Assembly (NCBI GenBank): GCA_030424595.1
Contig: JAUHWG010000011.1
Span: 129,130 to 193,129 of the forward strand
Source: Polyangia bacterium
GTDB taxonomy: Bacteria > Myxococcota_A > Polyangia > Nannocystales > Nannocystaceae
Reading direction: 5' to 3'
DNA length: 64,000 nucleotides
Part shown: one piece after another, positions 1 to 64,000 of the stretch
Layout: the number at the start of each line of letters is the position of its first letter
Position numbering within the stretch: position 1 is the stretch's first letter
Made by a program: the position numbers and the translations under genes
The notes under the pieces: model-generated
Told to the model about the DNA's origin: nothing
Database searches by the model: none
Seen by the model: only the letters and a program-made list of their open reading frames with translations

Positions 1-584
1 TCCCCCTCGCCGAAGGCCAGCGAGACGATCTGTCCGAGCATCGGCGAGATGCTCATGATGAGCGACTCGTCGACCCCGTCACGGCTGGCGAAGCGGTCGA
101 CGGCCTTGGCCACGCCGCTCGGGAGCGAGTCGCTCGCATGGGCGGGCACGGTCTCGATGTCGACGACGAGGCTCTTGCAGAGGCGATCGCCGACGTAGCG
201 GTGGCCGTCGCCGAAGAGCACGGCGGGGTCGTAGCCGGGCTCGGGCTGCTCTGGATCGACGAGGCGGAGGCGGCGGATGTTGAGCTGGACGGCGCCCTGA
301 TAGACGTCAGCGCGGGCGAGGAGGCGCAGCGGCTGGCCGACCTCGAGCTGAGCGGCGAGCTGCATCGCCTCGCTTGCGTCGTCCCAGATCTTGGCGGCGA
401 CGGTCCGGGTCGTGTCGCCGAGGCGGAGGTCGTAGAAGGGGCGCCCGCCCTTGGTTCTCCCGCTCTTGATCGCGAGGACAGCGGCGAAGGCGGCGACGAG
501 CTGATCGGGATCGGGGGTGACCTCTTCCAGAGAGTTAACAGCGAGCGGATCTCGGCGTGGTGGCTGCACGATGCGCGGAAGCAT
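1..584 (-). CDS. YhaM-like 3'-5' exonuclease (N-terminal OB-fold followed by HD domain); partial, the C-terminus lies beyond the window start
   Basis: Hand translation of the minus strand gives MLPRIVQPP...DQLVAAFAAVLAIKSGRTKGGRPFYDLRLGDTTRTVAAKIWDD...ARADVYQGAVQLNIRRLRLVDPEQ. This aligns with the YhaM N-terminal OB fold (KLWD ... VKVVGDV..YRG.TQLKLRNIRPV) and continues into an HD-type region. The in-frame ATG is at 584-582. This frame is not in the ORF track because it is truncated by the window edge. Confidence 0.55.
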   Translation of the reverse strand, partial: MLPRIVQPPRRDPLAVNSLEEVTPDPDQLVAAFAAVLAIKSGRTKGGRPFYDLRLGDTTRTVAAKIWDDASEAMQLAAQLEVGQPLRLLARADVYQGAVQLNIRRLRLVDPEQPEPGYDPAVLFGDGHRYVGDRLCKSLVVDIETVPAHASDSLPSGVAKAVDRFASRDGVDESLIMSISPMLGQIVSLAFGEG

Positions 585-714
585 ACATGGTGGCGTGGGG
601 GCTCGCGACGACCGGTGTGCAGCTGTGACCTCGCGCGGGGAGGGGGGGAGAAACCTGCTGTCGCGGCCGAGGGTCGCAAGAGTGGCGTCTAACGACTACC
701 CTCGCGCCGGAGTC

Positions 715-2658
715 ATGATGAAACGAAGCAGCCTCCTCACCCTCTTGATCCTCCTCGTCGCCTGTCAGGGGCCGCGCACGCCGGCAGACAAGGGGGAGAG
801 CGCAGAGGCGAAGGACGACGCGTCTGGGGCGAGCTCCGAGGACGGGAAGAAGGAGAGCTCTGGCGTGCCGGGGATGGACGGCCTCGGCAAGCTCGGACCC
901 TTGGGGGCGATGATGGCCGCGAAGCTCGACGAGCCGGGGCCCTACGACGCGCTGAAGTCCTCCCCTGGCTTCGCCAAGGACAAGCCGCACTGGTTGACGA
1001 TGAGCCTGCGCGGCGAGGTCTCGGAGATGACCGAGATCTCGCTCAGCCTGACCGGCGCTCCGCCGCCGACGATCGAGCTCCAGCCCCTCCTCAAGCGCCT
1101 CGACAAGGCCGCCGCCGATCCCCAGGTCAAGGGGCTGCTCTTGACCCTCGACGGCCTCGTCGCCGACTGGTCCTCGGCCCAGGAGCTGCACGCCGGCCTG
1201 ACCCGCTTCAAGGGGGGCGGCGCGCGGACGATCGCCTGCCACTTCGACAACGCGGTCAACCAGGCCTACCACCTGGCGACGGTCTGCGATCGGATCGGCA
1301 TGAGCCCGCACGGGATGGTGACGATCTCGGGCGCAGCGGCGACGCCTGTCCACCTCAAGGGGCTCATGGACAAGCTCGGGATCGTCGCCGACATCGTCCA
1401 CATCGGCGACTACAAGGGGGCGGCGGAGCCCCTCACCCGCAGCGAGCCGTCGAAGGCGATGCGGGAGACGCTCGGGGCGATCGTCGACCAGTTCTACGCG
1501 AGCCAGCGACAGGGGCTCATCGACGGTCGCAAGCTCAGCGAGGAGAAGGCGACCGAGCTCATCGACAACGCGCTCTTCACCGCCGACTCGGCGAAGGCTG
1601 CGGGGCTCATCGATGATGTCGCGGTCTACGAGAGCTTCCGCGAGCAGGCCCTCGGCGGCGCGGAGTGGACCGTCTTCAAGGGCAAGTCCGGCGGCGACGC
1701 CTTCGACTTCGGCAAGCTCCAGGCCTTCCTCGGTCTGGTCCCGCCGAAGACGCCGAGCGTCCCCCACGTCGCGGTCGTCTACGCCCTCGGCAGCATCGTC
1801 GACGGCGGCGGCCAAGGGGTCCTCGGGGCCCGGACCGAGATCGCCGGCCACACCCTCTCGACCGCGATCCGACGGATGGCGGCCGACGAGAAGGTAGCCG
1901 CGATCGTCCTCCGGGTGAACTCCGGCGGCGGATCGGCGATCGCCTCGGAGCAGATCGCCCAGGCGCTCATCGAGGCCAAGGCGCGCAAGCCTGTGATCGT
2001 GTCGATGGGCCGGGTCGCGGCCTCCGGCGGCTACTACATCTCGGCGAACGCGACCAAGGTCTTCGCCCTCCCGGACACCCTGACCGGCTCGATCGGGGTC
2101 GTCGGCGGCAAGATCAACGTCGAGAAGGGGCTGGGGAAGATGGGGATCAACACCTTCCACATCGGCCGTGGCGCCCGCTCCGGCATGTGGTCGTTGATGT
2201 CTTCCTGGTCGGAGGGGGAGCGGGCTGCGGTCAAGGCGATGATGGAGGACACCTACAAGCTCTTCCTGAGCCGCGTCGCCGAGGGCCGCGGCAAGAGCAC
2301 TGAGGAGATCCACGAGATCGCCCAGGGCCGGGTCTGGACCGGCGTCGACGCCAAGGAGCGGGGCCTCGTCGACTCCCTCGGCGGCCTGGAAGAGGCGCTC
2401 GCGGAGGCGCGGAGCCTGGCCAAGGTCGGCGACGACGTCGAGCTCGAGATCTACCCGCCGGAGCCGACCCTCAAGGACATCGTCAACAGCCTCGGCCCGA
2501 TCTCGACGCCGGTCGGCGTCCAGGCGGCGCTCGCCGAGATCGAGGCGAGCGCCGGGCGGAAGACCGCGAAGGTGGTCAGCGAGACCTTCGACGCGCTCTT
2601 CAGCCTGCGCCAGCAGCAGATCCAGACCCGCGTCCTCTTCCCGGTCGTCTTCGACTAG
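715..2658 (+). CDS. sppA: Signal peptide peptidase SppA (protease IV, 67K type with two S49 domains); lipoprotein signal (LLVACQG)
   Basis: Two S49 repeats are present (IVLRVNSGGGSAIASEQI...VIVSMGRVAASGGYYIS). The Ser/Lys dyad context is present. Start taken at the ATG pair at 715 that precedes the lipobox. Confidence 0.88.
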   Translation: MMKRSSLLTLLILLVACQGPRTPADKGESAEAKDDASGASSEDGKKESSGVPGMDGLGKLGPLGAMMAAKLDEPGPYDALKSSPGFAKDKPHWLTMSLRGEVSEMTEISLSLTGAPPPTIELQPLLKRLDKAAADPQVKGLLLTLDGLVADWSSAQELHAGLTRFKGGGARTIACHFDNAVNQAYHLATVCDRIGMSPHGMVTISGAAATPVHLKGLMDKLGIVADIVHIGDYKGAAEPLTRSEPSKAMRETLGAIVDQFYASQRQGLIDGRKLSEEKATELIDNALFTADSAKAAGLIDDVAVYESFREQALGGAEWTVFKGKSGGDAFDFGKLQAFLGLVPPKTPSVPHVAVVYALGSIVDGGGQGVLGARTEIAGHTLSTAIRRMAADEKVAAIVLRVNSGGGSAIASEQIAQALIEAKARKPVIVSMGRVAASGGYYISANATKVFALPDTLTGSIGVVGGKINVEKGLGKMGINTFHIGRGARSGMWSLMSSWSEGERAAVKAMMEDTYKLFLSRVAEGRGKSTEEIHEIAQGRVWTGVDAKERGLVDSLGGLEEALAEARSLAKVGDDVELEIYPPEPTLKDIVNSLGPISTPVGVQAALAEIEASAGRKTAKVVSETFDALFSLRQQQIQTRVLFPVVFD

Positions 2659-2860
2659 GCGGGCAGCGGCTGCGCGCCAGGACGGGCGATCCGACGATGT
2701 GCTCGCCGGACTGGGCCTCGTCCTGGTCATCGATGACCAAGGGGCGCCGGTCCAGCCGGGGCGGTCGGACAGCAACGCCGCGTAGGTCGACCCGCAGAGG
2801 TCGTCCGCGGCGAAGCTCGCAGTCCGGAGCTGGGAGGCGGTCGACAGCCTGGACGGCTGC

Positions 2861-4129
2861 CTACACGAACTCGATCCGCAGGCGGATCTTCTTGCCGGAC
2901 TGGAGCCGGACGGGCTCGCCGTCCTCGCCGATCATCGCCTTTGGATCGGTGATCGGATCGCCGTCGATCTTCACGGCACCTCCCTCGATCCGCTGACGAG
3001 CGTCGCGCTTGGACTTGAAGGCTCCGATCTCGGGGTGGGTCACGAGGTCGACCAGGCGCATCGCCCCCTCGATCTTCACGCAGGGGACCGCGCTCCAATC
3101 ACCGCCGCCGCCGAACGCCTGTTTTGACGCCTGCTTGGCCTTGGCGGCAGCTTCCGCGCCGTGGAGGAGCGTGGTCGCCTCGACCGCGAGGCGGGCCTTG
3201 GCGGCGTTGAGGGCGATGCCGCCGGTCTCCGTCAGGGCGTCGATCTCCGCGAGCGGGAGCTCGGTGTAGAGGCGGAGGAGCTTGGCGACGTCGCGGTCGT
3301 CGCAGGAGATCCAGTACTGGTAGTAGTCGAAGGGCGAGAGTCGCTCGGCGTCGATCCAGATCGCGCCGCGCTCGGTCTTCCCCATCTTCTTGCCGTCGGC
3401 CGTGGTCAGCAGCGGCAGGGTCAGGCCGTAGGCGGCCCCCGGCTGATCGGTCTCGCTGGTCACCCGACGGATAAGCTCGATGCCGGCGACGATGTTGCCC
3501 CACTGATCGCTGCCGCCGATCTGGAGGGTGCAGCCGTGGGTGTTGTAGAGCTGGAGGAAGTCGTAGGCCTGGAGGAGCTGGTAGTTGAACTCGAGGAAGG
3601 AGAGCGGGATCTCAGCGTCGAGCCGATCGCGGTAGGTCTTGACCGCGACCATCCGGTTGACCGTGAAGTGACGGCCGATGTCGCGGAGAAACTCGATGTA
3701 GTGGAGCCCGCGCAGCCAGTCGCGGTTGTCGAGGAAGAGCGCGTCGTTCGCCTGGCCGCTGTCTCGGTGGAGGAGCGTCCCGAATTGGCGGAAGATCGCC
3801 TCGCCGTTGGCGGTGATCTCCTCGGCGGAGAGGATCTTGCGCATCTCGGTCTTGCCCGAGGGATCGCCGATCATCGCCGTGCCGCCGCCGAGGATCGCGA
3901 TCGGTCGGTGACCGTGCTTTTGCAGGAGGCGCATCGCCATCAGCTGGACGAGCGAGCCCGCGTGCAGGGACGAGGCGGTCGGATCGAAGCCGATGTAGAA
4001 GGTGACCATGCCGGCCGCCAGGGCGTCGTCGATGGCCTCGATGTCCGAGACCTGCTCGAAATAGCCGCGCTCGATCAGAGACTTGAGGGCCGCGGACTTC
4101 GGCTGGTAGGCGGGGGGCGGGGTTCCCAT
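2861..4129 (-). CDS. tyrS: Tyrosine--tRNA ligase
   Basis: Full-length TyrRS with a HIGH-like motif (SSLHAGSL), KMGKT (the KMSKS equivalent) and a C-terminal S4-like domain. Confidence 0.95.
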   Translation of the reverse strand: MGTPPPAYQPKSAALKSLIERGYFEQVSDIEAIDDALAAGMVTFYIGFDPTASSLHAGSLVQLMAMRLLQKHGHRPIAILGGGTAMIGDPSGKTEMRKILSAEEITANGEAIFRQFGTLLHRDSGQANDALFLDNRDWLRGLHYIEFLRDIGRHFTVNRMVAVKTYRDRLDAEIPLSFLEFNYQLLQAYDFLQLYNTHGCTLQIGGSDQWGNIVAGIELIRRVTSETDQPGAAYGLTLPLLTTADGKKMGKTERGAIWIDAERLSPFDYYQYWISCDDRDVAKLLRLYTELPLAEIDALTETGGIALNAAKARLAVEATTLLHGAEAAAKAKQASKQAFGGGGDWSAVPCVKIEGAMRLVDLVTHPEIGAFKSKRDARQRIEGGAVKIDGDPITDPKAMIGEDGEPVRLQSGKKIRLRIEFV

Positions 4130-4173
4130 GCGCCGGAGGATAGGACCATCCGCAGCGAGGGTCGACCCACCGC

Positions 4174-4518
4174 TCAGGCCTCCGCGGGATCCGCAGGCGC
4201 GGTCGGCCGGACGCTCGCCTGTGCCGGCTCCACCAGGTGGCGCCTGTGCGCGGCGAAGGTCGCCTCTAGCCGTGTGAGCCGCTCCTCCAGGGCTGTTCTC
4301 AGCCGATCGTGGAGATCCTGCTCGCGGAGGAGCTGGTCTGCGAGCTGGATCGCGACGAGCGCGAGGGCGCGGGTCCTGTTCCCGGCGTGGTGGTCACCCA
4401 GGAGCTCGGCGACCAGGGCGTCGACCAGCTCCGCGAGCTGGTGGACATACTCCGGCCCTTCGTCGCTGCGGATCGCCAGGCGCTGGCCGGCGACCTCGAC
4501 CTCGATCGCGCGCTTCAC
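4174..4518 (-). CDS. zapA: Cell division protein ZapA
   Basis: 114 aa. The N-terminus VEVAGQRLAIRSDEGPEYVHQLAELVD fits the ZapA fold pattern. It overlaps prfA by 4 nt. Confidence 0.7.
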   Translation of the reverse strand: MKRAIEVEVAGQRLAIRSDEGPEYVHQLAELVDALVAELLGDHHAGNRTRALALVAIQLADQLLREQDLHDRLRTALEERLTRLEATFAAHRRHLVEPAQASVRPTAPADPAEA

Positions 4519-5591
4519 TGACCCTGGGCTTCGGCGAGCCGGTCCGCCTCATCGCTCGCCCGGAGGGCGTCGATGACGTCGTCGATGCTGCCGTTCATGA
4601 AGTCGTTCAAGCCGTGGCGGGTCAGGTTGATCCGGTGATCGCTGATCCGGTCCTGAGGATAGTTGTAGGTCCGGATCTTCTCCGAGCGGTCGCCGGTGCC
4701 GATCTGTCCCCGGCGATGGGCGGCGCGCTCGGTCTGGTACTTCTGGATCTCGAGGTCGAGGAGCCGCGAGCGCAGGAGGCGGAAGGCGATCTCGCGGTTT
4801 TTCACCTGCGACTTCTCCTGCCGGCAGTGGACCGCGGTGCCGGTCGGGATGTGGGTGATCCTGACCGCGGAGTCGGTGGTGTTGACGTGCTGTCCGCCGG
4901 CGCCGCTGGCCCGCATCGTCTGGATCTCGAGGTCCTTGGGGTTGATCTCGATGTCGATCTCTTCGGCCTCGGGCATCACCGCGACGGTCGCCGTCGAGGT
5001 GTGGATGCGACCCTGAGACTCGGTCGCCGGCACCCGCTGGACCCGGTGGACGCCGCTCTCGAACTTGAGCATGGCGTAGACGTTCTTGCCCCGGATCGTC
5101 CCCGTGATCTCCCGATAGCCGCCGGCGCCGGCCGGGCTGGCGCTCAGGAGCTCGATCGTCCAGCCATGGGTCTCGGCGAAGCGGCTGTACATGCGCCAGA
5201 GATCGGCGGCGAAGAGGGCCGCCTCCTCGCCGCCCGCGCCAGCGCGGATCTCGAGGATGACGTCCTTGTTGTCGTTGGGATCCTTGGGGAGGAGGAGGCG
5301 CTCGATCGCTCGATTGCGCTCCTCGACCACCGTCCGCAGGCGATCGACGTCGGCCTCCGCGAGCTCCCGCATGTCGGGGTCCAAGAGCAGACCCTCGGCG
5401 TCGGCGAGCTCCGCCATCAGCTCGACGATCTCGCGATAGGCCTCGGCGACGGGGGTCATCTCGGCGTGCTCTCGCGAGAGCTGGAGAAAGCGGTCCTTGT
5501 CGGCGGCGATCTCCTGATCGCAGAGCATCTCGGCGAGCTCTTCGTGGCGCTCGCAGATGTTCTCGAGCTTGGCGCGGAGGCTTGAGTTCAT
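4515..5591 (-). CDS. prfA: Peptide chain release factor 1
   Basis: GGQ motif (SGAGGQHVNTTDSAVRITH). The RF1-specific sequence KFESGVHRVQRVPATESQGRIHTS (PxT-type) is present. Confidence 0.93.
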   Translation of the reverse strand: MNSSLRAKLENICERHEELAEMLCDQEIAADKDRFLQLSREHAEMTPVAEAYREIVELMAELADAEGLLLDPDMRELAEADVDRLRTVVEERNRAIERLLLPKDPNDNKDVILEIRAGAGGEEAALFAADLWRMYSRFAETHGWTIELLSASPAGAGGYREITGTIRGKNVYAMLKFESGVHRVQRVPATESQGRIHTSTATVAVMPEAEEIDIEINPKDLEIQTMRASGAGGQHVNTTDSAVRITHIPTGTAVHCRQEKSQVKNREIAFRLLRSRLLDLEIQKYQTERAAHRRGQIGTGDRSEKIRTYNYPQDRISDHRINLTRHGLNDFMNGSIDDVIDALRASDEADRLAEAQGQ

Positions 5592-5758
5592 GGCGCAGAT
5601 CTCGTCAATGGTGGGCGCCGACCTCGATCGGCGCTCTCCTCAGGGGAGGAGGCTAGCGGCCTCCGGGGGGCGCGCGACCGTAGCATCGGCGCTAGAAACC
5701 GGCAACGGCGGCGCTCTCTCGGCGTCGGGGGCGTTGCGGAGGTCGACGGCGCCGGGCT

Positions 5759-7126
5759 ATGTCTGCCTCGACTATGGCGATCGAGCCGCGATGGGCCGCG
5801 CGTATCCAGCTGCTGCGGGAGCTGTGGGAGGGTCGTGATCGGATCATCGTCGATCCGATGGTCGAGCGCTTCCTCAGCTCGGCCCAGGGGATCGGCGCGC
5901 GTCGCCGGAGCGGAGCCTGCGCAGAGGTCGTCGACGCGCTCCTCGGCGGCGTCGCCGGACGGGTCCGCCTCCTCGCCGACGACCCGCGCTCGCTCGCCGG
6001 GGCCAGGCGTCATCAGGGGCTAGAGCTCGCCGAGGCCGACGCGAGCGCGGCGATCCTCGACAGCGCTCCCTGGGAGGTCGCGCTCGTCGACCTGGGACGT
6101 TACCTCGGCCCCGACGCCAGCCCCTCGCGGATGCTCCGCCGCGATCTGCCTGGTCTCGCGCGACGCTTGGACCGTCGAGCGATCGCCCTCCTCGACGTTC
6201 TCGCCGACGGAGCTGCCCAGGGCAGGGTGGTCGTCGTCACGGTCGCCGCCGCGCTGGTGAAGGTGGCGGAGTTTCAGGCGCTGATCGAGGCGTGCTTCGA
6301 GCGGGCCCATCTCCTCGGGATCGCTCCGCTGCCGGTGATGGCCGCGATCGACTTCGGTCTGGTCGCCCGCGGCGACGACGGCCGCGGCGGAGGGGATGGC
6401 GAGGTCGGGATCGCCTTCGACAACAGCCTCGGCACCGATCCGAAGTTCACCGAGTACATCGCCGTGGTCGGACGGACGCTCGCCGGGGGCCTGACCCTGA
6501 TCGAGATCCCGCCTGTAGCGGCGAGCCCCGTCAGCCGCGAGGGCACCGACACCCTGCGGATCCAGATCGCCCAGGCGCGGCGCCAGCTCGAGCTCGCCGC
6601 CGCAGCCCGGGAGTCGCTCGTCGAGCAGCTCGACGCGGCGCTCGGGCGAGCGTCGGGCCTTGAAGACCGCTGCTCCTCCCTGGAGGAGCGGCTCGCGGAG
6701 GCCGCGTGGGGCCCAGGCGAGCGCAGCCCGAACGAGCGCGACGACGCGCCGACCGGCGGTGAGGGGTACGCGGTGCTCCAGGCGACGGTCCAGAGCCTCC
6801 GCTGGGAGGTCGAGAAGTCCAAGGAGGAGGTCCGTCGCCTCACGGAGAGACCCGTAGGGGTGCTGGAGGCGGAGGTCGCGAGCCTGCGCGCTCGCCTGGA
6901 GGACGTCGACGCGAGCGGAGCGACGGAGGCCCCGGCGGCGGCGGCCCAGGGACGCCCCTCGGCTGCGCAAGGACCCTCGCTGGCGGGGATCGAGCGGGCC
7001 CAGGCGGCGCTCGATGTCCTCCTGCGCCGCCTCGACCGGGGAGGCGTCGGCCAGCGAGAGCTCCGGCGCAAGCTCGCCGAGGTGGCATCGCTCCTCGCCG
7101 GGGCCGCGGACGACGACACCTCCTGA
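5759..7126 (+). CDS. Hypothetical protein with C-terminal coiled-coil
   Basis: 455-aa ORF with high GC3 codon usage. The overlapping minus-strand ORFs (6020..7372, 6274..7758) are Arg/Ser/Pro-rich antisense artefacts. The C-terminal half has heptad-like LEERLAEA / LRARLEDV segments. Confidence 0.5.
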   Translation: MSASTMAIEPRWAARIQLLRELWEGRDRIIVDPMVERFLSSAQGIGARRRSGACAEVVDALLGGVAGRVRLLADDPRSLAGARRHQGLELAEADASAAILDSAPWEVALVDLGRYLGPDASPSRMLRRDLPGLARRLDRRAIALLDVLADGAAQGRVVVVTVAAALVKVAEFQALIEACFERAHLLGIAPLPVMAAIDFGLVARGDDGRGGGDGEVGIAFDNSLGTDPKFTEYIAVVGRTLAGGLTLIEIPPVAASPVSREGTDTLRIQIAQARRQLELAAAARESLVEQLDAALGRASGLEDRCSSLEERLAEAAWGPGERSPNERDDAPTGGEGYAVLQATVQSLRWEVEKSKEEVRRLTERPVGVLEAEVASLRARLEDVDASGATEAPAAAAQGRPSAAQGPSLAGIERAQAALDVLLRRLDRGGVGQRELRRKLAEVASLLAGAADDDTS

Positions 7127-7302
7127 GGCGGTCGAAGGCCGCTCCGAGGTCGCATCGCGGTGTTGCGGGGTTTGATCGGGCGGCTTATGCTGGGTCCCGG
7201 CCGCGGCCCCCAGTCGCTGCCGACCTTGTTCAGCACCCGACGCGGAGCAGACGCCCTGACCAGCGGTTGCCCGTGACTTGACCTGCGGAAGTGAGTTAAT
7301 CC

Positions 7303-7938
7303 ATGCGAGTTGTTTCCGGTGCGCCGATCCCCGACTGGGCGGCGCTTGAGACTGCATTTGAGCACAACGCACCTGACACCCATAGCTATCTCGATCTCGA
7401 GACTGGCCAGGTAGTCCAGGTCGTCGACTCGAGGCCGGAGGACGAAGAGAAGCGGACGATGATCCGCTCGAGCGGGAGCCGCTACGTCCATCTGGACCCT
7501 GCCTCCTCTCGTGAGCAGTACCGGTGGATGGAGCGCTTCGTCGCCTCCGTCGAGGACGGGACGCTCAAGGAGCGGCTCATCCTCGCGATCGACGGCAAGG
7601 GCGCCTTTCGCCGCTTTAAGGACGTGCTGCTCTCGTACCCGGTCGAGCGCGACCGGTGGTTTGCCTACCGTGCGAACCTCCTTCACATCTACATCGATTC
7701 CTGGTTGGAGCCCCGCGACGTCGCCCTCGGCGAGAACCCGCCGTGGGGAGATCCCCAACCGCCCGCGGAGCCCGACGTGCCCCTAGAAAAACCAATTGGT
7801 GAGCGAGGCGAAGGCCCGACGGAGACCCTCCGTCGCGAAGCTCGTGATCTGATCGAGCAGATGCCCGCCCTCGAGCTGCCGGCGGCGATCGCCTACATGA
7901 CCTTCTTGATAGAGCGTAAACCGACGCTCAGCGAGTGA
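7303..7938 (+). CDS. UPF0158 family protein
   Basis: Conserved UPF0158 blocks: YLDLETGQV, EQYRWMERFV, AIDGKGAFRRFKDVLLSYPVERDRWF. Its first codons and the 160 nt upstream have noticeably lower GC than the surroundings. Confidence 0.7.
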   Translation: MRVVSGAPIPDWAALETAFEHNAPDTHSYLDLETGQVVQVVDSRPEDEEKRTMIRSSGSRYVHLDPASSREQYRWMERFVASVEDGTLKERLILAIDGKGAFRRFKDVLLSYPVERDRWFAYRANLLHIYIDSWLEPRDVALGENPPWGDPQPPAEPDVPLEKPIGERGEGPTETLRREARDLIEQMPALELPAAIAYMTFLIERKPTLSE

Positions 7939-7945
7939 GCCTCGC

Positions 7946-8899
7946 TTGGCCGACCAGGACAGCTCGGCGGACCCCCCTGGGCCGTCCATGGGCGGTGCGC
8001 GTTCGTTTCGCCGCTTCATCGGCGTCAACCTAGGCGGTGGCCGCGGGAAGACGACCGCGGTCGCTCGTCTGGAGCTCGATACGGAGAGTCGCGTGCGGGT
8101 CGTCGAGGCCCGCGTGCGTCAGGGCCATCGCGGCGGCGGTGAGGACGGGAAGGGCGACGCGCTCTTCCGCGACGATGTTCTCGTCGACTACATCCGCGAG
8201 TGGTTGGACGACGAGACCGTCGTCGCGATCAACGCCCCGTTGACCCTGCCGCCGTGCATCTCCTGTCAGCTCGCCTGTCCAGGGGTCTCGTCGTGCGTCG
8301 TCCCGTCGGTGGTCTGGATGCGAGAGCATGCGCCGGCGCTGCTCGCCCGTCGTGGTCGCGCCGACCGGTCCAAGCCCTCGGTGACCCCCTACACCCAACG
8401 GGCGGTCGACGTTCTCTACAGTCACGCCCAGCTCCAGCCGCGTGAGTCTCTCGGACAGGGGATGGGCCCCTTGGCGGCCCGTGCGACCTACCTTCGCCGG
8501 GCGCTCGCGCCGGAGCTCCGGCTCCATGAGAACCTCATCGAGGTCCACCCGCCGGCGACCTTGGTCCGGCTGTGCGGCGCCGAGTTTGAGCGGAGTCTGC
8601 GTCGGGGCGAGACCGCCCGTCTGTGGAGCCAACGCAAGGAGACGTTCGCACGCCTCGATCGATGGCTCCGGTTTGACTACGTCTGGCCCGAGGTTGTGGT
8701 CCGAAGCCCCCATGTCTTCGACGCCGTAATTAGCGGATTCACGGCGTTTCTCTGGGCTCTTGAGGGCTGGGCTGGGCCGACCGACATGCTCTCCGAGGAC
8801 TCGTCAGGGGCCGTTATCGCGGCGATCTCCGGGCTCGGGCTCGACTGGGTCGAGGATGGGTGGATTTGGGCGCCACCGACCCCGAAGCCTGATGTGTGA
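7946..8899 (+). CDS. Hypothetical protein with a Cys motif (CISCQLACPGVSSC); possibly an RNase-H-like/DUF429-like fold
   Basis: Starts 8 nt after the UPF0158 stop. The N-terminus FIGVNLGGGRGKTTAVARLEL resembles the glycine-rich start of DUF429-like proteins. This is recalled, not searched. Confidence 0.45.
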   Translation: MADQDSSADPPGPSMGGARSFRRFIGVNLGGGRGKTTAVARLELDTESRVRVVEARVRQGHRGGGEDGKGDALFRDDVLVDYIREWLDDETVVAINAPLTLPPCISCQLACPGVSSCVVPSVVWMREHAPALLARRGRADRSKPSVTPYTQRAVDVLYSHAQLQPRESLGQGMGPLAARATYLRRALAPELRLHENLIEVHPPATLVRLCGAEFERSLRRGETARLWSQRKETFARLDRWLRFDYVWPEVVVRSPHVFDAVISGFTAFLWALEGWAGPTDMLSEDSSGAVIAAISGLGLDWVEDGWIWAPPTPKPDV

Positions 8900-9002
8900 T
8901 TCGCCACGTTTGAGCCCTGAGACCGTCTTTGCCGGTCGGGCGTTGGCAGCCTTGTGATGTCGCGTCTCGAACCCCCGGTCCACCGGATGCCCGTCGGCAT
9001 AG

Positions 9003-9100
9003 GGCTGGGCTTGTCGGTGAGCTTGTCAGCGGGCTTGTCGGTGGGCTTGTCGGTGGGCTTGTCGGCAGGTAGCTCGGCAGGTAGCTCGGCGGGCTTGCCG
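9003..9100. repeat. Minisatellite: ~6 units of the 12 bp gggcttgtcggt, followed by 2 units of aggtagctcggc
   Basis: Read directly from the sequence. It is intergenic, between 8899 and 9183. The PTDK-repeat ORF 8677..9123(-) is just this array translated. Confidence 0.85.
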
Positions 9101-9182
9101 GCGATGCGGGGAGCGGTGCACATTGGTTGGCGGAGCGGAGACGGCGTGACCCTACGCAGCAGGCATCGGCCAGAGGTGAGCG

Positions 9183-10211
9183 ATGGTTGAGTACGACCGA
9201 AGCTCCGAGTTCACGGCCGCGGAGCTGGACCTCCTCGAGGACGCCCTCGAGGACCTGACGATCCTCCCTGAGGGTGCGTCGCCGGAGCTGCTCGGAAGGA
9301 TCGAATCGTTCCGCGAGATCCTCGGCATGACCGACGAGGCGTTGCCGCCGATCGAAGTCCCAGAGGGGCTGCTGGACAGCGTTCTCGAAGAGGCTCGCCG
9401 CTCCCCTGCGGCGGTGGTCGAGAGTGAGGCAGCAGGGACCGCAGGTGGACTCTGGCAGCGCCTTCGTCGATCGCTCCTGCTCCCGGGCTTCGCCCTCGCC
9501 GCGACGGCAGCGCTCTTGATCGTCGTGCTCCGGCCCGACGCTCCGATCTTTAGCGACATGTCTGAAAAGACAGGTGTGTCTGAGTCGCCGGAGAAGGCAG
9601 AGGTCGCGGGGGAGGGGGGCGACAAGGCCCGCGCCGCGCTGGAGGAGGAGGCGCCTGCGATGGTCCCCGCCGCCGCGCCGATCGTCGAAGAGAAGGCCGA
9701 TCTCAGAGAAGAGGAAGCGCTGGCCGACGAGGGGGCGATGGAAGAGCCTCCGGCGCCCAGCTACGAGCTGAAGAAACGCCCGGCGAAGAGCAAGAAGAGC
9801 GCGGCAGCGCCGAAGGACGCGGGCGCGAGCTTGGACGATGTACAAGGCGCCAAGGCCAGCGCCGAGGACGACCTCGACGCCGAGGACAAGGAGGCCCTCC
9901 GCACGCTCCTGCAACAGGCGGACAGCGATCGGCAGCGCGGTCGCTGTGGCGCTGCCGTGTCGGCCTACACCAAGCTCCTCGGCGTCCGCGGCAACGAGGA
10001 GGCGCGGGCGCTGATGGGCCTCGGGCTCTGCGCTGAGCGGGAGGGCGACATGACCGCGGCCGAGGGCTACTACCGCCGTGCGAAGGCGATCAACCCTGCG
10101 CTCGAGTCGCTGATCTCCGCCGAGCGCAAGCGACTGGGCGCGGCAGGAGCCGAGCCGCAGAAGAAGGCAGCGTCGAAGCCGAAGTCGAAGAAGGCGCTGC
10201 CCTTCGACTGA
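9183..10211 (+). CDS. Membrane-anchored protein with an acidic N-terminal domain, one TM helix and a C-terminal TPR-like region (anti-sigma-factor-like architecture)
   Basis: TM segment LLLPGFALAATAALLIVVL. C-terminal YTKLLGVRGNEEARALMGLGLCAEREGDMTAAEGYYRRAKAINP. A perfect 9-bp-stem hairpin spans the stop codon (10198-10220). Confidence 0.55.
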   Translation: MVEYDRSSEFTAAELDLLEDALEDLTILPEGASPELLGRIESFREILGMTDEALPPIEVPEGLLDSVLEEARRSPAAVVESEAAGTAGGLWQRLRRSLLLPGFALAATAALLIVVLRPDAPIFSDMSEKTGVSESPEKAEVAGEGGDKARAALEEEAPAMVPAAAPIVEEKADLREEEALADEGAMEEPPAPSYELKKRPAKSKKSAAAPKDAGASLDDVQGAKASAEDDLDAEDKEALRTLLQQADSDRQRGRCGAAVSAYTKLLGVRGNEEARALMGLGLCAEREGDMTAAEGYYRRAKAINPALESLISAERKRLGAAGAEPQKKAASKPKSKKALPFD

Positions 10212-10456
10212 GGTCGAAGGGCGTGAGCTCGCGTCGGTGCGGCGAGACCACGGACGGCGGAGGCCCCGAGGGCCGTCGCTAGAGGCCGACGCTGACCGCT
10301 GTGGCGAGAGCATGCACGCCTGAGGAGCGAGAGGGCGGTCGAGCGAGCCCGACGAAGAGCGCTGCGCCGGGGCTGGAGCTGGAGCTGAGGCCGAAGGGCG
10401 CCGAAGGGCGCCGAGCCACGGCGTGACCCGCGTCAGCACCCTCGGCTGCGGGGCGG

Positions 10457-11104
10457 CTAGTCGACCTCAAAGCTGAGATCGACGCCCATGGAGGGCCCAT
10501 CGTAGGTCGGAAAGCGTTGGTCGAACACAGCCTTGCGGATGCAGGGGACCGCGCCGCTGTCGCGGATCGCCGCCGGTGCCGTGGCGGAGACCTGGGAGAC
10601 CTTGCCGTCGCCGTTGACCCGGGCCGTGATCTTGACCTTGCCGCGCAGCGCGGTGTCGCCGGTGGCGGCATCGCCGACGCAGCGCTGAAACTTCGGGGTC
10701 AGCTTGCGGACCACTGCGCGGACTTGGGCGTCGCTCAGACGCTCGGAGCCGCCGTTGAGGTCGAGCGCCTGGGGTCCGTTGGAGAAGGCGGGGATGTGGC
10801 TGTCGTCGACCCGCGGCGCGCCGGCCTCGGGGACATCGCCTGCGTCTCCTGCCTCGCCGGAGGGCGAGCCCGCTCCGCCGCCCTTGCCCTTGCGTCGACG
10901 CTTGCGGCCCTTCTTCTTGGCGGCCGGCTCCTCTGCCGGGACCTCCGCGGTGTCGACGACGCACAATTGCACGTCGCAGCGGGTGCCCTCCCCGCAGCGA
11001 TCGTCGCAGGGGCCGGGCTCGACGTCGGGTGTGCCGAGGAGGAGCCACCACGCAGCGCCCCAGGCGAGTGAGGCGAGGAGCGCACCGGCGACCAGCTTTC
11101 CCAT
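10457..11104 (-). CDS. Secreted protein with a TonB-C/AgmX-PglI-like C-terminal domain and a Lys/Arg-rich linker
   Basis: N-terminal TM/signal segment (LLASLAWGAAWWLLL). C-terminal KVKITARVNGDGKVSQVSA...AVPCIRKAVFDQRFP resembles the TonB C-terminal fold. Confidence 0.55.
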   Translation of the reverse strand: MGKLVAGALLASLAWGAAWWLLLGTPDVEPGPCDDRCGEGTRCDVQLCVVDTAEVPAEEPAAKKKGRKRRRKGKGGGAGSPSGEAGDAGDVPEAGAPRVDDSHIPAFSNGPQALDLNGGSERLSDAQVRAVVRKLTPKFQRCVGDAATGDTALRGKVKITARVNGDGKVSQVSATAPAAIRDSGAVPCIRKAVFDQRFPTYDGPSMGVDLSFEVD

Positions 11105-11233
11105 CGCATCGCTGATAGGAGGGGGGGGCAGCGGCTGTCAAGCGGGGGGGACCGCGGCTCGCGCTCGCTCCCCGTTCGCGGGCTTCCGTGGTACCTTTCC
11201 GCCTGCTCATCCCCGAGCTTGGAGCCTCGTCCT

Positions 11234-12652
11234 ATGCCCGTCTCGACCCTCTCAGGCCTCCTCCTCGCCCTTTGGGTAGCGGATCCCTTCAGCTATTCCT
11301 ACAACAGCCAGACCGACCCCAGCGGCGGCGCCGAGGTTGTGCTCAAGGCCAACGAAGACATCGGCGCATTCGAGGTCAAGATCAAGGGCGGCAAGAAGGT
11401 CGTCCAAAAGTCGGTCCCCGGTCTGAAGGCGGGGCAGACCTACAAGGTGCAATGGGTCCAGGGAGCGGAGCGGGTCGCCTACGACATGTCGATCGAGGGC
11501 GCGATCTCCGGGAGCGGCTCCTTTGAGGTCATGCGGCCCTCGGCGGCGAAGACGGTCGGCGGCGGCAAGATCGAGGCGCTCTTCGGGATCAACGACGTCC
11601 GCGAGCGCAAGGTCGCCTACCGGGTCCCCTTTGACCTGGAGAGCTACACGTTCACGGTCTTCGACACCGACGGCAACGTTCTCTCCAAGGACGAGGGCGG
11701 CGGCGGCAACAAGGCCGGTGATCGCCTCTCTCTGCGCTGGGACAGCGACGCGGAGGTGTTCATGGTCAAGCTCGAGGTGGTCGGCACCGCGGGGCAGACC
11801 GCCGAGGACATCAAGGTCACCTGGTCGGTCGACATCCCCCACACGAACATCAAGTTCGACAGCGGCAAGGCGGTGATCCGCGGCGATCAGGAGAAGTTCG
11901 TCGAAGAGGCGGCGATCATCGCGATGTACGAGCTCGCCGGGCTCGAGAAGACCAACAAGGCGGTCGGCGCCAACCTCACGGCGCAGCTCTACATCGTCGG
12001 CTACACCGACACCGTCGGCAAGGCCTCCGACAACAAGCGCCTCAGCGAAGGCCGGGCCAAGGCGATCGCGCAGTACTTCAAGAAGAAGGGCGTCTGGTGC
12101 GAGATCTACTACGCCGGCATGGGCGAGTCGGGCCTCCTGGTCAAGACCGACGACAACGTCGACGAGGAGCGCAACCGTCGGGCCGCGTACATCCTCGGGC
12201 CGCAGAAGCCGGCGGCCGGCGGCCCCATCCCGGGGAAGTGGAAGAAGGCCGCAGAGGCCGGCGCACGCCCCTCGGGCGAGCTGCCCCCCTATCCTGAGAA
12301 GTATCGCGAGGAGCGGGATCGTCGGAAGTACGGGACCAAGGGTGGGGGCTCTTCGTCGAGCGACTCGGGGTCGGGCGGCTCTGGCGGCTCTGGCGGTTCT
12401 GGTGGCGGCTCCGGTTCGGCCCCGAGCGATGACAGCGATGACTACAGCTACTCCGCCGGTAGCGATGGCTACGACGAGAGCTCCTCCTACGACGGCGATG
12501 AGTCGCCCGGTGAGGTCGAGGGCAAGCCCGGCGCGACCGCCAAGGGCTGCTCGGTCGCCGACGACTACGACGGGACCTTGGCTATCGGTCTCCTCGCCGG
12601 CCTCTGGGGCTTCGCTCGGCGACGGCGGACCCGCGTAGCGCAACGGACCTAG
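11234..12652 (+). CDS. OmpA-family protein with a C-terminal MYXO-CTERM sorting tag
   Basis: OmpA_C block LYIVGYTDTVGKASDNKRLSEGRAKAIAQYF. A Gly/Ser-rich linker follows. The C-terminus GCSVADD...AIGLLAGLWGFARRRR is a Cys + hydrophobic + Arg tail, which is the MYXO-CTERM pattern. GGAG sits 9 nt upstream of the ATG at 11234. The ORF track starts at the TTG at 11219. Confidence 0.8.
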   Translation: MPVSTLSGLLLALWVADPFSYSYNSQTDPSGGAEVVLKANEDIGAFEVKIKGGKKVVQKSVPGLKAGQTYKVQWVQGAERVAYDMSIEGAISGSGSFEVMRPSAAKTVGGGKIEALFGINDVRERKVAYRVPFDLESYTFTVFDTDGNVLSKDEGGGGNKAGDRLSLRWDSDAEVFMVKLEVVGTAGQTAEDIKVTWSVDIPHTNIKFDSGKAVIRGDQEKFVEEAAIIAMYELAGLEKTNKAVGANLTAQLYIVGYTDTVGKASDNKRLSEGRAKAIAQYFKKKGVWCEIYYAGMGESGLLVKTDDNVDEERNRRAAYILGPQKPAAGGPIPGKWKKAAEAGARPSGELPPYPEKYREERDRRKYGTKGGGSSSSDSGSGGSGGSGGSGGGSGSAPSDDSDDYSYSAGSDGYDESSSYDGDESPGEVEGKPGATAKGCSVADDYDGTLAIGLLAGLWGFARRRRTRVAQRT

Positions 12653-12700
12653 TCGTCCCGCGCAGCGCAACGGACCGAGTCGTCCCGCGCAACGGACCGG
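12638..12700 (+). repeat. 27-bp tandem repeat (~2.5 copies) made of the last codons plus stop of the OmpA-family gene (gcgcaacggaccTAGtcgtcccgcgca)
   Basis: Copy 1 contains the gene's TAG stop. Copy 2 has GAG at that position. Copy 3 is truncated. Confidence 0.8.
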
Positions 12701-12731
12701 GCCCGCCTGTCTGATGACGGGCGGGCTTTTG
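12700..12731 (+). terminator. Rho-independent terminator (gcccgcc-loop-ggcgggc followed by TTTTG)
   Basis: 7-bp GC stem, 11-nt loop and a T-tract. A second hairpin at 12820-12850 lies downstream of the convergent S46 gene. Confidence 0.6.
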
Positions 12732-12865
12732 CATGTAGAACCTTGTCGTCCGCCCCCTGCGGCTCCGCGGGCCATCGCCGGAGGGCCTCGTCGCGAACTC
12801 TCGACAGATCAAGAGCCCGCGCGTCGCTGACGGGCGGGCTCTCTCTTGAGCGAGGGGAGTTGCGG

Positions 12866-15160
12866 TCAGTCGATCGCCGGCGTGACGCCCATCTCGGTCA
12901 TCAGGTGCTCGGCGTGATCGACCGCGTCCATGACCCAAAGGACATAGCGGATGTCGACGTGGATCGAGCGGGTGATCTCCGGCATGAAGAGCCAGTCGCT
13001 GGCCATCGCCTCGTAGTTACCGTCGAAGACGAGGCCGATGAGCTCGCCGCGGGCGTTGAGGGTCGACGAGCCCGAGTTGCCGCCGGTGATGTCGAGGTCG
13101 GCGAGGAAGTTGACCGGGACCTCGCCGAGGTCGGCGTCGACGTAGGGGCCGACCTTGCGGGCCTTAAAGGCGTCGAGCACCGCCGCGGGGGCGTCGAAGG
13201 GCTCCTCGCCGGTGTGCTTGGCGATCATCTCGGAGAGGACCGTGAAGGGCCGGTAGAGCGGCGCCTCGGGGCGGGGCCGGTACCCGCGGACCGTGCCGTA
13301 GGTGACCCGCAGGGTCCCGTTGGCGTCCGGAGCGACGTCGCCGCCGTTGAACTCGCGGAGGGCGGCGATGTAGCGGGGCCGCAGCGCCGCCATCGCTCCC
13401 TCCTCCTTCTCGCTGCGCCGCTCTCGCTCTTCGATCTGCGGCTCCAGGTCGAGCGCGAGGCGGATGAAGGGATCGCGGCTGCGCCCTAGCGTCGCCGGCT
13501 TGGCCTTCTTGAGGAGGCGCAGGCGAGCCTTCTCATCGCCGAGCTTGGTCGACTTGTAGAGGCGGTCGAGGGCGCTGTCGATCGCGGCCTCGTCGACCGG
13601 GCCATCGCCGACGATCGTCGCCAGGGCGGGGGGCCTGTCGGCCTCGGGGAGGCGTGCGGCGCGGGTCAGGAAGAGCTTGAGGATCGCGCGGTCGAGCGCC
13701 GGGTCGTAGGTGCTCTGCATCGACGCCATGCCCTGCTCCCTGCGGGCGAGGTCACGCTTCTGATAGCCAGGGGCCCGGTCGGCGTCCTTCTTGCCGCGCT
13801 CGTTCGCCATCTTGACGATCGTCTGGGCGGCGCCGAGGAGCTGGGAGGCCCGGAGCAGAGACGCCTGCGCCGCGTCGCGCTCGCGGTTCGAGAGGTTGGC
13901 CTCGTTGAGCTTGGCCATCGCCTCGAGCACGCCGCCGTACTTCTCTTGGCGCGCCGGATCGGCGCTGATCCAGGCGGCGAGCTCCCCCTCGATCCGGGCC
14001 CGCTCGTCGGCGAGCTTGCCCTTGACCAGGCCGTCGAGCATCCCCTTGAAGTTGGTCAGGTAGTTGTTGAGGCCGCGCCTACGACCGGCCGCCTTGATCT
14101 TGATGTCCGGCCGACCTTCGCTGACCGCGTCGAGAGCGGCGATGTACTCCTCGTAGAGCTTGATCTGCCGCGGGTAGTACCAAGTCGCGGCCTCCTTGGT
14201 CTCGGCCGCGGTGAGCAGCCGCGAGGTCCGGCCGGGGTAGCCGGCGACCATCGCGAAGTCGCCGGCGTCGAGCTGCTCGTCGGCGACGCGGAGGAAGTGC
14301 TCGGGCTTGTAGGGGACGTTGGCGGTCGAGTAGTCGGCGGGCTTGCCATCGGGCCCGACGTAGGCCCGCAGGAACGAGAAGTCGCCGGTGTGCCTGGGCC
14401 AGCGCCAGTTGTCGACCTCACCGCCGTACACGCCGACGCCTGCGTGGGGGGCGTAGACCAAGCGAACATCGCGGATCTCGAGCTGCTCGATCTGATAGAA
14501 CTCGGCGCCCGAGTAGTAGCTGGCGACCTGGCAGCGGGTGTTCGGCGTGGCGGCCTCGCACTCGTTGACGATCTCCTTGCGGCGGCGCTCGATGGCCTTG
14601 TAGCGCTCCTCGTCGCTGACCTCGGCGAGGTCGCCGAGGACTCGGTCGGTCACGCGGGTGAAGGCGCGGGTCACGTAGACACGCTTGGTCGCCCCGCCGG
14701 AGGGCTCGTCGGCGCGGGTCTTCGCCAGGAAGCCGTTCTCCAGGAGGTTCACCTCGGGGGTGGAGTTGTGCTGGAGGTAGCCGGTGACGCAGTGATGGTT
14801 GGTGATGATCAGCCCCTCGGGGGAGACGAACGAGGCAGAACAGCCCCCGAGGCTGACGACGGCGCCCAGCGGAAACGCGGTCGGATCGGTGAGCTGAGCC
14901 GGGTCGAGCTCGAAGCCGGCCTGCTTGAGCGATGCCGCGTGGGTCACGAGCTGGTTCGGCATCCACATGCCGCCTGGGTTCTCGAACGACGCTGTCGCGG
15001 GCGCGGACGTCTCGACAGGGTTGGCGTCCGATCCCGCGGTCGTCGACGGCGCTGCGACATCTCCGTCGCCTGTTGTCGCACAGCTGAGCGTGAAGCCAAG
15101 CCCGAGGGCGGCGAGGACAGATCGCTGGGGGAGCCTACGGTGGTGAATCGAACCGCGCAT
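12866..15160 (-). CDS. Peptidase S46 family (dipeptidyl-peptidase 7/11-like); lipoprotein
   Basis: S46 hallmarks: LIITNHHC, DNWRWPRHTGDFSF and GGNSGSS (catalytic Ser context). The start is the ATG at 15160 (MRGSIHHRRLPQRSVLAALGLGFTLSC). The ORF track extends it to 16324, but that extension is antisense to the kinase gene. Confidence 0.85.
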   Translation of the reverse strand: MRGSIHHRRLPQRSVLAALGLGFTLSCATTGDGDVAAPSTTAGSDANPVETSAPATASFENPGGMWMPNQLVTHAASLKQAGFELDPAQLTDPTAFPLGAVVSLGGCSASFVSPEGLIITNHHCVTGYLQHNSTPEVNLLENGFLAKTRADEPSGGATKRVYVTRAFTRVTDRVLGDLAEVSDEERYKAIERRRKEIVNECEAATPNTRCQVASYYSGAEFYQIEQLEIRDVRLVYAPHAGVGVYGGEVDNWRWPRHTGDFSFLRAYVGPDGKPADYSTANVPYKPEHFLRVADEQLDAGDFAMVAGYPGRTSRLLTAAETKEAATWYYPRQIKLYEEYIAALDAVSEGRPDIKIKAAGRRRGLNNYLTNFKGMLDGLVKGKLADERARIEGELAAWISADPARQEKYGGVLEAMAKLNEANLSNRERDAAQASLLRASQLLGAAQTIVKMANERGKKDADRAPGYQKRDLARREQGMASMQSTYDPALDRAILKLFLTRAARLPEADRPPALATIVGDGPVDEAAIDSALDRLYKSTKLGDEKARLRLLKKAKPATLGRSRDPFIRLALDLEPQIEERERRSEKEEGAMAALRPRYIAALREFNGGDVAPDANGTLRVTYGTVRGYRPRPEAPLYRPFTVLSEMIAKHTGEEPFDAPAAVLDAFKARKVGPYVDADLGEVPVNFLADLDITGGNSGSSTLNARGELIGLVFDGNYEAMASDWLFMPEITRSIHVDIRYVLWVMDAVDHAEHLMTEMGVTPAID

Positions 15161-15279
15161 TGCCGCCAAGGGGTAGCAGATTCGAGCCCCCTTCGGGGGC
15201 CTGTCGCGGCGCGTTCGTCGGATGGCGCCAATGGCGCCTCGCCTCCTCCTGCGGTTCTGGCCGGCTATACGGTGATACC

Positions 15280-16333
15280 CTGGCCGACCGTGTCGCGGCC
15301 CCGCGTCTCTCTGCTTGTTGGCAACCCGACGGCCCGAACAGGGAAGGCCGCCCGTGCCATCAAGCACGCGATGGAGGCGCTCGACCGGCACCACCTCGAC
15401 CCCGAGCTCTTCGCGACCAAGCCCGACGGGGCGACGGTCCCAGCCCTGGCAGAGCGCCTCGAGGCTGGGGACATCGCCAAGGTCATCTATCTCGGCGGCG
15501 ACGGGACCTTCGCCGACACGGCGAAGGGGATCATCCTCGCCCGCGAGCGCTACGGGATCGACGTGCCGATGGGCATGCTGCCGATGGGCACCGCCAACGA
15601 TCAGGGGCGCTCCTTCGGCGTGAGGTCCGGCGTCAAGGCGATCGAGCGCAACGTCGAGATCATCGCCGAGGGGATCGAGCAGTGGCTCGACGTCGGCAGG
15701 GTCAGCGCCTACGACAGCCACGGCGAGGTCGTGCTCCAGGACCTCTGGTTCGACAGCTGGGGCGTCGGGCTCTCGGCGCAGATCCTCGCTCGCCGCAACC
15801 GCGACCGCGAGCGGGTCGCCAAGGTCCCGGTCTTTCGCCGGGTCTACCGCGACAAGGCGGTCTACGCCCGTGCTGCCTTCGCCAGCTACTTTCGCAGCCT
15901 CCTCGGCCGCTCCCGCTTCGCCGCCGCCGTGACGGTGGACGGCGTCTGCCACGAGTACAAGGGCTGTACGGACATCGTCGTCAAGGGGACGCTCCTCTAC
16001 GGTGGTGACTGGATCTTCGCCCCCGAGAGCAAGCCGGACGACGGCAAGTTCGAGGTCATCATCATGAAGCGGCACGCGGATTGGGTGGCGGCGACGATCA
16101 CCGCCCACAAGCGCAACCCGGTGACGGCCGATGATCTCGCGGTGCTCGGGGTACGCCGGGCGGAGATCCCGAGCGGCAAGGACATCGAGGTCCGGATCTT
16201 CCGCTCGCCGCGGATACGCAAGCTCTACGCGCAGCTCGACGGCGAAGAGCTCTTCTATTGCGATCACTACCGGATCGAGAACCTCTTCCATTACCTTCGG
16301 ATCATCGTCCCTATGGATCCCCACTGGGTGTAG
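15280..16333 (+). CDS. Diacylglycerol/lipid kinase catalytic-domain protein (YegS/DAGK_cat family)
   Basis: VSLLVGNPTARTGKA...VIYLGGDGTFADTAKGI...GMLPMGTANDQGRS are DAGK_cat motifs. Start is probably the GTG at 15280, or possibly 15262. It lies divergent to the S46 gene. Confidence 0.7.
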
Positions 16334-16341
16334 GTCTGCCT

Positions 16342-17355
16342 GTGTTTCACGCGTTTACCCGGTTCTTCCCTCCGGTCGTCCTCATGGTCGGGCTCGGGGT
16401 CCTTGGTTGCACCCAGGACACCTCGGAGCAGCTCAAGGGGGCCATCGAGGAGCAGCTCAAGGAGCGGCTCGCCAAGAAGAAGCGGGCGACGACCGATGAC
16501 GGTGGGTCGCAGCCCGAGCTGCTGGCGAACAAGCTCAGCCTCTACCTCGAGTGTGGGCGGGCGACCCAGGCCCTCGTCCGCCAGAGCTGGCGGAGCTACC
16601 GCGAGCAGGTGACGGAGGAGGGGGAGATCCAGGCTGACGGCGCCAAGGTCCCGCTGGTCCCGGCCTCGGCGGTCGAGAGCTGCGCCAAGGCGGCGAAGAC
16701 CGGACGACACCTGCAGCCGCCGCAGCCCGAGCTCGAGGCCGCGACGGTCGACTACGCCGAGGCGCTCGGCAGCTACGCCGCGCGCTTGGAGGAGGTCGTC
16801 GGGATCCTCGAGGCTGGAGGTTCGGCGAAGAAGTTTGACCCCGCCGCAGCGCTGACGATCCGCGAGCTCGGGCCGAGCCTCGACGCCGCCTACAGCTCGT
16901 GGGAGGACGCCTCGGGGTCGCTGACGCGGGAGATCAACGAGACTCAAGGACGGGTCGACACCTCGGTGCTCGCGCGGATCGAAGAGCGGAGCGGACGAGG
17001 CGCGGAGTACTACACGCGCGCCTTCGTGATCGCCTCGCGCCCGCTCGTCCGCTGCCTGACCTCGGCGCCTGGCGTCGCCTGCGAGTCGGCCTTCTTCGCG
17101 ATCGAGCAGGCCCACGGCGAGCTCCACGGGTACCTCGACCTCCACCCCGAGGAGGCGGCCAAGGTCTTCTGGCTCGATCACTTCGTCGCCAGCGCGGACC
17201 AGTACTACGAGGTCGCGAGGGCGCTGATGGAGAAGGTGCGCGCGAGCGGAGTCGGGGCCGACGAGGTCGACGCGGTCGTCGACGAGTTCAACGATCTTCT
17301 GCGCGAGTCGGGGAACCTGAACTTCGGCCGCGTCGAAGCCCCCGCAGCGCCGTGA
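16342..17355 (+). CDS. Hypothetical lipoprotein
   Basis: Lipobox LGVLGCTQ after a hydrophobic stretch. GTG start at 16342, immediately after the kinase stop. An alternative ATG is at 16384. Confidence 0.5.
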   Translation: MFHAFTRFFPPVVLMVGLGVLGCTQDTSEQLKGAIEEQLKERLAKKKRATTDDGGSQPELLANKLSLYLECGRATQALVRQSWRSYREQVTEEGEIQADGAKVPLVPASAVESCAKAAKTGRHLQPPQPELEAATVDYAEALGSYAARLEEVVGILEAGGSAKKFDPAAALTIRELGPSLDAAYSSWEDASGSLTREINETQGRVDTSVLARIEERSGRGAEYYTRAFVIASRPLVRCLTSAPGVACESAFFAIEQAHGELHGYLDLHPEEAAKVFWLDHFVASADQYYEVARALMEKVRASGVGADEVDAVVDEFNDLLRESGNLNFGRVEAPAAP

Positions 17356-17403
17356 GCTGCCGTGTGTGTGCAGGGCTGGGTCCGCCGCAGGACCGAGCCG
17401 GGC

Positions 17404-19608
17404 TCACATGTTGTTGATGTACTGGATCGCGATCTCGCAGTACGGGTTGATCTCGATCGCGCGCTCAAAGCTCTCGCGGGCGCTGTCGGTGGCGCCGAGG
17501 CCGAGGAGCACCGCGCCGCGATAGGCGTGGACGAGATCGAGCTCCGGCTCCCGCTGCTCTGCGTACGCGAGCAGATCGAGGGCGTCCTGGGCGGCCGCGG
17601 GGTTGCCTCCTGCGGCGCGGTAGCGGGAGAAGGCGAGGGCCGCGTGGAGGACGGCGACGTCGTAGCCGTTTTGGTAGGCGTCCTCGAAGAGCGCCGAGGC
17701 CGAGGCGTAGTCCCCCTCGTTCATCGCCGCGACCGCGTCCTGGTAGCGAGCGCCGCCGATGTCGCCGCTCTCCTCGTCGACCGCGAGATCATCGAAGTCG
17801 AGGTTCGCGAGATCGTCCAGGTCGTCGTCGGAGATGCCCTTGTCGTCGAGGTCGACGTCGCCGAGGTCGACGTCGCCGAGGTCGACTTCGCCGAGGTCGA
17901 TGTCGTCGAGGTCGATGTCGTCGAGGTCGCCCAGGTCGATGTTGTCGTCGAGGTCCCCGAGCTCTTCGTTGAGGTCGTCGATGTCATCGCCGATGTCGCC
18001 GAGGTCGATGTCGTCGAGGTCGATGTCGTCGACCTCCACATCCTCGACGACCTCCTCGATCATGCTGACCTCGTCGAACTCGTCGAGGGTGCTGACCTCG
18101 GCGATGTCGTCGTCGACGTCCGCGAGATCGGGGAGCTCGTCGATCCCGGAGAGGTCGTCCAGATCGATCGCGTCGACCTCCTCGAGGGCGGAGAGCTCGT
18201 CGATCGGGATCGCCTCGATCGAGTCCTCCGGGGACGGGGCCGCGGGCGCCGGTTCGGGCTCGGGCTCGGGCTCGGGCTCGGGGAGCGCGAGGTCATCGAT
18301 GTCGCTGAGGTCGAGATCGTCGAGGTCGGGGAGGTCGTCGATGTCGCCGAGGTCGAGGTCCTCGACCGGGAGGTCCTCGAGGTCGGGTAGGTCCTCGACC
18401 ATCTCGACCTCGTCGACCATCTCGACCATCTCTTCGTCGTCGAGGAGCTCGACCTCGTCGTCAAAGCTCTCCTCGTCGAGGTCGAGGAGCGAGCCGTCGA
18501 GCGTCGTCGGCTCCTCGCGGATGGCGGGCTCCTCGTCGAGATCGCTGAAGTCGGACTCGTCGCCTTGGGTCTGGGCCTGGGAGAGCTTCTCGGCGCGGCG
18601 CACCTTGGCCCGGAGGTCGCGGGTGTCGAGGACGACGCTCTCGTCCTCGTCGAGGGCCGCGACGCCGGCGAACATCTCCTCGTCTTCGGTGAGGAGGGCG
18701 GGCATCCGCGAGGTCGACTGGGCCGCGGAGGGCAGGCGGCTGGGCAGGGGAGTGTCCTCGTACTCGCCGATGACGCTCGCAGGCTCGAAGTCCGGCGCGA
18801 GGTCGGCGTCGTCGAGCCCCTCGGGCTGGAGCTCGGGCTTTTTGGGCTTGGGTCGGGCGAGGAGGCGGCGGGTCTTGAGATCGACCACACCTGCGGCGAT
18901 GAGCCCGTAGAGCAGGGTCGCGGTCCGGGGGACGGGGAGGTCGAGCTCGCCGCTCAGGAGCTCGTCGACGCTGCGGCTGCCGTCGAGACCCTGCAGGACG
19001 TACACCTCTTCCGGGATCAGCTCTAGGGGATCCGCGTTGCTCGTCCAGGCCGGCACCGCGACCGGATACTTGCCGGCGAAGGGGCGGAGCGCGTGACGTG
19101 CTCGGTCGTCGGAGTAGCGCGACTGGATCGCCGAGATGATGATGTTCTCGTTGCACTCGCTGGGCGGCGCCTCGCCCGTGTCGTCGCCGCCGGGCTTGAA
19201 CTGAAAGCGTCCCTCCTCCCACGAGAAGATGTCGCCGAGCTTGCCGCGAAACTGGGCGTCGAGGCCGTACTGGAGGTTGCCCTCGGAGATGAGGCCCATC
19301 TCGATGAGGAGCTCGCCCTGCTTCTTGCCGGTGCGGCGCACCGCCTCGAGGGAGTTGTCGCTCTGCTCTTGGGTGATCAGCCCCTCAGACGCCAGGATCT
19401 GGCCGAGACACTCGGAGATCACGTTGGAGCGCACGGAGACCGGCTTGCCGGCGCGGAAGAAGATGACCTTCTTCGTCTGTCCGTTGAGCAAGTAGAGGCT
19501 GCCGGTGACCTCGGCGCGTGCGATCTGCCGGATCAGCTGGGGAAAGGGGATGCGCTTGAGCGACCCCTTGGTCGGAAACCCTGATTCGGTGTCGGCATGC
19601 TCGGTCAT
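17404..19608 (-). CDS. DUF4388 (PATAN-like) domain protein with a ~230-aa hyper-acidic repetitive linker and a C-terminal TPR-like domain
   Basis: N-terminus LKRIPFPQLIRQIARAEVTGSLYLLNGQTKKVIFFRAGKPV matches the DUF4388 pattern. The central region is ~60% Asp/Glu/Leu/Ile, with 15-18-bp in-frame DNA repeats encoding (D/E)(L/I)(G/D)D(V/I)D units. C-terminal TPR-like helices. Confidence 0.7.
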   Translation of the reverse strand: MTEHADTESGFPTKGSLKRIPFPQLIRQIARAEVTGSLYLLNGQTKKVIFFRAGKPVSVRSNVISECLGQILASEGLITQEQSDNSLEAVRRTGKKQGELLIEMGLISEGNLQYGLDAQFRGKLGDIFSWEEGRFQFKPGGDDTGEAPPSECNENIIISAIQSRYSDDRARHALRPFAGKYPVAVPAWTSNADPLELIPEEVYVLQGLDGSRSVDELLSGELDLPVPRTATLLYGLIAAGVVDLKTRRLLARPKPKKPELQPEGLDDADLAPDFEPASVIGEYEDTPLPSRLPSAAQSTSRMPALLTEDEEMFAGVAALDEDESVVLDTRDLRAKVRRAEKLSQAQTQGDESDFSDLDEEPAIREEPTTLDGSLLDLDEESFDDEVELLDDEEMVEMVDEVEMVEDLPDLEDLPVEDLDLGDIDDLPDLDDLDLSDIDDLALPEPEPEPEPEPAPAAPSPEDSIEAIPIDELSALEEVDAIDLDDLSGIDELPDLADVDDDIAEVSTLDEFDEVSMIEEVVEDVEVDDIDLDDIDLGDIGDDIDDLNEELGDLDDNIDLGDLDDIDLDDIDLGEVDLGDVDLGDVDLDDKGISDDDLDDLANLDFDDLAVDEESGDIGGARYQDAVAAMNEGDYASASALFEDAYQNGYDVAVLHAALAFSRYRAAGGNPAAAQDALDLLAYAEQREPELDLVHAYRGAVLLGLGATDSARESFERAIEINPYCEIAIQYINNM

Positions 19609-19792
19609 GGATCACTCGACGGTGTCGCGCTGCCTGGCGGATGCGCTGCGGGCAGGCTGGCACAGCCGCCGCGCTAGCGCCAAGAGGATATCGCGGTCGC
19701 CGCAGGTCTGGGGGGGCGCGCGCTCTGCGGCCTCGTCCGGTTGGAGAGCGCGCGGGAACGGGCTCTACGCCCTTTTGTCGCGGTCTTGGGGG

Positions 19793-20590
19793 ATGGCAGG
19801 TAGTGTGCGGGCCGTGCAGACGCCGGTTGCAGTGGTCTTGGCGGCGGGGAAAGGCACGCGGATGGGCTCGGATCTGGCGAAGGTCCTCCATCCCGTCGCC
19901 GGAGCGCCGATGGTGTACTACCCGATTCGCTCTGCGCGGGAGGCCGGGGTCGGCGATGTCGTCGTCGTCGTCGGCCATCAGGCGGAGGACGTCCGAGCGA
20001 AGGTACAAGAGGCCTTTCCCGCCGCCCGCTTCGCCCTCCAACGCGAGCAGCGGGGCACCGGCCACGCTGTAGCTTGCGCGCTAGAGGCCCTTGAAGGGGT
20101 TGTTGGCCAGGTCCTGATCCTCAGCGGCGATGTGCCGATGCTGCGAACGCAGACCCTCAGCCGGCTCCTCAAGGCGGCCGAAGGCGCATCCGCGGGGCTC
20201 GCCCTCGCGACGTTTATTCCCCCCTCGGCGAGCGGCTACGGACGGATCCTCCGGGAGGAGGGCCGCGTCGTCGGGATCCGCGAAGAGAAGGACGCGAGCC
20301 CCGAAGAGCGATCCATCGGCGAGTGCAACGCAGGGGTCTACTGCGCCGACCTGGCGCTCTTGCGGGAGGTCCTGCCGATGCTCGGGAGTGACAACGCCCA
20401 GGGCGAGATCTACCTCACGGATGTCGTCGCCGAGGCGGCGCAGCGCGGTGATGTCGCGGCTGTGCTCGTCGACGCCGAAGAGGTCGCCGGGATCAACACG
20501 CGCGAGCAGCTGGCGATCGTCGACGCGCGCCTGCGCGATCAGGGGGCCTCCACGGCCCGGAGCGCGGCGACGAGCTCGTCCATCGTGTAG
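19793..20590 (+). CDS. Nucleotidyltransferase resembling the N-terminal uridyltransferase domain of GlmU; no left-handed beta-helix acetyltransferase domain
   Basis: VAVVLAAGKGTRMGSDLAKVLHPVAG...QREQRGTGHAV matches the GlmU pyrophosphorylase motifs. ATG at 19793. The ORF track's upstream extension is low-complexity. Confidence 0.65.
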   Translation: MAGSVRAVQTPVAVVLAAGKGTRMGSDLAKVLHPVAGAPMVYYPIRSAREAGVGDVVVVVGHQAEDVRAKVQEAFPAARFALQREQRGTGHAVACALEALEGVVGQVLILSGDVPMLRTQTLSRLLKAAEGASAGLALATFIPPSASGYGRILREEGRVVGIREEKDASPEERSIGECNAGVYCADLALLREVLPMLGSDNAQGEIYLTDVVAEAAQRGDVAAVLVDAEEVAGINTREQLAIVDARLRDQGASTARSAATSSSIV

Positions 20591-20913
20591 GGCTTTTCGA
20601 CGAAGGCGTTCGCGCCGGCGGCCAGCGCTCGACGGACCTCGCCGCGGACCGTGCTCGCGGAGACCGCGACGATCGGCAGGTCGCTAATCGTCCACAGCTC
20701 GCGGATCGTCCGGATAAGGGCGAGCCCGCCGGGGCCGGGGAGGCCGAGATCGACGAGGAGCACGTCCGGGCGCGCCGATCGGAGTGAGCGGAGCGCCTCC
20801 TCGCCGTCGTGGACCGCCTTGACGGTGAAGCCCTGCCGCTCGAGGATCCGGCGGGCGAGCACCACATGGGTCGGGTCGTCCTCGACATAGAGCACGAGGG
20901 TCGGCGAGGTCAC
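20539..20913 (-). CDS. Single-domain response regulator (REC only)
   Basis: LVLYVEDD...VLLVDLGLPGPGG...IVAVSAS...K at the conserved positions. Start is probably the GTG at 20913. Its 3-prime end overlaps the convergent nucleotidyltransferase by ~50 nt. Confidence 0.65.
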   Translation of the reverse strand: MTSPTLVLYVEDDPTHVVLARRILERQGFTVKAVHDGEEALRSLRSARPDVLLVDLGLPGPGGLALIRTIRELWTISDLPIVAVSASTVRGEVRRALAAGANAFVEKPYTMDELVAALRAVEAP

Positions 20914-20968
20914 CGGCTGAGAGTAGCAGCGCGGTCGCGCTGACAGTCGCTGAAGTACACTGCCGTCG

Positions 20969-22531
20969 ATGTCCCGTCGCCATCGGCCAAGGCCCGGCCC
21001 AGCGCAGCTCCGCGCCGCCCTCGGGGGTCGGATCCGCGGTGCGCTGGTCGCACTGTCGATCGGCGTTTCGCCGTCGATGGCCCTCGCCGAGCCCTCTGGC
21101 GCGGCTTCGTCGGAGCCGGCGGGATCTGCCAAGGTGAGCGGGTCATCGTCGGTCGACGACTCGGGCGTGGTCCCGCGAAACCTGCGGATCATCGAGGTCT
21201 CGATCGTCGGCACCGAGCAGGTCTCCGACAAGCAGATCATCAAGGCCCTCGAGAGCGAGGCTCTGACCGTCGGCGCGCCGATCCTCTGGCCGGAGGATCC
21301 CCGGGTCGAGCGGGCGCGCCTCCGCCTCTTGATGACCGGCTACTTCGGCCGGGTGACCCTCAAGCTGCGGCCGGTCGCCGGCGACGATGAGGGGGCGGTG
21401 CTAGTGGTCGACGTCGACGAACGGGCGTCCCTGACGGTCACCGACGTCTTCCTCGGATCCTCGGAGATGACCCCCTTTCACGGCGGTCTTCAGCTCGTCG
21501 AGCGCAACTTCCTCGGCCGGGCGATCCACCTCGGCGGAGGCTTTATCTGGGGCTCCCAGCCGCGCCAGCTGGCCAAGGCTCGACGTCAGCAGGGCGGTCG
21601 TCTCTTCGTCATGGCGCCGCGCCTGCCGGGGACCCGCGTCGGCCTCAGCGGGACCTTCTACGCCCTCTCGGCGAGCGAGCCCTACCGGGTCCTCGGAGCC
21701 CGCGACGACCCCTCGCCGAACCTCTTCCGCAGCGTCGACTACACCCGCGTCGGCGGGATCCTCGGGGCCTCGTTCCCGATCACCTCCCGCTTCGGCTTCG
21801 GCATCGACTACCGCTTTGAGCAGGTCAACGGCAGCCCGCCCGACAACCCGGTCTACGTCGCCCCGGAGGGCTACTCCACGGAGGTCGACCTCGGGCTCCT
21901 CTCCGGATCGCGACGCCTGACCTCGACCAATTTCACGATCAACTGGGACGGCCGGGATCGAGCGGCCCACTTCGGCCAGGGCGGTCGCTTCGCGCTCGAT
22001 CTCCACCTCGCGTCGCCCCTGGTCGGCAGCGAGTACGAGTACATTCGCCTGGTCGCAGGGGCAGGTTATACGTTTCGCCTGCCGTGGCGCCACTGGATCA
22101 CCCCGAGCATCCTCGCCGGCCAGATCGCCGGCGACGCGCCGCGATTCGAGCGCTTCTACGCCGGTGAGCTGAGCGAGCTGACGCCTGGCCGGGAGCTCGG
22201 GATCCTCTACTCGACCCGGTCTCCGTTTGATCTGCTCGGCACCGGCATCGACACGCGGACCTTCGGCGCGATCTTCGCCCGAGGCGACGTTGAGTACGTC
22301 TGGCCGCTCTTCCGTCGCTCTCGCTTGCGCGGCCTCGAGGGCGGTCATCTCTTCTTCGGCGCCGGCATCTTCACGATCGCCGGGGACGCGGACGAGCGGA
22401 GGAATTGGCGGGCTCTCGGCATGCCAGCGGCGCCGATCGGACTCAACCTGAACCTCGGTCTGCGCCTCGAGACCGCGCTCGGGACCCTCGACCTGTCGGT
22501 CGGCAACGTCATGCGGAGGTTGCCGCTGTGA
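20969..22531 (+). CDS. Omp85-family outer-membrane protein (one POTRA domain plus a bacterial-surface-antigen beta-barrel)
   Basis: N-terminal signal peptide. POTRA-like LRIIEVSIVGTEQVSDKQIIKALE...FGRVTLKL. Gly/aromatic-rich beta-strand-like C-terminal half ending in an aromatic-rich terminal strand. Confidence 0.7.
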   Translation: MSRRHRPRPGPAQLRAALGGRIRGALVALSIGVSPSMALAEPSGAASSEPAGSAKVSGSSSVDDSGVVPRNLRIIEVSIVGTEQVSDKQIIKALESEALTVGAPILWPEDPRVERARLRLLMTGYFGRVTLKLRPVAGDDEGAVLVVDVDERASLTVTDVFLGSSEMTPFHGGLQLVERNFLGRAIHLGGGFIWGSQPRQLAKARRQQGGRLFVMAPRLPGTRVGLSGTFYALSASEPYRVLGARDDPSPNLFRSVDYTRVGGILGASFPITSRFGFGIDYRFEQVNGSPPDNPVYVAPEGYSTEVDLGLLSGSRRLTSTNFTINWDGRDRAAHFGQGGRFALDLHLASPLVGSEYEYIRLVAGAGYTFRLPWRHWITPSILAGQIAGDAPRFERFYAGELSELTPGRELGILYSTRSPFDLLGTGIDTRTFGAIFARGDVEYVWPLFRRSRLRGLEGGHLFFGAGIFTIAGDADERRNWRALGMPAAPIGLNLNLGLRLETALGTLDLSVGNVMRRLPL

Positions 22532-23172
22532 AGCGCCGCGGCTTCATCGTCGCGGGCCTGAGCCTCCCGCTCGTCGCCGCCGCAGGCGGACGCGAGCTGC
22601 TCCGGGCGCGTCGGGCCGACTTCGTCGAGGTCGGCGACGCGGTGCTGATGAGCGTCAGCCTCCCGGAGCTCCTCTCGACCCGCGATCGTGACGCGATGGC
22701 GTCGATCGAGTCGGCCTTCTCGACGACGCTGGTCTTTGAGATCAAGCTCTACCGCAGCGGCTCGACCCGGGCCGTGAGCGCCCAGCGGCGGATCGTCAAG
22801 ATCCAGTGGAACCCCTGGAAGGAGCGCTTCGGCGTCCAGACCAGCGATCCGGGGCAGGGGACCCGAACCGCCTACTTCCGCAGCCGTAATCGAGCGATCG
22901 CCCGCGCTGTCGGGCTCGATCGGATCCAGATCGCCCGCTCGCGCGACCTCGACCGCGGCCGCGACGCGACCTACTTCGTCACCGTCGTGGGCCAGCGAAA
23001 CCCGATCACCGCGGCGCTCCTGCCTGAGGAGGAGGTCGTCGGCGGGCAGGGGCAGGGCAGCGATCTGTCGGCCTTCTCGCGCTGGATCGGGATCTTCATC
23101 CGCGACACGCCGGCGGCGGAGAAGACCTTCGCCATCCGCACCACCCCAGCCTTCTACCTCGTGCCCCGATGA
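22528..23172 (+). CDS. Small secreted/periplasmic protein (possibly DUF4390-like) encoded between the Omp85 gene and the sensor-kinase gene
   Basis: GTG start overlaps the Omp85 stop (GTGA). Signal peptide MKRRGFIVAGLSLPLVAAAGG. The 3-prime end overlaps the kinase start (ATGA). Confidence 0.5.
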   Translation: MKRRGFIVAGLSLPLVAAAGGRELLRARRADFVEVGDAVLMSVSLPELLSTRDRDAMASIESAFSTTLVFEIKLYRSGSTRAVSAQRRIVKIQWNPWKERFGVQTSDPGQGTRTAYFRSRNRAIARAVGLDRIQIARSRDLDRGRDATYFVTVVGQRNPITAALLPEEEVVGGQGQGSDLSAFSRWIGIFIRDTPAAEKTFAIRTTPAFYLVPR

Positions 23173-24749
23173 GCGTCCCGTCCCTCCGCCGACATCGCGC
23201 CGCGCTCCGGGTCCCCTGGTGGGGGCGGTTGGAGTCGCGGGTGATCACCGCGCTGGTGGCCCTCGGGATCCTCTGCGTCGGCGCCTCGGCGTACCTGGTC
23301 AAGCTCACCGTCGAGTACTTCGACGGCTTGGTCGGCGCCGCCATCGAGCGCAGCGACGACGCCGTGGACATCGCCGCGGCCCACTACGGGGCCCTGGTCG
23401 CGGTCTACAAGGAGGCCTACCGGGCGCGCTCGCGGGCGTTGGCGCGCGAGGTCGACGCGGAGCTCGGCGCGGCGGATCTGGAGAGCGTCTCGCTGGTGCT
23501 CCGGCGGGCGCTCGAGGCGGAGGCGGACCTCGTCGCGCTGAGCCTGGTCCGCGGCGACGAGGTGGTCATCGAGGTCGAGCGGCGCGGGCTCTTGCCGGAG
23601 GACTCGGGGGCATGGATCTGGGTCGAGGCGGAGCCCGTCGAGCTCCGCGGGCCGCTCTTTGTCGCCGAGAACCTGGAGCTCTCGGTCCTCTTCGCGCTCG
23701 ACCCGGCGATCGAGCGGCGACACCAGGCGCTCGGCCAGCTCAAGCGGGAGGGCGAGCACATCGCCGTCGGGCCGCGCGCGATCGTCGATCGGGATGAGCT
23801 GGAGAACGCTGTCTTTAGGGCTATTGCAGCGGCTTCAGCCCTGGTGTTGATGATCGCCTTCATCGCCGGATTTCTCCTCGCGAGGGCGACGACCCGCAAG
23901 GTCTCGGAGCTCTCTCGGGTGATGCGGGAGGTCGCCGGCGGTGACCTCTCGGTGCGGGTTCGATCCCTCGGCAAGGACGAGCTCGGGGTGCTCGGCGCGG
24001 CCTTCAACGGGATGCTCGACGAGCTGGCCGCGGCGCAGGGCAAGGTCGCCTACCTCGAGCGCGTGAGCGCCTGGCAGGAGATGGCGCGGCGGATCGCCCA
24101 CGAGATCAAGAACCCGCTGACGCCGATCCAGCTCGCGGTGCAAAACCTTCGCGACAAGGATCCCAAGGTCAACGCCCGGTTCAGCGCGCTCCTCCAGACC
24201 TCCGCCGAGATCGTCGAGGACGAGATCGAGGCGCTGCGGCGGATGGTCGGCACCTTCTCCCAGCTCGCCAAGGTCCCCGAGGCCCAGCTCGCCCCGGTCT
24301 CGCTCGGCCGGGTCTTGACGGAGTTCGAGCGGGCCTACGGCCACCTTACAGAGCACCCGAGCGACCGCCTCGAGATCGGCGCTGCGCCGGATGTCACCTG
24401 TCTCGGCGATCGTCAGCTCCTCAAGCAATGCCTCGTCAACCTGGTGGAGAACGCGGTGCTCTCCTGCCGCGAGGCAGGCGGGGGGCCGGTACAGGTCCGG
24501 ATTCGAGCAGAGGTCGCGGACGACGAGGTCGAGATCTGGGTCGAGGACAACGGGCCGGGGATCGAGCCAGAGCGGCGAGAGCGGGTCTTTGAGCCCTACG
24601 AGTCCTCCCGCGAGGAGGGGAGCGGGCTCGGCCTCGCGATCGTCAAGAAGATCATCCTCGATCACCGGGGCGAGGTCCGGGTGGAGACGAGCGAGCTCGG
24701 CGGCGCGGCGATCGTGATCCGTCTGCCGATCGAGCCGGCCTCGACCTAG
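23169..24749 (+). CDS. Sensor histidine kinase (two TM segments, HAMP, HisKA, HATPase_c; NtrY-like)
   Basis: HAMP (VMREVAGGDLSVRV). H-box IAHEIKNPLTPI. N-box LVNLVENA. G-boxes DNGPGI and GSGLGLAIVKKI. Confidence 0.85.
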   Translation: MSVPSLRRHRAALRVPWWGRLESRVITALVALGILCVGASAYLVKLTVEYFDGLVGAAIERSDDAVDIAAAHYGALVAVYKEAYRARSRALAREVDAELGAADLESVSLVLRRALEAEADLVALSLVRGDEVVIEVERRGLLPEDSGAWIWVEAEPVELRGPLFVAENLELSVLFALDPAIERRHQALGQLKREGEHIAVGPRAIVDRDELENAVFRAIAAASALVLMIAFIAGFLLARATTRKVSELSRVMREVAGGDLSVRVRSLGKDELGVLGAAFNGMLDELAAAQGKVAYLERVSAWQEMARRIAHEIKNPLTPIQLAVQNLRDKDPKVNARFSALLQTSAEIVEDEIEALRRMVGTFSQLAKVPEAQLAPVSLGRVLTEFERAYGHLTEHPSDRLEIGAAPDVTCLGDRQLLKQCLVNLVENAVLSCREAGGGPVQVRIRAEVADDEVEIWVEDNGPGIEPERRERVFEPYESSREEGSGLGLAIVKKIILDHRGEVRVETSELGGAAIVIRLPIEPAST

Positions 24750-24985
24750 TCACCCGCTCTTGTCGGCCCTGGGGCCCGATCCCGAGGGGCGGCGCGCCGT
24801 GTATGCGCAGGGCATACCTCGGCGGTCTTGACGTCAGCCACTCTCCCCCCGGCCGGTCCTGCAAAAGCGGTTGCAGCCCGCTTTAGGGCTGTGCAACGAT
24901 CCTTTCGCCCGATCGCAGCGGATGCTGGCGGGCGGTGAGTCCAATGCTGAGGTCGAGACACTCGAAGAATGACAGGTGCTCTGTC

Positions 24986-27967
24986 ATGGGGAAGGGTCTC
25001 CTCAGCGCCAGCGTCGTCTTCTTCGCCTGTACCTCGGCGGGGACGCCGACCGAGGTGCCCGCGCCGATCGTCGAGGAGACGTCGCGCGCGAGCGAGACTG
25101 AGGTCCGCACATCATCGCCGATCACGCTGCGCGCCGACGATGGGACGTCGTTTCGCCTGCGTCGCCTCACGGTGCGCGGCGAGGTCGACGGCTTCCTCGG
25201 GATGACCGAGCTCGACATGGCCTTTGAGAACCCCGAGGGGCGGGCGCTCGACGGGCGCCTCTCGTTGGACCTGCCGCCGGGCGCTCGCGTCGTCCGCTTC
25301 GCTGTCCGTGAGGGCAGGTCGTGGCGCGAGGCCGAGGTCGTCCCGCGGCGGGCCGCCTACGACTCGCTGGTCGACGGCGACATCGAGCCGGCTCTCCTCG
25401 CGCAGGGCATCTCGGGGGATCGTCTGCTCGCCCGCTTGCCGCGGATTCCTGCCGGCGATCTGCGGGTGGTCGTCGGCTACGTCGAGGAGCTCCGCGGCCG
25501 CGAGAAGCCCTACCGTCTCGGCCTCGCGGGGCTGACTCGCCTCGACGAGCTCGACGTTCGGGTCGCCGGCGTCGACATCCACGGGCGGGGCCCGGGCGAG
25601 CTCAGAGAGCTCTCGAGCGGCCGCTCTGTCTACGAATTCCGCGGAAGCGGCCAGATCGACGCCGACATCGTCGTCCAGGCGCCGGAGCTGCGAGGTCGCG
25701 GGATCCGCAACGACAACCAGGTCATCGCCCGGATCGCCCCGGTGCCGCACGATCACGGCGATCCGATCGACAGCCTGACCGTGCTCTTCGACACCAGCGC
25801 TTCGCAGGCGCTGGGCTTCGAGGCCCAGGTCGATCGTCTCCAGGCGCTCCTCGCTGAGCTTCAGGCCTGGGCCCATGAGGACATCCCGCTCCGCGTCGTC
25901 TGCTTCGACCAGAGCGCCGAAACTGTCTTTGAAGGCAGGGTCTCGGACTTCGGCGAGCGTCACCTCGAGGCTATCCGCCGCCGCGGCGCCCTCGGTGCCT
26001 CCGATCTGGTCGGCGCCCTCCGCTTCGCCGGATCGCAGCCCTCGCGGACCTACAAGCGCCTGCTCATCTTCACCGACGGTGTCATCACCGCCGGGGCCGG
26101 GCACGAGGAGGGGATTCGCTCCGAGGTCGCGCGTTTGACCGAGGTCGGGGTGGAGCGGGTCGACGCCATCGATCTCGGATCGGGCGGGCGGGAGCCGGTC
26201 CTGGCCGCGATCAGCCGCTCGGGCATCGAGCGTGACGGGCTCATCCTGCGGGCGGACGTCGCCCCCGAGGTCGCGCTTCGCAAGCTTCGCAACCAAGTTG
26301 TCTCCGGTGTGCGCCTCTCTGTCCCCGGGAGCAGGTGGGTCTTCCCTGAGGTCATCGACGGGATCCAGGCGGACGACACGGTGCTGGTCTACGCGGACAT
26401 CGCCGAGGACGCGCCCTTCGAGGTCGTGCTCGACGGTCCTCTCCCGGCTCGGCCGACGATCACTACGGTCAACAGCTCCGCGGCGCCGCTCCTCGAGAGC
26501 GCCTGGCGAGCGGCCCACGTCCGCTGGATGGAGGAGCAGCTGCGAGACTGCGCCCCGGAGCTGTGCGCGAGCTGGCGCAAGCGGGTCACCGAGGGCTCGA
26601 TCCGGCATCGGATCGTCAACGACGCGACCGCCCTAGTGATGCTCGGTGAGGGCGACGAGGCCCGCTTTGGGCTCAATCCCAAGGCGAGGCCAGGGCTCCT
26701 CTCCTTCGGTCGCTCCGGCGTGCTCCAGAGGCCGCGAGCGGCCCTCCCAGAGGCTCCCGCCGATCCCGCGAGGAAACGGGCACGGGCTCACGCCTTGATC
26801 CCGGAGCCGGTTCTCCCGGAGATCCGCCGGGCCGTCGCCACCTCTGCGGTGGCGGAGAGCAACGGTCGGCCGACAGCTCCGCCCGGCGCCGATCGAGCGC
26901 CGACAGGCCGTCCGGACATCGGCCCAAAGCCGCGGATCAGCGCCGCCGCCCTCGCCGATCGCCGCTGGGAGGGCGCGCCAGAGGAGGTCAAGGACAAGCC
27001 CCAGCTCGGACCTCAGCGCCGGCCGAAGGACGCCTATGACGGGCTCCTCCTCGCGGTCATGGACAGCCTCCGCCTCGGCGATCGACCGAGCGCCAAGAGC
27101 TTGGCGGAGCGTTGGCGGGCGGACGAGCCGGCGAACGTCCTCGCGCTGATCGCCTTGGGCGAGGCGCTCGAGGCCAACGGTCACAAGGAGGAGGCTGCGC
27201 GGGCCTACGGCTCGATCATCGATCTCTACCCGATGCGCCCCGAGATGCGGCGGCTCGCGGCGGCTCGGCTCGAGCGCCTCGGCACCGCGACCCGGTGGCT
27301 CGTCGTCGACAGCTACGGCCGGGCGCTGCGGGGTCAGTCGGACGATCCGTCGAGCCATCGCCTCCTCGGCTACGCCCTCCTCCGCAGCGGCTACTACCGC
27401 GAGGCGCTCGAGACCCTGGTGTCGGGCTTCGCGTGGGCGAGCGCGGACGAGCGCTCGCAGACCATGGCGCGGGTGCTCTACGACGACATCGGCCTCGTCG
27501 GCGCGGCTTGGATCGCCGCCCGTCCGGCGGACGAGGAGTTCGTCCGCCGCTATCTCGAGGTCCAGGAGGTCGCCCTCGCGAGCGAGCCGTCGCTCCGCTT
27601 TGTCCTGACGTGGGACACACCGATCAGCGACGTCGACCTCCACGTCCGCGACGGCGACGGCCGCCACGCGTTCTACAAGCACCGCAACCTCCAGTCCGGC
27701 GGTCTGCTCTACGGCGATGTCGCTGCGGGTCGTGGGATCGAGGCCTTCGTCATCGACGGCGAGCCTCAGGGGTTCCCCTACAACCTCCAGGTCGACTACT
27801 TCACCCTGGATCCGCTCCTCGGCTACGGCATGGGGAAGGTCGAGATCATCGAGCACGACGGAAAGGGAGGGCTGACCTTCGATCAGCGGCCCTTCGTCGT
27901 CTCACGCGACGGGGCGAACGTGGACCTCGGTCTCCTCGCCTCACTGCCGACCGGCGAGTCGCCCTGA
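24986..27967 (+). CDS. Large lipoprotein with VIT + von Willebrand A domains and a YfaP/DUF2135-like C-terminal domain
   Basis: Lipobox VVFFACTS. vWA block LTVLFDTSASQ...LLIFTDGV. C-terminal TPISDVDLHVRDGDGRHAFYKHRNLQSGGLLYGDVAAGRGIE resembles YfaP. Confidence 0.7.
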   Translation: MGKGLLSASVVFFACTSAGTPTEVPAPIVEETSRASETEVRTSSPITLRADDGTSFRLRRLTVRGEVDGFLGMTELDMAFENPEGRALDGRLSLDLPPGARVVRFAVREGRSWREAEVVPRRAAYDSLVDGDIEPALLAQGISGDRLLARLPRIPAGDLRVVVGYVEELRGREKPYRLGLAGLTRLDELDVRVAGVDIHGRGPGELRELSSGRSVYEFRGSGQIDADIVVQAPELRGRGIRNDNQVIARIAPVPHDHGDPIDSLTVLFDTSASQALGFEAQVDRLQALLAELQAWAHEDIPLRVVCFDQSAETVFEGRVSDFGERHLEAIRRRGALGASDLVGALRFAGSQPSRTYKRLLIFTDGVITAGAGHEEGIRSEVARLTEVGVERVDAIDLGSGGREPVLAAISRSGIERDGLILRADVAPEVALRKLRNQVVSGVRLSVPGSRWVFPEVIDGIQADDTVLVYADIAEDAPFEVVLDGPLPARPTITTVNSSAAPLLESAWRAAHVRWMEEQLRDCAPELCASWRKRVTEGSIRHRIVNDATALVMLGEGDEARFGLNPKARPGLLSFGRSGVLQRPRAALPEAPADPARKRARAHALIPEPVLPEIRRAVATSAVAESNGRPTAPPGADRAPTGRPDIGPKPRISAAALADRRWEGAPEEVKDKPQLGPQRRPKDAYDGLLLAVMDSLRLGDRPSAKSLAERWRADEPANVLALIALGEALEANGHKEEAARAYGSIIDLYPMRPEMRRLAAARLERLGTATRWLVVDSYGRALRGQSDDPSSHRLLGYALLRSGYYREALETLVSGFAWASADERSQTMARVLYDDIGLVGAAWIAARPADEEFVRRYLEVQEVALASEPSLRFVLTWDTPISDVDLHVRDGDGRHAFYKHRNLQSGGLLYGDVAAGRGIEAFVIDGEPQGFPYNLQVDYFTLDPLLGYGMGKVEIIEHDGKGGLTFDQRPFVVSRDGANVDLGLLASLPTGESP

Positions 27968-28031
27968 GGCGATCCTGCCTGTCGTGGTCTCGGCGTGTTC
28001 GGGACGCCGCTGGGAGAAGCGCCGCGGCCGG

Positions 28032-28799
28032 CTACTCGACGAAGGGGGAGCGGATCATCGGCCGCTTCGGTCGACTGTCTCCGAGCTCAGCGTAGCTGCG
28101 GCGGAGGTAGTTCGCCTCGAGGGATCGAGGGTGGACGGGCGCCGAGCCCAGCACAGCGGTCACAGCGGCTCGCCAGAGGCCTCGCCCGCTGACCCCGGGG
28201 AGGGGGAGGGCGTCGCTGGGCAGCTTCTCGCGGTAGGGGAGGACGGCTGGGCCGACGGCCCGGGTCCGCGAACGATCATCTCTTCGAGCATGTTCCAGAG
28301 AACAGCACTGGTCGTCACCCTGGGCGTTGAGGAGCGTGAGCCCGTCGTCGCCCGAGAGCTCGTAGAGGCCGGCGTAGACCTCGCTGCGACGGGCGTCGAG
28401 GAGCGCCAGGACAGTCTCTCCAGGCTCTCCTGAGCCGGCGAGCGCGGCCAAGGTCGAGAGCGGGTAGCAGCCGCAGCCGAGGCCGAACGCGAGGCCCTGG
28501 GCGCTGGCGATCGCGACCCGAGTGCCTGTGAACGTCCCGGGCCCGCAGCCACAGGCGATGCCGGCGATATCGCGCAGGCCGATCCCTGCGTCGGCGACGA
28601 TGGCGTGGATCCTGTCGACGAGCCAATGCGAGGCTTGGTTCGCGCCGTCATCCGCCTCGAACGAGGTGACGAGCTCGGCTCGGCGCCCCTCCACGTCGAC
28701 ACGCCCGAGGGCGATCGCGGTCCGGGGGGTGGACGCGTCGAGGGCGAGGATCCACGCGGGGGCCGAGCTAGGGGGTGAGCCAGAAGCGGATGACGTCAT
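28032..28799 (-). CDS. tsaB: tRNA threonylcarbamoyladenosine biosynthesis protein TsaB (YeaZ)
   Basis: ILALDASTPRTAIAL...IACGCGPGTFTGTRVAIASAQGLAFGLG. The ATG at 28799 overlaps the rseP 3-prime end by 32 nt. The start is uncertain. Confidence 0.75.
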   Translation of the reverse strand: MTSSASGSPPSSAPAWILALDASTPRTAIALGRVDVEGRRAELVTSFEADDGANQASHWLVDRIHAIVADAGIGLRDIAGIACGCGPGTFTGTRVAIASAQGLAFGLGCGCYPLSTLAALAGSGEPGETVLALLDARRSEVYAGLYELSGDDGLTLLNAQGDDQCCSLEHARRDDRSRTRAVGPAVLPYREKLPSDALPLPGVSGRGLWRAAVTAVLGSAPVHPRSLEANYLRRSYAELGDSRPKRPMIRSPFVE

Positions 28800-30399
28800 T
28801 GCGGAGGGCGATCAGCAGGAGGGCGAGGATGATGATGAGGCCGATGGCGCTGGTGATCTCGCGGGCGCGCTGGCTTAGGGGTCGTCGCCGCACCGCCTCG
28901 AGGGTGAAGAACATCAGGTGGCCGCCGTCGAGGATCGGGATCGGCATGAGGTTGACGAAGCCGAGGTTCATGCTGATGAGGGCCATCAAGAGGAGGAACT
29001 CGCCGGGGCCCCGCTCGGCCGCGGTGCCGGCGACGTTGAAGATGCCGACGACGGAGGAGAGCTCATCGACGCCGCGCTGGAGGGTGACCAGCTGGCGCAG
29101 GCTCGTCCACATCATCCGCAGGAGGGAGAGGGTCTCGTCGAAGGAGGCCCGCGCGGCGTAGGTGAAGCGGCCGCGGATCGGCTCCGCGGGGGGCAAGGCC
29201 CGGCTCTGGTAGGGGTTCGCGCCGAACCACAGGTAGCTGTGCTCTTGCCGATAGACGTCACGCCACGTCCGTGTCTCTTGGGACACCTCGATCGCGCGAG
29301 GCTCCTCGCCGAGAGATCGGACCTCGATCTCGATCGAGCCCTCCCCGTGCCGATCGAGGAGGGTCGCCAGGGTCTCCCAGCGGGAGATGGAGCGTCCGTC
29401 GACGGCCAGGATCTGATCGCCGGGGCGGAGGCCTGCGCTCGCGGCGGGCGAGTCCGGGTCGACGGAGCGGACGAAGGTGTTGGCCGGCAGGATCCCGGTC
29501 GAAAATTTTGTCTCTGCCCGCGGGAGCAGCTTGGCGTGCGCCGACTCGAACCAGAGGAAGGTGCCGATGTCCGCGCGGGCAGGCTTGGCGCGGAGGTAGG
29601 TCAGGCGAAGCGACGTGTCGCGGGTCTTCGCCAGCTCCTTCTCCAGCTGCTCGACCGTGTGGATCGGCTCACCGTTGATCGAGGTGATGATGTCGCCGGT
29701 CCGCAGACCCTCGGCGAAGGCGGGGGAGTTGGGGTCGTTGAGGCCGATCTGCGGGGCGTAGACCCAGGGGTAGACGCCGAGGAGCCCGATCGGCTGCGAC
29801 TCGCCGAGAACGTCCTTAATCACTGTTCTACGCGGAGTCACGAAGCGATCGAAGCGGATCCCGTCGCGCTCGATCTGGAGCCTGAGCTCGCGCTCGGGGG
29901 CGACCCGAACGTGGCTCTGCATGTCGTGCCACGAGTGGACATCGTCCCCGTCGATCTCGATCACACGATCGCCGGCCTGGATCTCCGCGGCCGCTGCGGC
30001 CGAGTCGTCGAGGACCGTGCCGATCACCGGGGGACCGACGACCGTGTGGCTGAGAAAGAAGGCGAAGTAGAGCAGCAGCGGCAGGACCAGGTTCACCACC
30101 GGGCCGGCGACGAGGACGAAGTAGCGGGCCCACAGCGGCTTGTTGCGCAGCGCACGGTGGGCCTCCTGCGGCGGGATGTCCTCATCGGCGCCGTGTCCCA
30201 GGAGGCGGACGTAGCCGCCCAGGGGGATCGGCGCGAGGCAGTACTCCGTCTCGCCGATCCTGACTCGTGCGAGGGGCTTGCCGAAGCCGAGCGAGAAGCG
30301 GAGGACCTTGACGTTGACGAGCTTCGCCGCGACGAGGTGGCCGAGCTCGTGAAAGAAGATCAGCGGGCCGATGAGGAGGATGAAGGCGAGCAGTTGCAC
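28768..30399 (-). CDS. rseP: RIP metalloprotease RseP (site-2 protease) with PDZ domains
   Basis: HELGHL zinc motif in the first TM segment. Two PDZ-like segments. C-terminal LDGGH motif. Confidence 0.9.
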   Translation of the reverse strand: MQLLAFILLIGPLIFFHELGHLVAAKLVNVKVLRFSLGFGKPLARVRIGETEYCLAPIPLGGYVRLLGHGADEDIPPQEAHRALRNKPLWARYFVLVAGPVVNLVLPLLLYFAFFLSHTVVGPPVIGTVLDDSAAAAAEIQAGDRVIEIDGDDVHSWHDMQSHVRVAPERELRLQIERDGIRFDRFVTPRRTVIKDVLGESQPIGLLGVYPWVYAPQIGLNDPNSPAFAEGLRTGDIITSINGEPIHTVEQLEKELAKTRDTSLRLTYLRAKPARADIGTFLWFESAHAKLLPRAETKFSTGILPANTFVRSVDPDSPAASAGLRPGDQILAVDGRSISRWETLATLLDRHGEGSIEIEVRSLGEEPRAIEVSQETRTWRDVYRQEHSYLWFGANPYQSRALPPAEPIRGRFTYAARASFDETLSLLRMMWTSLRQLVTLQRGVDELSSVVGIFNVAGTAAERGPGEFLLLMALISMNLGFVNLMPIPILDGGHLMFFTLEAVRRRPLSQRAREITSAIGLIIILALLLIALRNDVIRFWLTP

Positions 30400-30687
30400 T
30401 ACGCGTCGCCTCCTGGGCGGCGATCGGTGCTTGCGTCCGCGGTTTGCAGCGACATCCTGAGCGATGGATACTCGACCTCGGCTCCCGGAGCCAACCTCAG
30501 GATCTGCGCGCTTCGGCGAAGGTCGACAACGGTCCGCGAACTAGGTCAGGAAAGCCGGAAAATGTGGGCGATATCACCGAAACTCGCCGCCAGCGTGCGG
30601 ATGCGCGCATGCCGAGAGGCGACGCTGAATCACCCGAACGTTGCGGCCGTCTGAGGCCCCACACTACCCTCCACCCCCGAGGAAACC

Positions 30688-31440
30688 ATGCGACGTACCC
30701 CAATCACTCTTCTCGCCACGGTCGCGCTCGCGTTCGGCTGCGCCAATTCCAACAACCAATCCGAGGCGGAGAACCCCGACGCCGTGGCGTCCGACTCCGG
30801 CGCTGCAGGCGAGGAGGGCGCGGAAGGCTCTGAGGGCTCCGATGTTCGCAAGGGCAAGGATCAGACCGGCGCTCGTGGCCTCGGGATCCCGAACAAGGCG
30901 GTCAAGAAGATCGCCGCGGAGAAGCCTCCGCGTCCGGAGGAGACCGACGAGCCCAGCACCGATGAGCCGAGCCCGCATGGTCTCCTCGCGGCCTACTACA
31001 CGATCGACGCTGCGACTGACGCGCTGCCGGACTTCTCGGCCTTCGCGCAGGCCGACGCCGTCGCGATCGTCGACTCTCTCGACTTCAGGGGCTCGTTCCC
31101 GGGCCTCCCCGACGCGATGACCAAGAGCTTCGCGGCGCAGTTCATGGGCTCGCTCAACGTCACCACGGGCGCCGAGTACAACCTCTGCTTGACCAGCAGC
31201 GACGGCTCGATGCTCGCTCTCGACGGCAACCTCATCGTCGACAACGAGGGCGTGCATGACTCCCAGCAGAAGTGCGAGCTGGTCTACATGGATCCCGGCG
31301 AGTACCAGCTCAACGTCATCTACTTCAACGTCAGCGATCCGATCCTGAGCGTCACCTGGGACATCGGCGGAGCCGGCGAGCAGGTCATCCCGAACGAGGC
31401 GCTCTTCAAGCCCGAGGGCGCGGACGACCTGGTGAAGTAG
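30688..31440 (+). CDS. Lipoprotein with a PA14-like domain
   Basis: Lipobox LAFGCANS. Acidic linker. C-terminal GLLAAYYT...LNVTTGAEYNLCLTSSDGSMLALDGNLIVDNEG...YQLNVIYFN fits the PA14 pattern. Confidence 0.6.
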   Translation: MRRTPITLLATVALAFGCANSNNQSEAENPDAVASDSGAAGEEGAEGSEGSDVRKGKDQTGARGLGIPNKAVKKIAAEKPPRPEETDEPSTDEPSPHGLLAAYYTIDAATDALPDFSAFAQADAVAIVDSLDFRGSFPGLPDAMTKSFAAQFMGSLNVTTGAEYNLCLTSSDGSMLALDGNLIVDNEGVHDSQQKCELVYMDPGEYQLNVIYFNVSDPILSVTWDIGGAGEQVIPNEALFKPEGADDLVK

Positions 31441-31624
31441 GCGGCAGCGCTCGCTGCGATGAGCTCGACCGGCGAAGGTCGGGGTCGACGGAAGAGGCGG
31501 CTCGGGCGAATGCCCCTGCCGCCTCTGCTTTGGTTCTTGTGGTTCTTGTCCTCTCGTCGCGATGAGTCGCGGCCGTGGCTGGACGAGATCGATCCCAGGC
31601 GGCACGAGCGAAGCTCAGGCCGGA

Positions 31625-31745
31625 CAGGGGCAGAACAGGGGCAGAACAGGGGCAGAACAGGGCCGGAACAGGGCCGGAACAGGGCCGGAGCAGGGCCGGA
31701 ACAGGGCCGGAGCAGGGCCAGAACAGGGTCAGATCGGCGGAGTCT
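31625..31745. repeat. Minisatellite: ~10 units of 12 bp (cagggGcagaac / cagggccggaac / cagggccggagc)
   Basis: Read directly from the sequence. It is intergenic, between convergent genes. The ORFs across it are repeat translations. Confidence 0.85.
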
Positions 31746-31855
31746 CGCCGTAGAGACCGGTTCCTCCGTCGGCACGAGCGGACGCCCGTCCTCCGAGGAT
31801 CGGCTCCTAGCTTCGGCTTCGGCTCCGACTTCGACTCTTTGTTCTTCTTCGAGGC

Positions 31856-33097
31856 TTACTTCGACTCCGGGCCGCCGCAGCGGATCTCGCCCCGAGCGCT
31901 GACCTCGGCGCTGCGGATGAACACGTGGTTGTGCCCTGCGCCGAAGACCTGACCGTCCTCGGCGATGTCGATCGCGTCGACATCGTCGAAGTCGATGGTG
32001 AAGCCGACCATCCGCGCTGCGTACCAGTAGCCGTCAAAGGCCTGGCCAAGGCCGACTTGGTTGGTGAGCTGGAGCAGGTGAGAGTTGGTGTACTTGGGGA
32101 GGCGAGCGATGATCCCTGAGACAGACGCCAGGAAGTCGTGGCGGATCAGGCGATCCGTGAGCAGGTCGTTGACGGAGACCTCGGGGTCGTCGACACCGGT
32201 GTCCTCGACGCCTGCGATGATGTAGTAGCCCGAGTCGTCGCGCGCGATCTCCCCGGGATCGATCCGCAAGGGCGTGATCGTGTGCCCCCAGAGGAGATCG
32301 AAGTACTCCCGCTTGAGCGCCCTCGGCAGCCCCGAGTTCAGGGAAAAGTCGACCTGGAGGGTCGCGACGCCGGTGGTCAACGTGCTGATCCCCTCGAAGG
32401 CGCGCTCGAACTCGAAGAGGATCAGCGCCGACGAGGCTCCGTCGGCGTCGGCGATGTCGAGGATGTGGATCCGGGGATAGGACGAGGGGATGCAGCCCTG
32501 GTCGACGCAGTCACCGCCGAAGGTGAGCTCCCAGAGCATGTTGACGTTGAGCTCGGGGGTGAGGCTCGCGAGCATGAAGCCGACCGTCCCCCCCTCGGCG
32601 GAGTCGGGCGCCGCCAGGAGCACAGGCTCGCGGCCGATGAAGAGGAGGCGGCGCTCCCAGGCGCCGCCGAGGCCGGGAAAGGAGGTGCCAAAGTCATGGG
32701 TCGCGATCACCCCGTCGTCGTTGACCCGCCAGATCTTGAGCTCGCTCGAGGTCGCGTGGGAGACCCAGACGTCGCCGATGTCGGGCCCGGGGTGCAGGCG
32801 TACGTTGGAGCGCTCGCTGGTGGTGAGGCCGAGCGAGAAGGGGGGCTCATCGGGGTCTACGGGGAGGCGCTGGAGCGCGAGCGTGGAGGGCCCGTGGGTG
32901 ATGAGGGCCCAGCCAGCCCCGGTCGGATCGGCGGCAGCGAAGGCGTGGACCTCGGTCCCCGGGAGCAGGCCCTCGGGATCGCGGAGGGCCAGATCGAGGG
33001 CGTAGCAGACCCCTCCAAAGTCGATCTCGACGTCCGGTTGGCTCGCGCCGACGCAGGCGCTGAGGCTGAGCGCGGTGATCGCTGCCCTGGTTCTCAT
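31856..33097 (-). CDS. Hypothetical lipoprotein, co-transcribed downstream of bioA (4-nt overlap)
   Basis: Signal with lipobox ALSLSACVG. 413 aa with normal codon bias. Confidence 0.55.
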   Translation of the reverse strand: MRTRAAITALSLSACVGASQPDVEIDFGGVCYALDLALRDPEGLLPGTEVHAFAAADPTGAGWALITHGPSTLALQRLPVDPDEPPFSLGLTTSERSNVRLHPGPDIGDVWVSHATSSELKIWRVNDDGVIATHDFGTSFPGLGGAWERRLLFIGREPVLLAAPDSAEGGTVGFMLASLTPELNVNMLWELTFGGDCVDQGCIPSSYPRIHILDIADADGASSALILFEFERAFEGISTLTTGVATLQVDFSLNSGLPRALKREYFDLLWGHTITPLRIDPGEIARDDSGYYIIAGVEDTGVDDPEVSVNDLLTDRLIRHDFLASVSGIIARLPKYTNSHLLQLTNQVGLGQAFDGYWYAARMVGFTIDFDDVDAIDIAEDGQVFGAGHNHVFIRSAEVSARGEIRCGGPESK

Positions 33098-34443
33098 CGT
33101 CGGACCTGGCCGTCGCCGAGCACCTCATGGATGGTCGCGATCGTTCTCTCGCGGAGGAGATCGATCTCTGCGTCGGTGATCGCCAGCGGCGGCATCCAGT
33201 AGATGGTGTCATGGAGCGGCCGCAGGAGCACCCCGTGGCGGAGGGCCGCGGAGCGGAGCGCGAGCCCGAGCCGCGGCCCCGCCGGGTGGTCTTCGGCGAC
33301 CTCGACCTCGAAGGCGATGATCATGCCCTGCTGACGCCAATGGGCGATCGCAGGGCACTCGGAGACGACCCCCTGGGCCGCCCTGCCGAGGGCCGCGGCG
33401 CGCCCTGGGAGCCCCTCGACAACGCCGTCGTCGAGGAGGGCGCGGAGGCTCGCCAGCCCCGCTGCGCAGGCGATCGGATTGCCGGTGAACGTGTGGCTGT
33501 GGGCGAAAGAGCGCTCTGGGCCGCCGTGGAAGGGGGCGTCGAGCCCCTCGCCGAGGAGCACCGCGGAGATCGGGAGGATGCCGCCGGAGAGCCCCTTGCT
33601 GAGGCAGAGGAAGTCCGGGCGGACACCGGCCCATTCGCTGGCGAAGAGCTTGCCCGTGCGGCCGAAGCCGACCGCGATCTCGTCGGCGATGACGTGGATC
33701 CCGAGGCGCTGTGCGGTCTCGACGAGGCGGCGATAGAAGCCGGTCCCGGTCATCCGCATCTTGCCGGCGCACTGGACCAGGGGTTCGACCACGAGCGCCG
33801 TGAGCTCGTCGGCGTGCTCCTCGAGGGTGGCGATCGCACGGTCTGCCTCTGGCGAGGTGGCGCCGAGATCGCCGCCAGAGTCGCGGTGCCGATGATCGGC
33901 GAAGCTCGGCGTCGGCAGGCGCAGCGCCGGCATCAGGAGCGGCGCGAAGGTCGAACGATAGGCGGGCGAGCCGCACAGAGCGAGGGCGCCGAGGGTCTCC
34001 CCGTGGTAGCTGTTGTCGAGCGTGGCGAAGCCCTTGCGGGCGAGATCGCCGGTGAGCTGGCGGGCCTGAAAGCTGATCTTGAGGGCGACCTCGACCGCCG
34101 CGGAGCCGCAGTCTGCATAAAAGACTCGGCCGTAGCCGGGCGGCGCTGCGGCGACCAGGGCCTCGGCGAGGCCGACGGCGGCTTCGTGGGTGAAGCCGGC
34201 GAACATCACGTGATCGAGGCGTCCGACGGCCTCGGTCACGGCCGCGGTGATCCGCGGATCGCAGTGCCCGTGCACCGACGTCCACCACGAGGCGATCGCG
34301 TCGAGGATGGGTCGGCCGCGCTCATCGTAGAGCCAGCAGCCGGCGGCCCGGGAGATCGCGATCGGCGGCTGTCGAGCGTGGTCGTCGAAATGTGTCGCGG
34401 GGTGCCAGATGACCCGGAGATCGCGCTCGATCAGGCTGGGCAT
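33094..34443 (-). CDS. bioA: Adenosylmethionine-8-amino-7-oxononanoate aminotransferase
   Basis: VIWHP, SWWTSVHGH, HVMFAGFTHEAAV, GSAAVEVALK and the class-III PLP lysine context LSKGLSGG match BioA closely. Confidence 0.88.
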   Translation of the reverse strand: MPSLIERDLRVIWHPATHFDDHARQPPIAISRAAGCWLYDERGRPILDAIASWWTSVHGHCDPRITAAVTEAVGRLDHVMFAGFTHEAAVGLAEALVAAAPPGYGRVFYADCGSAAVEVALKISFQARQLTGDLARKGFATLDNSYHGETLGALALCGSPAYRSTFAPLLMPALRLPTPSFADHRHRDSGGDLGATSPEADRAIATLEEHADELTALVVEPLVQCAGKMRMTGTGFYRRLVETAQRLGIHVIADEIAVGFGRTGKLFASEWAGVRPDFLCLSKGLSGGILPISAVLLGEGLDAPFHGGPERSFAHSHTFTGNPIACAAGLASLRALLDDGVVEGLPGRAAALGRAAQGVVSECPAIAHWRQQGMIIAFEVEVAEDHPAGPRLGLALRSAALRHGVLLRPLHDTIYWMPPLAITDAEIDLLRERTIATIHEVLGDGQVRR

Positions 34444-34572
34444 TGCTGGAGCCTACCAGGGCGCAGCGAACGGCGTCGAAGCCGGCGCGTTCGCGGCAGG
34501 GATCGGTGAATTGAGTTCTCTCGTGCGCACGGTCACCCCCGCCCCGCCAGCACGCGCTACACTCGATCCAGC

Positions 34573-35286
34573 ATGCACAGATCACGGAAGCTCTTGTCGT
34601 CGGCGTTCGCGGCCCTGGCGGGTCTCATCCTCGGCTGCGCGGTCTATGTGGATCCGGGCGAGGAGGGCTCATGCAGTGATGACATCTGCGGCGAAAATGC
34701 GTCCTGCAAGGGCACTGTATGTGTCTGCGATCCGGGCTACGACGGCTTTCCTGAGATGGAGAAGGGCTGCATGCCGACCCAGCCGCCGCCGTCGACCTCG
34801 GCCTGCGAGCTCGGGTGCGGTGCCAATGCCTACTGCTCTGAGGATCTCTGCTACTGCCAGCCGGGGGCGGTCTCCGTTTGCGAGAACGGGGGCTGCCTGC
34901 CTCTGGATCAGGTCTGTGACGGCACCGCCAACTGCGTCGACGGCCACGACGAAGCGGTCGAGATCTGCTTTCCGACGGTGGTCATGGGCTGGTCTGTCAT
35001 CGATCTCTGCCCGGACGGTCTCGACGTCGAATGGAAGCTCTTCTCGGTCGATCGTGACTGGGCTTGGCCGAGCGGCGACGACGTCTTTTGGAGCGGTGGT
35101 CTCGATGTTGAGGTCTTCGAGTACATCGAGTGCGGCGACGGCGAGCTGATCTGCTACGGCGCCGGGGCAGGGGACCTTAGCTGGGGCGTCGGCCTGGACG
35201 GTCTTGGGGGCTGCGAGGACTGCTGTTGGGAGTGCTCCGGCGACCCGAGCGACACTGCATACGTGCCAGAGTGGTTGTGTAGCTAG
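34573..35286 (+). CDS. Cysteine-rich lipoprotein with EGF-like modules and one LDL-receptor class A-like module
   Basis: Lipobox LILGCAV. CKGTVCVCDPGYDG (EGF-like). CLPLDQVCDGTANCVDGHDEAVEIC (LDLa consensus C..D..C..C.DG.DE). 28 Cys in 237 aa. Confidence 0.6.
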   Translation: MHRSRKLLSSAFAALAGLILGCAVYVDPGEEGSCSDDICGENASCKGTVCVCDPGYDGFPEMEKGCMPTQPPPSTSACELGCGANAYCSEDLCYCQPGAVSVCENGGCLPLDQVCDGTANCVDGHDEAVEICFPTVVMGWSVIDLCPDGLDVEWKLFSVDRDWAWPSGDDVFWSGGLDVEVFEYIECGDGELICYGAGAGDLSWGVGLDGLGGCEDCCWECSGDPSDTAYVPEWLCS

Positions 35287-35626
35287 CCTTCTGGGCCGGT
35301 GTCAGAGCCCGCAATCACCCCTCATTTGGGTGCCTAGGCCCCCGAATTGACGCGCTTTGCGGACCGAGTTGGGGTCTCGCAGCTCCCCCCGAGACTACCA
35401 AAGCGAAGAACTCAACCAATGGGGGGCCGACCACGTGTGGACTTTCACCCTTTGCTCCTAGGCAAGCGATTGAAAGTGCGGTACTCCGCCGCTGTCTTGA
35501 TGGCGATCGCATCTTGGGGTCGTCAGACCCTGACGCCCGATCGCTTGTCACCCATCAACAGTGGTGGCATAGTCTCATCATCGTCGCCGTCCTGGCCGCG
35601 ATTGGTAACTCGCTGAAAAGAGTCAT

Positions 35627-36085
35627 ATGACTGAGATTGCCCAGCTCTTTGAGTCTGCGCTCCAGCAGAACCGTGCAAGCCTCCTGCGGAAGGCTGCGCT
35701 CAATACAGTCGCTAGAATGCCAGCGACGATGACTCTCCGTGAGCTTCTCCAGAGTGAAGCCGGATCATCGATCCGAGAATTGACCATAGGTGAGCTTAGC
35801 GAAGCGCTCAAGGCGGTTGTCCGCCCCGCTCGCCGACTTCGCTTGAGCGAGAAGGCGCCGGTGGTCGTCGCGGCCCCAAACCCTGAGGAGGGCCGTGAGG
35901 CCCAGGTCTATCGCCAGATCCTCGAGGCCGTCTCCGAGGGCCCCTTGACGATCGGACAGCTCGCCAAACAGGTCGTGATCGACACGACCGAGCTGCGCGG
36001 CTACCTGACCTGGATGAAGAAGAACGGCCGCATCGCCAGCTCTGGACGGGCTCGCGCGACCCGCTACTCCTTGGTATCGGCCTAG
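35627..36085 (+). CDS. Hypothetical protein with a C-terminal winged-helix-like segment; atypical low-GC3 codon usage
   Basis: ATG preceded by a low-GC leader. Codons such as act/att/ttt/tct/aat/aca are frequent here and rare elsewhere in the window. C-terminal GPLTIGQLAKQVVIDTTELRGYLTWMKKNGRI is wHTH-like. Confidence 0.45.
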   Translation: MTEIAQLFESALQQNRASLLRKAALNTVARMPATMTLRELLQSEAGSSIRELTIGELSEALKAVVRPARRLRLSEKAPVVVAAPNPEEGREAQVYRQILEAVSEGPLTIGQLAKQVVIDTTELRGYLTWMKKNGRIASSGRARATRYSLVSA

Positions 36086-36215
36086 GAGGCTGATCTGGGG
36101 AGCGGTCGGATACGGTCGCAGATTTGAGGATCGAGTGTCCTCCATTGCGGATCGATCGCCTGGGTATTCCTTCTTGAGGTCCCGGGCGCTGTGGCAAATG
36201 TGAGCTTGTCGATTC

Positions 36216-36641
36216 ATGACGGATCGTGACCTGATCGAGATCGTCGCCGCGCTAAAGCACGATCTCGGCAAATACTCGTCGTGGATGTCGGCGAACCTGA
36301 GCGAGGAGGAGTGGGACGGCCCGCTCTCCGACACCCTCGTCGACGCCCTCTGCCGCGATCTCCTTCGGACGAGGACCCGTCGTGACGGGACGCCTGAGAG
36401 CGCCTGGGAGGTCTGGGACCGGCTTCGGGAGGAGTTGCCCCTGCCCCTACCAGCGCCGGAGCTGGAGGCTGTGGAGGCCGCAGTGGAGGTGCTGCGGGGA
36501 GCCGAACCTGCGCTCCGCGAGGACCGTGAAGCGCTCTCTGCGCTCCGCCCGACCCTGCGGGCCGCGCAGCGGGAGGTCCGAGGAGAGCTCCTACGCCTGC
36601 ACCGACGCCTCCTGCGCATTCAGGAGCAGAGCGGGCGTTGA
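36216..36641 (+). CDS. Hypothetical protein
   Basis: 141-aa ORF with good codon bias, located between the low-GC island and the sigma-54 regulator gene. Confidence 0.4.
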   Translation: MTDRDLIEIVAALKHDLGKYSSWMSANLSEEEWDGPLSDTLVDALCRDLLRTRTRRDGTPESAWEVWDRLREELPLPLPAPELEAVEAAVEVLRGAEPALREDREALSALRPTLRAAQREVRGELLRLHRRLLRIQEQSGR

Positions 36642-36911
36642 GTCTGCCATCTGCGGGTGCGAGGGGGTGGCCGTCGTCGCCGGAGCTGGCGCCAGTCCCA
36701 GCCTGCGGGTGAGGAGACCACGGCTGACTCGGGATGCGAGCGTAGGCCCTCGCGCCCGCGGTTGTGGCGCTAGCACCCTCAAGAGGGCGCTCCGGCGGGG
36801 GGGGGAGGCGCGTCGGGGCGGGACTTTTGCCGCCGCCTCGTCGCTGCCTTCCGTGTACTCTCATCCTCTGCCTCGGCTCGATGTCGAGCGCGTCATGAGG
36901 CTCCGCCCGCG

Positions 36912-38606
36912 ATGTCGTCGATCCTGATCATTGATGACGAGGACAACTACCTCGAGCTTTGCCGGCGATATATGCCGGAGCACGACTTTCTCCCGCCTGC
37001 GCGGAGCTATCGGGACGCCGCGGCGGTGCTCCGTCAACGGGCTCAGGAGATCGATCTCGTCCTCCTGGACGTCCACTTCAACATCGACGAGGAGGAGCTG
37101 CTCCCCGCCGACAAGGCGCCGCTCTTCGCCCGCAGTGATCGCCGCCGGGTGCTGGATCGTCTCTGTCGGACCCAGGGATTGCTCATTCTCGATCGGATCC
37201 GCGCCGATTACCCCGATCTGCCGCTCATCGTGATGACCTCGCGGGATGATCTCCCGCTCGAGGTCGACGCGGAGCGCCTCCACGCTGAGGATTACACCTA
37301 CCTCCTCGATGACGATTACCTCGACGCTCGCTCTCTGCGATTGCAGATTGAGGGGATCCTCGCCCGTCGGGAGCGCCCATCGGCGGAGGAGAGCGGCCCC
37401 TTCTATTGGGGGACGACCCCGGCGATGCTCAACCTCCGCCGCCGCCTCTCGATCCTCGCCCGCGGTCGCCTGCCGATCATCGTCCAGGGCGCCACCGGCA
37501 CCGGCAAGAGCCTGGTCGTCCGCGAACATGTCCACCCGCACTCGCGGCGCTCCGGGCCCTTCGTCGCGGTCGATCTGTCGACGATCCCCAGCGATCTGAT
37601 GGCGGCGCATCTCTTCGGCGTGACCAAGGGCGCCTACACTGGGGCGACGAGCTCCCGCGACGGCGTTCTCGCCCAGGCCGACGGCGGTACGCTCTTTCTC
37701 GACGAGATCGGCAACCTCAGCCTCGAGCTGCAAAAGTCGCTGCTCCTCGTCCTTCAGGAGGGGAGCTACCGTCCGGTCGGCTCCGTCAAGGAGCGCAGCG
37801 TCGACATCAAGCTGGTGGTCGCGACCAACGAGGATCTCGCGACGCTGGTCCGCGAGGGTCGCTTTCGCGAAGACCTCTACATGCGCCTCAACCCCGCGAC
37901 CGCGGTGACGCTCGCGAGCCTCGCCGACCGCCGCGACGACTTCCACGAGCTCTTGAAGTTCTTCGTCCGCAGGGTCGCCTCCGAGGCCTACAACCGCGAT
38001 CTCGTCCTCCAGTACGCCGAGCAGCGGGGGTTGATGCTGCCGAGCGGGAAGGGACCGCTGCCGGTGAGCGTTGGTTCGACGGTGCCCACGCGCTCCGACA
38101 GCACGCGGATCCATTTCCTCTTCCACCCCAGCTCCCTCAAGCTGCTGCGCGGGTTCGACTGGCCGGGGAATTTTCGCCAGTTCGAGATGACCCTGTCCAA
38201 CCTCGTCACCTTCACGCTGGTCGAGCTGGTCGAGCGGGCGTCGCAGGTCGAGCCCGAGGATCCGGGGCAGGCGAGCCGCCCGGACGTCATCCCGATCCCG
38301 GCGAAGACGGTCAACGATCTCCTGCGGCCGATGGCGAAGGCCCATCGTCGCGAGAGCGACGTGCCTGTCGATGAGGGCGAGGGCCGTCCCGTCGGAGTGC
38401 GGGTCTGCTCCGCAGACTCCCTCAACGCGGTCTCCTGCGCCGTCGAGCGGCAGTACCTGGAGGCGCTCTACCGCGACAGCGACGGCGATCTCGGGCAGAT
38501 GGGCCTGTGGCTCCTCGACAATGACGGGGCAGGGCGGAAGATCCAGCTGCGGATGAACCAGCTCGGGATCAAGCTGCGCTCGCTGAAGCGCAAGCGGGGA
38601 GATTGA
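36912..38606 (+). CDS. Sigma-54-dependent transcriptional regulator (atypical N-terminal receiver-like domain, AAA+ sigma-54 interaction domain, C-terminal Fis-type HTH)
   Basis: ILIIDDE...LVLLDVHF receiver-like. Walker A GATGTGKS. GAYTGA (GAFTGA equivalent). GGTLFLDEIG. C-terminal RKIQLRMNQLGIKLRSLKRK Fis-type HTH. Confidence 0.85.
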   Translation: MSSILIIDDEDNYLELCRRYMPEHDFLPPARSYRDAAAVLRQRAQEIDLVLLDVHFNIDEEELLPADKAPLFARSDRRRVLDRLCRTQGLLILDRIRADYPDLPLIVMTSRDDLPLEVDAERLHAEDYTYLLDDDYLDARSLRLQIEGILARRERPSAEESGPFYWGTTPAMLNLRRRLSILARGRLPIIVQGATGTGKSLVVREHVHPHSRRSGPFVAVDLSTIPSDLMAAHLFGVTKGAYTGATSSRDGVLAQADGGTLFLDEIGNLSLELQKSLLLVLQEGSYRPVGSVKERSVDIKLVVATNEDLATLVREGRFREDLYMRLNPATAVTLASLADRRDDFHELLKFFVRRVASEAYNRDLVLQYAEQRGLMLPSGKGPLPVSVGSTVPTRSDSTRIHFLFHPSSLKLLRGFDWPGNFRQFEMTLSNLVTFTLVELVERASQVEPEDPGQASRPDVIPIPAKTVNDLLRPMAKAHRRESDVPVDEGEGRPVGVRVCSADSLNAVSCAVERQYLEALYRDSDGDLGQMGLWLLDNDGAGRKIQLRMNQLGIKLRSLKRKRGD

Positions 38607-38645
38607 TGTTGGGGGCGCTCTACCTCGATGGCGGCGATCTCGGGC

Positions 38646-38727
38646 CCTTGCGCCTGTGGCCCCAGCTGTCGGCGAACCAGGTCGGGAGTGGGCTGCGCTC
38701 GTCGCAGCGCGAGCGGGGAGCTTGATG
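38646..38727 (+). repeat. Degenerate second copy (~80% identical) of the last ~80 nt of the sigma-54 regulator gene, including a stop-equivalent; it is intergenic
   Basis: 38553-38606 (..atgaaccagctcgggatcaagctgcgctcgctgaagcgcaagcggggagattga) versus 38672-38724 (..gcgaaccaggtcgggagtgggctgcgctcgtcgcagcgcgagcggggagcttga). Read in the same frame this gives LRSSQRERGA* versus LRSLKRKRGD*. Confidence 0.7.
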
Positions 38728-41661
38728 TCTCGGGCGATGCAGCTCGCCGCCGCGCTGTGGCTCGTCGCAGGGACCGCCAGCGCAGCGCCGCCGGAGAGTC
38801 CCGGCTTCTCGCTGCCGCGGCCGCCAGCCCTGGAGGGCGACACCGAGGGGACGTCCGGGACCGACTCCGACACAGGTGAGGAGATCGATCCCGAGGTGCT
38901 CCAGGAGCAACGCCAGCTCGAGTTCGATCTTCACCTCTTCCGCGCTCAGCGGCTTGAGCGTGAGGGGAAGATCGACGACGGTATCCGCGAGTACACGGCC
39001 GCGCTCAAGCTCCAGTCGGGCGATCCCGGGGCTCTCCGCGGCCGGGCCAAGCTCCGGTTCAAGCGCACCCGCAAGGGGCAGTGTCCGCGCCGGGCGATCG
39101 AGGATCTCCGGCTGCTGCGGCTCTACGATCCCGCGGGGACGTGGAACGAAGAGCGGGCGACGATCCTCGAGTGGATGGCGCTCTGCGAAGATCGCTACCG
39201 TCGCGAGCGCCTCGACCTCGCGCTGGAGCTCGGCGAAGACGATCCGGCGGCGAGCTATCGGCCGCCGGGGATCCGCTACACGATCGCCGCGCTCCAGACG
39301 GAAGAGGCGGAGCGGGCGGGCCCCGGGCGCGACGGCCAGGAGCTCCGCGACGCCGCGCTTCTCCAGCTCGAGCGCTATCGTCAGGAGTGTTCAGAGGGGG
39401 GACGCCGGCCGAAAGCGGCGGCGCTTAGCCTCCAGGCCGACCTCTATCGCGCCCGGGGGGACATCTCCGAGGCGATCGCGGTCTATCGCGAGTTGGTCGC
39501 GCTCCACCCCGGTGTGCCGGCGGCGGCCGAGGCTGAGCGGGTCGTCGCCGAGCTCCAGCTCGAGGTCGAGCTCACCCGCTTAGAGAAGGAGCAGGGCGGG
39601 CGACCGTCGGAGCGGGCGGAGGCCAGCTACCGGATCGCGGCGGTCGCCCTGCGGCGCGGAGAGCTCGCGAGCGCGGAGGCTGAGCTGCGCAAGGCGATCG
39701 ACGACTCGCCGTGGTTTCCGAAGGCCCACTACCTGCTCGGGCTCGTCCACGCCAAGACGCGCCGCTTCACCGACGCCGTCGAGGAGCTGAAGATGGCGGT
39801 CCGGATGGACCGCTACGACCACGAGGCGCACATCGCCCTTGGTCTGCTCTACAAGAAGGAATTCTCCGGCGCCGAGGATGCCGCGGCGATCGAGCACCTC
39901 GAGCGAGCGCTGGTCCTGCGGCCGGACCTGAACAACCTCCACCTCCTCTTGGGCGAGCTCTACGCCCGCAGCGATCGCGATCTGGCCCGTCGTCACTACG
40001 AGCAGTTTCTCCAGCGGGCAGGCGAGGATGATCCCGATCGGGGCTTCGCCGAGGGGGCGCTGCAAAACCTCAGCCATGAGCTGCGGGTGGAGGAGCCTCT
40101 CTTTGAGATCCAGCCGCCCAGCGATCTGAGGCGCCTCGATCCTGGTCTGCAGAGGATGATCAACGAGGCCTACCTTCGCCACGAGGACGACGAGGACTGG
40201 GCCCAGGCCGAGCGGATCCTCGAGGCGGCGCGGGCCAAGTACCCGGATGAGCCCCAGGTGCTCAACGAGCTGGCGATGGTCGCCTACGCGGACGGTCGTC
40301 CCGGCGATGCTCGACAGTTTTGGGAGCAGAGCCTGGTCATGGACGCGGAGCAGGTCGACGTCCACGAGCGCCTCGGGATCCTCCTGGCGAGCGAGCTGCC
40401 GGAGCAGGCGATAGGCCACCTCGAGCGGGCTGCGGCGCTCGGGTCGAGCAACGCGCGCTTTCGCCTGGCGTCGCTGATGTGGGCGGAGAACGACCTCTTT
40501 CGCGCCTCGGACGTGCTCGATCGCTACCTCGGCGAGGCCGGGCCCTACGATCTCTACTGGGATCGGGCGCAGGTCCTCCGCGAGCGGATGGACCGGCTCT
40601 TCTTTCGGGTCTACCTGATCGCCGGCGGCGTTCTCCTCATCCTCCTGCTGATCCCGGCGGGGATGGTCTTCCGTCGCCTCCGCGGAGCCTCGCTAGAGCA
40701 GCTCTTGGCCCGCGCGCCGAAGTCCTTCCCGGAGGTCGCCCGGATCCTCTCGCTCATCCGCCACGAGATCCTCAAGCACAACACCGCCTTCCTCATCGAC
40801 GTCGGCCGCGCGCTCGAGTTCGACGAGCCGGACGCCGAGGTGCGGGCGGCGATCGTCGCCCGCAGGCTCTTCGGCGACAGCGATGAGCGGCGGCGCAAGG
40901 CGGCGGATCTGCGGATCGCGTCGAGCCGTGACCAGGGGATCTACGGCCGCTTTCTCGGCTACGTCGAGGAGCTGCAGAAGGTCGCGCGGACCCACGGGGT
41001 CACCCTCAACCTCTACCGCAAGGACCCGATCTTCTCGCCGATGATCCGCGCCTTCGAGGATCTGCGCGAGCTCGGAGATCTCCAGCGTCGCGGGAGCGAT
41101 CATCGCAGCCGCAAGCTCGACCTCGCGCAGCGGCTGACCCGCTCCGGTCATGAGCTCGGCCGGCGGGCGTTCGAGCGCCTCAGCTCGCTCATCCAGTCGC
41201 TCTGCGTCGTCGACGTGACGCCGACGATGATCCGCGAGGTCTTCGGCCTCGTCGCGGCCGAGTCCCACTTCGCCCAGGCGAAGATCGCCGACGTGGCCGT
41301 GGTGGGGGAGGGGGCGCAGATCCGGGTGTTTCGCACCGATCTGGAGGACATCCTGACCAACGTGCTCCGCAACTCGCTCCACTCGAGCGTGCTCTACGGG
41401 CCCTCGCCTGCGCAGATCGGGGTCGCCTTGAGCACCGAGGTCGATGAGATCACAGGCCTCAGCACCTTGGCCATCCGGATCCAGGATCGTTCGACCGAAA
41501 AGCTCTCCAACGAGATGCTCCGCGGCCGCTATGTTGAGCGAGGGATGGGGATTACGGTCGACCTGCTCTCGCGTTACGATGGGGCGATCGCGGTCGAGCC
41601 GGAGCCCGGGTGGGAGAAGGCCGTCGTGTTGCGCTTCTTCACCGTGGAGGACACCCCGTGA
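38725..41661 (+). CDS. Sensor histidine-kinase-like protein: signal peptide, large periplasmic TPR domain, one TM helix, cytoplasmic HisKA-like + HATPase_c
   Basis: Signal LAAALWLVAGTASA. Multiple TPR-like repeats (AHYLLGLVHAKTRRFTDAVEELKMAV, AHIALGLLYKK). TM VYLIAGGVLLILLLIPAGMVF. SLIRHEILKHN (H-box-like). LTNVLRNSLHSS (N-box). ERGMGITVDLLSRYDGAIAV (G2). Confidence 0.72.
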   Translation: MSRAMQLAAALWLVAGTASAAPPESPGFSLPRPPALEGDTEGTSGTDSDTGEEIDPEVLQEQRQLEFDLHLFRAQRLEREGKIDDGIREYTAALKLQSGDPGALRGRAKLRFKRTRKGQCPRRAIEDLRLLRLYDPAGTWNEERATILEWMALCEDRYRRERLDLALELGEDDPAASYRPPGIRYTIAALQTEEAERAGPGRDGQELRDAALLQLERYRQECSEGGRRPKAAALSLQADLYRARGDISEAIAVYRELVALHPGVPAAAEAERVVAELQLEVELTRLEKEQGGRPSERAEASYRIAAVALRRGELASAEAELRKAIDDSPWFPKAHYLLGLVHAKTRRFTDAVEELKMAVRMDRYDHEAHIALGLLYKKEFSGAEDAAAIEHLERALVLRPDLNNLHLLLGELYARSDRDLARRHYEQFLQRAGEDDPDRGFAEGALQNLSHELRVEEPLFEIQPPSDLRRLDPGLQRMINEAYLRHEDDEDWAQAERILEAARAKYPDEPQVLNELAMVAYADGRPGDARQFWEQSLVMDAEQVDVHERLGILLASELPEQAIGHLERAAALGSSNARFRLASLMWAENDLFRASDVLDRYLGEAGPYDLYWDRAQVLRERMDRLFFRVYLIAGGVLLILLLIPAGMVFRRLRGASLEQLLARAPKSFPEVARILSLIRHEILKHNTAFLIDVGRALEFDEPDAEVRAAIVARRLFGDSDERRRKAADLRIASSRDQGIYGRFLGYVEELQKVARTHGVTLNLYRKDPIFSPMIRAFEDLRELGDLQRRGSDHRSRKLDLAQRLTRSGHELGRRAFERLSSLIQSLCVVDVTPTMIREVFGLVAAESHFAQAKIADVAVVGEGAQIRVFRTDLEDILTNVLRNSLHSSVLYGPSPAQIGVALSTEVDEITGLSTLAIRIQDRSTEKLSNEMLRGRYVERGMGITVDLLSRYDGAIAVEPEPGWEKAVVLRFFTVEDTP

Positions 41662-42137
41662 GCGTCAACGCCACCGAGATCGAGGTGCTGGTCGTCGAAG
41701 ACGGCAACGAGTACCTGACCAACCTCAGCACCTTCGTCGCCGGCGGGATCCACTACACACAGGCGCAAAACGGCGCGGACGCCTGTGCGATGGCGTTGCA
41801 GCTCCGGCCGGACATCATCTATCTCGACATGCGCTTCGATCGGATCCCCTTCGAGGAGCTGCTCGGCGACATGGTCTCCGCGACCGCTCGCTTTAACGGT
41901 GACGTCGCCCGGGCCCGGACCTTTCTGCAGGACAACCAGGGGCTCTTCATCCTCCGCGCGCTGCGTGATGCCGGCTACCGCGGCCCGGTGATCCTGTCCT
42001 ACGACTTCGGCGGTGAGGAGCGGCGCTTCCGCGCCCTCTCGGCCAAGGACCCTGCCCTCGACTACTGTCCAGACTACGCCGACGCGACGACGATCCGCGC
42101 GGCGATCATGAAGGCCGCGAAGCGCGAGCCCCACTGA
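41658..42137 (+). CDS. Single-domain response-regulator-like protein (REC), translationally coupled to the upstream kinase (GTGA overlap)
   Basis: EVLVVEDGNEY...DIIYLDMRFD...FILRAL...VILSYD; acidic pocket and phospho-Asp context present. GTG start at 41658. Confidence 0.6.
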   Translation: MSVNATEIEVLVVEDGNEYLTNLSTFVAGGIHYTQAQNGADACAMALQLRPDIIYLDMRFDRIPFEELLGDMVSATARFNGDVARARTFLQDNQGLFILRALRDAGYRGPVILSYDFGGEERRFRALSAKDPALDYCPDYADATTIRAAIMKAAKREPH

Positions 42138-42338
42138 CGTCCGCGGTGAGGGGTCGCCGTCGTCCCGTTCAGATCGCCGGCAGCCGCGGGATGCGGCCTG
42201 CGCCGCCGCGTCACGACGAGCCTGGCCGGGCCCGCGATGGCGCCGCGAGAGCGCCCTCAGCCCGCCGCGGGCGCGGCGTGGGTGCTACGCCGAGGCGGAT
42301 TTCTCGACACTTGGGCCCGGAGCTGTCACCTGTGGAGG

Positions 42339-42719
42339 ATGGTCCGAGATCCTTCGCTCCGGGTGATGATGATGCCGCGGGACACCAACGCCCGCGGGAC
42401 GATCTTCGGCGGTCATATCCTCAGCTTGATCGACCAAGCCGCGGCGATCGCGGCGCACGGGGCTGGCGCGGGCAAGATCGTCACCGTCGCGATCCGCGAG
42501 GTCATCTTCAAGCACCCGGTCTACGTCGGCGACATTGTCTCTTGCTACGCGACGATCCTGCGGCGTGGGCGGACCTCGATCACGATCGAGGTCCAGGTCG
42601 TCGCTCAGCACCCGCAGCGTCGTACAGAGGTGGAGGTGACCACCGCAGAGCTGGTCTTCGTCCACGTCGACGACGACATGAACCCGACGCCGCTGCCCCC
42701 GCCGCCCGGGGTGTCTTGA
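42339..42719 (+). CDS. Acyl-CoA thioesterase (hotdog fold, YciA-like)
   Basis: MMMPRDTNARGTIFGGHILSLIDQAAAIAA...VTVAIREVIFKHPVYVGD. GGAGG precedes the ATG at 42339. Confidence 0.8.
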   Translation: MVRDPSLRVMMMPRDTNARGTIFGGHILSLIDQAAAIAAHGAGAGKIVTVAIREVIFKHPVYVGDIVSCYATILRRGRTSITIEVQVVAQHPQRRTEVEVTTAELVFVHVDDDMNPTPLPPPPGVS

Positions 42720-42800
42720 CGGTCCCGTGCAAGGGCCGTAGCGTCGACCCTGTCCCGCGGTCGTTCACGACCCCGTGACCACACGAGCAAGGAGATAGAC

Positions 42801-42980
42801 CATGCGAATCATCGGAACTCTGATCCTCGGGGCGTCCCTGATCGGCCTCAGCGGTTGCGCGGAGCAGCCCGGCAAGAAGAAGGAAGAGAAGACTCAGCCG
42901 ATCGACGACAAGCAGGCTGACGTGAACAAGGTCGACGACGGCAAGTCCGACGACAAGAAGGCCGACGACAAGAAAGAGTA
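42801..42980 (+). CDS. Small lipoprotein (59 aa), Lys/Asp-rich
   Basis: Strong SD (AAGGAGA) 8 nt upstream. MRIIGTLILGASLIGLSGC lipobox. It is below the ORF-track size cutoff. Confidence 0.5.
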
Positions 42981-43004
42981 GCCTCGGGCGGACTCTTTCG
43001 GAGA

Positions 43005-43027
43005 AAGGCGCCCAGGACGGGCGCCTT
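43005..43027 (+). terminator. Perfect 9-bp GC-rich hairpin (aaggcgccc-aggac-gggcgcctt) downstream of the small lipoprotein gene
   Basis: Read directly from the sequence. There is no U-tract, which is common in high-GC genomes. Confidence 0.4.
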
Positions 43028-43154
43028 CACGGGTCCAGGGCGCTCGCCTTGGCCGAGCTCATGGACGATGCGACTTCCCCTCCGCCACCCTCCTCTCGGG
43101 CGTGATGCGCCCCTCCATCGTTGCGCTCACCTAGAGGCGCTCGCGGAGGCGGCG

Positions 43155-43994
43155 ATGGGCCTCGCCCTGCGGCCGGCGGCGACCGTCTTCACCGCGCGGC
43201 GCTCGCGGGGACGCTACGGCAACGCCCTCCAGTGGCACCTCGGCCTCGATCCCCACGACGGCCTGCCGCAGCTCGATTGGGAGGACCGGATCGAGCTGAA
43301 GATCATCACCGTGTGGCGCCGCGGCGGGAGGGTGGTCTGCGACAAGCTCAAGGTCTGCGATCTCGCCCACGACCCGTGGCACAAGCTCTCGAACGTTCTC
43401 TGGGTCTTCGTCGATCGCCTGACGCGAGTCGTCATCGGCCATCGTTTCACGCGTCTGGCCGGGGCTTCCCGGGAATTGCTCGAGACGAGCTGGCTCCTCG
43501 ATCCCCACTTCGACAGCCCCTCGCTCTTCGTCGAGGCGCGCGAGCAGGATGATCGCCAGGCGCCGGCCTACTACCTGTCGGCGCACTACCTTCGGGAGTC
43601 GGGGATCGTCCCCTCAGAGCTACCTGGGGTCTTCGCCTTTGATCCCAAGTGGATGCGAGAAGCACGGAGTAGCCATCGCGGTGCCGAGCCGCTCTTCACC
43701 CTCTGGAGGGGTCAGGCGGAGTCGGATCTCTGCTGTCCCCGCTGCGGAGGGCGGATCCGGACCGATCTCGGGACGGTCCGCGAGGTGGGCAGCGCACCCG
43801 CGGTGCACGCCCTCGCAGGGGGGACGGTGTGTGCACTTCGCGCTCACTGCGTGATCGATGTTGGGCGCCTGCCGATAGGTGAGCACCATCCTGGACGGCG
43901 CGAGCTCGAGGAGGCCCTCGAGGATCGGTGTCCACCGGAGCGCGTTTGGCGTCTGACCGATCGGGTGATGGAGCCCGAGGACCACCTGCACTAG
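43155..43994 (+). CDS. MutH/Sau3AI-family endonuclease-like protein with a C-terminal Cys4 zinc-ribbon region
   Basis: RGRYGNALQWHLGLDPHDGLPQLDWEDRIELKIITVW aligns to E. coli MutH [36 protein letters not shown] (D-x6-7-E-x-K). HKLSNVLWVFVD aligns to MutH HKLKRVLWIPVE. CCPRCGGRIR...CALRAHC is the zinc ribbon. GGAGG lies 6 nt upstream of the ATG at 43155. Confidence 0.7.
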   Translation: MGLALRPAATVFTARRSRGRYGNALQWHLGLDPHDGLPQLDWEDRIELKIITVWRRGGRVVCDKLKVCDLAHDPWHKLSNVLWVFVDRLTRVVIGHRFTRLAGASRELLETSWLLDPHFDSPSLFVEAREQDDRQAPAYYLSAHYLRESGIVPSELPGVFAFDPKWMREARSSHRGAEPLFTLWRGQAESDLCCPRCGGRIRTDLGTVREVGSAPAVHALAGGTVCALRAHCVIDVGRLPIGEHHPGRRELEEALEDRCPPERVWRLTDRVMEPEDHLH

Positions 43995-44148
43995 CAGGTC
44001 TCGCGCCGCGATCGTCGGTCCGGGTCCTGGGCCTCAGGTCTCTGGGGCTGTAGCGCAGGTCTTGGCGGATCCGAGAGGGCCGAGGGCAAGAGCGCGTGGG
44101 CTCTGGCCACGGGCTAGAGATCCCGTTCGGTCTCGGTCGCCTGGTATG

Positions 44149-44200
44149 GCAGACCGGTGCAGACCGGTGCAGACCGGTGCAGACCGGTGCAGACCGGTCA
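44149..44200. repeat. Minisatellite: 5 tandem units of the 10 bp gcagaccggt
   Basis: Read directly from the sequence. It is ~150 nt downstream of the MutH-like gene. Confidence 0.85.
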
Positions 44201-44299
44201 TGGTCCCCGGTCGGCTCGTTCGCGAGCTGCGAAGCCGAGACTCCATCAACCAAAACGAGAACCCAGGACAACTGACCAAGTCGTCCTGGGTCCCCCCCC

Positions 44300-44760
44300 A
44301 GTTCTAAGTTGTTTCAGCACCGACCATGCGTAGGCGCTATCTGCGGAAAAACTATGTTCAAGCTAGCGGAAGACCAAGTTCAGGCGAAGGAGTAAGGGAA
44401 AGCCAAGATCTAGTCGTTAAGGAGGAAACGAACCGAAGTGAGGAGCGGGGGCGCTCAAGCGGTAAGCGAGCGCCGAAAGATAAGGGCAAGTCAGAAGGTA
44501 CGAAGGCGAGGCTAGGATAGAAAAGGTGCCAAGCTAGCGAACGGAAGTCTTGCAGATAGGGCCCGTCATTGACGGACAGTCCCGGTAGATGCAGACGCAG
44601 TGCCATCTTGTCAAAGTGTTGAAATTATTGAAGATGGTGTCCTGGCATTGTCCGACGTGTCCTACCCTGTGCCCTAGGTATGACTCCCATGTCATGATCC
44701 CCGCCCTGTCACGGTCGGCGCCCATGACATCGATGTCATAGCTGCGGCATCGAGGTCAGA
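44300..44760. other. Purine-rich (AG-rich) low-GC non-coding island upstream of argC
   Basis: Runs such as aaggagtaagggaaagccaag, gttaaggaggaaacgaaccgaagtgaggag, gaaagataagggcaagtcagaaggtacgaaggcgaggctaggatagaaaagg. The only ORF (44326..44520) has a GC3 pattern foreign to this genome. An AT-rich stretch tcaaagtgttgaaattattgaagatgg lies at 44611-44637. Confidence 0.6.
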
Positions 44761-44830
44761 CGGGCGCGAACGGTCGTTGAGAGCGGTCGGCTGGCGGAGC
44801 GTCGAGTGGTACAAGCCGGCTGAGGACGAC

Positions 44831-45931
44831 ATGACGATCGCATTGACACGGAAGGCAAGTGAGGCTCGTTTTCGCGCGGCTCTGATCGGCGGTACCGGCT
44901 ACGGCGGTGCCGAGCTGATCCGACTGCTCATCACCCACCCCGAGGTGGAACTCGCGCGCGTGACCAGCATCGACCGAGTGGGCGAGCCGCTGGAGGCGGT
45001 TCATCGGACCCTCCCCACGACCGGGCTGACCTACGAGAAGATGTCGGCGAGAGATGCGGCGGCCGGTGTTGATGTCGTCTTCCTCGCTCTTCCGCACAAG
45101 GTCAGCGCGACGATGGCGGCCGAGCTTCAGGGGGTCGAGGCTCGGATCATCGACCTCTCTGGGGACTTCCGGCTCCGCGACGCCGAGGCCTACGCCAAGT
45201 TCTACGGCGGTGAGCATCCCCATCCTGAGGAGCTCGGGAGCTTCGTCTACGGACTGCCAGAGCTCAACCGAGCGGCGATCCGGGGGGCTCGAAGGGTCGC
45301 GTCTCCGGGCTGTTTCGCGACGACGATCGCCCTCGGCCTGCTGCCGCTCGCCAAGGGCGGCCTCCTCCGCGGCGCGATCCACACGGTCGCCTGTACGGGC
45401 TCCTCCGGGTCGGGGGCCTACGCGAGCGCGGGAACCCATCACCCCACCCGCGCCGGCAACCTCAAGATCTACAAACCCCTCGTCCATCAGCACACGCCGG
45501 AGATCGAGCAGACCCTCGGGGATGCGTGCGTCCTCGGCGGTCATGAGGCGAGCTTCTCGCTCTCGTTCGTCCCTGTCTCCGCGCCGCTCGTCCGGGGGAT
45601 CCTCGCGAACTCCTTCGTCGAGGTCCCAGCCGAGGTCGACGATGCTCAGATCGATTCCCTCTTCCGTGATTTCTACCGCGACTCGCCTGTCGTCCGACTG
45701 CGCACCGGGGCTGAGAATGCTGAGGTCGTGGCCGTCAAGGGGACGGTTTGGGGCGATGTCTCCTGGACCCTCGGCGAGGTGGACTCGACGAGCGGGCGCC
45801 GCCAGCTCCTGGTCACGACCGCCGTCGACAACCTGGTGAAGGGGGGCGCCGGTCAGGCCGTGCAGTCGATGAACCTGATGCTCGGCCTCGACGAGTCGAC
45901 GGGCGTCACCCTCCCGGGGGTCTGGCCGTGA
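44831..45931 (+). CDS. argC: N-acetyl-gamma-glutamyl-phosphate reductase
   Basis: ALIGGTGYGGAELIRLL NAD-binding motif. Catalytic Cys context SPGCFATTIAL. ATG at 44831. Confidence 0.93.
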   Translation: MTIALTRKASEARFRAALIGGTGYGGAELIRLLITHPEVELARVTSIDRVGEPLEAVHRTLPTTGLTYEKMSARDAAAGVDVVFLALPHKVSATMAAELQGVEARIIDLSGDFRLRDAEAYAKFYGGEHPHPEELGSFVYGLPELNRAAIRGARRVASPGCFATTIALGLLPLAKGGLLRGAIHTVACTGSSGSGAYASAGTHHPTRAGNLKIYKPLVHQHTPEIEQTLGDACVLGGHEASFSLSFVPVSAPLVRGILANSFVEVPAEVDDAQIDSLFRDFYRDSPVVRLRTGAENAEVVAVKGTVWGDVSWTLGEVDSTSGRRQLLVTTAVDNLVKGGAGQAVQSMNLMLGLDESTGVTLPGVWP

Positions 45932-46776
45932 GCCCGCGGGCGGTCCTCAAGATCGGCGGCGATCTGCTCTCAAGGCCGGAGGCGCTCTCGGAGGTGCTCC
46001 GCGACGTCGCCTCGCTGGTCGCTGAGGGGTGGCGCTTCGTCCTCTGTCACGGCGGTGGGCCCCAGGCCAGCGATCTTCAGGCGCGCCTCGGCATGCTGAC
46101 GCGCAAGGTCGGCGGCCGGAGGATCACCGACACGGCCACGCTTCAGGTGATGAAGCAGGTGCTCGCCGGGGAGGTGAACGTCGATCTCGTCGCGACCGCG
46201 CTGGCGGCGGGGATCGACGCGATCGGCCTCTCAGGGGTCAGCGGAGGGCTCGTGAAGGCACGACGGCGGCCTCCGATCGTCGTCAGCGGAGGGGGCGACG
46301 CGCCGATCGACTTCGGCTATGTCGGCGATGTCGTGGGCATCCGCACGGAGCTCATCGAGCATCTTTGGGCGGGCGGTTGGACGCCTGTGCTCAGCACGCT
46401 GGGGGTCGACACTGAGGCTGAGGGGGCCTCTGCGCCTGTCTTTAATATCAACGCGGATACGGTCTCGGCGGCGATCGCTGGCGCTCTGAAGGCCGATCAC
46501 CTCTTCGCGATGACCAACGTGCCTGGGGTTCTCCGCGACAAGGACGACCTGACCACTCGGATCCCGCGACTGACCTCGAGCGAGGCGAAGCGGGCGATCG
46601 CCGACGGGATCATCGTCGGCGGGATGATCCCGAAGATCGAGGAGGCGCTGCGCAACCTGGCGCGAGGTATCGGCGCGATACACATCCTCGGCGTCGGTGC
46701 GGGGGTGCTCGCGGAGGAGGCGGCGACGCCGGGCTCGCGCGGAACGGTGCTCGTCGCGGGTTCGGCGAGCGCGTAG
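45928..46776 (+). CDS. argB: Acetylglutamate kinase
   Basis: AVLKIGGDLL...FVLCHGGGPQ...NINADTVSAAIAGAL amino-acid-kinase motifs. The GTG start overlaps the argC stop (GTGA). Confidence 0.9.
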   Translation: MSPRAVLKIGGDLLSRPEALSEVLRDVASLVAEGWRFVLCHGGGPQASDLQARLGMLTRKVGGRRITDTATLQVMKQVLAGEVNVDLVATALAAGIDAIGLSGVSGGLVKARRRPPIVVSGGGDAPIDFGYVGDVVGIRTELIEHLWAGGWTPVLSTLGVDTEAEGASAPVFNINADTVSAAIAGALKADHLFAMTNVPGVLRDKDDLTTRIPRLTSSEAKRAIADGIIVGGMIPKIEEALRNLARGIGAIHILGVGAGVLAEEAATPGSRGTVLVAGSASA

Positions 46777-46928
46777 CGTGGTGCTCGCGGAGGAGGCGGC
46801 GACGCCGGGCTCGCGCGGAACGGTGCTCGTCGCGGGTTCGGCGAGCGCGTAGCGTGGTGCTCGCGGAGGAGGCGGTGGCGCCGGGCTCGCGCGGAACGGT
46901 GCTCGTCGCGGGTTCGGCGAGCGCGTAG
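46701..46928 (+). repeat. 76-bp unit present in 3 tandem copies; copy 1 is the last 76 nt of argB including TAG, and copies 2-3 are downstream
   Basis: The period is exactly 76 nt (gcgtag ends at 46776, 46852 and 46928). Copies differ at only 2-3 positions. Confidence 0.85.
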
Positions 46929-47110
46929 AGGATGCTCCCAGAGGAGACAGCGATCGCAGATCGCAGCGGGAGTGGTGGTGACCGCTGCATCCGCCTTCAA
47001 TGAGCGCTGGCATACGTTCGATTCCGCAGGGCGAGCTTGGCCCAGGGTCGGGAGCGCGTCCGTCGTCGCGACCTTCGAAGGGGCGCTCGGCGGCGTGTTA
47101 CAACCATTCC

Positions 47111-48349
47111 ATGGGTGGATCGAGCGAGCTACAGGCGGCGCTTTTGGCCGCGGTTGATGCCGTCTTTGCCAGCGAGCAGGTGCCGCAGGTCCAGCGCCTC
47201 GTCGATCAGCCGAGTCATACGTACGCCAAGGACGAGGTCGAGGCGGCCGCGGAGCTCCTCGACGGGGCTGCGGCAGCGCTCGGGCTGACGCTCCGGCGGA
47301 TCCCGGATCCCACGGGGCGTTTCGCCGATCATCGGATCTACAGCACTCCGGCGACGGAGGAGGACGGAGAGGCGCTGGCGCTCGTCGGTCACATCGACAC
47401 GGTCTTCCCGCGATCGCTCGGCTTTCTCAAGTTTGTCCGCGAGCCGGCCGACGGCGATGTGATCCGCGGTCCGGGCGTGCTCGACATGAAGTCAGGGCTG
47501 ACGGTGATCCTCTTCGCCCTGCGAGCGGTCAAGGAGGTCGACCCGGAGCGCTTTGAGCGGCTCAAGGTGCGCCTCGTCTGCGTCTCTGACGAGGAGGTGG
47601 GCTCGCCGAGCTCGGCTCGCGTCGTCTACGACGAGCTCGCGGCGAAGACCTCGGCGGCGATGGTCTTCGAGGCGGGTCGGGCCGAGGATCGGATCGTCAC
47701 CCGGCGAAAAGGGGGGGGATCCTTCACCGTGACGGCCTCCGGTCGTGCGGCTCACGCCGGCAACGACCATCGCGCGGGGCGCAACGCGATCCATGCGCTC
47801 GCCCTGCTGATCCCGCGGATCGAGGCGCTGACTGACTACGAGCGCGGGGTCACCGTCAACGTTGGGCTCATCGAGGGGGGGACCGCGAAGAACACGGTGC
47901 CGGACCGGGCGAGCTGCACCATCGACACGCGCTTCGAGACCGCGGCGGACGCCGAGGCTGTCTCGCAGGCCCTGCGCGCGCTCGCGGTGGATCCCTTCGC
48001 CGAGGTCATGTCGATGCCGGCCAAGCTGAAGGATGTGACCTTTGAGGTCAGCGGCGGAGTGACGCGGCCGCCGATGGAGTCGACGCCGGCGACCCAGCGC
48101 CTGCGCGAGCTCTACGAGCGACATGCGGCTGCTGTAGGGCTTCAGGTCGGCGAGGCGCCCCTCCAAGGGGGGGGCTCCGACGCCAACCTCCTGGCGGCTC
48201 AGGGGGTCCCGTGCATCGACGGGCTGGGCCCCGCCGGTCGCTACTACCATCGCGTGGAGGAGTGGAGCAGCCTCGGCAGCCTCCGCCGCCGGACCCAGGC
48301 GCTCGCGCTCTTTCTCGCCCTTGAGGATCCCGGGTCAATTCGTGACTAG
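47111..48349 (+). CDS. M20-family metallopeptidase/deacylase (ArgE/DapE/CPG2-like); possibly acetylornithine deacetylase given the arg context
   Basis: LALVGHIDTVFP metal-binding His/Asp block, DMKSGL and GGSDANLL. ATG at 47111. Confidence 0.78.
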   Translation: MGGSSELQAALLAAVDAVFASEQVPQVQRLVDQPSHTYAKDEVEAAAELLDGAAAALGLTLRRIPDPTGRFADHRIYSTPATEEDGEALALVGHIDTVFPRSLGFLKFVREPADGDVIRGPGVLDMKSGLTVILFALRAVKEVDPERFERLKVRLVCVSDEEVGSPSSARVVYDELAAKTSAAMVFEAGRAEDRIVTRRKGGGSFTVTASGRAAHAGNDHRAGRNAIHALALLIPRIEALTDYERGVTVNVGLIEGGTAKNTVPDRASCTIDTRFETAADAEAVSQALRALAVDPFAEVMSMPAKLKDVTFEVSGGVTRPPMESTPATQRLRELYERHAAAVGLQVGEAPLQGGGSDANLLAAQGVPCIDGLGPAGRYYHRVEEWSSLGSLRRRTQALALFLALEDPGSIRD

Positions 48350-48354
48350 CGGCC

Positions 48355-48646
48355 CGTGTCGAAAGTCCCGTGTGCTCTCGCGCCGCAATCGTCGGCCCTC
48401 TTGGCTTCGACGAAACGCCGCTGTACCGGGCCGTACCGCAAGTTTCGGCGGGGCCGAGAGGGCCGACGAGGGCAAGCGAGAGTGCGCGGGACTCTTGCCA
48501 CGGTCTGCTAGAGGCCCGCAGCGTGGCGAAGATCGGGCCTAGGCTCGATCTGCGAGGCCGGACGTGCCAGGTTGGGGGCGCGGGACTTTTGCCACGGTGC
48601 CGTTGGCTGTCCGGGCTTGCCCGGCTACTTTCGACGTGCGAAAACC
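48355..48646. repeat. ~290-bp non-coding element bounded by an imperfect inverted repeat (cgtgtcgaaagt ... actttcgacgtg); it contains two 21-bp direct repeats (gcgcgggactcttgccacggt / gcgcgggacttttgccacggt)
   Basis: Read directly from the sequence. It is somewhat lower in GC and lies between the M20 gene stop and the CNNM-type gene start. Confidence 0.6.
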
Positions 48647-48657
48647 GAGCTTAGAAG

Positions 48658-49950
48658 ATGAGTGACGCCGACACCCTCGGGGTGCTGACCGCAGTTCTCT
48701 GCCTTATAGGCAGCATGTTCTTCTCAGGGTCGGAGACCGCAATCACCTCCCTGGACGACCGCCGGACCCGGCGAACCGTCGAAGAGGGGGGATTTCGTGG
48801 GCGAGTCCTCAAGTCCTGGGTGGAGCACCCGGTCAAGGTCCTGTCGACGATCCTGATCGGGAACAACATCACCAACACCTTGATGGGCGCGGTGGTCACG
48901 GCGATCGCGATCCGCCACCTCGGCGACGGCCCGAACGCTGACTACGCGGTCGCCTTCGCGGTCACGGTGACGACCGCCCTGCTCCTGATCTTCGGCGAGA
49001 TCACGCCCAAGGCGATCGGGCGGGTCTTCGCCGACAAGGTCTCGGTCCCGGCGCTCTGGCTCATCAACCTCCTGTCGCGGGTGCTCTGGCCGGTGCTCTG
49101 GGTCGTCACGCGGATGACGAACCTGATGATCAACCGTCTGATCACGAGCTCCGGGACGGGCGTGATCAACCGGGTGACCGCCGACGAGATCGGCTACCTG
49201 GTCGACGTCGGTCACCGCGAGGGGTCGATCCGCGCCGGTCAGGCGGCGCTCCTCCAGGGGATCATCCGCTTCGAGGACAAGATCGTCCGCGACATCATGG
49301 TCCCGAGCGATCGGGTGACCGCGGTCAACCTCGCCTGGCACGTCGACCGGATCCGCGAGATCGCGATGCGCAGCGGTCATAGCCGGATGCCGGTCTTCGA
49401 CGGTGACATCAACAACATCGTCGGCATCCTCCACATCAAGCAGCTCGTCGGCGAGCCCGACTCGGGGACGGTCGAGCGGATCACCCGCTCGCCGGTCTTC
49501 ATCTCCGAGTCGCTGCGCCTCCACGATCTTCTCCAGCGCTTCCGCGAGCAGCGCGTCCACCTGGCGATCGTCGTCGATGACTCGGGGGACACGGCGGGGG
49601 TCGTCACCCTGGAGGACGTGCTCGAGCAGATCGTCGGCCAGATCTTCGACGAGAGCGACAGAGCGCCGCCCCTGTCGGGCCAGGAGCAGGCGGGGCTCGC
49701 CCACTTCGACGGTCAGGACACCCTGACGACCGTCGAAGAGCGGCTCGGGTTCGAGATCGAGGAGGAGATCGAGGGCGTCGTCAGCATCGGCGACCTGCTC
49801 ACCCACCTCGCCGGACAGATCCCGATCGCGAGCTCGGTCTTCGTCTGGGAGGGGCTCCGCTTCAAGGTGCTCGCGGCGGATGTACGCCACGTCATCCGGG
49901 TCAGCGTCGAGCAGGTCGAGGTCGAGGTCGACGACGACGACGACGATTGA
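48658..49950 (+). CDS. CNNM/CorC/TlyC-family transporter (DUF21 TM domain + CBS pair + CorC_HlyC); ends in a poly-Asp tail encoded by (GAC)n
   Basis: N-terminal 4-TM DUF21. Tandem CBS. C-terminal transporter-associated domain. Terminal VEVEVDDDDDD. Confidence 0.85.
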   Translation: MSDADTLGVLTAVLCLIGSMFFSGSETAITSLDDRRTRRTVEEGGFRGRVLKSWVEHPVKVLSTILIGNNITNTLMGAVVTAIAIRHLGDGPNADYAVAFAVTVTTALLLIFGEITPKAIGRVFADKVSVPALWLINLLSRVLWPVLWVVTRMTNLMINRLITSSGTGVINRVTADEIGYLVDVGHREGSIRAGQAALLQGIIRFEDKIVRDIMVPSDRVTAVNLAWHVDRIREIAMRSGHSRMPVFDGDINNIVGILHIKQLVGEPDSGTVERITRSPVFISESLRLHDLLQRFREQRVHLAIVVDDSGDTAGVVTLEDVLEQIVGQIFDESDRAPPLSGQEQAGLAHFDGQDTLTTVEERLGFEIEEEIEGVVSIGDLLTHLAGQIPIASSVFVWEGLRFKVLAADVRHVIRVSVEQVEVEVDDDDDD

Positions 49951-49958
49951 GCGTCGCC

Positions 49959-52061
49959 TCAGCGACCGGCGCTGTACTCCCCGAGGTAGCGCGCGAGCGC
50001 CCACGCGGGGAAGGTCTGGCGGTAGAGCCGGTAGTCGAGCACGGCGGTGTTGAAGAACACGCCGCTCGCGCGCTCTTCGGGCCAGCTCCCGTCCGCGTCC
50101 TGCTTCCTGCAGAGGTAGGCGATGCCGCGGGCGATCGCGTCATGGACGGCGCTGTCCTCGGGCTGCGCGCAGAGCATCAGCGTGAGCACAGCCCAAGCTG
50201 TCTGGACGACCAGGCTCGGCTCCTCCGGCGGGAGCTGGATGTCGGCCCCCTCGACGACGCCGCGGTAGCTCTCGGCCCAGCCGCCGTCCGGTCGCTGCGC
50301 GCGGCACAGCCAGCGGCCAGCCCGGGCGAGGGCAGGGTGGTGTCCGTCGAGGCCGCACGCGTGCAGGGCAGAGACCGCGAAGAAGGTCCCGTAGGTGTAG
50401 TTCACGCCCCAAAAACCGAGCCAAGCGCCGTTGACGTCCTGCGCCTTGAGCAGGAAGTCGCGGCCGCGCCCGATCGAACGATCGAGCTCCCGCTCAAGCT
50501 CGCGCGGGAGGGCGCCGCGGAGGGCATCCCGAGCGCAGACCAGGCCGCGGACGCAGGACGCCGTGCACTCCGCGTAGGAGTACTCGAGCATGCAGTTGCC
50601 GTACATCTCGGCGGGGTTGAAGTGGCGGATGACCATCGAGCCGCGGCGAGCCTCGTAGGAGCCGAAGCCTCCGTCGTCGTTCTGCCGCTGGAGGATGAAG
50701 CGGATCGCCGCGATCTGGCGGGTCCGGTCGAAGCTAGAGCTGTCCGTAAGACCAGCTCCTTGGGCGCGGAGCAGCGCCTCTAGGGCCTCCGCGGTGCAGT
50801 CGCTGACCGGCCACGGGTGGTCCTCGGTCGCGAAGCCCCAGCCCCCCGAGGCGGGCGCGCGGTGGTGCCGGGCGCCGTCGGTGATGTCGGCGAGGAGCTG
50901 GGCCTTGGGGAGCCAAGCGCAGGCGTCGGCGACGAGCTCCGCGGCGGTCGTGCTCGGCGGGCCCTCGCAGGCGGCCTGGACGACGAACGAGGTGTCCCAG
51001 ATGTCCGAGCGCGCGCCGACGATCCGCATGCCCTCGTCGTCGTCCTCCCAGACCCAGTACTCGAGGCCCTGGAGCACCGCGGGGAGCTCGGGGTGATCGG
51101 CGTCGCGCGAGGCGAGGGCGAGGGTGAAGAGGAGGCCGTTGACCGGCGAGAGGCAGACGTAGCCGGTCGAGCGGATCTCGAAGAGGATGTGCTCAAAGGC
51201 GTGGTCTAAGGCCCGCTTGCGGAGGAGCTTGGGCGAGAGTCGATCGATCACCCGGAGCCCGGCGAAGGCCGCCCGAAGCGCGGCGTTCGGCGCCTCGAAG
51301 AGGTCGGTGATCGCGATCGAGTGGCGGTAGTCGTCGAAGGGGACGTCGGCGTAGCCCTCCGGGTAGAGCTCGTCGCGGACAGCCGCGAGGAGGGGATCGT
51401 CGTCGGCCGTCACCCGCGCGCCGTAGACGTACGAGAGCCCGAGGTAGATCAGGCGCATATGACAGTAGAGGCGCCGCGGGTGGAAGGGGGAGGCCTCCGG
51501 GAGGAGCCAGATCTCCGGGACGATCGGCTGGACGCTCGCCCAGGGGTAGAGGCCCAGGAGCGCGAGCCAGACCCGACCCCAGGTCGGCAGGACCACGGGT
51601 CCGCCGTGGTTGTAGATCCAGCGCAGCGCGCCGGCGACCAGGGGATCCTCCGCGGGGGATCCGAGGAGGCGCAGGGCGATGTAGGCGAGGGTGGTGTGGA
51701 AGAGGTAGGACTCGCTGTCGGGGTGCATCCCCCAGCCGCCGTCCTCGCGGACCTGGAGCTCGAAGCTCTGGCGGATCCGTCGCCTGCGCGCCTCGGCGAT
51801 CGGCTTGCCGAGGATGTGCATCGTCATCACGTACTGGGAGACCAGCATCGTGTTCCAGATGACCTCACCGGCGAGGGCTCCGTTATCCTGCTGAACCGAG
51901 CGTAGGTGCTTGAGGGAGCGCTCGTAGCGGGTCGCGGCGCTGCGGAGCAGGTCCGCTTCGGGGCGGGCGTCGACGTTGACGCCGACCCCAGAGTGGGCTG
52001 GGTTCGTCATGCGGTGGTCTTCCTGAGGGCGCGCGTCGGGGGCGAGGCGCGGCCCGATCAA
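49959..52061 (-). CDS. Oxidosqualene cyclase (lanosterol/cycloartenol-synthase type triterpene cyclase)
   Basis: Catalytic motif WPVSDCTAEAL (the OSC-type DCTAE, not the SHC-type DxDDTA). RRLYCHMRLIYLGLSYVYG corresponds to the eukaryotic OSC MWCHCRQVYLPMSYCY block. Multiple QW-type repeats. Confidence 0.85.
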   Translation of the reverse strand: MIGPRLAPDARPQEDHRMTNPAHSGVGVNVDARPEADLLRSAATRYERSLKHLRSVQQDNGALAGEVIWNTMLVSQYVMTMHILGKPIAEARRRRIRQSFELQVREDGGWGMHPDSESYLFHTTLAYIALRLLGSPAEDPLVAGALRWIYNHGGPVVLPTWGRVWLALLGLYPWASVQPIVPEIWLLPEASPFHPRRLYCHMRLIYLGLSYVYGARVTADDDPLLAAVRDELYPEGYADVPFDDYRHSIAITDLFEAPNAALRAAFAGLRVIDRLSPKLLRKRALDHAFEHILFEIRSTGYVCLSPVNGLLFTLALASRDADHPELPAVLQGLEYWVWEDDDEGMRIVGARSDIWDTSFVVQAACEGPPSTTAAELVADACAWLPKAQLLADITDGARHHRAPASGGWGFATEDHPWPVSDCTAEALEALLRAQGAGLTDSSSFDRTRQIAAIRFILQRQNDDGGFGSYEARRGSMVIRHFNPAEMYGNCMLEYSYAECTASCVRGLVCARDALRGALPRELERELDRSIGRGRDFLLKAQDVNGAWLGFWGVNYTYGTFFAVSALHACGLDGHHPALARAGRWLCRAQRPDGGWAESYRGVVEGADIQLPPEEPSLVVQTAWAVLTLMLCAQPEDSAVHDAIARGIAYLCRKQDADGSWPEERASGVFFNTAVLDYRLYRQTFPAWALARYLGEYSAGR

Positions 52062-52795
52062 GGGGCCTTCTTGAAGATCAAGAAGTGTTGGTGGGGTAAG
52101 AATTTCTCCTCGCGCTCGAGGGCGAAGCCGGCGGCCTCGGCCTCGGCCTCGACGGCGTCGACGGAGCTGCGAAACTTGGGCTCGGGCGCGCCTGAGTCGG
52201 CGGGCGGGCTCGCGTCCGGGCGGAAGCCGATGATCACCAGGAGTCCGCCGGGCTTGAGCGCCGAGTTGAGCCGCTCTAGGTACTGGATCCGATCGCGGAT
52301 GTACGGGTAGGTGTTCGACATGAAGACCATGTCGATCTCCCCGGCCGGCAGCGCAGGATCGTCGTAGAAGGCGAGGTGAGGCTCGATGTTGGGCGTCCCC
52401 CAGGACTCCCGGTTGCGCTCGATGTGCTCGCGGAAGGTGTCGTCGACGTCGACCGCGTAGACCTTGCCGGCGGGGACCTCATGGGCGAGGCGACGCGAGA
52501 AGTAGCCCGAGCCCGCGCCGATGTCCGCGATCACCCCGTCCTTCGTCTCGATCGCGAGGCTGCGGACCACCCGATCGGGCATCGCCCAGGCGTCGCGCTC
52601 GTCCCGCTCAAACTCGGCGATCATCGCCTCTGGATCCGCGTAATGCTGGGGAAGACCGTCCTTTGGGGGACAGCCTGCGCCGAGGGCGAGGACCAGCAGG
52701 GACACACACGCGGCCGTCGTGTGGAGGAGCGCCGAGCCTCGTGATCGAACCATAGTCACAGGGTATGCGCGCGCTTGGTGCCTGTGAAGTCCCAT
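52058..52795 (-). CDS. Class I SAM-dependent methyltransferase, translationally coupled upstream of the oxidosqualene cyclase (4-nt overlap)
   Basis: Motif I VIADIGAGSGYF. Acidic post-I DVDD. The N-terminus from the first ATG looks like a lipoprotein signal (LLVLALGAGCP). A cytoplasmic protein starting at a later ATG is equally possible. Confidence 0.68.
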   Translation of the reverse strand: MGLHRHQARAYPVTMVRSRGSALLHTTAACVSLLVLALGAGCPPKDGLPQHYADPEAMIAEFERDERDAWAMPDRVVRSLAIETKDGVIADIGAGSGYFSRRLAHEVPAGKVYAVDVDDTFREHIERNRESWGTPNIEPHLAFYDDPALPAGEIDMVFMSNTYPYIRDRIQYLERLNSALKPGGLLVIIGFRPDASPPADSGAPEPKFRSSVDAVEAEAEAAGFALEREEKFLPHQHFLIFKKAP

Positions 52796-53664
52796 CGGCG
52801 GCCCTTGTCAGGTATGCTCCCGCCGCCGTGACCTCCACCACTCCCAGACCCAGCCGAGCCGCCCGGCGTCGCGCTGTCGGTGACCGGCTCCTCGCCGACG
52901 TCGGCGCGCTGTGGAGCGCTCTCCCCGTCGAGTGGCCGCGGCAGCCGCGTCCCTCCGAGGAGAGGTTGGCGGCGGGCGAGGAGGAGCTGCCGGGGTGGGG
53001 CTGGCGCGTGCGCCATACCTTCGCGGCGCTCCTCTTGCGACCGAAGCAGAGCTTCTCCCACGTCCAAGAGCCGGTCTCGCACGCGGCGGTGCTCGGCTTC
53101 TTGGCGACCGTTCGCTTGCCGCTGTGGATCGTCATCGTCGCCCTCGTCGCGGTGCAGGCTGCGATCGGCGGCGGCGGGACGACGACGCTGCGGCCGATCG
53201 ATGAGCTCCTCGATCCGCTCCTGGCCCAGGTGCTCTCGACCTGGCTACTGCTGATGGTCCCGGTCGGTCTGCCGCTCCTCTACTTCTTCTCGGGGATCCT
53301 CACGCACGTCGCCCTCGCCCTGACCGGGGGTGCTCCGCGTTCCATCGCCGCGACGATGCGGGCGACCGGCTATGCCCTTGGGGCGCCGCTGGCGGTGATG
53401 TCGATCGCCGAGGTGCCCCTCTACCTCGGCCTCCTCGGAAGCGTGCCCTACCTGGTCCTCCTCGGGCTGATGGCGCTCCTGTTCTTCCACCAGCTCGCGC
53501 ACGCGCTCGCCGGGACCCACCGGATTCCCTTCATCCGCGGGGTCTTGGTCGGCCTCGTCCCGCTGGCGCTCTTCATCGGCGCGGCCGCGGGGAGGGCGAT
53601 CTTCCTCCTGCCCGAGCTTCCCGGCTGGACGCCGCCGATGGCCAGCCCCTACCTCCTGCCATAG
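52765..53664 (+). CDS. Yip1-domain-like polytopic membrane protein
   Basis: Five hydrophobic helices with the general Yip1 arrangement. The start is uncertain. The ORF-track start overlaps the divergent methyltransferase gene, and GTG 52828 or later is possible. Confidence 0.45.
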   Translation: MRALGACEVPSAALVRYAPAAVTSTTPRPSRAARRRAVGDRLLADVGALWSALPVEWPRQPRPSEERLAAGEEELPGWGWRVRHTFAALLLRPKQSFSHVQEPVSHAAVLGFLATVRLPLWIVIVALVAVQAAIGGGGTTTLRPIDELLDPLLAQVLSTWLLLMVPVGLPLLYFFSGILTHVALALTGGAPRSIAATMRATGYALGAPLAVMSIAEVPLYLGLLGSVPYLVLLGLMALLFFHQLAHALAGTHRIPFIRGVLVGLVPLALFIGAAAGRAIFLLPELPGWTPPMASPYLLP

Positions 53665-53673
53665 GGGCGTCTG

Positions 53674-54093
53674 GTGACCTTCCGCTGGCCAGAGGCGGTC
53701 GGGGAGCGACTGTCTCTGACCTGGGAGGGGGAGGGGACTACGTCGGCGATGGTCGAGTCCGCGGCCGAGCGCTACTTCGAGCTCACCGGAGTGCTCGCAG
53801 CGGCCGACACTCTCGGCGTCGGTCCGGCGCTCAACCGCCGCACGGAGCGCGGCGGCCTCGGGGTGCTCGTCGGACCCGCGGAGGTCAGCGTCGAGATCGT
53901 CGGCCTCGGCCGACGGTGCGCGGTGATGGTGGTCGAGTGGCCTGCCGAGCAGGGCTCGGGGCGGGCCGAGCTCATCTGGTGCTGGCGAGACTCGGGGGGG
54001 CGTGCGGTGAGGATCCCGGAGGCCGCGAGGATCGGAATCCTCGCGCTCGATGGTCCGCGGCTCCCGGTCGCGCAGCGGCTCCCGGTCGCGTAG
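53674..54093 (+). CDS. Hypothetical protein; the last 18 nt are tandemly duplicated in-frame (RLPVAQ-RLPVA-stop)
   Basis: GTG start 10 nt after the Yip1-like stop. High GC3. cggctcccggtcgcgCAG / cggctcccggtcgcgTAG at 54058-54093. Confidence 0.4.
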   Translation: MTFRWPEAVGERLSLTWEGEGTTSAMVESAAERYFELTGVLAAADTLGVGPALNRRTERGGLGVLVGPAEVSVEIVGLGRRCAVMVVEWPAEQGSGRAELIWCWRDSGGRAVRIPEAARIGILALDGPRLPVAQRLPVA

Positions 54094-54135
54094 CGGCGCC
54101 GGGCGTAACGCGTCGTGACTGGGGGCGCGGCGGGC

Positions 54136-54864
54136 CTAGCCCTTGGCCGCTTCCTCGGCGCCCTCCGCAGCGCCCTCCGCGGGAGCCCCCTCGCCGTCGA
54201 CCCCGAGGACCGACTGGATCGCCGTGTTCAGCCCCGAGAGGTCGCTCGGCGCGACCGCCGAGAAGCGGACCCCGTTGCGCCCGTCCGCGAACATCAGGGT
54301 CCGGCTCTGGGTGATGTTGTAGTACTCGTCGAAGGCCTTGTTGCCGCCGTCCTCCTCCAGGGCCGGGATGACGACGGGGATCGTGATGTCGAGCTCCTCG
54401 CGCATCGCCTTGATCTTGGCGATCAGCTCCTCGCGGGCCTCGGTCGGGGTGACGCCCTTGCCGTCGCTGATCGCGGCGACGACTCCGAAGGCCTTGACCT
54501 TGTCCTCGCCGTACTTCTTGACGACCGCGTCGATGTTCTGCAGGTCATTGCGGAAGTCCGCGTCGTCGACGTCGCCGACCGCCATGATCTTGGGGCTGTT
54601 GCCGTAGCGGCAGACCTGGCAGTACTCCTCGCCGCTGTCGCAGTTGGTGATCTGGAAGGCGCGGAGCTTGCCGCCGACCCCCAGGCCGGAGTCTGCGAGG
54701 ACGCGGCTGTCGACCGGTTTGGCGGCCTCCTCAGCCTTGACGGGGGCGCTCTTGTCGGCCGGCGCGGGCGTAGCAGCCTCGGCCGCTGCGTCATCGGCGC
54801 CGGGCTGGGGCGCTCCGCAGGCGACGAGGAGGGTGGCCACGAGCGTCAGGGATGTCTTCTTCAT
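54136..54864 (-). CDS. Hypothetical lipoprotein with a Cys-x-x-Cys pair
   Basis: ATG at 54864 with GGAGAG 8 nt upstream. Lipobox LLVACGA. CDSGEEYCQVC motif. The ORF-track 5-prime extension to 55092 has no support. Confidence 0.55.
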   Translation of the reverse strand: MKKTSLTLVATLLVACGAPQPGADDAAAEAATPAPADKSAPVKAEEAAKPVDSRVLADSGLGVGGKLRAFQITNCDSGEEYCQVCRYGNSPKIMAVGDVDDADFRNDLQNIDAVVKKYGEDKVKAFGVVAAISDGKGVTPTEAREELIAKIKAMREELDITIPVVIPALEEDGGNKAFDEYYNITQSRTLMFADGRNGVRFSAVAPSDLSGLNTAIQSVLGVDGEGAPAEGAAEGAEEAAKG

Positions 54865-55326
54865 GCTTCTCTCCAGGGGACCAGCGGCAAGCATGGACCC
54901 GGACGGCTCGAGATTCCAGCCCGCACAGGCCGGTGACGGGAGCGGTCCGCGGTCGGTGGCGCGGCGATCCATGGAGACGATCGAGACCAGGACCTGAGGT
55001 CGACGAGGAGCTGCGAGATGCCCGATCGGGCGGTGCTGCGTGGTCGGGCGCCGCGATCCCAGCGATGGCCGGCGCCAGCTTCGGTCACGCACGGCGAGAT
55101 CGCCGATCGTTCATTGATCGACGTCTCGCGGTCATCCGTCCGGCGGTGGGCGCTCCCCGGCAGCCCCTGCGTTGGCGCGGTGATCGAGCCATCGTCGGTG
55201 ACGCCTCGGTACGCCCGTCTTCGCCGAGGAGGGGTCGTGGCGGTCCGTCGGCGTCGGCGCGCGGTGGGGGAAAGGAGGGCGTCGGACGCCCGTGGGGCCG
55301 GCGCCGCTGGGTTATAGTCAGCGCCG

Positions 55327-56952
55327 ATGTCGAGTTCTCGGCGCTCTTTCTTGGTTACGACGGGGCTCGCCTCCGCCGGCGCCCTCCTCCCGCGCTCGCG
55401 GGCCTGGGCAGCACCGGCGTTTCGCGAGCCGGCCGCAGATTCGGCGCCGTCGCCTGCGTCCCAGACCGAGGCGACCCTCGCGGTCTCCCGACTCCTCGCC
55501 GACGAGGCCCTCGCGAAGCGGGCGGTGGAGGTCGCCGAGAAGGCGGGGGCGACCTACGCCGACGCTCGCCTGGTTCTCTGGGCCCGCGAGCGCATCAGCG
55601 TCCGCGACGATCATATCTCCGGCGTCGGCGGCGGGGATGAGTACGGGATCGGCGTGCGCGTGCTCGCCGACGGAGCCTGGGGCTTCGCCGCCACCTCCGA
55701 GCTCAACCGCCGGAGCGTCGAGGCGTTGGCGAAGAAGGCCGTGGCGATGGCTCAGCGCAACGGTCGCCTGAGACGGTCGCCGATCGAGCTCGCGCCGACC
55801 CCGGTGGTGACCGGGACCTGGGTCGCTCCCTTCGAGACCGACCCCTTCAAGGTCCCGCTCCAGGACAAGGCCGACATGCTCCTCGGGGCAGCCGAGGCCG
55901 CGCTCCGGGTGCCGGGCATCTCCCACGTCAGCGCATCTCTGATGATCGTCCGCGAGGAGAAGCTCCTGATCACGAGCGAGGGCTCGCGGACCCATCAGGT
56001 CTTCTTCCGGACGATGCCCGGCCTGACCGCCAGCGCGGTCGACGTCCGCCAGGGCCGCTTCGCCTCGCGCGATCACGAGGTCGCGCCGATGCTCGCCGGC
56101 TGGGAGCACGTGGTCGGCGCGAAGCTGGTCGACGAGGCCCCGCGGATCGCCCAGGAGGCCCTGCAAAAGCTCCACGCAGCGACCGTCGAGCCCGGGCTCA
56201 AGACGGTGATCCTCGCGCCGAGCAACCTCTGGCTGACGATCCACGAGAGCATCGGCCACTCGACCGAGCTCGACCGCGCGCTGGGGATGGAGGCGAACTT
56301 CGCCGGCACTTCGTTCATCAAGCCCGAGACCACCGGCGAGCTGCGGATCGGCGCCGAGCGGGTCAACTTTTTCGCCGACCGGACCCAAGCCGGGGGGCTG
56401 GCGACGACCGCCTGGGACGATGAGGCCGTCGCCGCCCAGCGCTGGCCGATCGTCAAGGACGGGATCCTCGTCGGCTGGCAGACGACGCGCGAGCTCGCGG
56501 GGGCGATCGGCGAGAAGGCGAGCCGGGGCTGCTCCTACGCCGACTCCTACGGATCGATCGCCTTCCAGCGGATGCCCAACATCAGCCTCCAGCCCGGGAC
56601 CGAGGGGTACACGACGGAGGATCTGATCAACGCGACCGACGACGGCGTGCTGATCACCGGACGCGGGAGCTGGTCCATCGACCAGCAGCGCTACAATTTC
56701 CAGTTCGGCGGCCAGACCTTCTGGGAGATCAAGAACGGTCGTCTCCGCCGTCCGCTGCGGGACGTCGCCTACCAGGCGAACACGATCGAGTTTTGGAGCT
56801 CCTGTGACATGATCGGCGGTCCCGGCACCTATCGCCTCGGCGGCTCCTTTAGCGACGGCAAGGGCGAACCTGGGCAGGTCAACGCGGTCAGCCACGGCTG
56901 TCCGCCCGCGCGCTTCAAGGCGAACGTGCTCAACACAGGGGGTGGAAAGTGA
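55327..56952 (+). CDS. tldD: TldD-family metalloprotease with a twin-arginine (Tat) signal peptide
   Basis: SRRSFLVTTGLASAGALL Tat motif. HESIGHSTELD zinc site. C-terminal GxC...C motif region. Confidence 0.88.
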   Translation: MSSSRRSFLVTTGLASAGALLPRSRAWAAPAFREPAADSAPSPASQTEATLAVSRLLADEALAKRAVEVAEKAGATYADARLVLWARERISVRDDHISGVGGGDEYGIGVRVLADGAWGFAATSELNRRSVEALAKKAVAMAQRNGRLRRSPIELAPTPVVTGTWVAPFETDPFKVPLQDKADMLLGAAEAALRVPGISHVSASLMIVREEKLLITSEGSRTHQVFFRTMPGLTASAVDVRQGRFASRDHEVAPMLAGWEHVVGAKLVDEAPRIAQEALQKLHAATVEPGLKTVILAPSNLWLTIHESIGHSTELDRALGMEANFAGTSFIKPETTGELRIGAERVNFFADRTQAGGLATTAWDDEAVAAQRWPIVKDGILVGWQTTRELAGAIGEKASRGCSYADSYGSIAFQRMPNISLQPGTEGYTTEDLINATDDGVLITGRGSWSIDQQRYNFQFGGQTFWEIKNGRLRRPLRDVAYQANTIEFWSSCDMIGGPGTYRLGGSFSDGKGEPGQVNAVSHGCPPARFKANVLNTGGGK

Positions 56953-58277
56953 CGCTCCTCAGCAAGAAGGAGGCGCAGGCGATCACCAAGGCCGCGCTCA
57001 AGGCGAAGACGGTCGACGCGATCGCGGTGTCGATCACGTCGGAGATGAGCGGGTACCTCCGCTTCTCGCAGAACCAGGCGGCGGCGACCGGCGAGACCGA
57101 GCGCCTCGAGGTGTCGGTGACCGCGACCACCGGCGATCGCTCGGCGACCGTGACCGGGGCCTATGTCGACGACGCCGGCCTCAGGGCGCTCGTCGGTCGC
57201 GCCGAGGCGCTCGCCAAGCTCGCGCCGAAGAACCCCGAGAACATGCCGCCCGTCGCCGCGCAGACCTACCTCGCGGTCGACGAGGAGGACGCGAAGACCG
57301 CGAAGATGGGCGCCGAGGAGCGCTTTGACCTGACGCGGAAGCTGCTCCGCGTCGCCAACAAGGCGCGCCTCGACGCGGCCGGGATGGTCTCGCATCGGCA
57401 TCGCGCCGTGGCGATCGGCAACAGCGCTGGGCTCTTCGCCTACCACCCGTCGACCAGCGTGTCGCTGAGCATGACCTGCCGAACCCGCGACGGGACCGGC
57501 TCGGGCTGGGCGGCGGCGATGGAGCACCAGCTCGCTGCGATCGATGCGGCCGCCGTCGCCGAGCGGGCGGCCGAGAAGGCGGATCTCTCCAAGGATCCGG
57601 AGCCTGTCGAGCCGGGCGCCTACACGGTGATCCTCGAGCCTCAGGCGGTCGCCGAGCTCCTCCTCTTTCTCGGCTGGTCGCTCGATCGACGCAGCGCCGA
57701 CGAGGGGCGCAGCGCCTTCGCCAAGCCCGGCGGCGGGACTCAGATCGGCGAGGCGCTCTTCCACCCGTCGATCACGCTCCGCTCCGACCCGTCGGCGCCG
57801 GACCACCCATCCTCCCCCTTCGCCGGCGACGGTCAGGCGCTGCCGAAGACGACCTGGATCGACAAAGGTGTGCTCAAGACCCTGTCGACCTCGCGCTACT
57901 GGGCCGCCAAGAGCGGCGTCGCAGCGGTGCCGCAGCCGCGCTCGTTCATCCTGGACGGCACCTCGAAGACCGACGAGGAGCTGATCCAGGGGGTCGACGA
58001 AGGGATCCTGGTCACCCGCTTTTGGTACAACCGGATGCTCCAGCCGCAGTCGATCCTCGCGACCGGGCTGACCCGCGACGGCACGTTCCAGATCAAGGGG
58101 GGTAAGATCTCCAGGTCGATCAAGAACCTCCGCTACAACGAGAGCCCGCTGACGATGCTCAAGAGCGTCCTCGCGCTGGGGACCCCGAAGCGGGTCGCGG
58201 TCGACGGTCAGACGGTGGTCGTGCCGACGATGGTCGTCGGCGGCTTCACGTTTTCGAGCCTGAGCGACGCGGTCTGA
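56949..58277 (+). CDS. TldE/PmbA-family protein (TldD partner); no signal peptide
   Basis: PmbA_TldD fold. GTG start overlapping the tldD stop (GTGA). Confidence 0.82.
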   Translation: MTLLSKKEAQAITKAALKAKTVDAIAVSITSEMSGYLRFSQNQAAATGETERLEVSVTATTGDRSATVTGAYVDDAGLRALVGRAEALAKLAPKNPENMPPVAAQTYLAVDEEDAKTAKMGAEERFDLTRKLLRVANKARLDAAGMVSHRHRAVAIGNSAGLFAYHPSTSVSLSMTCRTRDGTGSGWAAAMEHQLAAIDAAAVAERAAEKADLSKDPEPVEPGAYTVILEPQAVAELLLFLGWSLDRRSADEGRSAFAKPGGGTQIGEALFHPSITLRSDPSAPDHPSSPFAGDGQALPKTTWIDKGVLKTLSTSRYWAAKSGVAAVPQPRSFILDGTSKTDEELIQGVDEGILVTRFWYNRMLQPQSILATGLTRDGTFQIKGGKISRSIKNLRYNESPLTMLKSVLALGTPKRVAVDGQTVVVPTMVVGGFTFSSLSDAV

Positions 58278-58369
58278 GCCCCTGACGAGGCCGATGCCGC
58301 CGCTTTCTTGCGGTCTCCGGGGTGGGGGAGGATGATGTCCTACATCCACCCACAACGGAGCATACCGGC

Positions 58370-58744
58370 ATGATCGAACGTCGCTCTCAGCGCAGCAGCA
58401 TCCCTTGGGAGGCCGCGAGCCTCTACCTGAAGTCCATCTCTGAGAACACGGGGCTCCACACCGTGGTTCTCGCCTCCAAGCAGGGGCTCTCGATCTCGGG
58501 GGTCGGCGAGCAGTCGACGGCCCTCGCGGCCGTCGCCCCGCTCGTCGCCGAGGAGCCCGCGAACCTCCAGGCGGAGCTCCTCCGGGGGATCACCTCCGGC
58601 GAGGAGGTCCAGATCTGGCGGGTTCAGATCCGCGGTCGCCCCTTCTACCTGGCGGCGCTGGGCGAGCCCAACCACCTGACCGAAGAGGTCCAGTTCACGA
58701 TCGATCGGATCTTCGGCCGCCCGGTCGAAGCCCTGCCGAACTGA
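58370..58744 (+). CDS. Roadblock/LC7-domain-like small protein
   Basis: 124 aa. LHTVVLASKQGLSISGVGEQSTALAAVAPLVA fits the Roadblock/LC7 pattern. GGAG 10 nt upstream. Confidence 0.45.
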   Translation: MIERRSQRSSIPWEAASLYLKSISENTGLHTVVLASKQGLSISGVGEQSTALAAVAPLVAEEPANLQAELLRGITSGEEVQIWRVQIRGRPFYLAALGEPNHLTEEVQFTIDRIFGRPVEALPN

Positions 58745-58859
58745 GCCGGCCCACTCGGGTGCACGCACTGGACGGGCGGCGCGAGAGCGTCGTCCGTCGT
58801 CGTGTTTGTCAGCGTGGAGAAGAGGGCGCCCCTCGCCGCCCGCCTGCTTGAAGGGCCTG

Positions 58860-59534
58860 CTAGGGCTCCGGGAGCCGCCAGTCGATCGGCTCCAGGCCGA
58901 GCTCCTGGAGGTGGCCGTTGATCGTCGAGAAGGGCTTCGAGCCGAAGAAGCCGTTGCGGGCGGAGAGCGGTGAGGGGTGCGTCCCCAGGATCACGACGTG
59001 ATGGTCGGCGACGAGCTTCGCCTTCTTCTTGGCGTAGCCGCCCCAGAGGACGAAGATCATCGGCGCTTCGCGCTGGCTCAGCGCCTTGATCACGGCCGTC
59101 GTGAACTTCTCCCAGCCCTTGCTCTTGTGGGAGTTGGGCTTGTGGGCGCGGACCGTGAGGACGGCGTTGATCATGAGGACGCCCTGCTCGGCCCAGCGGA
59201 CGAGGTTGCCGTGGCTAGGCCGCGGCAAGCCGAGATCGCTCTCGAGCTCCTTGTACATGTTGACCAGCGAGGGCGGCGTCTTGATCCCGGGCTTCACCGA
59301 GAAGGAGAGGCCGTGGGCCTGGCCGTCGTCGTGGTAGGGGTCCTGCCCGAGGATGACCACCTTGACCGCGTCGAAGGGGGTCAGCTCGAGGGCGGTGAAG
59401 ACCTCATCCTCAGGGGGGAAGACCTGCCCGCTCGCCCGCTCCTCGGCGAGGAAGGCGTCGAGCTCCTTGAAGTAGGGTTTGCTCAGCTCATCGCCGACGG
59501 CGCTGCGCCAGCTCTGGGGGAGGGTCATCGACAT
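58860..59534 (-). CDS. ung: Uracil-DNA glycosylase (family 1)
   Basis: VILGQDPYH water-activating loop. GVLMINAVLTV. HPSPLS. All family-1 UDG signatures are present. Confidence 0.93.
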   Translation of the reverse strand: MSMTLPQSWRSAVGDELSKPYFKELDAFLAEERASGQVFPPEDEVFTALELTPFDAVKVVILGQDPYHDDGQAHGLSFSVKPGIKTPPSLVNMYKELESDLGLPRPSHGNLVRWAEQGVLMINAVLTVRAHKPNSHKSKGWEKFTTAVIKALSQREAPMIFVLWGGYAKKKAKLVADHHVVILGTHPSPLSARNGFFGSKPFSTINGHLQELGLEPIDWRLPEP

Positions 59535-59565
59535 CGTGTGCTCCTAGGGGGTCGTGCGGCGACCA

Positions 59566-59628
59566 TAACAAAAAACCCCGCGAGCTCGCCGTGCGACGCT
59601 GGTGTCGTCGAGGCGAGGCTTGCGGGGG
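59566..59628 (-). terminator. Rho-independent terminator for pepA (hairpin ccccgcaagc...gctcgcgggg followed by TTTTTTGTT on the minus strand)
   Basis: On the minus strand a 10-bp stem (1 mismatch) is followed by a 6-U tract. It lies between the pepA stop and the ung start. Confidence 0.5.
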
Positions 59629-59725
59629 TCCGTTGAGCGCGCATGCCCCAGGAGGCCGCGACCGCGCGGGCGATGTCCACCACGGGCTGAGAGGGCCCTC
59701 CGCAGAGGGCCCTTCGCGGCGGGGG

Positions 59726-61234
<1,509 letters not shown>

Positions 61235-61637
61235 CGTGAGTCGACCGGATGCCGGCGTTGGCGGACGGGCCCCGGGTAGGAATGGTTGCTTGCGCATCCT
61301 TCTCGGGCAGGGGGCCTCATCGTCGGGGACCGATTGTCGAGACCGTAAAAACCGCCGAGAAAGACGGCTAGAGGGCTCTCGGGGGTGCTCCAGACCCTCG
61401 CTCGAAAGTGCGCGTCAGGGTGGGGGCGGGTGGCCGCGGTTGGCCGCCTTGGACCCCAAGGCACGGCGGCCCGGCGGACGTCGGTCGTTGGGTCGCGACC
61501 GAAGTGCCGTGCTATGGTCCCGCCCCGGCAGAGGACGATCCCCTCTACAACGAAGATTCACAGGGGATCGACCAAGCTGTGATAGCGTCAAGACCCGCAT
61601 CCAGGTCGGCCTCTGCGCCACCCACCGACGAATCCCG

Positions 61638-63731
61638 ATGACGACGAGCAACGAACGGCCGCAGCAAAAGGATCCCCTGATCGGCACGGTCTTCGCCGGC
61701 CGCTATCTGGTCGAGAGTCGCCTCGGCCGAGGCGGAATGGGCGTTGTCTACAAGGCGAGCCAGACCAACGCCAACCGCAAGGTTGTGCTCAAGGTGCTGG
61801 CGCCGGACTGGATCGGCGACCCTGAGGCGCTCGCGCGCTTCGAGCGAGAGGCCAGGGGGCTGAGCGCGCTTCAGCACCCCAACATCGTCGCGATCCACGA
61901 CTACGGATCCTTCGACGGCCGGGCGTACATCGTCATGGAGTACGTCGCCGGCGAGACCCTCGAGCGCTTCGTCAAGCGCCGCGAGCGGCTCAGCTTGGCG
62001 GACTTCGTGCCGATCGCGGCGCAGGTGCTCAAGGGGCTCGGTGAGGCCCACTCGCGGGGGATCATCCACCGCGACATCAAGCCCGCCAACCTCATGCTCT
62101 GCGAGCGGCAGGGCAGGGCGAACTACGTCAAGATCCTCGACTTCGGCCTCGCCAAGCTGGTGTCTGGCTCATCGGACATCACCAAGCAGAACGTGCTCGG
62201 GACGCCGACCTGCCTCTCCCCGGAGCAGATCAAGGGCGAGAAGCTCGACCAGCGCGTCGACGTGTACGCGGTCGGCATTCTCTTCTACTACATGCTCGCG
62301 GGGGTGATGCCCTTCGCCGCCGACAACGACGCGTCGATCCTCTACAAGCACGTGCACGAGGAGCCCGCGCCCTTGGCAGGTCACCTGCCCGAGGGCCACC
62401 AGGTCCCCGAGGGCGTCATCGAGCTGATCGAGCGCTGCCTCAAGAAGTCGCCGAGCAAGCGACCGCGCGACGCGAACGAGGTCGTCGAGGGGCTGATCGA
62501 TCAGGTCCCCTTCTCGATGTTCAAGCTGCCGCGGGCCGAGCCGAAGCCGGCCGGCTACGAGGAGCCGCTCGACGAGCCCTACCAGGACACGTCGACCGGA
62601 GAGTACTCCGGCGAGGCGATCCCCGGGCCGCAGGACATCAGCATCGGCACCTTCGGCCGCTCCGATCCGTCGGGCTCGATGTCGCCGCCGGTGACCTCCG
62701 GGACCTCCCAGAGCCTGGCTGTCGCCGCCGCCCAAGCTGCCGCGGCCGCGCAGGCTGCGTCGACGACGGGATCGCTGGGGGCCAACCCGCTCGGGCAGAG
62801 CCCGCTCGGTCCTTCCGGCGTCACAGGTCAGCACTCGGCGATGGGCAACCCGATGATGAGCCCGATGGCGACCTATCCGCCCGGGTCGTTCCCGCAGCTC
62901 GACGCGCAGAACGATCGGTCGCGCAACGGCGTGCTGATCCTCGGCTTCGTCGCCCTCGCGGTGATCGGGGTGCTCGGCTACCTCGCGCTGACGCCCCGAG
63001 ACACGCCCGCAGAGACCCCAGCGGTGGTCGACGACGGCCTCGCTCGCCTCCAGTCGCTGATCAGCCGGGCCGAGAACAATATCGATCGCAAGCAGTACGG
63101 ACAGGCGCAGATCCTGCTCGACTCGTCGACCGAGGACTTCGCGCGCCACCCCGAGCTGATGGAGCAGGTCGCCGCGCTCAAGGACCAGATCGAGATCGGT
63201 CGCCTCCTCGACAGCGGTCGCAACTACGAGCAGGTCGGCCAGAAGGACGAGGCCGTCAAGGCCTATCGCGAGATCCTGAGCCGCAACTCGGGCCACCAAG
63301 AGGCCCGCGAGCGGATCGCGAGCCTCATCGGCGCCTCGGCTGACGCGGCGCTCGGCTGGCTCTCGGCCTCCTCTTCGCCGATCGGCGGTGCCGTCTACAT
63401 CGACGAGCAGCCGACGCCGCTGGGGCTGACCCCGCTCGATCCGCAGCCGATCGCGGCAGGACCCCACCAGGTGTCGATCCGCCTCGACGGCTTCCTCCCC
63501 TGGAAGAAGTCCGTCACGATCGAGGCCAACAAGACCTTCCCGATCAACGCCGAGCTGACCCCGAAGAAGGGCGTCCGCAAGCCGCCGCCGGTGCGCCCCG
63601 TGGCCGACCCTGAGCCTGAGCCCGAGCCCGCGCCGGTCGTCAAGCCGAAGACGACTCCGACCAAGAAGAAGAAGAAGATCACCAAGCCGTCGACCAAGCC
63701 CAAGGGCAACGGTCTGATGCCGGTGAAGTGA
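61638..63731 (+). CDS. Hanks-type Ser/Thr protein kinase with Pro/Gly-rich linker, one TM helix, TPR-like segment and C-terminal PEGA domain
   Basis: GRGGMGVVYKA (subdomain I). VLK Lys. HRDIKPANLM. DFGLA. SPEQ activation loop. TM VLILGFVALAVIGVLGYLAL. The C-terminal PEGA-like fold (GAVYIDEQPTPLGLTP...GPHQVSIRLDGF) matches the PEGA pattern. Confidence 0.85.
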   Translation: MTTSNERPQQKDPLIGTVFAGRYLVESRLGRGGMGVVYKASQTNANRKVVLKVLAPDWIGDPEALARFEREARGLSALQHPNIVAIHDYGSFDGRAYIVMEYVAGETLERFVKRRERLSLADFVPIAAQVLKGLGEAHSRGIIHRDIKPANLMLCERQGRANYVKILDFGLAKLVSGSSDITKQNVLGTPTCLSPEQIKGEKLDQRVDVYAVGILFYYMLAGVMPFAADNDASILYKHVHEEPAPLAGHLPEGHQVPEGVIELIERCLKKSPSKRPRDANEVVEGLIDQVPFSMFKLPRAEPKPAGYEEPLDEPYQDTSTGEYSGEAIPGPQDISIGTFGRSDPSGSMSPPVTSGTSQSLAVAAAQAAAAAQAASTTGSLGANPLGQSPLGPSGVTGQHSAMGNPMMSPMATYPPGSFPQLDAQNDRSRNGVLILGFVALAVIGVLGYLALTPRDTPAETPAVVDDGLARLQSLISRAENNIDRKQYGQAQILLDSSTEDFARHPELMEQVAALKDQIEIGRLLDSGRNYEQVGQKDEAVKAYREILSRNSGHQEARERIASLIGASADAALGWLSASSSPIGGAVYIDEQPTPLGLTPLDPQPIAAGPHQVSIRLDGFLPWKKSVTIEANKTFPINAELTPKKGVRKPPPVRPVADPEPEPEPAPVVKPKTTPTKKKKKITKPSTKPKGNGLMPVK

Positions 63732-63775
63732 TCTCCTTTGTCCCTCTGCCCCACGACTCCGCATCGAGCTTTGAC

Positions 63776-64000
63776 ATGCAACGTCTCATCCCCACGCTCG
63801 TGACCGCTTCGCTCCTCCTCACCGGTCCCATCGCGCCCCGCGTCGTCCACGCTGCGCCCGCGGCCGAGGAGTCCTTCGACACGCTGACGGAGCAGGCCGC
63901 CGAGAAGTACAGCGACGGTGACTACGACGGGGCGATCGCCCTCTTCGAGCGGGCCTACGCGCTCGACCCCGAGCCGAACATCCTCTTCAACATCGGTCGA
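63776..64000 (+). CDS. Secreted TPR-repeat protein, 3-prime partial at the window end
   Basis: Signal peptide (LVTASLLLTGPIAPRVVHA). YSDGDYDGAIALFERAYALDPEPNILFNIG is a TPR motif. Confidence 0.5.
   Translation, partial: MQRLIPTLVTASLLLTGPIAPRVVHAAPAAEESFDTLTEQAAEKYSDGDYDGAIALFERAYALDPEPNILFNIGR

Follow-up and report, generated by a model that had tools for sequence, protein, structure and literature searches.

A predicted sigma-54-dependent non-coding RNA gene, conserved divergently from argC in Nannocystaceae

Results

A low-GC island upstream of argC

We analysed a stretch of 64,000 nucleotides of DNA from a Polyangia bacterium (hereafter the window), which has an overall GC content of 0.687. 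The locus of interest lies between an ORF at 43068-43994 and argC (44831..45931, plus strand). The latter was identified by TIGR01850 (335 bits) and Pfam, and is followed by argB and then by an M20 hydrolase of the ArgE/DapE type. The upstream ORF was initially called a nuclease; it has no match in Pfam, NCBIfam, PADLOC or PDB sequences, and we refer to it here as nuclease-like.

The initial annotation described the top strand of 44300-44760 as A/G-rich and low in GC, ending about 70 nt before argC and holding an AT-rich string, and all of these points stand. The region is the GC and purine extreme of the 64 kb. Among all 200-nt segments, the lowest GC content (0.515, ~4.6 SD under the mean) is found at 44241 and the highest purine fraction (0.715, ~4.6 SD over the mean of 0.511, SD 0.044) at 44361, and the stretch 44340-44560 has a GC content of 0.525 and a purine fraction of 0.697. 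The region stops 71 nt short of the argC ATG at 44831, and the AT-rich string is located exactly at 44611-44637. The several AAGGAGG motifs that were also claimed come down to one exact copy, at 44419. We regard these Shine-Dalgarno (SD)-like motifs as incidental; the anti-SD sequence CCUCC is depleted in the RNA family described below (7 observed against 14.7 expected). The tract in the window is not a pure R-Y mirror repeat, and the flanks of the island are without repeats or mobile-element features.

Synteny and coding potential

Alignment to relatives, one of the checks proposed at the outset, showed that the island is conserved among Nannocystaceae-type loci. The non-coding stretch at 44252-44696 is 72% identical to that of L001, the best locus (83% ArgC identity) in an ArgC genome scan that assigns the window to a Nannocystaceae-type myxobacterium, and ~85 nt around a hairpin at 44257-44295 are common to five more genomes, Nannocystis pusilla among them. 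Of the 12 related genomes that we profiled, 11 have a low-GC stretch with a purine fraction of at least 0.63-0.77 ahead of argC. A covariance model built on its 3' module (R1) gave a single hit per locus in 12 genome loci and 16 metagenome loci, in every case adjoining argC. The metagenome loci stem from a scan with a 3'-module pattern that returned 24 loci, 16 of them true by R1 and 8 chance matches; every one of the 16 is flanked by the nuclease-like ORF and argC. No extra copies or paralogues were found with R1 in the window and 57 loci, each element being a single copy that is always at argC. Synteny extends over 28 Nannocystaceae-type loci, in all of which the element diverges from argC, itself no part of the RNA gene. 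It was not found in more distant Myxococcota (L007, L010, L014 and L016-L028). One locus, L003, is cut by a contig end, with the promoter described below still visible. The nuclease-like ORF co-occurs with the element, yet it is inverted in L004, which leaves argC as the constant neighbour.

Such an island could be a remnant of foreign DNA, one of the options initially offered, or a small protein gene with odd codon usage. Its GC content is indeed low for the genome, and a 64-aa plus-strand ORF is present at 44326-44520, with a 69-aa counterpart in the closest relative, L093 (85% DNA identity). This ORF survives only in L093; in L001 a stop follows the first 11 codons, and most loci lack a start codon for it. 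No ORF on either strand is conserved across the homologues, several predicted RNAs are without any AUG, and the small ORFs of the region have no Pfam match. Indels of any length have left the body of the element anywhere between 91 and 385 nt long. Synteny in the 28 loci, kept across ArgC identities of ~66-95%, and the lack of flanking repeats or mobile-element features also speak against foreign DNA. By these comparisons, the element is inherited vertically with conserved synteny and is not foreign, and the RNA it would specify is non-coding. We give next to no credence to the foreign-DNA or small-protein explanation. The suggested Rfam scan matched no family, either at E<=10 on 43000-46000 or at the gathering threshold in the whole window, and ARAGORN found nothing.

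A terminator that favours the minus strand

A conserved hairpin of the region belongs to a predicted intrinsic terminator at 44245..44300 on the minus strand, which consists of a G-run (44292-44299), a stem of 17-19 bp (44257-44295) with the loop UUGGUCA, and then UUCUCGUUUUGGUU. A terminator scan matched the minus strand only, with 17 pairs followed by GUUUUGGUUG. The GC-rich hairpin and U-run of a Rho-independent terminator are both present, the U-run being interrupted by a spacer of 4-5 nt. Read from the plus strand, the hairpin contains A-C mismatches and is followed by a C-run rather than a U-run. In the window it has an MFE of -38.8 kcal/mol as minus-strand RNA versus -21.3 kcal/mol as plus-strand RNA. 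It is more stable as minus-strand RNA in 12 of 12 loci, over which the MFE sums to -430.9 versus -316.2 kcal/mol, a difference of 115 kcal/mol. The hairpin is favoured as minus-strand RNA because many of its G-U pairs would be A-C mismatches on the plus strand; the lower-stem pairs are mostly G-U, and about a quarter of all cells are G-U in 23 sequences.

Covariation was tested on the 3' module, since alignments of the variable body are not meaningful. In an independent MAFFT alignment, 86.8% of the stem cells are paired and 8 pairs have changed on both sides. In a second alignment, of the 23 sequences to R1 and thus fitted to this model, pairing reaches 94.3% of cells, with compensatory changes in 10 of the 19 stem pairs. 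This R1-fitted alignment holds 41 compensatory cells against 16.2 +/- 3.4 in shuffles, and none of 500 shuffles reaches 41. Slid controls for the stem are 36-60% paired. Folding of the whole region is not exceptional, with z ~-1.7 on both strands.

A sigma-54-type promoter with enhancer-like sites

Upstream of this terminator on the same strand, at 44590..44605, lies a sigma-54-type -24/-12 element, TGGCACTGCGTCTGCA (TGGCAC-N5-CTGCA). The match is exact, and no other site in the 64-kb window matches at <=1 mismatch. It carries the -24 GG and -12 GC at the exact spacing of the consensus TGGCAC-N5-TTGCW, its GG and TGC are invariant columns in an alignment of 12 loci (A2), and 28 of 28 loci each have one such element in the homologous position. 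A start site is predicted at ~44579-44583, 12 nt downstream of the -12 GC. For the geometry of the upstream sites we used the plus-strand T of the promoter TGCA as an anchor, with the predicted start 11 nt below it.

Three further conserved sites lie upstream of the -24/-12 element. The AT-rich box (44611..44637, minus strand) spans ~-32 to -58, about -45. Its conserved minus-strand core reads AAT-N-ATTTCA (plus-strand TGAAAT at 44620-44625), the columns A..ATTTCA are nearly invariant in alignment A2, and in 18 of 23 loci 31-32 bp separate the GAAAT core from the anchor. We tentatively regard the box as a candidate IHF-type bend site, since it agrees only in part with the IHF consensus WATCARNNNNTTR (WATCARXXXXTTR, PMC3045617), reading TTCAATAATTTC in the window. 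Beyond the box are two enhancer-like palindromes, the proximal UAS1 (TATGACTCCCATGTCATG, 44679..44696, centre ~-108) and the distal UAS2 (CATGACATCGATGTCATA, 44723..44740, centre ~-152), the latter a perfect 16-bp palindrome. Exact matches to ATGAC-N6-GTCAT occur at 44680 and 44724 and nowhere else in the window; the pattern across loci is GACAT-N2-4-ATGTC. UAS1 is conserved in 23 of 23 loci, at +88 to +92 from the anchor in 18, at +78/79 in four and at +101 in one, so that its offset shifts between loci by one helical turn (~11 bp) less or more. UAS2 follows 43-45 bp, or four helical turns, past UAS1 in 20 of the 23 loci by regular expression and is visible in the alignment in the other three. 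The argC start lies at no fixed distance, its spacing ranging between 155 and 278 bp across loci. Because their geometry is fixed to the sigma-54 promoter and the argC distance is variable, the palindromes and the AT-rich box belong to the former and not to argC. The predicted sites are placed and conserved as expected for sites of a bacterial enhancer-binding protein (bEBP) ~80-150 bp upstream on a fixed helix face, and taken together with the candidate IHF-type bend and the -24/-12 promoter they give the classical layout. No bEBP gene (GAFTGA, ESELFGH and GTGKE signatures) is present in the 64-kb window or within 5 kb of 11 related loci.

These data allow the strand to be assigned. The initial annotation had considered the purine-rich top strand as a long leader of the arg operon or a plus-strand non-coding RNA, with 44611-44637 as an ArgR operator. 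This has some appeal, as the element adjoins argC in 28 of 28 loci, the AT-rich box is conserved, and the 5+4+5 layout of the palindromes superficially resembles an ARG box (TGACA-N4-TGTCA versus the ARG-box consensus TGAAT-N4-ATTCA). However, the RNA would be transcribed away from argC, the boxes are helically phased to the minus-strand promoter at a variable argC distance, and neither strand of 43800-45000 yielded a sigma-70-like promoter. Close to its start, argC has a conserved GGTACA/GCTACAC box, which points to a proximal promoter of its own. We also found none of the marks of a leader, riboswitch or attenuator of the arg operon: the region has no plus-strand promoter-like site and no match to a riboswitch or leader family in Rfam, the plus-strand ORF is not conserved, and the structure favours the minus strand, its plus-strand version having A-C mismatches followed by a C-run. 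Nor is 44611-44637 an ARG-box pair. An ArgR operator would be marked by two 18-bp AT-rich palindromes that overlap or adjoin the arg promoter at a constant position; this site is locked to the sigma-54 promoter instead. We consider the top-strand and ArgR explanation extremely unlikely. The transcript is assigned to the pyrimidine-rich minus strand because of the minus-strand sigma-54 promoter, the G-U-dependent terminator stem, the T-run on the minus strand only and the absence of a sigma-70-like promoter. The purine-rich plus-strand island would then be the complement of a minus-strand RNA gene. Of the three options initially put forward for the island, a non-coding and perhaps protein-sponging RNA is the best supported, on the minus strand and not on the purine-rich top strand to which it had been attributed.

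A predicted repetitive, pyrimidine-rich RNA

Promoter and terminator together delimit a predicted non-coding RNA gene of ~336 nt at 44245..44580 on the minus strand. Both ends are inferred, the 3' end being placed at the T-rich tract past the terminator. Homologous RNAs in the 27 other loci are predicted to be 221-515 nt long. From 5' to 3', the RNA is made up of a 5' hairpin, a variable body, a small GC hairpin, a GGUCGGUGC block, the G-run and the terminator. The 5'-proximal hairpin (GUCCGUCAAUGACGGGC, 44561..44577, minus strand) is weakly indicated by per-sequence MFE folds, which place hairpins at the 5' end of most homologues, with no alignable consensus across them. The GGUCGGUGC block (44317..44325, minus strand) is predicted to be single-stranded and is a candidate seed or protein contact. 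Its columns are invariant or nearly so in alignments A1 and A3, it is unique in the window, and it is the most conserved non-structural stretch of the RNA.

The body (44340..44545, minus strand) is pyrimidine-rich, with A 0.13, C 0.35, G 0.18 and U 0.34. Throughout the family it is A-poor (6-18% A) and about two-thirds C+U. Within it we observed a recurrent short motif with the core U-R-R-Y-Y-U. The core occurs 190 times in 22 non-redundant RNAs versus 35.6 +/- 5.6 times in dinucleotide-preserving shuffles, an excess of about five times, and individual RNAs hold 3-30 copies. In the window there are seven, at 44349, 44360, 44371, 44400, 44488, 44509 and 44531, of which CUUGGCUU, CUUGGUCU, UCUGACUU, CCUAGCCU and GCUAGCUU are examples. 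Extended by its flanks, the motif reads C-Y-U-R-R-C-Y-U as a consensus, most often in the form CUUGGCUU. A near-copy lies within the invariant terminator loop (UUGGUC). In L011, a 9-10-nt unit is repeated in tandem ~25 times; an expansion of this kind would be expected if selection maintains the repeat. Motif nucleotides are predicted to be no more accessible than their surroundings, with 0.45 unpaired versus 0.49 in the rest of the body.

We know of no familiar binding site that matches C-Y-U-R-R-C-Y-U, and several candidate readings of the repeats were rejected. GGA is rare in 21 RNAs (0-4 per body), which speaks against a CsrA sponge, and an anti-SD mimic is at odds with the depletion of CCUCC. 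The TTGGC part of the repeat could be seen as a mimic of the -24 element, making the array a sink for sigma-54; about half of the copies, however, read UGAC or UAGC and are without GG.

The array could also work as DNA, either as a AAGCCAAG-like direct array of protein sites or as unusual polypurine-polypyrimidine DNA, and in this way modulate argC or a neighbour. The repeats are direct, their period in L011 (9-10 bp) is near the helical repeat, and the strong strand asymmetry would permit triplex DNA. Outside L011 the spacing of the motif is irregular, from 9 to >30 nt, and the tract is not a pure R-Y mirror repeat. The array also sits exactly between the conserved promoter and the covarying G-U terminator, and being bounded in this manner it is packaged as a transcript. 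We judge an element acting at the DNA level to be very unlikely.

Discussion

Our analysis points to a conserved and undescribed non-coding RNA gene of ~335 nt, predicted on the minus strand upstream of argC and read from a sigma-54 promoter. In this gene, its strand and its promoter, as deduced from sequence comparison, we have high confidence. What the RNA does is a separate matter, on which we draw from known systems with a similar promoter logic.

A close parallel is CrcZ/CrcY of Pseudomonas. The crcZ gene is transcribed by RpoN with CbrB and IHF, and its RNA sequesters Hfq, a global regulator, by means of a short single-stranded motif present several times (PMC8395346). Our RNA shows the same promoter logic, with a candidate IHF-type site, and shares a length of several hundred nucleotides and many short repeats. 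It differs in that CrcZ motifs are A-rich (of the AANAANAA type), whereas this RNA contains 6-18% A and carries C-Y-U-R-R-C-Y-U; since it is A-poor, it is without the A-rich Hfq-binding motifs of CrcZ. In addition, crcZ adjoins the gene of its activator, cbrB, while no bEBP gene is near the present locus. The host lineage here is the Nannocystaceae of the Myxococcota, and there is no homology in sequence or structure: the CrcZ covariance model was unmatched and the A-rich CA motifs were missing.

A second parallel is found in glmY/glmZ, which have a sigma-54 promoter, GlrR sites of the form TGTCN10GACA and IHF sites (PMC3045617). Here too a sigma-54 promoter is combined with upstream palindromes placed as activator sites, which contain TGTC/GACA, and with a candidate IHF-type site, and GlmY acts as a decoy. 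The palindromes of our locus (GACAT-N2-4-ATGTC), however, have the opposite half-site orientation and a much shorter spacer. The RNAs are not similar, GlmY/GlmZ have no comparable repeats, and the genomic context is another one; neither the covariance model nor GlrR sites gave a match.

The CsrB/RsmX-Y-Z RNAs are multivalent sponges in which the number of repeats varies between species and repeats also occur in hairpin loops, as they do here. Their transcription depends on GacA/UvrY and sigma-70. The GGA motifs that define them are nearly absent from our RNA (0-4 per body); there is no Rfam match, and the many GGA/ANGGA motifs of a CsrB/RsmZ-type CsrA sponge are not present.

NrsZ of Pseudomonas is RpoN- and NtrC-dependent, modular, repetitive and linked to nitrogen (PMC8395346). 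The constant pairing of our RNA with argC hints at a similar link to nitrogen or arginine. NrsZ, however, is built of repeated stem-loop modules, is processed and base-pairs on rhlA, and we found no homology to it. Among myxobacteria themselves, Pxr is the one sRNA that has been studied well; for its gene, proposals include a sigma-54 promoter and an NtrC-like neighbour. The Pxr RNA of the Cystobacterineae has ~100 nt and three stem-loops; it differs from ours in size, composition and context, and the Rfam Pxr family was not matched. It is a regulatory sRNA of this phylum (PMC11928866), and in the literature that we searched on Nannocystis or myxobacterial sigma-54 sRNAs, only Pxr and unrelated systems came up, with no description of the present RNA. 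As the covariance models were unmatched and the defining motifs tested were not found, we place the RNA outside the CrcZ, GlmY/Z and NrsZ families. It would work like these sigma-54/bEBP/IHF sRNAs and be a member of none; in our assessment it forms an undescribed RNA family of this lineage alone, distinguished by its new repeat motif.

Taken together, the explanation that we favour, and regard as probable, is a sigma-54/bEBP-driven non-coding RNA that acts in trans as a multivalent decoy. A signal-activated bEBP would bind the two palindromes, and the AT-rich box would bend the DNA between enhancer and promoter. The bEBP would then open the sigma-54 closed complex, upon which the RNA would be made and terminated at the hairpin. 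The RNA would probably exert its control on other genes through a bound partner. Acting in trans, it might titrate an RNA-binding regulator or a complementary RNA, in the way that CrcZ does with Hfq and CsrB with CsrA. We favour a multivalent decoy because CrcZ, CsrB and other titrating RNAs are likewise built of many copies of a short motif whose number drifts between species. The accessibility result does nothing to support a sponge with its sites exposed as single strands, and we propose the decoy step, taken by itself, only tentatively, as plausible and somewhat short of an even chance.

The main rival on mechanism keeps the same gene and promoter and makes the RNA a base-pairing sRNA, in which GGUCGGUGC, and possibly the C/U-rich repeats, would pair with target mRNAs and alter their translation or stability, with arginine and nitrogen genes as possible targets. 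The most conserved non-structural stretch of the RNA is usually where a seed is found, and GGUCGGUGC is that stretch, situated between the small GC hairpin and the terminator. Sigma-54-dependent pairing sRNAs are known, NrsZ being an example (PMC8395346), and the accessibility data do not favour protein sites on display. A single seed, on the other hand, leaves the 3-30 degenerate copies of the motif and the ~25 tandem copies in L011 unexplained, and the anti-SD content is depleted. The complement of the block, GCACCGACC, occurs nowhere else in the 64-kb window, a test of very little power, and by inspection there is no conserved complementarity to the argC leader. We consider base pairing as the main mode of action rather unlikely.

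That argC is the divergent neighbour throughout is a contextual hint, and no more, of a connection with arginine or nitrogen status, and because this pairing is invariable, the activating signal may be one of nitrogen, arginine or starvation. A bolder proposal can be made from here, which we regard as speculative and on balance doubtful. The RNA would be the sponge part of a new global post-transcriptional switch in the Nannocystaceae, controlled by a bEBP that responds to nitrogen, arginine or starvation, and its repeats would titrate an RNA-binding regulator whose motif is unlike those of CsrA, Hfq (ARN)/Crc and ProQ.

For the scanning of genomes, the locus teaches that unusual composition on one strand can be the reflection of a gene encoded on the other. 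The Nannocystis group has very large genomes and many natural products. To our knowledge, almost nothing is known of RNA regulators in the Myxococcota beyond Pxr, and nothing in the Nannocystis group. The locus described here offers a cleanly delimited and testable RNA family, in which the sigma-54 enhancer architecture is complete and conserved and the repeat motif differs from those of known sponge RNAs. It may provide a handle on which myxobacterial enhancer-binding protein controls an sRNA and what signal that protein senses, as well as on the protein or RNA that reads C-Y-U-R-R-C-Y-U and on any co-regulation of arginine biosynthesis with the RNA.

A conserved open reading frame next to the RNA

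In every complete locus, the predicted minus-strand RNA (~44580 to ~44245) that diverges from argC (plus strand, start 44831) is accompanied by a nuclease-like open reading frame, which in the window lies on the plus strand at 43068-43994 and encodes 308 amino acids. The label "nuclease" comes from the initial annotation; the ORF had zero matches in Pfam, NCBIfam, PADLOC and the PDB sequences. The two are usually convergent, and in this arrangement 10-260 nt separate the ORF stop codon from the RNA terminator. In L004, a related argC locus, the ORF has the opposite orientation: it shares the strand of the RNA and follows it downstream. Between the ORF and the terminator hairpin (44245-44300), the window also carries five perfect tandem copies of GCAGACCGGT (44149-44198); these copies are missing from the closest relative, L093, where the spacer is unrelated sequence.

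Additional conserved elements upstream of argC

A further conserved element, TGGCA(A/T), occurs at 44641-44648, between the AT-rich box (44611-44637) and the upstream palindrome UAS1 (44679-44696). It is palindromic in two related loci, L008 (4733-4750; TTGCCAAATTGGCAA) and L009 (about 4755-4770; TGCCAATTTGGCA). Our model of a sigma-54 promoter with an IHF-type bend site and upstream palindromes does not account for this element, which may be the site of a second regulator. Closer to argC, most loci share a conserved box (GGTACAAG / GCTACAC / TGGTGTAC), which sits at 44808-44815 in the window and at homologous positions in the others, 15-50 nt before the start of argC. Its spacing to the second palindrome, UAS2 (44723-44740), is not constant and ranges between about 68 and 90 bp. 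This box is a candidate core promoter element of argC.

Coding potential and repeat expansion in the purine-rich island

Opposite the RNA, a plus-strand ORF spans 44326-44520. L093 (85% identical) retains it as a 69-aa ORF from 2302 onward, with a differing middle part, and its counterpart in L001 is truncated. The scarcity of stop codons in purine-rich sequence most likely explains why L093 retains the ORF. Elsewhere in the window, the second-lowest GC stretch (about 35300-35800, around 35600) covers intergenic sequence together with the beginning of an ORF at 35627. In purine content, the 200-nt windows at 31561-31581 rank second (0.67-0.68; region about 31560-31780). Neither region had an Rfam match in a whole-window scan at the gathering threshold. 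In L011, from a Nannocystaceae MAG, the RNA body is expanded at 4400-4620, where a 9-10-nt unit (plus strand AAGTCAGGT / AAGTCAGGCT; CCUGACUUA in the RNA) is repeated in tandem about 25 times. This tandem expansion shows that slippage is how the motif array of the RNA body evolves.

Follow-up and report, generated by a model that had tools for sequence, protein, structure and literature searches.

A tandem array in which the last 76 nt of argB recur head to tail, stop codon included, was characterized in a 64-kb stretch of DNA from a Nannocystaceae lineage (the window, that is, the whole stretch that was analysed). The array is very probably a locus-specific non-coding minisatellite (VNTR) that arose and changed in length through tandem duplication of the slipped-strand or microhomology-mediated type and is tolerated, most likely without function. 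It looks like a new member of a well-known kind, an ordinary bacterial minisatellite for which no new mechanism is needed, and the apparently triplicated gene end with three stop codons would then be an ordinary polymorphic minisatellite, a clean negative. The repeat is confined to one species-level lineage and is polymorphic within it, copy number differing among closely related strains.

Tandem repetition of the argB 3' end

Direct reading, TRF and a repeat search agree on three 76-nt copies, arranged head to tail with exact 76-nt spacing (Table 1). TRF returned a single array at 46704-46953 (period 76, 3.3 copies, 93% matches, 0 indels) with a score of 437, the highest of the whole window by a wide margin; so exact an array lies far outside what chance would give. 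In the TRF register, copy 1 (46704-46779) and copy 2 (46780-46855) match at all 76 nt (100%), and copy 3 was 95% identical in the repeat search, with two internal substitutions, C-to-T and A-to-G in adjacent codons, and a last 3 nt that are flank. A GGTGCTCG..CGCGG motif occurs twice inside the 76-nt unit, and it is for this reason that TRF also gave sub-periods of 42 and 34 nt.

Table 1. Position of argB, its repeat copies, the downstream gene and the other repeat-bearing gene ends (window coordinates).
Feature	Position	Strand	Remarks
argB (acetylglutamate kinase), 282 aa	45928..46776	+	TIGR00761, E=1e-54, above cut-off
Repeat copy 1	46701..46776	+	argB 3' terminus: last 24 codons and functional stop TAG 46774-46776
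Repeat copy 2	46777..46852	+	non-coding; own terminal TAG
Repeat copy 3	46853..46928	+	non-coding; two clustered substitutions (GCGGCGACG -> GCGGTGGCG); ends in TAG
Degenerate in-register partial fourth copy	46929..~46957	+	AGGATGCTCCCAGAGGAGACAGCGATCGC versus unit start CGTGGTGCTCGCGGAGGAGGCGGCGACGCC
Remainder of argB-M20 spacer	46958..47093	+	common to strain L018; unalignable to more distant relatives
CGTGTTACAA motif	47094..47103	+	7 nt upstream of M20 start codon
M20-family (ArgE/DapE-like) metallo-hydrolase gene	47111..48349	+	ATG 47111 placed by conservation with relatives
27-nt repeat, about 2.8 copies	12630-12699		functional TAG 12650-12652 in copy 1
Tandem duplication, sigma54-activator gene 3' end	38458-38609 and 38610-38728		unit ~152 nt; copy 2 with ~33-nt deletion
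In-frame 18-nt (6-codon) repeat	54057-54097		C-terminal coding region of 143-aa protein, no assigned function

TRF carries the array on to 46953, into a partial fourth copy that matches at 20/25 positions in the window and includes an exact 12-mer, TGCTCGCGGAGG, at the equivalent stretch of strain L018. The score of this alignment alone is not significant, being reached by 21/300 shuffles, and a partial copy is claimed because the match is in register in two strains, and only for its first ~25-29 nt. It is an old copy that has been cut short or, alternatively, the distal microhomology arm. A full ancient fourth copy reaching further into the flank, as suggested by MAFFT, was rejected when local alignment proved not significant (21/300 and 36/300 shuffles).

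The GTG start of argB (45928) overlaps the TGA stop of argC (TIGR01850, 4e-100). Close ArgB homologues all finish 0-10 residues past the conserved PGSRGTVLV motif, indicating that the TAG closing copy 1 is the natural argB stop. The 76-bp tandem triplication of the argB end and its stop codon, first described in a sequence-only reading, is borne out by TRF and the repeat search (100% identity for one pair, two substitutions in the third copy), as is the non-coding status of the downstream copies, since translation halts at the first TAG and 76 is not a multiple of 3. The same reading had supposed that a single slippage event would alter the ArgB C-terminus; this is essentially mistaken, because the last 24 codons and the stop lie entire within every unit, and adding or removing units in register therefore restores an unchanged C-terminus. 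The sole possible change to ArgB is a swap of at most two residues, the tripeptide AAT becoming AVA, if the two substitutions of copy 3 reached the first copy.

From argB to the M20 gene the spacer measures 334 nt, of which ~181 nt are repeat-derived, in a window with a G+C content of 68.7%. The CGTGTTACAA motif is kept as a box, CGTGYTACAA, 7-9 nt upstream of the M20 start in L001, L002, L018, L020 and L022, all relatives with at least 81% ArgB identity, and its conservation places the proximal signals of the downstream gene beyond the array. The box resembles an extended -10 element (TGnTAcAAn) in a position that would suit a leader that is very short or lacking altogether. The flanking argC, M20 hydrolase and CNNM transporter genes are syntenic housekeeping genes in all relatives.

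Elsewhere in this neighbourhood, a perfect 10-nt x5 array of GCAGACCGGT lies at 44149-44198, in the long spacer upstream of argC; it is absent from the L023 counterpart (7290-7360) and is thus another strain-variable repeat. Next to it, at 44200-44750, about 500 nt of markedly lower G+C without a convincing ORF separate an unannotated gene from argC; this stretch gave no Rfam or tRNA match, and strain L023 likewise has a ~770-nt gap here. Between the M20 stop and the CNNM gene lies a ~169-nt MITE-like element (48346-48514) whose terminal inverted repeats are imperfect and ~36 nt long (CTAGCGGCCCGTGTCGAAAGTCCCGTGTGCTCTCGC ... GCGAGAGTGCGCGGGACTCTTGCCACGGTCTGCTAG). A second copy of it, inverted and 92% identical (L023:18016-18183), is present in the 97%-identical strain, and the matching site in the window (~54932-55001) is empty, an insertion polymorphism. 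Fragments of MITE-like ends also occur at ~48577-48597 and ~44075-44120, and one MITE-like end, searched with 3 mismatches allowed, matched only itself.

Distribution and copy number among related strains

A scan of the genome collection with ArgB gave Nannocystaceae and other Myxococcota as the closest relatives, with closer ones present in the protein database. Comparison of orthologous argB 3' regions, as had been proposed, located the array in two further strain assemblies, L019 and L018/L023, and found no copies of the argB end in relatives at 81-91% ArgB identity, namely L001 and L002 (both 81%; argB-M20 spacers of 60 and 54 nt), L022 (86%; 198 nt) and L020/L021 (91%; 127 nt). The L020 outgroup also has no clear arm following its argB stop. 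L019 (JGI 3300036763; 99.1% nucleotide identity) has two full copies followed by the same flank, and its contig ends inside the spacer; the two copies are a lower bound. In L018/L023 (ENA ERZ23497160; ~97% nucleotide identity) the spacer is 413 nt long and holds units of 77, 77, 52 and 108 nt, after which comes a partial copy. All three assemblies have this partial copy in register. Copy number, counted in assemblies rather than reads, is 3.3 in the window, at least 2.3 in L019 and about 5, decayed, in L018/L023.

The L018 units each end in GGCGAGCGCGTAG and carry substitutions, indels and internal deletions or fusions; units have lost 25-37 nt, or have fused, without the structure being restored. 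Copies 3 and 4b of this strain have common derived changes, indicating that copies which had already diverged were duplicated a second time as the array grew. No copy, not even the decayed ones of L018, departs from the terminal 13-mer GGCGAGCGCGTAG, although the shared ancestry of L018 copies 3 and 4b means that this invariance rests on fewer independent observations. In one strain the repeat has had time to decay, and in another it has recently re-expanded; the latest expansion is recent, since copies 1 and 2 show no difference although the strains are 1-3% apart. Short-read assembly may collapse such identical copies or miscount them, and the exact copy numbers are therefore provisional. 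As a marker for typing strains of this uncultured Nannocystaceae lineage the locus could be of small practical value, and the array is equally a warning of possible mis-assembled copy number.

Repeats at other gene ends in the window

Recurrence of such duplications at no fewer than four gene ends had been put forward on the sequence-only reading. This holds for argB and for the sigma54-activator gene, both of which are genuine duplications; it does not hold for the repeat at 54057-54097, and the four sites are heterogeneous. At the sigma54-activator gene the last ~150 nt have been duplicated in tandem, a real event though an older one. The duplicated stretch takes in the TGATG overlap between this gene's stop and the start of the next gene, its first unit ends 3 nt past the TGA, and the TPR-protein gene downstream now starts from the second copy; it is common to strain L023, where the spacer is 103 nt versus 119 nt. 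In the 27-nt repeat at 12630-12699, two TAGs of copy 1 correspond to CAG and GAG in copy 2, the GAG standing at the position of the functional stop, and a canonical hairpin plus TTTT terminator follows directly. The product of this gene ends in a hydrophobic stretch plus RRRR, which may be a putative C-terminal sorting signal. At 54057-54097 the window reads TAG where the sister strain L023 (17095-17147) reads TCG, with four residues removed as a result, and the repeat is absent in the outgroup L024; the stop is thus a point (nonsense) mutation rather than a duplicated stop.

A predicted stop codon is contained in 3 of the 28 TRF arrays of the window, versus 1.06 expected under random placement (P=0.079; GC3-based gene map, permutation), and the scan of the 64-kb window thus gave no significant enrichment of repeats at stop codons. 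Arrays with a TRF score of at least 50 and a period not divisible by 3 all lie outside ORF interiors (10390, 31618, 44149, 46704), and those of the same score within ORFs all have periods divisible by 3. This placement is the signature of purifying selection filtering where duplications survive, and selection against ORF-disrupting duplications explains the recurrence at stop codons. For a 76-nt duplication, non-disruptive placements that span a stop should be about as numerous as those lying wholly inside a typical spacer, so that stop-spanning survivors are expected.

Other repeats were also seen. An 11-nt unit (ACAGGGSCRGA) occurs ~10 times with a 22-nt higher-order period at 31602-31744, between two convergent genes. 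At 17774-18460, 9/15/27-nt periodic repeats rich in GTCGAC/GAGGTC lie inside a 734-aa minus-strand ORF, where they probably encode an acidic D/E/L-rich low-complexity region. In one spacer of a Nannocystaceae relative (L005:6842-7075) a 41-nt unit that includes a palindrome, GGGAGTTCCCGGACCGGGGGACTCCAAATCCCAAACTTAGCG, occurs four times, with a 21-nt x2 repeat set between its copies; this arrangement was considered as another gene-end duplication and rejected as an intergenic palindromic repeat. An 18-nt x2 tandem repeat with a TAG in each copy begins at the argB stop of L003 (4873-4908), an unrelated MAG labelled Planctomycetia whose ArgB is 61% identical.

Origin of the array and comparison with known repeat systems

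In blastn searches of the window and ~195 kb of related loci the 76-nt unit was found only at the argB locus and at orthologous argB ends, and not at many loci as for a MIRU- or REP-like interspersed family. A pattern scan of metagenomes for the copy junction gave 0 matches, and a looser pattern gave 2, both of them unrelated chance matches. Rfam gave no match at the gathering threshold over the whole window and, near the locus at E<=1, one chance-level match inside argB (E=0.44); ARAGORN returned no tRNA. Neither a sigma70-like promoter nor an intrinsic terminator was detected at 46400-47300, and the hairpin into which the 76-nt unit folds has no T-run such as an intrinsic terminator would have. 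This hairpin (-43.9 kcal/mol) is marginally better than shuffles (z=-1.9; 10/200 shuffles fold as well). Across 9 distinct copies from three strains, a sample of low power, 0 compensatory pairs were found, and 87% of hairpin cells were paired versus 86.9% in shuffles. As in minisatellites or VNTRs, the unit is repeated head to tail, falls in the range of roughly 10-100 bp and varies in copy number between strains.

These properties are most readily accommodated by a minisatellite in which a segment of argB, its final ~76-77 nt up to the stop codon or just past it, would have been duplicated in tandem. The process was probably slipped-strand mispairing, or else template switching mediated by microhomology, between short repeats rich in GC. 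Candidate short repeats are the GGTGCTCG..CGCGG motif and a TGCTCGCGGAGG-like motif right after the array. Full units followed by an in-register partial unit are the pattern expected of slipped-strand or microhomology-mediated tandem duplication, and the slippage-type origin suggested earlier fits the data. GC-rich long microhomology pairs strongly favour tandem duplication, reportedly raising its rate by orders of magnitude, and the resulting duplications expand and revert readily (PMC8639346). Once two copies were present, the array could expand, contract and decay by slippage or unequal recombination, and such resizing would have produced the 2.3, 3.3 and about 5 copies of the three strains. 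It would persist because the duplicated segment includes the stop codon and the first copy therefore encodes intact ArgB, leaving the extra copies as untranslated spacer upstream of the conserved proximal motif of the M20 gene. The array is most likely without function; it lengthens the spacer (334 nt versus 54-198 nt in repeat-less relatives) and, from the predicted folding, most likely adds GC-rich hairpins to any read-through transcript. The absence of detectable constraint points to neutrality, and by analogy with ETR-F upstream of fpg1 (PMC2734929) an effect of spacer length or of the hairpins on M20 gene expression may occur.

Two alternatives concern whether the copies are real and whether they do anything. 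An assembly artefact, in which a single real argB 3' end was multiplied by the assembler, for instance from strain variants in a metagenome, could draw on the identity of copies 1 and 2, on an array (228+ nt) exceeding typical short reads, and on the two substitutions of copy 3, which could be a misplaced strain variant. It is very unlikely as the origin, however, given that two other assemblies, independent in sample and pipeline, have tandem copies at the same place with differing copy numbers and decay states, that the independently decayed copies of L018 are nothing an assembler would invent, and that all three assemblies contain the in-register partial copy. A functional cis-element is unlikely but the least improbable of the alternatives. 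Repeated GC-rich hairpins in the argB-M20 spacer would here tune expression, with copy number as a tunable knob of the kind proposed for some mycobacterial VNTRs, and could do so by stabilising the argB 3' end, attenuating read-through or setting the M20 level. The long hairpin of each unit, the position of the array between two co-oriented arginine-pathway genes and the invariance of the terminal 13-mer are all compatible with such a role, for which the correlation of repeat length with fpg1 mRNA level at ETR-F, upstream of fpg1, provides a precedent (PMC2734929). The hairpin is nevertheless barely above same-composition shuffles and shows 0 compensatory substitutions, the L018 units have lost 25-37 nt, or have fused, without restoration of structure, neither a U-tract terminator nor a promoter match was found, relatives function without the repeat, and the M20 gene has a conserved proximal motif of its own, retained on the far side of the array.

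The remaining alternatives invoke special processes at gene ends. In one of them, transcription or translation termini, or replication conflict at gene ends, would preferentially trigger template switching; in its favour are the tandem repeats at three or four gene ends in 64 kb and the position of the first unit, which ends 0-3 nt past the stop in both long cases. Under random breakpoints a first-unit end so near the stop is mildly unlikely, with a probability of roughly 0.002-0.05 depending on boundary treatment, in a test chosen after the data had been seen, and where an array runs on into a partial copy the limits of its units can be drawn in more than one way. The non-significant enrichment, sites unlike in unit length, age and nature (one being an in-frame coding repeat plus a point mutation) and the occurrence of intergenic and stop-adjacent repeats in unrelated relatives all weigh against a mechanism of this kind, and a survivorship model based on coding density predicts that about half of surviving 76-nt duplications would span a stop in any case. 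The special mechanism at transcription/translation termini raised in the earlier reading is thus highly improbable. Its lineage-specific form, in which duplications in these Nannocystaceae arise preferentially with the distal breakpoint at or a few bases past stops, is a very doubtful proposition as well; if true, it would mean termination-coupled template switching rather than random slippage filtered by selection. A literature search for tandem duplication spanning stop codons as a described phenomenon gave only general VNTR, MIRU and MTD work. Duplication of att sites by an integrative element and the activity of a diversity-generating retroelement (DGR) each yield a second copy of a gene 3' terminus downstream of the gene, and the argB copies might on that ground be attL/attR remnants or a DGR template/variable repeat pair. 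Their anatomy effectively refutes both: no element DNA separates the copies, which follow one another in perfect head-to-tail order, they number three or more and vary, their differences are C-to-T and A-to-G rather than adenine-specific as for a DGR, and the flanking genes are syntenic in all relatives. Such a remnant was rejected and has practically no chance of being correct.

The minisatellite reading carries a more general expectation. Selection on the protein does not see a tandem duplication that takes in a stop codon, and gene ends would accordingly accumulate such duplications; survivorship at gene ends is therefore the null model to be considered before a termination-linked mechanism is invoked.

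Among known repeats, REP/BIME sequences resemble the argB unit in being GC-rich, hairpin-capable and positioned, within an operon spacer, just past a stop codon. REPs form dispersed families of high copy number whose members often alternate in orientation, whereas the argB unit is coding-derived and occurs at a single locus in direct orientation. The mycobacterial interspersed repetitive units (MIRU), as far as the account in PMC2734929 that cites Supply et al. 1997, 2000 describes them, are likewise 40-100 bp tandem units in operon spacers, overlap flanking stop and start codons and vary between strains; in that account they form one sequence family over ~41 loci, whereas the argB unit occurs only at the argB locus within the window and ~195 kb, the other repeats of the window being unrelated in sequence. 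In microhomology-mediated tandem duplications (MTD), a segment between two short GC-rich direct repeats becomes repeat-segment-repeat-segment-repeat and shows high rates of reversion and expansion (PMC8639346), an anatomy that the distal in-register partial copy of the argB array would fit if it is such an arm. MTDs have been characterised mainly in yeasts, as subclonal and mostly deleterious events within genes (PMC8639346), in contrast to the fixed, multi-copy and intergenic argB array.

The likeness extends furthest to ETR-F (VNTR3239) in the rnc-fpg1 spacer, where the M. tuberculosis complex has 279-358 bp of variable repeats versus 1-54 bp in other mycobacteria (PMC2734929). In both cases head-to-tail units of tens of bp lie between co-oriented genes of a GC-rich genome, in one narrow lineage only, with a short spacer in relatives and with copies and unit structure that vary between strains. 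[quoted passage not shown]

Follow-up and report, generated by a model that had tools for sequence, protein, structure and literature searches.

Organization of the locus

The stretch of DNA analysed here, 64 kb in length and denoted as the window in the following, has a G+C content of about 69% and belongs to an uncultured, Nannocystis-like myxobacterium. Two open reading frames are present on its minus strand, at 49959..52061 and 52058..52795, as an earlier note on this DNA had stated. The first comprises the gene of an oxidosqualene cyclase (49959..52010, minus strand, 683 aa). This protein belongs to the Nannocystaceae Osc clade and is predicted to act as a lanosterol synthase, as assigned from Pfam, TIGR03463 and an alignment with human lanosterol synthase (1W6K). 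The second encodes a predicted lipoprotein with a class I SAM-methyltransferase fold (52058..52753, minus strand), which is 231 aa long if counted from M15 and 245 aa if the upstream ATG at 52795 is employed. The genes are separated by a spacer of 47 nt (52011..52057, minus strand), in which an AGGAAG precedes the ATG of the cyclase by 9 nt. On the opposite side of the methyltransferase gene a Yip1-like multi-pass membrane protein is divergently transcribed from the plus strand (52828..53664; 278 aa from the GTG at 52828, a start as in its 278-aa homologues).

The oxidosqualene cyclase

The profile searches proposed in the earlier note matched SQHop_cyclase_N (200 bits, E=5e-59) and SQHop_cyclase_C (197 bits, E=4e-58) to the cyclase and the class I domains Methyltransf_25, Methyltransf_12 and Methyltransf_11 to the methyltransferase. 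With TIGR03463, a model of oxidosqualene cyclases, the window protein obtains 707.9 bits compared to 274 bits with the hopene cyclase model TIGR01507, and among the sequences of known structures human lanosterol synthase reaches 379 bits and A. acidocaldarius hopene cyclase 193 bits. The alignment with 1W6K is full-length (E=2.6e-112, residues 25-677) and displays D455, C456, C533, H232, Y503, W387, W581, F696 and Y704 (human numbering) as conserved. Both motifs from which an oxidosqualene cyclase had been proposed are located, namely the catalytic VSDCTAE (50787..50807, minus strand) harboring V453, D455 and C456, and the LYCHMRLIYLGLSYVYG block (51420..51470, minus strand), which is equivalent to the human LWCHCR and includes H232. 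Furthermore, five QW-type repeats are found. By these scores and motifs the protein is an oxidosqualene cyclase and not a squalene-hopene cyclase. Compared to the human enzyme, T381 is replaced by Ala, C449 by His, W230 by Tyr, C233 by Met and W590 by Phe.

The best relative is P0001 from an uncultured organism with 89% identity, the species itself being absent from the collections searched. Identities amount to 78-89% for uncultured Nannocystis-like relatives and to 57-66% for the Nannocystaceae Osc proteins of Enhygromyxa salina DSM 15201 (Ga0055550_114516), Plesiocystis pacifica SIR-1 and Nannocystis, with E. salina and P. pacifica at 57-58%. All catalytic residues as well as A381, H449 and V453 are identical between these proteins and the window cyclase. 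Within the clade, V453, D455, C456, C533 and H232 are invariant among 136 members, position 230 is Tyr in all 136 and position 233 is Met in 130 of them. The score of 707.9 bits lies below the curated cut-off of TIGR03463 (851 bits), and equally sub-threshold values of 630-715 bits are obtained throughout the Nannocystaceae Osc proteins (E. salina 680.7, P. pacifica 630, N. radixulma 701.8). As even the sterol producers E. salina and P. pacifica fall below it, this cut-off leaves out the entire clade and has no discriminating value among its members. For TIGR01787, a broader model (cut-off 322.7 bits), the score is 486.7 bits.

Judged from its sequence, the window cyclase thus is a member of the known Nannocystaceae Osc clade and an ordinary lanosterol-type gene of this family, and it comes from a myxobacterial lineage. 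This kind of cyclase is already known in Nannocystaceae, and the window adds a further member, that is, one more uncultured Nannocystis-like lineage for a sterol-producing family which has been examined as a potential origin of sterol synthesis in eukaryotes. Going by the published groups (PMC4919349), it would fall into the bacteria-only Group 1, basal to the eukaryotic enzymes. The cycloartenol synthases of Stigmatella and Cystobacter (Myxococcaceae), compared here by their published descriptions, are myxobacterial oxidosqualene cyclases as well and have H449 in common with the window cyclase, whereas they carry I453, yield cycloartenol and form a separate clade thought to be independently acquired (PMC4919349, PMC12004948).

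Predicted product of the cyclase

In the 1W6K alignment the window cyclase has A, H and V at human positions 381, 449 and 453; the latter two had been assigned correctly in the earlier note, in which the product was held to be unpredictable. The eukaryotic lanosterol synthase pattern of T381 with C or Q at 449 is not present. H449 is the state of cycloartenol synthases, and Ala381 is neither Thr nor Tyr. In plant cycloartenol synthase the combination of His and Val leads to mixed products, as known from mutagenesis. Owing to H449 and V453 the enzyme might form cycloartenol, parkeol, a mixture or a non-sterol triterpenol. In Table 3 of PMC4919349, as extracted, E. salina and P. pacifica have marks for cycloartenol as well as for lanosterol. 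However, the text of the same paper gives lanosterol rather than cycloartenol for these two species, which produce lanosterol and zymosterol (PMC4919349), E. salina also cholesterol (PMC4919349, PMC10202945). In bacteria V453 correlates completely with lanosterol, and 453 is the sole predictive position (PMC4919349); the window cyclase carries Val and not Ile at this position. Furthermore, every cultured member of the Nannocystaceae possesses a vertically inherited Osc termed lanosterol-type (PMC12004948). A product other than lanosterol is very unlikely in our view.

The residues A381, H449 and V453 are invariant in 136/136 clade members, including E. salina DSM 15201, P. pacifica SIR-1 and N. 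radixulma, and this unusual-looking combination is simply the signature of the Nannocystaceae clade. As the clade includes makers of lanosterol, zymosterol and cholesterol, lanosterol is predicted as product of the window cyclase from orthology together with the V453 rule. The E. salina locus used in the comparison lies on contig 145, and we infer from the tag format that it corresponds to Ga0055550_114516, denoted as lanosterol synthase in PMC4919349. A heterologous assay of any Nannocystaceae Osc was not found in the literature searched.

From the conserved residues and the known mechanism of lanosterol synthase, the following course of the reaction can be proposed. D404 (human D455), held by C405 and C482 (C456 and C533), would protonate the epoxide of 2,3-oxidosqualene, the cation cascade would be stabilized by the aromatic residues equivalent to human W387, W581, F696 and Y704, and the pair H184/Y452 (H232/Y503) would end the reaction. 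With Val at position 453 the product would be lanosterol. The enzymes that demethylate and reduce it would be encoded at other sites of the genome, where the epoxidase is expected as well. In the approximately 50 ORFs scanned across the 64-kb window no squalene epoxidase, FAD-monooxygenase or fatty-acid-hydroxylase-type domain was detected. The missing epoxidase had been noted before. It is no warning sign but to be expected, because in Nannocystaceae the genes for sterols are scattered over the genome (PMC10202945, PMC10152446).

Start codons and co-transcription

An overlap of 4 nt between the cyclase start and the methyltransferase stop had been described for the window. Such an overlap exists only if the cyclase starts at the in-frame TTG at 52061, but this codon is probably unused. 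In a three-way DNA alignment with the two closest relatives, L111 and L001, an AGGA Shine-Dalgarno sequence and the ATGACGA corresponding to 52010 are retained, whereas the spacers of both relatives hold frame-breaking indels (in L111 the distance from GTG to ATG is 53 nt, in L001 the start codon is replaced by CTG). The conserved Shine-Dalgarno sequence and ATG together with these indels render ATG 52010, preceded by the 47-nt spacer, the probable start; it is also the annotated start of P0001.

Both genes are located on the same strand, no terminator-like or sigma-70-like site was found between them, and their order is retained in 24 other loci. Co-transcription is therefore likely, as had been assumed before. 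A stop/start overlap of 4 nt is found in 11 of 20 loci including those of E. salina and P. pacifica, which contain the same methyltransferase gene upstream of the cyclase. In these two species the overlap is an ATGA, whereas the window cyclase has its own ATG 47 nt past the methyltransferase stop. The Nannocystaceae cyclase, directly behind the methyltransferase gene, would most likely be expressed from the transcript of the latter. In many relatives the NTGA overlap would lead to translational coupling of both proteins, and in the window the cyclase would be translated from its own Shine-Dalgarno sequence and ATG.

A predicted lipoprotein with methyltransferase fold

The N-terminus of the methyltransferase consists of a signal peptide and lipobox, MVRSRGSALLHTTAACVSLLVLALGAG|C (52670..52753, minus strand). 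Numbered from M15, R3 and R5 are followed by a hydrophobic core and LGAG|C with Cys28 as the lipobox cysteine (MVRSRGSALLHTTAACVSLLVLALGAGC). The earlier note had regarded a lipoprotein signal as very odd for a SAM enzyme and had placed it behind the first ATG. The signal itself is real, but the second ATG (M15, 52753) gives it the best fit, and a homologue of 92% identity (P0121, 231 aa) is annotated to begin at this codon. The lipobox Cys is invariant in 64/64 homologues, and the signal is present in all orthologous loci. A strict PROSITE-style lipobox pattern is matched in 43 of the 64, while the others show a hydrophobic run followed by [AGS]C. The remaining signal sequence is variable among the 64 homologues. 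Tat-like motifs are rare (8/64 close homologues, 7/94 representatives of the wider family). The protein is thus predicted to be a bacterial lipoprotein exported via a Sec-type signal.

An apparent signal could also arise as an artefact of a start codon placed too early. The methyltransferase would then be an ordinary enzyme of the cytoplasm, and a Met within the 245-aa ORF (residue 58) does precede the catalytic domain. Against this, the hydrophobic segment and the Cys are kept at protein level in the 64 homologues and in all orthologous loci, and 94 of 95 single-domain representatives of the wider family carry an N-terminal hydrophobic signal, so that a cytoplasmic enzyme is hardly conceivable.

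The AlphaFold2 model of the methyltransferase (pLDDT 89) consists of alternating strands and helices and gives 1445 methyltransferase matches in the PDB at E<=0.001. All 64 homologues share motif I (DIGAGSGYF) without change, and YAVDVD is conserved. According to the model, the protein is of the class I SAM-dependent fold, with the glycine-rich loop of motif I and with an acidic residue closing strand 2; its SAM-binding fold is intact. The best structural match is an uncharacterised SAM-dependent methyltransferase from Aquifex aeolicus (PDB code 3DH0, Foldseek E=2e-15), which superposes with an rmsd of 2.0 Å and TM-scores of 0.74 and 0.90, normalized by the lengths of query and target, respectively. 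It is the best sequence-profile match as well (E=2.3e-18), with an identity of only 23%. The crystallised chain of 3DH0 aligns from profile position 42 and is therefore uninformative with respect to the signal peptide.

A sterol C-24 methyltransferase (SMT/ERG6) was considered and rejected. These enzymes, the bacterial ones included, have the class I SAM-dependent fold in common with the window protein, but the latter, with 231 aa before and about 200 aa after maturation, is not long enough for one of them, is predicted to be exported, has no Pfam match to Sterol_MT_C and shows no significant relation to the sterol methyltransferases in the PDB. The sole match called a sterol methyltransferase is an archaeal protein with a name given by its depositor (E=8e-6).

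The methyltransferase belongs to a broad family of putatively exported proteins with this fold (629 cluster representatives at E<1e-30), with named members from Binatia and Terriglobia and many phyla overall. To our knowledge there is no source of SAM outside the cytoplasm, and an exported enzyme in need of SAM is thus itself unexplained. This applies to the large uncharacterised family with or without an involvement of sterols.

History of the locus

The cyclase gene is directly downstream of the methyltransferase gene in 25 of the 29 loci with a Nannocystaceae-type methyltransferase, the window included, and this adjacency spans a divergence of the methyltransferases to roughly 45% identity. 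The most constant neighbour of the methyltransferase is the Yip1-like gene, which was found by tblastn in all contexts including the cyclase-less loci L024, L029 and L030; several of its homologues contain Pfam PF04893 (Yip1). The gene order in L030, a locus of a related lineage (Yip1-like, methyltransferase, CNNM, M20, amino-acid kinase, asd), equals that of the window minus the cyclase, and in a neighbour-joining tree without bootstrap support the L030 methyltransferase is basal to all cyclase-linked ones. The cultured Nannocystis pusilla has the methyltransferase gene without an adjacent cyclase, and the cyclase of N. radixulma lacks an adjacent methyltransferase. The methyltransferase and the divergent Yip1-like gene would accordingly form the older module, although in L030 and L029 the cyclase may once have been present at this site and then been lost.

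Role of the methyltransferase

As a whole, the locus is best described by a vertically inherited, lanosterol-type cyclase which is co-expressed behind an exported methyltransferase-fold lipoprotein of an older module, a reading to which we assign a probability of about 0.7. The substrate or ligand of the lipoprotein is then most probably something in the cell envelope, and we read its pairing with the cyclase as shared expression and not as evidence of a sterol-methylating step.

The earlier note had instead suggested an operon of two enzymes, in which methyl groups would be transferred to the sterol or to one of its precursors. Squalene, oxidosqualene or lanosterol would come into question here. 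The gene order retained in 25/29 loci, the 4-nt overlap in 11/20 and the invariant SAM-binding motifs are consistent with such a step. However, the invariant lipoprotein signal places the domain outside the cytoplasm, whereas the signal-less cyclase is expected on the cytoplasmic side, and a significant kinship to sterol methyltransferases is missing. Within the widespread family a cyclase is nearby in 0/77 metagenomic loci, L030 depicts the same syntenic slot without it, and the methyltransferase gene of N. pusilla as well as the cyclase gene of N. radixulma stand without the partner beside them. Moreover, the sterols reported from E. salina, P. pacifica and Nannocystis, namely lanosterol, zymosterol, cholesterol, lathosterol and nannosterols, carry no added methyl groups (PMC4919349, PMC10202945, PMC10152446). 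Sterol methylation is thus poorly supported and probably not the role of this protein; we consider it improbable for the locus.

Alternatively, the lipoprotein might handle sterols in the envelope and leave biosynthetic intermediates unmethylated; it could bind, carry or modify sterols bound for the outer membrane, by analogy to BstB and BstC of Methylococcus capsulatus. These are likewise exported envelope proteins encoded together with sterol biosynthesis genes, BstC being a predicted member of a periplasmic lipoprotein superfamily; the M. capsulatus operon contains periplasmic and outer-membrane-associated sterol binders that derive from common families of transporters, and the outer membrane contains 75% of the sterol of this organism (PMC10942540). 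The position immediately upstream of the cyclase and the translational coupling fit this picture. On the other hand, the folds of BstB and BstC (periplasmic-binding-protein and TPR-type) are unrelated to the methyltransferase, and it is for BstB and BstC themselves that sterol binding has been demonstrated. The conserved SAM-binding motifs favour an enzyme over a carrier, and the broad family without cyclases nearby (0/77) as well as L030 and N. pusilla without an adjacent one argue against it, so that such sterol handling seems unlikely. There is a similarly small chance that the lipoprotein constitutes an unnoticed envelope-side part of Nannocystaceae sterol biology, modifying or handling sterols once these have left the cytoplasmic membrane, and its family a case of extracytoplasmic SAM methylation or of a repurposed SAM fold, for neither of which a described example outside the cytoplasm was found in the literature searched.

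Shared expression behind the older module remains our preferred reading. Nevertheless, the long-held adjacency and the recurrent 4-nt overlap exceed most accidental neighbourhoods, and a real functional link could exist. The pairing of the methyltransferase-fold lipoprotein with the cyclase is not mentioned in the Nannocystaceae sterol literature searched. It provides a testable lead, as most Nannocystaceae, among them the experimentally used E. salina and P. pacifica, have the cyclase gene placed behind that of a predicted exported lipoprotein of this fold, to which it would often be translationally coupled.

Identity and predicted product of the cyclase

Two minus-strand ORFs, 49959..52061 and 52058..52795, make up the cyclase/methyltransferase region of the window, the G+C content of which is 65-71%. 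The translation of the larger ORF contains the motif VSDCTAE and the block LYCHMRLIYLGLSYVYG, as stated in the earlier note, and domain and model scores place the observation of the two ORFs far beyond chance. The cyclase (49959-52010, 683 amino acids) matches both squalene/oxidosqualene cyclase domains of Pfam (E=5e-59 and 4e-58). Its score is 707.9 bits on the NCBIfam 2,3-oxidosqualene cyclase model versus 274 on the squalene-hopene cyclase model. Among all PDB sequences the top match is human lanosterol synthase (1W6K, E=2.6e-112), residues 70-721 of which align to residues 25-677 of the cyclase, with bit scores of 379 for this enzyme versus 193 for hopene cyclase. A squalene-hopene cyclase is therefore ruled out by motif, HMM and PDB scores alike. 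In the 1W6K alignment, the numbering of which is used throughout, D455, C456, C533, H232, Y503, W387, W581, F696 and Y704 are kept, and five QW-type repeats are present. The score of 707.9 bits lies below the curated TIGR03463 cut-off of 851, but so do those of the control cyclases from E. salina DSM 15201 (680.7), P. pacifica SIR-1 (630), N. radixulma (701.8) and Pseudenhygromyxa (700.2), so that the cut-off shuts out the whole clade and is no argument against membership.

Every one of the best 120 cyclase homologues is of the Nannocystaceae type. The closest, at 89% identity, comes from an NCBI metagenome-assembled genome, and others are found in an assembly labelled 'Nannocystis exedens' (78%) and in N. 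radixulma (65%). Within the species-representative genomes the top match is an uncultured Nannocystis (79%), followed by E. salina (56-58%) and P. pacifica (52% over the best segment). With best matches of 89% and 79%, the source organism is absent from the collections searched yet falls inside the Nannocystaceae. The cyclase is thus a new sequence of a well-described clade, and its novelty is low.

The human positions 381, 449 and 453 are occupied by Ala, His and Val, a combination from which, according to the earlier note, the product could not be predicted. Across 136 aligned clade members neither these three residues nor any of the catalytic residues named above varies, and the His/Val pair is accordingly a signature of the clade rather than a peculiarity of this gene. 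It is common to the cyclases of organisms with analysed lipids: E. salina and P. pacifica form lanosterol, not cycloartenol, and process it to zymosterol (PMC4919349), and E. salina proceeds as far as cholesterol (PMC10202945). In the bacteria tested, Val versus Ile at position 453 correlated completely with lanosterol versus cycloartenol (PMC4919349), a rule also applied to N. pusilla (PMC10152446), and all cultured Nannocystaceae have a lanosterol-type, vertically inherited oxidosqualene cyclase (PMC12004948). On the basis of the clade-wide conservation, the V453 rule and the published lipid data, lanosterol is the predicted product of the window cyclase, which answers the question left by the earlier note. 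As a caveat, the extracted Table 3 of PMC4919349 marks both cycloartenol and lanosterol for E. salina and P. pacifica, where the text says lanosterol.

The E. salina cyclase locus retrieved here lies on contig 145 and is inferred from the tag format to be Ga0055550_114516, which is listed as lanosterol synthase (PMC4919349). For P. pacifica and N. exedens the cyclase tags differ between Tables 2 and 4 of that paper (PPSIR1_04883 versus PPSIR1_02843; Ga0008035_02275 versus Ga0008035_04852), and PPSIR1_02843 adjoins the P. pacifica epoxidase PPSIR1_02838. Either a second cyclase paralogue is located beside the epoxidase or the tables contain an error.

Translation start of the cyclase

A 4-nt overlap between the cyclase start and the methyltransferase stop was described in the earlier note. 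Candidate starts are TTG at 52061, forming TTGA with the methyltransferase stop, and ATG at 52010, with AGGAAG situated 9 nt upstream. In the 89% relative the annotated gene begins at the equivalent ATG (MTNPA...). In a DNA alignment of the window with its 89% and 79% relatives, AGGA and ATGACGA are kept and the spacer harbors indels with lengths not divisible by three. The GTG of the related locus L111 is 53 nt away from the ATG, and another related locus, L001, has CTG, not a start codon, instead. As these indels break the frame or remove the upstream start, and the Shine-Dalgarno sequence and the ATG are conserved, TTG 52061 is rejected and ATG 52010 is, from this sequence comparison, most likely the start of the window cyclase, giving a 47-nt spacer. 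A promoter and terminator scan of 49500-53300 returned no sites and no terminator-like structure in the spacer, but such a scan is uninformative at 69% G+C in a myxobacterial genome. The overlap does hold for the wider family: in 11 of 20 orthologous loci the methyltransferase stop and an in-frame cyclase start have 4 nt in common. These four bases read ATGA in seven loci, with E. salina, P. pacifica and strain ST9 among them, GTGA in three and TTGA in one.

A predicted exported lipoprotein with a methyltransferase fold

The smaller ORF matches the generic class I methyltransferase domains Methyltransf_25, _12 and _11 of Pfam and contains no Sterol_MT_C domain. Read from M15 (52753), the annotated start of a 92%-identical homologue of 231 amino acids (P0121), its N-terminus is MVRSRGSALLHTTAACVSLLVLALGAG, followed directly by Cys. 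A hydrophobic segment ending in [AGS]-Cys is present in every orthologue of the retrieved loci, the remaining signal sequence being not conserved, and the lipobox cysteine is invariant in an alignment of 64 sequences. A strict PROSITE-style lipobox pattern is matched by 43 of the 64, and the other 21 are near-matches. Because the cysteine and the hydrophobic segment are conserved across homologues, a start-codon artefact is very unlikely as the source of the signal, and the protein is, as judged from sequence conservation, a predicted exported lipoprotein with a genuine signal under selection; what had appeared very odd in the earlier note is thus upheld. In the same alignment little or no variation is seen in the SAM-binding motifs, namely DIGAGSGYF and the acidic residue of YAVDVD. 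The AlphaFold2 model depicts a class I fold (pLDDT 89), and the nearest solved structure is 3DH0, an Aquifex methyltransferase without assigned function. Neither this match nor the others, which are generic small-molecule methyltransferases of 12-23% identity, indicates a function.

Searching 1.84 billion cluster representatives with a profile returned 629 matches at E<1e-30, which define a broad family of presumably exported proteins with this fold. Among the best 150, an N-terminal hydrophobic signal is found in 94 of 95 single-domain representatives; lipobox-like motifs and His-rich linkers behind the signal each occur in about a quarter. Named members stem from Candidatus Binatia and Terriglobia, and the Nannocystaceae-type subfamily is marked by SNTYxY in place of the CDTYHHI of the broad family. 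Tat export of a pre-folded, SAM-loaded protein is rejected as a general explanation, since no more than 8 of the 64 close homologues and 7 of the 94 family representatives contain a Tat-like motif. No report of periplasmic or lipobox-bearing SAM methyltransferases was found in the searchable literature. The commonest neighbor of the broad family, an APC-type amino-acid permease as assigned by eye, is seen at only 15 of about 77 loci, and inference of function from these neighbors was therefore abandoned. The family is an unexplained curiosity, the supply of SAM outside the cytoplasm being a puzzle.

Linkage of methyltransferase and cyclase

The methyltransferase is located directly upstream of the cyclase in 19 of 19 genome loci with upstream DNA. 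The same order is found in Pseudenhygromyxa, in the 89% relative and in three Nannocystaceae-like metagenomic loci, and the frequent 4-nt overlap was counted in favor of the link. Exceptions are N. pusilla, where the orthologous methyltransferase adjoins its divergently transcribed Yip1-like neighbor but has TatD, L3 and FtsJ genes instead of a cyclase behind it, and N. radixulma, where the cyclase lies elsewhere with no methyltransferase upstream. In locus L030 of a related organism (Logan SRR33677539, 832-10494) the gene order of the window recurs without the cyclase, namely Yip1-like, methyltransferase, CNNM, M20, amino-acid kinase and asd, with a gap of 15 nt between methyltransferase and CNNM; identities to the window are 64% for M20, 55% for CNNM and 45% for the methyltransferase. 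The cyclase thus constitutes a presence/absence difference at this site. Locus L029 resembles L030, and no cyclase lies close to any of 77 broad-family loci from metagenomes.

The Yip1-like gene (52828-53664, plus strand) encodes a multi-pass membrane protein of 278 amino acids and is divergent from the methyltransferase across a 74-nt gap. It adjoins the methyltransferase in every context (window, L024, L029, L030 and L111), the cyclase-free ones included, and is therefore the more constant partner. The assignment derives from precomputed matches of some homologues to PF04893, the window protein itself having no Pfam match. Its homologues amount to 90 matches in all, and those with a named source belong to Nannocystis, Nannocystaceae or unclassified Myxococcales assemblies.

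A neighbor-joining tree, built without bootstraps, places the methyltransferase of L030 basal to all those linked to a cyclase and that of N. pusilla inside this group. The simplest reading is that the Yip1-like/methyltransferase module would be older at this site than the cyclase, which may then have come to lie downstream of the methyltransferase early in the history of the Nannocystaceae, using its expression signals, and the pair would later have been separated in cultured Nannocystis. Alternatively, the lineages of L030 and L029 may have lost a cyclase once present at the site.

The earlier note suggested that the methyltransferase methylates the sterol or a precursor. This is unlikely, because the domain is predicted to be exported, with the signal-less cyclase expected on the cytoplasmic side, because the family is not confined to cyclase-linked contexts, and because the reported sterols of E. 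salina, P. pacifica and Nannocystis bear no added methyl groups (PMC4919349, PMC10202945, PMC10152446). A role in handling sterols on the envelope side, suggested by analogy, appears about equally improbable, although it has a precedent in Methylococcus: most sterols are found in the outer membrane there, and the products of the sterol operon include sterol-binding proteins, periplasmic or associated with the outer membrane, that were recruited from ordinary families (PMC10942540). A methyltransferase adjoining the cyclase gene is not mentioned in PMC4919349, PMC10202945, PMC12004948, PMC10152446 or PMC8237579, and the pair, present in published genomes, offers a modest, testable lead.

Genomic neighborhood

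A Pfam scan of about 50 ORFs covering the window revealed no squalene epoxidase, in agreement with the earlier note, nor any other FAD monooxygenase or fatty-acid-hydroxylase-type epoxidase. The DNA downstream of the cyclases in E. salina and P. pacifica yielded no epoxidase either, the ORFs tested there being AI-2E transporters or unknowns. Such an absence is expected, as sterol genes are scattered around Nannocystaceae genomes (PMC10202945, PMC10152446); in E. salina the epoxidase is on a different contig from the cyclase (PMC4919349).

The neighbors are housekeeping genes. From the domains of their products (a semialdehyde dehydrogenase family protein, an amino-acid kinase and an M20 peptidase), three adjacent plus-strand genes at 44777-48349 resemble a cluster for arginine-type biosynthesis (ArgC/ArgB/ArgE-like); they are followed by a CNNM/CorC transporter gene convergent with the cyclase. 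Further members include a uracil-DNA glycosylase gene and a tandem TldD/PmbA metallopeptidase pair (55327-58277, plus strand; 4-nt overlap at 56949-56952) that is syntenic across Nannocystaceae loci. In most related loci this pair is accompanied by the minus-strand gene at 54136-55092, a conserved hypothetical with its own lipobox (LVATLLVAC), a CxxC motif (CQVC) and no Pfam or NCBIfam match. The hypothetical neighbor proteins likewise gave no matches in Pfam and NCBIfam, and Rfam gave none across the whole window.

LDL-receptor class A domains are unusual in bacteria; the ORF at 34510-35286 (plus strand) shows a weak match to this domain (E=3e-5), just over the gathering score. At 12866-16354 (minus strand), an S46 (DPP7/11-like) peptidase domain begins only at residue 462 of a stop-to-stop frame of 1162 codons, which either includes a long N-terminal extension or has its true start far downstream.
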